Below, piece after piece: positions 1 through 25,443 of a DNA stretch of 25,443 nucleotides. The stretch covers positions 1-25,443 of the forward strand of contig JBFRWN010000109.1 of assembly GCA_051439605.1 (NCBI GenBank). The letters run 5' to 3'. Origin of the DNA: Synechococcus sp. GTDB taxonomy: Bacteria > Cyanobacteriota > Cyanobacteriia > Thermostichales > PCC-7336. Made by a program: the position numbers and the translations under genes. The notes under the pieces are model-generated. The model saw only the letters and a list, made by a program, of their open reading frames with translations, was not told the DNA's origin and made no database searches. Position 1 is the stretch's first letter. Every line of letters starts with the position of its first letter.

Positions 1-1283
1 GTTTTGCCGAATTGTCCCTCTCTCCGTTGTATCGCCGTCAATGGTCGAGCCTGTACAAGGTACTAGAACGCAGTCGTCCTGCTCACCAAGCTCTGATGGA
101 ACTGTACTGCGAGCATCTGCCGAGCAACGAGCAAGTGGTGCTAGCGGGTGACCATAGTGCTTGGCCGCGGCTGTGGTCGAAAAGCTTGAAAGAGCGGACC
201 TACGAGCATCACCCACAAGCCAGTCCTGGAGGCAAGCCAATTACCGTTGGCCAAGGGTACAGCAGTCTGGTGTGTATCCCCGAGTTGAGTGGCAGTTGGG
301 TGTTGCCGTTGTTGCACGAACGCATTACCAGTTTTGAGACTCCGTTGGAAAAAGCAGCTCAACAGCTTGAGCAGGTATGCCAGCACCTCAAGCATCGGCC
401 ATTATCGGTGTGGGATTCAGAATATGGCTGTGCTCGCTTCCTGAGTCTGACCGCTCACATTGCCTGTGACAAAGTCATGCGCCTGCGCCCCAATCGGGTT
501 TTGTATGGTCCCCCCCCGCCCTATCAAGGGTTTGGTCGGCCTCGCAAACATGGGGAGAAGTTCAAGCTCAAGCAACCGTCCACCTGGTTAGTCCCAGACC
601 AACAGCTGGAGATACCAGATCACCAACTGGGTCAGCTCAGATTACGCTGTTGGTTCCAGATGCATTTTCGTCAGGCAGCCCATCTGCCCGTGCAATTGAT
701 ATTGCTGGAACGACTCGATGAGTCTGCTCAACGGACCCATCGTCCCCTTTGGTTAATTGCTACTGGTGAACAGCTGCCAACCCTTGAGAGAATTTGGCAA
801 CTCTACTTGAGGCGGTTCTGCATCGAGCATTGGTATCGGTTCATCAAGCAACGTCTACACTGGTGCCTGCCCCATTTGGGAACCTCTACACAAACTGAGA
901 CCTGGAGTGCTCTGATGCCTCTACTCAGCTGGCAATTGTGGTTGGCTCGCAACCACATGCAAGACCATCCGCTCCCTTGGCAAGCTCCCATGGCCAACCC
1001 AACTCCTGGACGAGCGGCTAATGGCTTTGCTGCTGTTTTGGCCAACATTGGCACACCGGCCCAATCACCCAAACCCCGCGGAAAGTCGCCTGGTTGGCCC
1101 ATCGGAAAACCGAGAACACCACGGAAACGCTTTCCAACTGTTAGGAAGAGCTACTCAAAGCCTAAAAGTCCACCCAAAGTTACAGCTTGAGCCCCTTTGC
1201 TTCTGACTTGCTCTAATTCTCTACCTGCTCAACCACTTGAGCTCAGTTGCTGCTGAATTTTCAGTTAATTGTCTAAACTCCAG
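1..1283 (+). mobile_element. Insertion sequence (IS701-like/NF041680-type DDE element), left part outside window
   Basis: Carries the transposase ORF. TTGTCTAAACTCCAG at 1269-1283 resembles right ends I recall for this cyanobacterial IS group. No HIP1 sites seen inside. The left end is not visible, so the IR pair cannot be confirmed. Confidence 0.7.
3..1190 (+). CDS. DDE transposase (IS701-like/NF041680 family), 5'-partial
   Basis: The frame is open from the window edge (FAELSLSPLYRRQWSS). Motifs include LAGDHSAWPR, VWDSEYG, YLRRFCIEHWYRFIKQRLHW and a basic C-terminus PKPRGKSPGWP. Confidence 0.9.
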   Translation, partial: FAELSLSPLYRRQWSSLYKVLERSRPAHQALMELYCEHLPSNEQVVLAGDHSAWPRLWSKSLKERTYEHHPQASPGGKPITVGQGYSSLVCIPELSGSWVLPLLHERITSFETPLEKAAQQLEQVCQHLKHRPLSVWDSEYGCARFLSLTAHIACDKVMRLRPNRVLYGPPPPYQGFGRPRKHGEKFKLKQPSTWLVPDQQLEIPDHQLGQLRLRCWFQMHFRQAAHLPVQLILLERLDESAQRTHRPLWLIATGEQLPTLERIWQLYLRRFCIEHWYRFIKQRLHWCLPHLGTSTQTETWSALMPLLSWQLWLARNHMQDHPLPWQAPMANPTPGRAANGFAAVLANIGTPAQSPKPRGKSPGWPIGKPRTPRKRFPTVRKSYSKPKSPPKVTA

Positions 1284-1285
1284 GC

Positions 1286-1591
1286 CTAAGCCTTGCATAG
1301 TCTTGGCTTTGGTACCAGAGCACTTAAGTTGTCAATACTGGCCAAACCGCGGGAGAGCATTTTGTGCGCTTGTTGGTAGTCTCCGCGACCGAGAGCGTCG
1401 ATGAATTGAATGGCGGTTTCCTCAACCTGGGTTTCGCGCTCGGAAAAATCTGCCTCCGGATCTCCCGGTTGAGGCAGCGGCATATTCGAGGCTCGTAAAG
1501 AGTTGCTCCCGTCAACTGTCGAGATCGCCTCCGCAGTCCCCAAGCCGAAAGTTATAGCGAGTGCAACCCGAATCCATGTTTTTCCCTTCAT
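1286..1591 (-). pseudogene. Secreted protein (DUF3887-like N-terminal part), probably truncated at 1341 by an IS end
   Basis: GGAG RBS before ATG 1591, signal-peptide-like N-terminus, helix AIQFIDALGRGDYQQAHKMLS. The last 17 codons (SIDNLS...) are read from the putative IS end. Confidence 0.55.
1323..1340 (-). mobile_element. Putative terminal inverted repeat of a second (IS4-family-like) element
   Basis: The minus strand reads CAGTATTGACAACTTAAG, the CA-N7-CAACTTAAG layout I recall for IS231-type IS4 ends. It coincides with the point where the neighbouring ORF loses protein-like character. Confidence 0.45.
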
Positions 1592-1689
1592 AGAAACTCC
1601 CCTTTCTCTGTAGAACGACTGATATCAGAAATATCACGACGGTAGAAGAAATGTCGCGACCCGAGACAATCGAATTGAATGATTCTTCG

Positions 1690-2028
1690 CTAGCGATTTT
1701 GTTCGAAAATGCTCAATATTGTAGAGTCGGGCTCGTCAATACATTGTTCAATACTGCGATCAGTTGCCACCCTGACGGCGTCCGTGTTGATCGTTACCTC
1801 TGCATTTTTCCCGCTGATATATCCTTGCAGAAATAGGGTTGCTGACTCTTCATCGTCCCCATCCATTAACAGCAAATCTCTGCAGGTCAATGCAGTCACA
1901 TCGACCATTTTGCCGCCATCGGAACTGCTTTCTGGTTCATCTTGGGCGAGCGCTACAGGTGAGGTGGAGAGAATCAACACAGAGACAGAAGTAACGGTCA
2001 GGGCAAGTCTGCTAAAAGAAAATTTCAT
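1690..2028 (-). CDS. HdeA/HdeB-family periplasmic acid-stress chaperone-like protein
   Basis: Signal peptide ending ALA-Q. Two Cys in HdeA-like context (DVTALTCRDLL ... IEQCIDEP) plus an FLQGY helix. ATG 2028 is preferred over TTG 2037 on GAGG spacing. Confidence 0.7.
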   Translation of the reverse strand: MKFSFSRLALTVTSVSVLILSTSPVALAQDEPESSSDGGKMVDVTALTCRDLLLMDGDDEESATLFLQGYISGKNAEVTINTDAVRVATDRSIEQCIDEPDSTILSIFEQNR

Positions 2029-2085
2029 AATAGTCAAAACCTCAACAAATACTCGAACAAACTATCTCAATCTCTTTCGCCAACC

Positions 2086-2454
2086 CTAGTAACGTACTCG
2101 ACCGTTTATGCAATCGTTGTACGCAATTCTATAAAGGTAATCGTAATCGGATGATTGGCGAGCTGTTCCAGTGATGCCTCCCACTAAGGCACCAATGCCC
2201 GCTCCCGTTCCGGCGTCACCCGCGATCGCCCCAAAAATGGCACCGCCTGCGGCACCTCGCCCCGTACTTCTGAGGGCTTGCCCCTGTGAATTGCGCCGGG
2301 CATAGTCCCTGGCATACTGTTCGCAATAAGATACCGATTGAGCTGAGGCCTGTGTCACAAACAGGCAAGCCAAGCCAAGTCCGAACGGTATTGCGATCGC
2401 AAAATTCCTAACCACCCGTCTAGGGGAACGTTTTATCATCTGGCTAGTCATCAC
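2086..2454 (-). CDS. Exported glycine-zipper domain protein
   Basis: Signal peptide (ASA-Q), then CEQYA, a glycine zipper GAAGGAIFGAIAGDAGTGAGIGALVGG, and a terminal YNDCING Cys. Confidence 0.75.
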   Translation of the reverse strand: MMTSQMIKRSPRRVVRNFAIAIPFGLGLACLFVTQASAQSVSYCEQYARDYARRNSQGQALRSTGRGAAGGAIFGAIAGDAGTGAGIGALVGGITGTARQSSDYDYLYRIAYNDCINGRVRY

Positions 2455-3176
2455 CCCTGTTTCGTTGACTTCTGTCGCATGTACGATTCAAACCTAACCT
2501 TAGAAACAAGGCAGACAAACATCAAATTCGTTAACCTAATCTTCAGAAATCAGCCGTCGTTGACGTATCAACGTATCTACCAGACTCCATTCGATTGATT
2601 ATTTTTGATGCAAACTCTTAAATAAAATGGGTTGTGATTCTTCAGTGAATCAGAACGGGGTAGCAATAAAATCTTGAGGAACAAAAACCAGAGTTGTACG
2701 TCTTAATGGCCCCTAAAGCTGTTTTTTTGCCACTACTCTTATCTTAAGAACCTGCAAAATCGCAAACTGCCATAACATCTCACGGATCTTGACCTACTCT
2801 TAATGGAAGTGAGATAACGTCTAAAAAGAATTGAGGATGGAACTCCCAGTAATCATTGCATGACTCTTTCAGTTACGATTCTTTGCTGATTGATATCTTC
2901 TTTGGATCTTTGTCCTACTGACAGTTGATTGCAGATGACTCGCTGCGGTTTTCATAAGTGAGTCTAGAATGAGCTTAATTTTGCCAACATCTGGCATGTT
3001 TAACGCTTCAGTAGCCCCTACATTGCATTTTCGCAAGAGCAATTTCAATTCAATGGTTCAAACAACTGTCCTCAATGCTCGATCTCGTCCCACTGTCTTT
3101 CACCAGAGCAGCTATCGCTGAAAGGCTACCGCTCATTGATTTCCGTGCCCGTTATTGATTCCCGAGCGAGCTATCC

Positions 3177-4616
3177 ATGACCGACCCATCCTCATATATT
3201 CCATCTCCACACACAAAAATTGTTGCCACGATTGGCCCCGCCAGCAGTTCCCCAGAAATTCTCAAGCAAATGGTTCGAGCGGGTATGAGCGTGGCTCGGC
3301 TGAACTTTTCCCACGGTAGCTACGACGACCACGCAAAAACCGTCTCAACGCTCCGGGCTGTTTCGGAAGAACTGGATACCCCGATTACGATTTTGCAAGA
3401 CCTACAGGGGCCAAAAATCCGGGTCGGCAAATTGTCCCACGAACCCTTCACGTTGAAGGAGGGAGAAACCCTTGCTCTTGTCCCCGTGGCCAATTTCACC
3501 GGTCAACCGAATACGGTGGCGATCGACTATCCCTATCTAGCAGAGGATGCACAGCCGGGGATGCAAGTGTTGCTGGATGACGGACTCTTAGAACTCAAGG
3601 TCGAGGCAGTGACCCCCCCTGCAGTATTCTGCAGAATTATTCAAGGAGGGCCGCTCAAAAGTCGTAAAGGGGTCAATCTACCTGACTTAAACGTGCGCCT
3701 GCCCTCTATGACTGACAAAGACAAGCAAGACTTGGAATTTGGGGTGTCGCAGGGAGTGGATGTTGTCTCCTTAAGCTTTGTTCGCAAAGGGGAAGATATT
3801 CGTGCCCTCAAACAGCTGTTGGCCGAACAGGGAGCAGGGGATATACCGGTGTTGGCCAAAATCGAGAAGCCACAGGCGATCGCCAACCTGGATGAAATTC
3901 TAGACGAATGCGATGCGGTGATGGTGGCGCGCGGAGACTTGGGGGTGGAGGTGAGCTCTGAAAAAGTACCGCTCCTGCAAAAGAAAATTATCGCCGAATG
4001 CAATCGCCGAGGAATTCCGGCCATCACCGCCACCCAAATGCTGGAGAGCATGATTCGCAACCCCCGACCCACGCGAGCTGAGGCCAGCGATGTGGCCAAC
4101 GCGATCGCTGACGGTACCGATGCTGTCATGCTCTCGGGGGAGTCGGCGATGGGAGCCTTTCCAGTGAAGGCAGTGGAAATGATGGCCCGCATTGCCGCCG
4201 ACATCGAGCCGGAAATCGAGTTTGTTAACTATCCTCCTGCCGAAACGGACGAAACCCACGCTCTCGTGGAAGCCCTGAACGACATCGATCGCATCCTCGA
4301 TCTGAAATGCATTGTTGCCTTTACCAGCACGGGGTATACGGCATTGGTGGCTTCGAAAGAACGCCCGAAAGCACCGGTGATTGCCGTTACCCCCGATCGA
4401 AACGTCTACCATCGGTTGAATTTGATATGGGGGGTCATCCCTTTGCTCATCGAACGCCAGGTGGAAACCTTTGAAGAATTAGTGGAACAGGCACAGACAT
4501 TGTTGGTAAGGCGCAAACTGGCAAGTGCAGGAGACAAGATTTTGATTGTGGGGGGGATTCCCACTCAGCAGGGGCGGGGGACAAACTTTTTGAAGATTCA
4601 TATGCTCGGTTATTAG
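3177..4616 (+). CDS. pyk: Pyruvate kinase
   Basis: [61 protein letters not shown]. Confidence 0.98.
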
Positions 4617-4682
4617 TCTTTAGGGTTGCCAGTAGGACTAAGAGCAAAGGACAAAGGACGGTTCGCGAAGGGGAGTTAGTTG

Positions 4683-5381
4683 ATGGCGAAGTTGATCTTA
4701 ATTCGACACGGTCAAAGCCTGTGGAATGCTGCAAACAAGTTCACGGGCTGGGTGGATGTGCCCTTAAGCGAGCGAGGTCGGGCTGAAGCCACGATCGCCT
4801 CTTGCAAGCTGCGGGATTATCGAGTGGATGTGTGCTTTACCAGCATGCTGATGCGGGCGATGGAGACGGCGGTGATTTGCCTGACGGAAGTGGACGAGAT
4901 TTGTAACGGCAAAATCCCCGTTATCAAGCACGGTGAAGACGATCCCAACTGGCATGGTTGGGATCGATACGCAGGCGATTCTGAACTGGAGCTACCTATT
5001 TATCCCAGTGCGGCGCTGGACGAACGACACTACGGTGACCTGCAGGGTTTGAATAAGGCAGAGACTGCTAAAAAGTTTGGGGACGAGCAGGTGAGCGAAT
5101 GGCGACGATCGTTCTCGGTGCGGCCTCCGGGGGGGGAGAGTTTGGAGGACACCCTGAAGCGGGCGGTGCCGTTTTTTCGCGATCGCATCCTCGCTCACCT
5201 CAAACAAGGGGATAACGTCCTAGTCTCCGCCCACGGCAATTCGCTGCGCTCCATCATCATGGAGCTGGACAAGCTGAGCCCGGAAGAAGTTCCCAAACTG
5301 GAATTAAAAACGGGGGTGCCGACTGTCTACGACATCGACTCGCAGGGAACCGTGGCAGAGAAGGTTGTTTTAGACAACTGA
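4683..5381 (+). CDS. gpmA: 2,3-bisphosphoglycerate-dependent phosphoglycerate mutase
   Basis: LIRHGQSLWNAANKFTGWVDVPLS, ERHYGDLQGLNK, WRRS, SAHGNSLR. GGGAG RBS lies 7 nt before ATG 4683. Confidence 0.95.
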   Translation: MAKLILIRHGQSLWNAANKFTGWVDVPLSERGRAEATIASCKLRDYRVDVCFTSMLMRAMETAVICLTEVDEICNGKIPVIKHGEDDPNWHGWDRYAGDSELELPIYPSAALDERHYGDLQGLNKAETAKKFGDEQVSEWRRSFSVRPPGGESLEDTLKRAVPFFRDRILAHLKQGDNVLVSAHGNSLRSIIMELDKLSPEEVPKLELKTGVPTVYDIDSQGTVAEKVVLDN

Positions 5382-5491
5382 TACCGATTACCCCCCTGAC
5401 AGTTCAACGGATGACGTCCCCTGCCACTCCAAAGAGCCCTCCCTCAATCATCCCCGTTGATATTCAAGTTTTTTCATCAGAGGAACCGATT

Positions 5492-8029
5492 GTGACCCAA
5501 GCACCAAACAGACTCGCTTCAGCAGCAATCCCCACCCCTGAAGACGATCGCACCGGCTTAAGCGTCGAAACCCTCAGGCGCGCGATGGCAGATAACCTCT
5601 ATTACATCCAGGGCAAATTACCCGAAATCGCCACTCTCAACGATTTCTACATGGCGCTTGCTTATACGGTCCGCGATCGCCTGTTGCAACGTTGGCTTGG
5701 CACGCTCCGGACTTACATCAAGAAAAATGTCAAAGTGGTGTGCTACCTGTCGGCAGAATTTTTAGAAGGGCCGCATTTGGGCAATAACCTGATTAATTTA
5801 GGAATTTACGATCGGGTAAGTCAGGCAGTGGAAGAATCGGGACTTGATTTAGACACATTAATCGGGCAAGAAGAAGAACCCGGCCTGGGCAATGGCGGCC
5901 TCGGTCGCCTGGCAGCCTGCTATATGGCTTCTCTATCCAGCCTTGAAATTCCTGCCATTGGTTACGGCATTCGCTACGAATACGGCATTTTCGATCAGGA
6001 AATTCGTGACGGCTGGCAGGTGGAAATCACCGATAAATGGTTGCAACTGGGCAATCCTTGGGAGCTACCGCGCCCGGAATCCAGTGTCATGGTGAAATTC
6101 GGAGGTCACACCGAGCCTTATACCGACGACCGTGGGGACTATCGCGTCCAATGGGTGCCGGACTACGTGCTCAAGGGCATTCCCTACGACACTCCGATTT
6201 TGGGATACAAGGTGTATACCGCCAATACGCTGCGGTTGTGGAAATCGGAGGCCTGCGAATCGTTCGATTTTCAGCGCTTCAACGTGGGGGACTACTACGG
6301 TTCGGTCAACGATAAAACCATTTCTGAAAACCTGACAAAGGTTCTGTATCCCAATGACGAACCGATTCAGGGCAAAGAACTGCGCCTACAGCAACAGTAT
6401 TTCTTTGTTTCTTGCTCCCTGCAAGACATGATCCGCATTCACCGGGCGAAAGGGAAGGGCTTAGAAACTTTCCACGAGAGTTTTGCCGCTCAACTGAACG
6501 ATACCCATCCCTCTGTTGCTGTTGCCGAATTAATGCGCCTGCTGGTGGACGAGCACTACATGGATTGGGAAAAAGCTTGGGATATCACCTACAAAACCTT
6601 TGGCTATACCAACCACACCCTCTTGCCCGAAGCGTTGGAGAAATGGCCCCTCAGTATTTTCGGTCGCATTCTGCCCCGCCATTTAGAGATCGTCTACGAA
6701 ATCAACCGCCGCTTTCTCGATCGCGTGCGCATTCATTATCCGAACGATAACGGAAAGCTGGCCCGCATGTCGCTGATTGACGACAGCGGCGAAAAGTACG
6801 TCCGCATGGCAAATCTGGCCACGGTTGGCAGTCACGCCGTCAACGGAGTGGCCGCCCTGCACAGCGAACTGGTCAAGCAAGATCTGATGCCGGACTTTTA
6901 CGACTACTGGCCGGATAAGTTTTTCAACGTCACCAATGGCGTTACCCCCCGTCGCTGGATGGTGTTGAGCAATCCCAAGCTGGCGGATTTGATTACCAGT
7001 CGAATTGGGGAAAATTGGATCGGTCACCTAGACGACCTAAAGAAGCTAGAAACCCTTGCTGACGACGCCGGATTCCGCCAAGAATGGCGACAGGTGAAAC
7101 TGGCCGCCAAACAGAAACTGGCCGATCGCCTCAAAGCAAGAACTGGGATCGCGATCGATCCCAACTCGATGTTCGACATTCAGGTGAAGCGCATTCACGA
7201 ATACAAGCGCCAGCACCTGAACGTCTTGCACATCATTACCCTATACAACCGAATCAAGCAGAATCCGAATCTAGACATTACCCCGCGCACCTTTATCTTT
7301 GGCGGTAAGGCCGCCCCCGGCTATGACATGGCCAAGCTGATTATCAAGCTGATTAACTCGGTGGGGGACATCGTCAACACCGATCCCGACGTGCGCGATC
7401 GCCTCAAGGTGGCATTCGTGCCGGACTATAACGTCACCAACAGCCAACCGGTTTACCCGGCGGCAGATCTGTCCGAGCAGATTTCCACAGCGGGTAAAGA
7501 AGCTTCCGGCACCGGCAACATGAAATTTATGATGAACGGTGCTGTAACCATCGGCACGCTGGACGGTGCCAACGTCGAGATGCGAGAGGAAGTAGGGGCA
7601 AAAAATTTCTTTTTGTTCGGCCTCACCACTGAAGAAGTTACCAATCTCTGGGCCACAGGCTATAACCCAAACGATTATTACAATTCCAATGCTGAGTTGA
7701 AACAGGCGATCGACCTAATCGGCTCCGGCATGTTCTCCCGCGGCGATCGCGACCTGTTTAAACCGATCGTCGATTCCTTGCGTTACAGCGATCCCTTCCT
7801 GCTGCTGGCGGACTACCCGTCCTACATCGACTGTCAGGGGAGGGTGGGCGAAGCCTATAAAGAGACCGACAGCTGGACCCGCATGTCTATACTCAATTCC
7901 GCCCGTTCCGGTAAGTTTTCCAGCGATCGTTCGATTCAGGATTACTGCCGAGACATCTGGGGGGCCAAACCCGTCAAGGTGGAGTTGGAGGAGTACGTTC
8001 AGAGCAAGGCGGGTTTGAGCGTCAGGTAA
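5492..8029 (+). CDS. glgP: Glycogen/starch/alpha-glucan phosphorylase
   Basis: GLGNGGLGRLAAC, QLNDTHP, VKRIHEYKRQ and the PLP-lysine motif EASGTGNMKF. The ORF is open from 5411; GTG 5492 after GAGGA is the likelier start. Confidence 0.97.
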   Translation: MTQAPNRLASAAIPTPEDDRTGLSVETLRRAMADNLYYIQGKLPEIATLNDFYMALAYTVRDRLLQRWLGTLRTYIKKNVKVVCYLSAEFLEGPHLGNNLINLGIYDRVSQAVEESGLDLDTLIGQEEEPGLGNGGLGRLAACYMASLSSLEIPAIGYGIRYEYGIFDQEIRDGWQVEITDKWLQLGNPWELPRPESSVMVKFGGHTEPYTDDRGDYRVQWVPDYVLKGIPYDTPILGYKVYTANTLRLWKSEACESFDFQRFNVGDYYGSVNDKTISENLTKVLYPNDEPIQGKELRLQQQYFFVSCSLQDMIRIHRAKGKGLETFHESFAAQLNDTHPSVAVAELMRLLVDEHYMDWEKAWDITYKTFGYTNHTLLPEALEKWPLSIFGRILPRHLEIVYEINRRFLDRVRIHYPNDNGKLARMSLIDDSGEKYVRMANLATVGSHAVNGVAALHSELVKQDLMPDFYDYWPDKFFNVTNGVTPRRWMVLSNPKLADLITSRIGENWIGHLDDLKKLETLADDAGFRQEWRQVKLAAKQKLADRLKARTGIAIDPNSMFDIQVKRIHEYKRQHLNVLHIITLYNRIKQNPNLDITPRTFIFGGKAAPGYDMAKLIIKLINSVGDIVNTDPDVRDRLKVAFVPDYNVTNSQPVYPAADLSEQISTAGKEASGTGNMKFMMNGAVTIGTLDGANVEMREEVGAKNFFLFGLTTEEVTNLWATGYNPNDYYNSNAELKQAIDLIGSGMFSRGDRDLFKPIVDSLRYSDPFLLLADYPSYIDCQGRVGEAYKETDSWTRMSILNSARSGKFSSDRSIQDYCRDIWGAKPVKVELEEYVQSKAGLSVR

Positions 8030-8069
8030 CTGGCTCGCTAAAGGGGAGTTCTTTTCAAGAGGTGTAATC

Positions 8070-9080
8070 GTGAAAGTCGCAGTCTTTAGCAGCAAAAAGT
8101 ACGATCGAGAATCTTTGCAAGCCGCCAATCGGGATGGCGAACACGAGCTAACGTTTTTCGAACCTCGCTTGACAGCGGTCACGGCTCCTTTGGCCGCAGG
8201 ATTTCCCGCCGTCTGCGCGTTCATTAACGATACCCTCGATGCCGATGCCCTGGAGGTGCTGGCGGCTGGAGGTACCCAATTAATCGCCCTGCGATCGGCG
8301 GGATTCAACCACGTCGATTTATCGATGGCGGCGAAATTGGGGCTGACGGTGGTGCGGGTTCCAGCCTATTCTCCCTATGCGGTTGCCGAACATGCCGTTG
8401 GCCTGATTTTGATGCTGAATCGCAAGCTGAATCGAGCCTACAATCGCGTCCGCGACGACAACTTCTCTCTAGAGGGGTTATTAGGATTCGACCTATTCGG
8501 CTCCACAGTTGGCATTGTGGGCACCGGCCAAATTGGATTGTGTTTTGCCCGCATCATGCACGGTTTCGGCTGCCACTTGCTAGCCTACGACCCGTTTGAA
8601 AATCCAGCAATTTCCGAGATGGGGGGTCGGTATGTCAGCTTGCCGGAATTGCTAGCCGAGTCCGATATCGTCTCGCTGCACTGTCCCTTAATGCCGGAAA
8701 CCCAGCACCTAATCAACGCTGACACGCTGCAGGATCTGAAACCAGGAGCCATGCTCATTAACACCAGCCGAGGGGGGTTGATCGATACCAAGGCGGCGAT
8801 CGATGCCATCAAATCCGGGATTATCGGCTATTTCGGCATTGACGTATACGAAGATGAGGAAAATCTTTTTTTCGAAGATTTATCCGACACCATCATTCAG
8901 GACGATTCGATTCAGCTGCTACAGTCCTTCCCGAATGTAGTCATCACCGCCCATCAGGGGTTCTTTACCCGCAATGCCCTGCAAAACATTGCGGTTACTA
9001 CCCTCCATAACATCTCTGCGTTCGAACGGGGTGCCCCCCTCAAGAACGAAGTCGCTTACAGGCCGCAGGTTCCTGCTTAA
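8070..9080 (+). CDS. ldhA: D-lactate dehydrogenase (D-2-hydroxyacid dehydrogenase family)
   Basis: RSAGFNHVDL, RVPAYSPYAVAEH, GIVGTGQIG, INTSRGGL, DVYEDEENLFF, TAHQGFFT (E. coli LdhA-like). Confidence 0.9.
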   Translation: MKVAVFSSKKYDRESLQAANRDGEHELTFFEPRLTAVTAPLAAGFPAVCAFINDTLDADALEVLAAGGTQLIALRSAGFNHVDLSMAAKLGLTVVRVPAYSPYAVAEHAVGLILMLNRKLNRAYNRVRDDNFSLEGLLGFDLFGSTVGIVGTGQIGLCFARIMHGFGCHLLAYDPFENPAISEMGGRYVSLPELLAESDIVSLHCPLMPETQHLINADTLQDLKPGAMLINTSRGGLIDTKAAIDAIKSGIIGYFGIDVYEDEENLFFEDLSDTIIQDDSIQLLQSFPNVVITAHQGFFTRNALQNIAVTTLHNISAFERGAPLKNEVAYRPQVPA

Positions 9081-9175
9081 TCCAGCGGGCATTCACCATA
9101 CCCGCAAGTAGACAGAACAACTCTCGCACCCATTCCTCATGCCCGTCACACGCACAGACATTCATTGACATTTGA

Positions 9176-10213
<1,038 letters not shown>

Positions 10214-10762
10214 AACGCTTATTCCGATGCAGAGATATAGATAGAAGTGAAGATTGAACGGTCGATTTTGTATAAAAATATATTTGGAGATCGGAATTCA
10301 AATGTAGATCGACACCTCTTGAAGGGCGATAAATTCTATTCAATTTATGCAAGATGAATGCCCGTCACAAGGTCTTCCTCATTTCGATATATCTTGCGAC
10401 AAAGAGTAGCGATATGGAGATACGTGCCACCTCCATAGCAAGGAAGGGGACTTTATGTCTAGATTAATCGGCAAAGCTTAAGGGTTTTTTAATTAACCTC
10501 TTCTTAAACTTGTACTTGCTATTTTGCTTTTAGGATGATGAAGAATTTCAGATTGAAGTGAAATCCGATCTTTAATTCAAAAGGCTTAAGGGAATTATTA
10601 GATTTTCCATCGTTTGCCATTATTTCTTCTAGCATAGTTTGTTAGTTTTTCAGCTAATGTTACGAAAACTGCTTGCATCTCCAATTCTTTGAACTCAAGC
10701 ATCTTTTTTGCTTTTTGAAAGGGGGTTTACGCAGTCCAGTCATACAAAATTAGGAGAACGTT

Positions 10763-13210
10763 GTGGTATCAACTCCAGAAAGGCCCTCCGTAACAGCTGC
10801 CCGTGGAGAAGGACAGGCGGGCTCGACAGTACAAGGCACGCCTCTCAGTGCAGAAGAACTCCGCAAGATTCATGCCTTCTGGCGCGCTTGCAACTACTTG
10901 GCGGCAGGCATGATCTACTTGAAAGACAACCCGCTGCTCAAAGAACCCCTCAAGAAAGAGCACATTAAACAGCGGCTGTTGGGCCACTGGGGATCCTCAC
11001 CGGCTCTCAGTTTCACCTACATCCACATGAATCGGCTGATTCAAAAGTACGACTTGGATGCCATTTATATGGCTGGCCCCGGCCACGGAGCTCCGGGAGT
11101 CATCGGTCCCGTTTACCTAGAGGGCACCTACTCCGAGGTCTACCCCGATAAGGGCGAAGATGAAGAGGGTATGCTCAACCTCTTCAAGTGGTTCTCCTTC
11201 CCCGGTGGAATCGGCAGTCACTGTACCCCCGAGCTCCCCGGGTCCATCCACGAGGGCGGGGAACTGGGCTATAGCCTTTCCCATGCCTACGGTGCTGCCT
11301 ACGACAATCCCGACCTGATTGTGACGGCAGTCGTGGGGGATGGGGAAGCCGAAACCGGCCCCCTCGCTACCGCCTGGCATTCCAACAAATATCTCAACCC
11401 CATTCGCGACGGGGCAGTACTGCCGATTTTGAACCTGAATGGCTACAAGATTGCCAACCCCACCATCCTGGCTAGAATTTCCCGCGAGGAATTGGAAAGC
11501 TTGTTCCGAGGGTACGGATATACCCCTTACATCGTGGAGGGAGATGACCCCGAAGTCATGCACCAGACGATGGCTGCCACGATGGAGGAGTGCATCCATT
11601 TAATTCGCTCCATCCAAGCCGATGCCCGCAGCAGTGGCATAGCCAAGCGACCCCGCTGGCCGATGATAGTGTTACGCACCCCCAAGGGGTGGACCGGCCC
11701 TCAAGAGGTGGACGGCCATAAAGTGGAAGGGTTCTGGCGGGCGCACCAAGTGCCGATGGGGGGAATGCACGACAATCCCCAACACCTGCAGCTCCTCGAG
11801 CAGTGGATGAAGGGCTACAAGCCGGAGGAACTGTTTGACGAAAACGGCACGCTGCTAGCAGAACTGAAGGAGCTGGCTCCGAAGGGACATCGTCGCATGA
11901 GCGATAACCCCGTTGCCAACGGTGGAAAGATTCGCAAGGCCCTGTGTCTGCCCGATTTTCGCGAACTGGCGATTGACGTGCCCAAGCCCGGAACGGTTGA
12001 GTTTGAAAACACCAAGGTGCTGGGCTTCCTGCTGCGGGAGGTGATGCGGCAGAACGCCGATAATTTCCGCCTGTTCGGCCCAGACGAAACGGCCTCTAAC
12101 CGGTTGCAAGCGGTCTACGAAGTATCCAAAAAAGCTTGGATGGCCGACTACCTGCCCGAAGATGAGGACGGCAGCCAGATGTCGCCGGACGGTCGGGTGA
12201 TGGAGATGCTGAGCGAGCATACCCTGCAGGGGTGGTTGGAAGGCTATTTAATGTCCGGTCGCCACGGATTCTTCCACACCTACGAAGCCTTTGCCCACGT
12301 GGTGGACTCGATGTTCAACCAGCACGCCAAGTGGCTGGACATTTGCAAAAACGATGTCCCCTGGCGGGCTCCAATTTCATCCCTGAACATTTTGCTGTCT
12401 TCGCTGGTATGGCGGCAGGATCATAACGGCTTCAGCCACCAAGATCCCGGTTACATCGACCTGGTTACCAACAAGAGCCCCGACGTGGTGCGGGTGTATT
12501 TCCCGCCGGATGCCAACTGCCTGCTGTCGGTGGCGGATCACTGCTTGAAGAGTACCGATTACGTTAACGTCATCGTCTCTGACAAGCAGATGCACCTGCA
12601 GTACCTGACGATGGACGAGGCGATCTCTCACTGCACCAAAGGTTTGGGGATTTGGGAATGGGCCAGCAACGACGATTGCGGCACCGCCCCCGACGAACCG
12701 GATGTGGTGATGGCCTGCTGCGGCGACATCCCCACGATGGAATCTTTGGCAGCCACGGCCATTTTGCGGGAGGAGTTCCCCGATCTCAAAGTCCGCTTTA
12801 TCAATGTGGTCGATTTAGCGAAGCTGGTGGACGAGAAAGAACATCCCCACGGCCTGACCAATCGCGACTTTGATACGCTGTTTACCCCCGATAAACCCAT
12901 CATCTTTAACTTCCACGGCTATCCCTGGTTGATTCACAAGCTGGTGTATCGTCGTACCAATCAAGAGCGGATTCACGTGCGCGGCTACAAGGAGAAGGGC
13001 AACATCAACACTCCTCTGGAGCTGGCGATGGAGAACCAAATCGATCGCTTCAATCTCGTGATTGACGTCATCGATCGCGTTCCCTCGCTAGGTTCCCGGG
13101 CGGCCTACGTTAAAGAACGCATGAAGAACGCCATCATCGAAAACACCCAATACGCCTTCACCTACGGAATCGATAAACCCGAGATCCTTGAGTGGAAGTG
13201 GCCTTATTAA
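10763..13210 (+). CDS. xfp: Phosphoketolase (xylulose-5-P/fructose-6-P)
   Basis: [17 protein letters not shown], ThDP motif GDGEAETG...[27 protein letters not shown] precedes the GTG start. Confidence 0.97.
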
Positions 13211-13222
13211 GCTGATGGCTGC

Positions 13223-13254
13223 AGGGGCATGACCGACATGCCCCTAATTTTTTT
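13223..13254 (+). terminator. Intrinsic terminator downstream of xfp
   Basis: Stem AGGGGCATG, loop ACCGA, stem CATGCCCCT, followed by AATTTTTTT. Confidence 0.75.
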
Positions 13255-13370
13255 GCATTGAGGATTCACAAACTGAGTTCCGCCCGATGGGAAATCATTC
13301 CCCGCGCTTGTCTTTTCAAAAGTTTTTCAAGACATTGGCCTCGGCCACGTTCGAGATTTGGAGTTGACCC

Positions 13371-14957
13371 ATGGACACAGCAACCCTTTGGCAACGCTAT
13401 CAAGATTGGCTGTACTATCACGCAGGCTTAGATATCTATCTAGATGTCAGCCGGATGAGGTTTGATGACCAACAGCTGGCCAGCCTGAAGCCAAAATTCG
13501 ACAAGGCTTTTCAGGATATGGAGGCTTTGGAAGGGGGGGCGATCGCCAACCCCGATGAAAAACGCATGGTGGGTCACTACTGGCTGCGTACTCCAGAATT
13601 GGCCCCCAGCCCGGAACTGAGCACGGCAATCGCCGAGGCGTTCGATCTCATTGAAGACTTTGCCCGAAAGGTTCACAGCGGAGAGATCCATCCCCCCGAA
13701 GCTCCGAAGTTTACCGATTTGTTGGCGATTGGCATTGGTGGTTCTGCCCTCGGGCCCCAGTTTGTGGCCTCTGCCCTCGCTCCGGACGATTCTCCCCTCG
13801 CGATTCATTTCATCGACAACACCGATCCCGCCGGGATCGATCGCGTCCTCAGCGGATTGAAGGACCGTCTGAAAAGCACCCTCATCCTCGACACCAGCAA
13901 GTCCGGCGGTACCCCCGAACCCCGCAACGGCATGCTGGAGGTCAAGCGCGTCTACGAGGAAATGGGCTTGAACTTTGCTTGTCACGCAGTCGCTACCACG
14001 ATGGAGGGCAGCAAAATGGACGAGCTGGCCAGAGCCGAAGGCTGGCTGGCGGAATTCCCCATGTACGACTGGGTGGGTGGGCGCACCTCGGAATTGTCCG
14101 CCGTCGGTCTGCTACCTGCCGCCCTGCAAGGCATTGACATCCGCGAACTGCTGGTGGGGGCTAAGGAAATGGATGCCGCCACCCGCGTCAAAGACATCCG
14201 CAACAATCCCGCCGCCCTGCTAACTCTATGCTGGTATGCCTCTGGTGACGGACAGGGCAAGAAAGATATGGTGGTTCTGCCCTACAAAGACAGTCTGCTG
14301 CTGTTCAGCCGCTACCTGCAGCAATTAATCATGGAGTCTTTGGGGAAAGAAACAGATCTAGACGGCAACACCGTTCATCAAGGTCTGGCTGTCTACGGCA
14401 ATAAAGGGTCCACCGACCAGCACGCCTACGTCCAACAGCTGCGGGAGGGTGTGCCGAATTTCTTTGCCACCTTTATCGAGGTGCTGCACGATCGCTCCGG
14501 CCCATCAATGGAAGTGGAACCGGGGGTCACTACTGGCGACTATTTATCGGGATTCCTGCAGGGAACTCGCCAAGCACTGTACGAGAATCAGCGGGACTCG
14601 ATTACGGTGACCATTCCGCAGGTGAATCCCCGCACGGTTGGAGCTCTGATCGCTCTCTACGAGCGTGCAGTAGGCTTCTATGCCTCCTTGGTGAACATCA
14701 ATGCCTATCACCAACCGGGTGTGGAAGCCGGGAAAAAGGCAGCTGCTTCGGTCCTGAAACTGCAAACGCAAGTGATGGAAACGTTGAAGGCGTCAGGGAC
14801 TCCTCTGGATTTGGTCACTTTAGCCTCCAAAGCGGGAGCCACCGATCGCGTGGAAGCGGTTTACAAAATCGTGCGGCATTTAGCGGCTAACAACCGGGGG
14901 GTGGTGATGAGCGGCGATCGCGCCCAACCCTCCAGCTTGAAAATTTCTCTACTGTAA
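13371..14957 (+). CDS. pgi: Glucose-6-phosphate isomerase
   Basis: [61 protein letters not shown]. Confidence 0.97.
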
Positions 14958-14960
14958 TCG

Positions 14961-15599
14961 ATGGGCTTAAAACTCTATTTTTTGCGACATGGGGAAACCA
15001 CCTCCAGCCAAGCTGGGGGCTACTGCGGCAGTCTCGATCTGGACTTAACAGAATCCGGCTACGAAATGGCTGAGGAGTTTGCCAAGGCTTACCATTCCTT
15101 GCCCTGGACGGCTGTTTATAGCAGCCCCCTGCAGCGGGCCGTCCATACTGCCAAGCCCCTGTGCGATGCGCTGGAGATCGATATCCAGCTGCGGGACGGA
15201 CTGAAGGAGATCGCCTACGGACGGTGGGAGGGGCTGACGCCAGAAGAGGTAAACGACAAGTATCACGACGAGTACGTGCGCTGGCTAGCCGATCCTGGCT
15301 GGAATTCCCCCACTGGTGGGGAAAAGGGGGTGGATATTGCCCGCCGCAGCGCCCTGGTGCTGGAGGAGATCGAACAAACCTACGACAGCGGCAACGTGTT
15401 GGTGGTGTCCCACAAAGCCACCATTCGCATCATGCTGTGCTCTTTGGCGGGCATCGATGTGGGGCGCTATCGCGATCGCATCAATATGCCGGTGGCTGCC
15501 GTTACCCTAGTGGAGTTTCGAGATCGCGGCCCCTTCGTCCATTTCTTGGCGGACCGCTCCTATTTGAGCGATCGCCTGCGTCAGCGAGCAGGGACGTAG
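14961..15599 (+). CDS. Histidine phosphatase (phosphoglycerate mutase-like) family protein
   Basis: LRHGET, YSSPLQRA, EIAYGRWEG, VVSHK. Starts 3 nt after the pgi stop. Confidence 0.88.
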   Translation: MGLKLYFLRHGETTSSQAGGYCGSLDLDLTESGYEMAEEFAKAYHSLPWTAVYSSPLQRAVHTAKPLCDALEIDIQLRDGLKEIAYGRWEGLTPEEVNDKYHDEYVRWLADPGWNSPTGGEKGVDIARRSALVLEEIEQTYDSGNVLVVSHKATIRIMLCSLAGIDVGRYRDRINMPVAAVTLVEFRDRGPFVHFLADRSYLSDRLRQRAGT

Positions 15600-15682
15600 T
15601 GGTGATAAGTCTGTAGATTGAGCGGTTATCGTCCGATTGCTGAATACGGAACTGCTATTATCCCGAGGAATACGAAACCCTA

Positions 15683-16000
15683 ATGAAATCCACCTTGACC
15701 AACAGCAAAGCAAATGAGTCCATCGGCGATCTCTCGGTTATCACTGCAGTGACCGAACTGCATAACCGGTTCAAAAATGCCCAATCCCATTACGCCACCA
15801 TTCGCGGTAACCTCCTCAGTCAGCTGGAGGAGATAAGTGACGGAGAGGACGAAAGCGGCTTAAAAAAGGAACTCGGGAAGGTGAACGAAAAAATCAACTA
15901 CTTTCGCGTCCTCAGCCATTCCCTCTCCATTGCGGATACCGTCCTGCACACGGACGCCACGATCGACGAATTTGGTCCCGACAGTCATGCCAATACCTAG
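15683..16000 (+). CDS. Hypothetical helical/coiled-coil protein
   Basis: 105-aa ORF with a GAGG upstream, co-oriented between the phosphatase and ackA. No recognisable motif. Confidence 0.65.
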   Translation: MKSTLTNSKANESIGDLSVITAVTELHNRFKNAQSHYATIRGNLLSQLEEISDGEDESGLKKELGKVNEKINYFRVLSHSLSIADTVLHTDATIDEFGPDSHANT

Positions 16001-16042
16001 ACCACAATCCTGCTGGCCGCGGGGGGGACGGATGCCATCCCC

Positions 16043-17275
16043 ATGAAGATACTGGTGCTCAATGCAGGATCCAGCAGTCAAAAAAGCTGCTTGTACGAGC
16101 TGACCGCTGACGGATTGCCTCCGTCCCCCCCGCCGGTGTGGGAAGCCCATATCGACTGGACTTTGGCGGCCGCTGGCGGCGTGATGAAAGTGAAAGCCAA
16201 CGGGGCGGTTCTCAAAGTAGAGCTGACGGATGGCGATCGCGATCGTGCTATCCCCCTGCTGCTGGACACCCTGGTGTCAGGGGAAACCCAAGTGCTGCAA
16301 CAGCTGTCGGAAATCGATACGGTCGGCCATCGGGTGGTACACGGGGGAGCGGAGTATTCCGGGGCAACTCTCGTTACGGAGGACGTGAAAGCGGCGATCT
16401 CCCGCCTAACGGTCTTGGCCCCCGCCCACAATCCCGCCAACTTGGCCGGCATCGAAGCGATCGAGCAGGCATTGGGCGACGTTCCCCAGATGGCAGTCTT
16501 CGACACCGCCTTTCACAGTCACATGCCCCCAGAGGCTGCCGTCTATCCCCTCCCCTACGAGTGGTACGAAGAAGGCATCCGTCGCTATGGCTTCCACGGC
16601 ATCAGCCACCATTACTGCTCGCATCGTGCCGCCGATTTGTTGGGTAAGCCCCTAAAATCCCTCAAGCTAGTGACTTGCCATTTGGGGAACGGCTGTTCCC
16701 TAGCTGCGGTGCGCGAGGGCTACAGTATCGACACTACGATGGGGTTTACCCCGCTGGAGGGATTGATGATGGGCACCCGCAGCGGCTCCATCGATCCGGC
16801 GATCCCGATCCATCTAATGCGGGAGTACGGCTTTGACCCCAGTCGCCTGGACACCCTGCTCAACAAAGAATCTGGGTTGAAGGGGGTGTCCGGGATTTCC
16901 GCCGATCTGCGGGCGGTGCTGGAGGGGATCGACCGAGGCAGCGATCGCGCCCAACTGGCCTTCGATATGTTTATCCATCGCTTGCGAGCCTCGATCGGGG
17001 CGATGGTGGCCAGCCTAGCGGGGGTGGATGCGATCGTGTTTACCGCCGGGATTGGGGAAAATTCAGCGATCGTGCGCCAGCAAGCCTGCGCGGGATTCGA
17101 GTTTTTAGGGTTGCAGCTGGATGGAGAAAAAAATAACTCTTCTCCAGTGGATTGCGATATCTCCGCCGCCGATTCGGCGGTGCGGGTGTTGGTTGTACGT
17201 ACGGAGGAGGATTGGGCGATCGCGCAAGCCTGCTGGCAGCACCAGTCCAGCAATTTAGTCAATCTGCCTCGTTAA
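16043..17275 (+). CDS. ackA: Acetate kinase
   Basis: LVLNAGSSSQK, VGHRVVHGG, FDTAFH, RRYGFHGISH, CHLGNGCS, FTAGIGENS. Confidence 0.97.
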   Translation: MKILVLNAGSSSQKSCLYELTADGLPPSPPPVWEAHIDWTLAAAGGVMKVKANGAVLKVELTDGDRDRAIPLLLDTLVSGETQVLQQLSEIDTVGHRVVHGGAEYSGATLVTEDVKAAISRLTVLAPAHNPANLAGIEAIEQALGDVPQMAVFDTAFHSHMPPEAAVYPLPYEWYEEGIRRYGFHGISHHYCSHRAADLLGKPLKSLKLVTCHLGNGCSLAAVREGYSIDTTMGFTPLEGLMMGTRSGSIDPAIPIHLMREYGFDPSRLDTLLNKESGLKGVSGISADLRAVLEGIDRGSDRAQLAFDMFIHRLRASIGAMVASLAGVDAIVFTAGIGENSAIVRQQACAGFEFLGLQLDGEKNNSSPVDCDISAADSAVRVLVVRTEEDWAIAQACWQHQSSNLVNLPR

Positions 17276-17326
17276 TCTCAGGCCTCAATCAAAATCTGAC
17301 ATTCACATTTATTAGGAGCAACGAAC

Positions 17327-18625
17327 GTGGCATCTACAATCACCTCAATCCTCGCTCGGGAAATCCTCGATTCTCGCGGCAACCCTACTGTCGAAATAGA
17401 CCTTACCTTAGCTGACGGAACCCAAGCGCGCGCTGCAGTCCCCTCCGGAGCCTCCACCGGATCCAGAGAAGCTGTCGAGCTGCGGGACAACGATCCCAAC
17501 CGCTACGGAGGCAAGGGTGTTTTACAAGCGGTGGCCAACGTCAATGGCCCGATCGCCGATCTCCTGAAGGGAAAAGACGCCGCCCAACAAACGGCGATCG
17601 ACGAGGCGATGATTTCTCTCGACGGCACCGACAACAAAGGCAAACTCGGAGCTAACGCCATCTTGGGGGTATCAATGGCCTGTGCCAGAGCTGCAGCCAC
17701 ATCCACAGGTTTCCCCCTCTATCAATACTTAGGAAATGCCGACTCTGTCCTGCTGCCCGTCCCCTGCATGAACGTCCTTAACGGTGGCATGCATGCCGAC
17801 AACAGCGTTGACTTTCAGGAATTCATGATCGTGCCGGTGGGGGCCACCACGTTTGCCGAGGCGATGCAAATGGGAGCCGACACCTACCACGCCCTCAAAT
17901 CGATTTTGAAGCAGAAGGGTTACAGCACTGGCGTGGGGGACGAGGGGGGATTTGCCCCCGACCTGAAGGCGAATGTGGAGGCGATCGAATTCATTCTGCA
18001 GGGAATTGAAAAAGCCGGGTTGAAGCCCGGCGAGGATATCGCGATTGCCCTCGACCCCGCCACCACCGAGCTGTATCGAGAGGGTGGCTCCTACCTGTTT
18101 TTCAAGTCCGACCAAAGCACCAAGTCTGCCGCAGAGATGATCGATCTGTGGGAGAGCTGGGTAAACCAGTTTCCGATCATCTCCATCGAAGATGGCTTGG
18201 GGGAAAGCGACTGGGACGGTTGGAAGCTAATGACCAAGCGATTGGGAGATCGCATTCAGCTTGTGGGGGACGATGCCTTTGTTACTAATCCGGCGATTAT
18301 CAAACAGGCGATCGCCGAAGGCGTGGGCAACTCCTCTTTGATCAAGGTGAACCAGATTGGCTCCGTCACCGAAACCCTGAATGCCATTAGTGACTCGCTG
18401 GCGGCTGATTATACCTGCATGGTCAGCCACCGCTCTGGCGAAACCCCCGATGATTTCATCGCCGACTTGGTGGTGGCCACAGGGGTGGGCCAAATTAAAT
18501 CCGGTGCTCCCTGCCGAGGAGAACGCCTTTCAAAATACAACCAGCTACTGCGCATCGAAGAAAACCTTGGTAATAGAGCACAATACGCTGGCCGATCCGC
18601 GTTTAGAGTAAAGCAGGTAGTTTGA
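17327..18625 (+). CDS. eno: Enolase
   Basis: [50 protein letters not shown] precedes the GTG start. Confidence 0.98.
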
Positions 18626-18753
18626 TCTGAATTGCCCCTGGGAACTTTTACCGGCGATCTGCCCATCAGCAATGAGCGGCAATGACTGCGATCGCAGTAC
18701 GAAAATTTCAACTGGGGGCAATGATTCAATTGTTTTTTTTGAGGAGTGACCTG

Positions 18754-19326
18754 ATGAAAGTAATTAGCACTGCATTATTAGCTGTCGCAGCGGTCTGTAC
18801 AGTTACGATTCCTGCACGTTCTGACATTAAAGTCTCTTTGGATACCTTATGCAGCCAGTTCCCTCTCAATAGTCGCTGCACCAGAGTGGATCGGGGTTTA
18901 CCTGCTGTAGAGACAGGGGAGCTGATACCGGAAGGCTGTACTGCCCTACCAGCAATTGGTGCCGAAAGTACAGAAGTGACCAAAACTGCTTCACCGGGTC
19001 GGGTTCCGAATCTGGCGTTGATTTGGTTTGGTCCCAATTGGAATACCGATTTTGTGGTTCCCGAAGAAGCCGTCTATTCCCGCTACTATGCTTCGGTCCT
19101 GTCGCAGGATATCGGCAACTACGATATTGAAATGTATTTGAAATACCAGGACGGAACTGCTGACTTGGTTCACGAAGAAGATAAGTTCCCCATGTCCGAG
19201 CAACACTTGCATGTATTTTCCGGAGAGCCCCGTTCCGGAACCCAGCCTTACGAGGTCAATCTAAAGATTGGCGGCCCCGGAACGGTTCAGGATACTTACA
19301 CCATTCAAGTATTAGGTTGTCCATAG
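18754..19326 (+). CDS. Secreted hypothetical protein with CxxFPLNSRC motif
   Basis: GAGGAG before ATG 18754 (ORF open from 18682). Signal-peptide-like N-terminus, LCSQFPLNSRC and a beta-rich C-terminal region (WNTDFVVP...YLKY...VLGCP). Confidence 0.7.
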   Translation: MKVISTALLAVAAVCTVTIPARSDIKVSLDTLCSQFPLNSRCTRVDRGLPAVETGELIPEGCTALPAIGAESTEVTKTASPGRVPNLALIWFGPNWNTDFVVPEEAVYSRYYASVLSQDIGNYDIEMYLKYQDGTADLVHEEDKFPMSEQHLHVFSGEPRSGTQPYEVNLKIGGPGTVQDTYTIQVLGCP

Positions 19327-19518
19327 CACCCAAAGGCTTTGGGCTGTTGCGATCGCAAATGGACGACTAAAAAGGTTCTCTGTCTGACGATTTCTTAGCA
19401 GTAGCCCAAAGTGAAATTGTCCCTAATAGCTTTCCCGCAGTCTAGGAGAGTCTATAAGTTTGTTGGACGAACAGCCAACTGAATTGAAGCGAATTAACTT
19501 TTTGATCGGGAGTCTGAT

Positions 19519-20700
19519 ATGTCAAAAAATCTTCTAGACCAACTGAAAGAGGTAACCGTTGTCGTTGCCGATACGGGGGACATTCAAGCGATCGAGCAAT
19601 TTACCCCGCGGGATGCGACCACCAATCCCTCTCTGATTACAGCAGCTGCCCAAATGCCGGAGTATCGTGGAATTGTGACCGATACGCTGCGGCAAGCCAA
19701 GATCGATGCCGGTGCAGCTGCAAGCAAGGACGAAATTGTGTCCCTAGCCTTCGATCGCCTAGCAGTGGCTTTCGGCCAAAAAATTCTGGAAATCGTGCCC
19801 GGACGGGTGTCCACCGAAGTGGATGCGCGACTGTCCTATGACACCGAAGCGACGCTTGCTAAAGCTCGCTATTTAATTTCGGAATACGAAAAAGCCGGGA
19901 TTTCTCGCGATCGCATCCTGATTAAAATTGCTTCCACTTGGGAGGGAATTCGCGCTGCCGAAATCTTGGAAAAAGAAGGCATTCACTGCAACTTAACCCT
20001 GCTGTTTGGTTTTCATCAAGCGGTAGCCTGTGCCGAAGCGGGGGTCACATTGATCTCGCCCTTCGTGGGCCGCATTTTGGACTGGTATAAGAAGGATTCG
20101 GGACGGGATAGCTATCCCTCCAATGAAGACCCTGGCGTGCTATCCGTCACCAAGATCTACAACTACTACAAGAAATTTGGCTACAACACAGAGGTGATGG
20201 GGGCCAGTTTCCGTAACATTGGCGAAATCTCCGAGCTGGCAGGATGCGACTTGCTGACCATCTCCCCCAAGCTGCTGGATGAGTTGCGATCGACCACAGC
20301 TGACTTACCTCGCAAGCTCGAACCAACGCTCGCCCAAGACGCCAATATCGAACAGGTCTCTGTGGATAAAGCCACGTTTGAGAAGATGCATAAAGCAGAT
20401 CGGATGGCGTCAGATAAGTTGGCAGAGGGTATTAGTGGATTTTCTAAAGCCCTAGAGGCTTTGGAAAATCTCCTAGCAGAACGATTAGCTTTCCTAGACG
20501 GCAAGGAGAAGGTCAGCAACGCTGCCAAAGATGTCTTTCAAGTTTACGACTTGGACGGAGATGGATTCATCACCCGCGAGGAGTGGGCAGGGGCTGATGC
20601 CGTTTTTGACGCGTTGGATCTAAACGGTGATGGCAAGATTTCACCGGAAGAAATTGCTGCTGGCTTAGGCGCAGCCTACCGTCTTTCTAAAGCCAGTTGA
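19519..20700 (+). CDS. tal: Transaldolase with C-terminal EF-hand pair
   Basis: [26 protein letters not shown], Schiff-base [13 protein letters not shown]-hand loops [12 protein letters not shown] and [12 protein letters not shown]. Confidence 0.96.
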
Positions 20701-20740
20701 CCGCCGATATCCTATGGAAGCAGAAATAGTTTGCTATGTT

Positions 20741-20775
20741 AACCGTGTAAATCATTACACGGTTTAATTTTTTTT
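20741..20775 (+). terminator. Intrinsic terminator downstream of tal
   Basis: Stem AACCGTGTAA, loop ATCA, stem TTACACGGTT, followed by TAATTTTTTTT. Confidence 0.75.
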
Positions 20776-21027
20776 GCAAGAGCTCTTCTTAATAACTTTT
20801 AAGACGATAATCATGAGGTTATAAATTAATTATTGTACAAATAAAACTTTCTAAAGTCTTAAATTATCAATGTATTAAATACTGCCTTAAGCATGAGATG
20901 TATTACCACTTCCATTGGCATCACCAAGAAACCAAGCGTTTGGAGGCGCGAGCCTATACTCCTTATTACTTTGACCTCTCGTTCCGAGGAAGCTACTGAG
21001 GTAAGTGCAAAATTTCAGTTAAGTAAA

Positions 21028-21109
21028 AACTAACGTATTGATAACCTGCTGGCACCACTTCTACCGAAGGACACAGTTGCGCCAGGCAGTGGATATCCAA
21101 TTGTTCAGA
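21028..21109 (-). repeat. Imperfect 82-bp palindrome with attC-like layout
   Basis: Minus strand TCTGAAC-AATTG-GATATCC...GGTTATC-AATAC-GTTAGTT, starting immediately after the HAD stop codon. Core sites deviate from RYYYAAC/GTTRRRY. Confidence 0.3.
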
Positions 21110-21110
21110 A

Positions 21111-21755
21111 CTATCCTTCTAAGAGGATTTTAAGCTCGTCCAAAGAATGAATATGAAAGTCTGCATTTTCTGCATATGGAACACCTTCCCTAAGGATTTG
21201 AACTGTCTTGATCCCAAGCTCATTGCCTGTCTTAATTTCCGAGTCAGCATTATCTCCAATTACAATAACCTGAGACATTAGAAGGTCATTATCGTCTAGG
21301 ATTTTCTTGAACAGGCCCCTTTTCCCAACTCGATCAGGAGCGTCAATCGCATCAATATATACACCATCGAACTTTGCTTCCAGACTCAGAGCTGTAATCT
21401 TGGTCTTCTGAAGCTTGAGAAAACCCGATGTGACAAGGAAGCGTTTAACCGCTAATGTCTCAAGCACCGGTAGATCTAAGTAACCTTGCATTGGAAGACT
21501 GGCTTCTAACGTCATAAATACGCGCCAGCCTTCATTGAACATCGCCTCGGAGAATCCGTAGTTTCTACTCACCCAATCAAAAGGATGGCGCCAGACGGCC
21601 TCGAAGGCCCGAGTCAAGACATCATCGCTAACGTTGCCGTCATTCGCCTTGCGGATAGCGTCAAAAACCGGTTGAAATAATTCTTCCCCAACTTCTCTCG
21701 CTGAAGCAAGACAGTTGTCCAGATCGAAGATTATTGCCTCTATCTTTGCTTTCAT
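21111..21755 (-). CDS. HAD-superfamily hydrolase
   Basis: Motif I IIFDLDNCL, motif II LVTSG, motif IV VIGDNADSEI. GGAG precedes ATG 21755. Confidence 0.88.
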   Translation of the reverse strand: MKAKIEAIIFDLDNCLASAREVGEELFQPVFDAIRKANDGNVSDDVLTRAFEAVWRHPFDWVSRNYGFSEAMFNEGWRVFMTLEASLPMQGYLDLPVLETLAVKRFLVTSGFLKLQKTKITALSLEAKFDGVYIDAIDAPDRVGKRGLFKKILDDNDLLMSQVIVIGDNADSEIKTGNELGIKTVQILREGVPYAENADFHIHSLDELKILLEG

Positions 21756-21949
21756 TCCCAACTCCAAATCCTTATTCGCCCCCCAGGCTAAGAGCTAATT
21801 TTCAAAGTCAACCTTGAGAGGTTTCCAGACAATTTCTAGCATGTCTAGACTAGCAAATGCTGAGTGCTGTAATACTAATGAGCCGTTTTCCAGAAGTAGC
21901 CAATCCAAATCAGCAAGCCGAAGCGCTCTGTCAGCATAATAAGTACGGG

Positions 21950-22108
21950 GCAGAATCACATGTTGAGTCAATCATTAATACTCGACATAAGAAGTCAGGT
22001 GAAATGCAATGGACTCGAGAAGGGGCACATTAGGTATTGTAAATTAGAGCTACTATTGCTAGTCAAGAGTGAGAGAAAAAGTGGAAAGAGGTTTTTCTTT
22101 CTTCTCTT
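21950..22108 (+). pseudogene. ISKra4-family-like transposase C-terminal remnant
   Basis: The frame from 21950 reads AESHVESIINTRHKKSGEMQWTREGAH*VL*IRATIASQE*EKKWKEVFLSSL. This matches the ISKra4-type C-terminus (MQWTREGAH.VLQIRA) with three in-frame stops. Confidence 0.7.
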
Positions 22109-22129
22109 CTCCCAGAGCGCTGCCTTCAA

Positions 22130-23137
22130 TTATTTCAATGTCAAGCTCATATAGTAATTGACCTCTTCCAAAAATCGCCAGGACAATAGTAACTGGGAAA
22201 TACGCGTGCCTGAGCTCAATTCAAACTCCTCTTTTGGAATAACTTTATCGATTGAAATTCCAGTATAATTAACAATATGTTCTTCTAGGCTTGCGACTGT
22301 TTGTGCAGACAGTACTCCATCTAGATGAATGACAATCGCTCGACGACCCCAATAGTTTGAAGGTACCGCAGAGAGGGAAAAAGGTGCCTGCTCTGAAGAT
22401 AACATTGCCGCCAAATCAAAAGGTAGAGGTAGGGAAGGGAGTGGTATTACTGCCGGTTCGAAAATTAGCTCGATTCTGTAACAGTTTTTAGGTAATCTTC
22501 CTCGCATTTTTTGGCGAGCCCATGTTTGGATTTGACTTGGAAAAATCTTAATTACAACATTGGCATTAATCTTCTGAAAATCAATCCAGCGTTTGTAAGC
22601 AGTCATTCTCTGCATCATTTCTTGCTCAAGAGTTTCAGCTTTATGCCCCCTACGTTTCAAGTCACGAGCCCATTTCCAGGCCCATTTCACCTCGGGATCG
22701 GGGTCTATGAAAATACGAAAATCTAGGGTTGAGGAAAGTTCTGGGTAGAGGGTGTGCAGTCCCTCAACAACTACGATCGGAGGGGGAGAGAATGTAAGAG
22801 AGTCCCCAAATTTTCCGGTACTGTGATCGTAAATGGGTAAATCGATGGTCTTGCCCTGTTTAAGTGCCAACAAGTGGTCGGCAAGCAAGTCCAGGTGATT
22901 GGCATCAGGATCGAGGGGGAGCCTACCGCTATGTTCTCGCTGCTCACGATCTTCCTTGTGGTAACCATCAGTACAGATGGTTTCAACTAAATCGCTACCT
23001 ATGAGCCCTCGAATACCATCGCAAAAGGTTGATTTACCACTTCCACTATCACCTGCCACACCAATCAAGATTGGTGAATGAAGTCGTTTGAGTTGATTGC
23101 GTAATGTCTCGCAGGCTAGTTGTACAGGATAGGTCAT
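22130..23137 (-). CDS. prk: Phosphoribulokinase-like protein (atypical, archaeal-type-like)
   Basis: IGVAGDSGSGKST P-loop, DGYH...REQR, PLDPDAN, PIYDHSTG, VEGLH and WKWARDLKRRGH are PRK rather than uridine-kinase hallmarks. Confidence 0.7.
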   Translation of the reverse strand: MTYPVQLACETLRNQLKRLHSPILIGVAGDSGSGKSTFCDGIRGLIGSDLVETICTDGYHKEDREQREHSGRLPLDPDANHLDLLADHLLALKQGKTIDLPIYDHSTGKFGDSLTFSPPPIVVVEGLHTLYPELSSTLDFRIFIDPDPEVKWAWKWARDLKRRGHKAETLEQEMMQRMTAYKRWIDFQKINANVVIKIFPSQIQTWARQKMRGRLPKNCYRIELIFEPAVIPLPSLPLPFDLAAMLSSEQAPFSLSAVPSNYWGRRAIVIHLDGVLSAQTVASLEEHIVNYTGISIDKVIPKEEFELSSGTRISQLLLSWRFLEEVNYYMSLTLK

Positions 23138-23501
23138 TTAAAGATAAAACCAAACTCAAGATACTATCTACAGAACAAATTCACTTATTTTAACTAGGAT
23201 GCACTCTATAATTTATAATTTCAATATCAAGTCATAAATTATTTGTGAAGATTATAAGCCTAAGTAGACTTTTCTCTAATACATGAGATTCTTCTTTCTA
23301 GGAGCAAAAAAAATTCAGAATGTAGATATAGATAGGTTTCCCCCTTGTAGTTAAACCAAGCTAATCGAAAAAAGACTTTACTGATTTTTATTTGAATAGA
23401 TTTCTAACTTCTGCTAGGCTTCTATTTTTCATTCTCATGCATGCTTTACATTTGAAATAAGGGCACAAAGATAAATGAGTCAGAGCAAAGTTTTCTATAA
23501 A

Positions 23502-23596
23502 TATAGCGGTTTTCATTGGGGTGAGGTATAGGAATGCAACTTTAGTTTTTGATTAGCAAGGCTACAGGTGAACCTCATTCATTCTGAAACCGGTAC
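23502..23596. repeat. Short MITE-like element with imperfect terminal inverted repeats
   Basis: Left arm TATAGCGGTTTTCATTGGGGTGAGGT and right arm ACCTCATTCATTCTGAAACCGGTA are partly complementary. It resembles small dispersed repeats I recall from cyanobacteria. Confidence 0.4.
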
Positions 23597-24293
23597 ATCA
23601 GCAATATCTGTCTCTGACTCTACTTATTAGCATTTATTATATTAGGTAACCTTGATTAATTGCCATTTCCCCCTTTCGCAGTGCTGAAATCCTTTAAATA
23701 CGTAGCTGTCCTTAGCAAAAATTTTATATATCGAGGTGCCCATTAGAGAATATGGTTGTTTGTTGGGTGAGCAGTTGCAAGATCAAATTCGACGCTTAAC
23801 TCATTTTCACTGGTGGCCTGAGCAGACCTCCATCTTTGTAGGAGTAGCCTAGCCGGATTTGGTATTAGCTTCTCCCTTTCACCAACTTTCCTAAGCTTTT
23901 ATACTCATTTCAGAATTGAGATGTACTCAGTATCTGTCAGCCCTCAAGAAGCTATATGCAGATATAGCTGTAATACATTTACGCTTATCTTGGCTAGCAC
24001 CAGGCCTGCCGTTGACAGATCCACATGGTTGACAATCCCCTGTAATGCACTCGTAGGTTGTGTCCCAGAGAACATGACTGATGAATATGGTCTGGCTTTC
24101 TTAAAAAACCCAAACGGAATTCTTATACGAAAAATTCTTGGTGTTGAATTCAACTAACTTTAAACTCTCTGTTGACTGTGCTTGAAAAGGTGCATGGATA
24201 TAAGCATTACAACGAATCATGACGAGAAAAGCACCCAAGATTGAGTGGTTTGCTCAAGAATTCCGTACTTCATTCATTAGTCCGAAACTGCCC

Positions 24294-25443
24294 ATGCAAG
24301 CAACCCAACCCGTCCGCACCACTCTAAAATTAATCGCGCCGCTCTCCGGTATCCTGCTCCCGATCGAATCCGTTCCGGACCCCGTATTTGCTCAAAAGAT
24401 GGTGGGGGATGGCATTTCCATCGATCCCGTCTCGACCCATTTGAAAGCTCCCTGCGAAGGTGAAGTGATTCAGCTCCATCCTTCCCACCATGCGGTATCC
24501 ATCAAGTCAGCAGAAGGAATTGAAATTCTAATGCACGTTGGTTTAGATACGGTGGAGCTGCGGGGAAAGGGATTTACACCAAAAGTGCAGGAGGGCGATC
24601 GCGTCAAAACCGGCGACGATCTGATTGAATTCGACATCGACTACGTGGCCCTGCACGCCAAAAGTTTGCTCACCCAGGTGGTCGTGACAAACAGCGATCG
24701 GGTCGCGGAATTCGTGCCCCAATCCGGTCAGGTGACGGCCGGAACAGATATTGCCCTGGAGCTGGCACTAGAGGCTGGGGAAGAAGCGGTTGCCGAGGTA
24801 GTGGGAGAGGTAGTGACCTCGGAACCCATTTCGATCGGCAATCCCCAGGGGTTGCACGCCCGTCCGGCGGCGGTGCTAGTGAACTTAGCCAAGAAGTATT
24901 CGTCACAGGTGTCGCTGCATCGAGGTAGCGATCGCGCCAATGCCAAAAGCGTCGTATCCATCATGGTAATGCAAGTAGCTTTGGGAGACACCGTGACCCT
25001 GGAGGCAACGGGTAATGATGCCAAGGCGGCGATTACCCACTTAACGGAGGCGATAAAATCCGGCTTGGGGGAAGAGGGGGCAGCTCCGGTAGCGGCCCCA
25101 GCCAGTATTGCTCAGTCGGATTTGAAGGCTCCTCCCCCGCAGCCCAAATCAGACGATCCCAACATCATTCTGGGGGTAGCGGCGTCCTCCGGGTTAGCCT
25201 TGGGGAAGGCCTATCGAGTACGGCAGCAGCAGGTGGAGGTGGCAGAAGCAGGGGAGTCGCCGGAGGCGGAGCGGAGGCGGTTGGAGGACGCGATCGCCCA
25301 GGCTAATCGCGAAGTGGAATCCCTGCGGGCAAAGATTCACGGTCAGGGGAATCCCGGCAAGGCGGCCATCTTTGCGGCCCACCAGGAAATTTTGCAAGAC
25401 CCCGAGCTGATGCACGTGACCACCAGCGCCATCAATAAAGGCA
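24294..25443 (+). CDS. ptsP: PTS multiphosphoryl transfer protein EIIA(Glc)-HPr-Enzyme I fusion, 3'-partial
   Basis: Hand-translated, stop-free to the window end. EIIA-Glc: APLSG, VPDPVFAQKMVGDG, SHHAV, ILMHVGLDTV. HPr: NPQGLHARPAA, ANAKSVVSIM. EI N-terminus: GVAASSGLALG, ERRRL, AAIFAAHQEILQDPEL. An alternative in-frame ATG lies at 24219. Confidence 0.93.
   Translation, partial: MQATQPVRTTLKLIAPLSGILLPIESVPDPVFAQKMVGDGISIDPVSTHLKAPCEGEVIQLHPSHHAVSIKSAEGIEILMHVGLDTVELRGKGFTPKVQEGDRVKTGDDLIEFDIDYVALHAKSLLTQVVVTNSDRVAEFVPQSGQVTAGTDIALELALEAGEEAVAEVVGEVVTSEPISIGNPQGLHARPAAVLVNLAKKYSSQVSLHRGSDRANAKSVVSIMVMQVALGDTVTLEATGNDAKAAITHLTEAIKSGLGEEGAAPVAAPASIAQSDLKAPPPQPKSDDPNIILGVAASSGLALGKAYRVRQQQVEVAEAGESPEAERRRLEDAIAQANREVESLRAKIHGQGNPGKAAIFAAHQEILQDPELMHVTTSAINKG

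Follow-up and report, generated by a model that had tools for sequence, protein, structure and literature searches.

A cyanobacterial EIIA-HPr-Enzyme I fusion gene at a contig end: the predicted phosphoryl-relay half of a two-gene glucose-family PTS

To our knowledge, reviews and older surveys regard cyanobacteria as PTS-less. A reading frame resembling a sugar PTS gene, running off the end of a contig from a Synechococcus genome, raises the question of whether the gene is genuine, whether it belongs to the cyanobacterial host, and whether the rest of a working system exists. The window analyzed here, 25,443 bp in length, is the entire contig C109 of that genome (G000). Its final stretch very probably represents the 5′ part of a fusion gene, the predicted phosphoryl-relay half of a two-gene glucose-family PTS, with the following parts:

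24294..25443, + strand: EIIA-Glc/HPr/Enzyme I fusion gene, 5′ 383 codons (full length in relatives ~851 aa)
24327..24701, + strand: EIIA-Glc domain (PF00358, Pfam) with the SHHAV and MHVGLDT histidines
24822..25058, + strand: HPr domain (PF00381, Pfam) with the GLHARP phospho-His site and a Ser46-like NAKS
25173..25442, + strand: start of Enzyme I, PEP-utilisers_N (Pfam), profile positions 2–90 of 121

A stop-free frame on the forward strand (24219..25442) reaches the last base of the contig; because it is visible only in an open-ended listing, the gene is missing from the ORF track, as an earlier note on this DNA had remarked. That note had read the frame as an EIIA, an HPr, and the beginning of an Enzyme I, and the open frame, the Pfam domains, and the positions of all motifs named (SHHAV at nt 24483, MHVGLDT at 24531, GLHARP at 24849, NAKS at 24939) bear this out. 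The stop or frameshift that it had held would count against its reading is absent across the 1,149 nt of the fusion gene present. ATG 24294 is the likely start codon, because full-length relatives begin MQTSQP. The EIIA region (PTS_EIIA_1, aa 12–136) scores 156.5 bits against a Pfam cut-off of 27.2 (E = 3.5e-46) and lies above the cut-off of NCBIfam model TIGR00830 as well (138.8 vs. 97.5). The PTS-HPr match (TIGR01003 family) covers aa 177–255 (87.8 bits vs. a cut-off of 23; E = 5e-25), and that to PEP-utilisers_N (TIGR01417 family) covers aa 294–382 (64.9 bits vs. 24.4; E = 1e-17), stopping short in the profile because the contig end cuts the domain.

Alignment with the E. coli IIA-Glc structures 1f3g/1ggr shows both EIIA histidines conserved (NHAFSIES/HHAVSIKS and VHFGIDTVEL/MHVGLDTVEL), and we take these to correspond to His75 and His90 of the E. 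coli protein; GLHARPAA and NAKS likewise align with the same motifs of solved HPr proteins. The serine of NAKS is present and no match to Hpr_kinase_C was found across the genome, Ser46 regulation being optional for the HPr family; since no HPr kinase was found, this serine probably has no regulatory role. Neither a PTS-Ntr type EIIA (PF00359) nor a separate HPr was found in the genome, and with all three of these absent the cassette looks self-contained.

There is no sign that the contig is chimeric or foreign. HIP1 density is 0.86 per kb in C109 and in the whole 4.9-Mb genome alike, GC3 of the fusion fragment (0.645) lies within the range of neighboring genes (0.55–0.71), and the closest homologs of the fragment are all cyanobacterial, as the earlier note's reading of a non-chimeric cyanobacterial contig had presupposed. 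The three HIP1 octamers (GCGATCGC) that it had counted in the fragment are found at 24595, 24928, and 25290, where ~0.03 would be expected from base composition; these sites agree with a long residence of the gene in cyanobacterial genomes.

The reason for the gene's incompleteness is suggested by a second copy of the fusion at C54:3487-4636, which is 86% identical, also lies at a contig end, and stops at the same query position. Compared in 50-nt bins, the two copies agree at 35–46 of 50 positions up to 25093 and at 48–50 of 50 beyond it; ahead of the final 350 nt they are ~80% identical.

25094..25443, + strand: near-identical stretch shared with the C54 copy (343/350 nt, 98–100%)

This stretch is the start of a repeat that breaks both contigs, with the pattern expected of merging assembly-graph paths, and the fusion gene is evidently cut by an assembly break rather than by mutation. 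The contig's other end is similar in kind: a DDE_5 transposase gene at 3-1190 is cut by the start of C109, which is thus bounded by repeats at both ends.

The Enzyme I phospho-His mobile domain and PEP-binding domain lie past the contig end and occur nowhere else in the assembly. The sole assembly match to PEP-utilizers_C, on C126, was rejected as the missing Enzyme I, being a PpsA-type dikinase that carries PPDK_N. EIIC (PF02378) also has no match in the assembly, which is 99.98% complete by marker genes. The earlier note had regarded a genome without EIIC as evidence against a transport system; in the formal sense the assembly is one, but contig C12 ends within the 3′ tail of an EIICB gene (C12:43488-43949, − strand; 85% identical to residues 490–637 of the EIICB of G001, a genome of the same genus), and metagenome unitigs described below extend over the EIIC region. 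We attribute the missing EIIC to collapse of the repeat. In the C12 tail frame, the last part of one EIIB domain is followed by a linker and a second EIIB-like domain; this is the one EIICB tail assembled against two 5′ fusion copies. A search for a second exit of the repeat, using the C12 tail and the G001 operon against the whole assembly (blastn, tblastn), returned only C109, C54, and C12. No contig in the bin is shorter than 3,130 bp; a repeat contig of small size or double depth could thus have escaped binning. The lesson, on this reading, is that the apparent truncation and the apparent loss of a permease would arise only from a repeat that was collapsed and dropped from the bin.

Two smaller repeats were observed along the way. 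The intergenic segment C12:43201-43460, immediately 3′ of the EIICB stop, contains a repeat that recurs on C74 (91%), C111 (88%), C112, C88, C89, and others. On C109, a ~136-nt element lies at 23464-23599; one metagenome contig passes over it, joining 23463 directly to 23600, and the C12 copy of the region is without it. C93 and C119 match parts of this element at 77–81%, and it looks like a small mobile repeat.

Complete versions of the system are present in relatives. In G001 and in G036, fusion frames of 861 and 860 aa between stops (~851 aa from ATG) contain EIIA_1, HPr, PEP-utilisers_N, the mobile domain, and the PEP-binding domain, with EIICB frames of 671 and 666 aa, respectively, directly 3′; this second gene shows an EIIC and two EIIB matches. 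The 851-aa protein P0001 shares 98.7% identity with the C54 copy and has retained GGATSH and GVCGG, which align with the Enzyme I sites of E. coli, presumably His189 and Cys502 in E. coli numbering. Among 80 related loci from named genomes, an EIICB homolog lies directly 3′ of the fusion in 69 (3 of these matching EIIB parts only); at the other 11, the sequence ends within the fusion gene or ≤211 nt past its end. The permease carries an extra C-terminal EIIB-like domain (residues ~522–643 in G001, L010:8659-10587), also present in the C12 tail. The first EIIB has DACITRLR in 62/62 rows analyzed, whereas the second EIIB-like domain is without Cys in all 19 cyanobacterial rows having the motif, with Val or Ala instead; 18 non-cyanobacterial rows have a shifted Cys there (e.g., DACAETRLR).

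The earlier note had proposed looking past the contig end for the remainder of Enzyme I and an EIIBC gene, and metagenome unitigs cover both. Four marine-sediment metagenome runs contain the fusion stretch, and among the runs holding it no RNA run is on record. X1 contigs at least 80% like the G001 operon leave no bin empty between 5967 and 10475; they fill 27 of the 30 bins, and the 3 without coverage are among the first and last, where the two genes end or have already ended. Unitig depth, which is one value per contig and not a copy number, is 32.6 and 28.6 for the two 5′ variants in run X1 (the latter being the putative C54 copy) and 57.6–67.6 for unitigs of the Enzyme I remainder and EIICB; the corresponding values are 7.4 and 5.0 against 11.7 in X3, and 3.9 and 3.5 against 7.7 in X4. 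The rest of Enzyme I and the permease thus exist in these samples, at about the summed depth of the two 5′ heads, and the depths are compatible with a collapsed repeat. That both also belong to the host genome is something we infer, because the basis is relatives and metagenome unitigs.

Nearly the whole contig is, moreover, a second copy of part of C12:

3177..20700, + strand: sugar-catabolism/fermentation cluster, ~85% identical to the C12 copy
22130..23137, − strand: PRK/uridine-kinase-family gene, flanked by the cluster and the PTS gene (93% identity with the C12 copy)

The cluster runs pyk, gpm, glgP, D-2-hydroxyacid dehydrogenase, gap, xfp, pgi, gpm, ackA, eno, an ORF, and tal, and a HAD hydrolase gene lies between tal and the PRK-family gene. 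The transaldolase (19519-20700) has C-terminal EF-hand motifs, and two ORFs, at 18682-19326 (214 aa, between eno and tal) and 1709-2089 (126 aa), have no Pfam match. Positions 1339-20684 and 22131-23645 of C109 duplicate C12:18238-38369 and 40683-42102, the cluster in reversed orientation and the PRK-family region on the same strand; at ~20 kb this is by a wide margin the largest internal similarity in the bin. On C12 the EIICB tail, a LOG-like gene, and the PRK-family gene, the last near the tail, lie upstream of the cluster, and on C109 the PTS gene lies downstream, so that PTS genes flank the cluster on both contigs.

Copies of xfp and ackA fall into two types within the genus. The G000 bin holds two window-like copies of each (95% and 90% aa identity to each other, respectively), G001 holds one xfp/ackA of each type, and G002 and G003 hold the more distant type only. 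The window-like type, found in the PTS-bearing genomes, shows 94–95% (xfp) and 89–90% (ackA) aa identity, and the distant type of G001, G002, and G003 shows 86–87% and 61–67%; the latter is absent from the G000 bin. These four related genomes give a hint of joint transfer of the PTS and the fermentation island within the genus. Elsewhere, homologs of gpm, gap, glgP, ldhD, or eno lie ≤6 kb from the cassette at four further cyanobacterial loci; no cluster genes were found within the 6-kb flanks of the remaining 76 of the 80 related loci, nor within the 20-kb stretches examined in G001 and G036.

The two fusion copies and two clusters can be read as paralogues in one genome or as alleles of two organisms, with C109 derived from a second, co-binned strain or species. 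This second explanation carries a substantial chance of being correct: ~85% identity between C109 and C12 over ~20 kb is typical of congeners, bin contamination is 4.12%, the bin has two window-like xfp/ackA copies and lacks the genus-typical distant type, and the switch to near-identity in the Enzyme I part could reflect recombination between co-occurring strains. However, other contig pairs share at most 3.1 kb of such similarity, so that a second organism would supply almost nothing but C109; the two 5′ variants keep a ratio of ~1:1 in three runs that differ ~8-fold in depth; and the order of PTS and cluster genes differs between C109 and C12. We lean toward two paralogous copies, with two clusters, in one genome.

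The earlier note had placed the system in the glucose/GlcNAc family with a likeness to NagF; the family assignment holds, while the NagF/NagE likeness does not extend to the partner gene, which in relatives scores as PtsG and not as NagE. The G001 EIICB passes the cut-offs of both glucose-specific models (679 vs. 591.8 on TIGR02002; 656.8 vs. 647 on NF008301, PtsG) and falls below that of the GlcNAc-specific TIGR01998 (493.2 vs. 553.2), and the G036 partner is likewise above the glucose-specific EIICB cut-offs. The G001 protein matches E. coli PtsG from one end to the other (PtsG residues 3–475; E = 4e-165), and both DACITRLR and GITEPIEF are conserved. Glucose is our best guess for the substrate on these scores. 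A NagF/NagE-type PTS for N-acetylglucosamine seems unlikely, though it accounts for several features: NagF and NagE of Pseudomonas and Ralstonia form a two-gene PTS whose fusion protein has the same EIIA-HPr-EI order, chitinolytic Chitinibacteraceae (Chitinibacter, Chitinilyticum, Jeongeupia) have homologous cassettes at 55–57% identity, and the NagE model NF007608 also matches the EIIA part (E = 1.3e-31). Set against these are the permease scores and the lack of a GlcNAc-6-P deacetylase or deaminase among the genes of C109. Finally, a truncated remnant or purely regulatory relay lacking any permease, as the gaps in the assembly and the existence of regulatory-only PTS proteins in other bacteria might suggest, is very improbable given intact active-site motifs throughout, the EIICB tail on C12, the unitigs over the 3′ part of Enzyme I and the EIIC region, the permease directly downstream in most related loci, and the lack of a PTS-Ntr type EIIA or HPr kinase.

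In a glucose-family system of this kind, the fusion gene would continue into the Enzyme I phospho-His and PEP-binding domains, with the EIICB gene coming next. PEP would donate phosphate to the Enzyme I His, from which it would move to the HPr His and the EIIA His within one polypeptide, and from there to the EIIB Cys of the permease, which would import and phosphorylate a glucose-type sugar. The resulting sugar-6-phosphate would enter the adjacent pgi/xfp/ackA/ldh cluster of glycolysis and phosphoketolase genes, and it is plausible that the PTS is connected metabolically with eno, pgi, xfp, and ldh. The neighboring phosphoketolase, acetate kinase, and lactate dehydrogenase genes suggest that sugar uptake driven by PEP is coupled to fermentation in the dark, and the system probably serves sugar use under dark or anoxic conditions in sediment mats; if true, this coupling would bear on cyanobacterial mixotrophy in sediments. 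A more elaborate proposal, which we regard as a long shot, is that one genome has two PTS operons with heads ~80% identical and Enzyme I and EIICB kept near-identical through gene conversion, each next to its own copy of a 20-kb glycogen-to-lactate/acetate fermentation island that has been duplicated and moves with the PTS in this genus, and that HPr and EIIA drive sugar re-uptake in dark anoxic mats and control the adjacent glycogen phosphorylase. HPr controls glycogen phosphorylase in E. coli.

Upstream of the fusion gene, one element stands out:

24143..24154, no strand: perfect 12-bp palindrome GTTGAATTCAAC, 151 nt 5′ of ATG 24294

The palindrome has three occurrences in the 4.9-Mb genome, two of them ~150 nt upstream of the two PTS copies (the second at C54:3340-3351); the G001 version has one mismatch, and the sequence was not found in other related loci. 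It is a candidate operator. Promoter and terminator scans of 23100-24400 returned 5 sites against 3.5 ± 2.1 in shuffles and 1 site against 0.9, respectively, neither above chance, and a search of 23000-24400 against Rfam at E up to 0.1 gave no match.

The cassette is thinly distributed among cyanobacteria. Of 401 genomes sampled from the phylum, 5 have an EIIC match above the Pfam cut-off, and the fusion gene occurs in 3 of 41 relatives, this genome counted; within the genus it is present in one of three other genomes and was not found in the closed genome G002. This rarity indicates that the cassette is best regarded as a rare accessory trait of cyanobacteria, in line with the general statement, in the available text of PMC2405797, that cyanobacteria are without a sugar PTS, and with the same expectation in the earlier note. 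Cyanobacterial carriers include Leptolyngbya, Halomicronema, Nodosilinea, Kovacikia, Planktothrix, Tildeniella, Stenomitos, and Chroococcus; the cassette is present after all in a small, mostly filamentous, mat-forming minority of the phylum. Beyond cyanobacteria it occurs, at 51–61% identity, in Competibacteraceae, Chromatiaceae, Chitinibacteraceae, Actinomycetota, Anaerolineae, Acidobacteriota, Verrucomicrobiota, and others.

Profile and tree searches across cyanobacteria, which the earlier note had called for, place the cyanobacterial copies in one clade. In a FastTree phylogeny of 74 rows, from which eleven partial loci were dropped, all 24 labeled cyanobacterial rows fall on one side of a single branch with support of 100, apart from Proteobacteria, and the C109 copy groups with C54, P0001, P0002, and G001 (five rows). 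A proteobacterial source, which the note's likening of the gene to NagF-type fusions of Proteobacteria might suggest, is not shown by this topology, and a recent transfer from that group is not supported. Because the cyanobacterial copies form one clade, any acquisition would be old relative to the spread within cyanobacteria; these data fit an old acquisition or old origin, followed by loss and by transfer among cyanobacteria. A proteobacterial donor was also considered from the backbone of the tree, which is without resolution between the cyanobacterial clade and other phyla, and no donor is named.

A search of the open-access literature found no paper describing a native cyanobacterial sugar PTS or studying one experimentally. 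The available text of a 2023 review of cyanobacterial heterotrophy (PMC10515406) has a single instance of "PTS", within the title of a cited work, and the sugar transporters named there are GlcP, Frt, and Pro1404. The family is apparently known to databases and unstudied in cyanobacteria.

Among known systems, the E. coli glucose PTS (PtsI, PtsH, Crr/IIA-Glc, and PtsG/EIICB-Glc) shares the domains and catalytic motifs, including the IIA-Glc histidines, the Enzyme I His and Cys of relatives, and the G001 permease with its EIIB Cys. It differs in that EIIA, HPr, and Enzyme I are here joined in one polypeptide, in that order, and in that the permease of relatives has ~120 extra C-terminal residues forming the second EIIB-like domain. 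NagF/NagE-type systems share the order of the fusion and the EIICB gene that follows it, in a cassette that spans many phyla; however, the cyanobacterial partner lies above the glucose cut-offs and below the GlcNAc one, and the cyanobacterial copies form their own clade. Fructose-type multiphosphoryl transfer proteins also fuse HPr and Enzyme I with an EIIA domain, and some database matches are labeled "FPr" or "multiphosphoryl transfer protein," but their EIIA is of the fructose/Ntr type (PF00359), whereas the EIIA here is PF00358. Other counterparts are cyanobacterial proteins of ~851 aa annotated as "phosphoenolpyruvate--protein phosphotransferase" in Leptolyngbya sp. PCC 7375, Leptolyngbya sp. 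Heron Island J, Nodosilinea, Phormidium, Planktothrix agardhii, and Rubidibacter lacunae, which have the same five domains, are 62–77% identical to the fragment, and belong to the same clade; the C109 copy differs from them in being truncated by the assembly and in being one of two diverged 5′ copies in its bin. The five-domain architecture is found in all of the best 120 database matches, many of them named cyanobacterial proteins (NCBI or JGI), and by this comparison the C109 gene is a further member of a known, already annotated family rather than a discovery.
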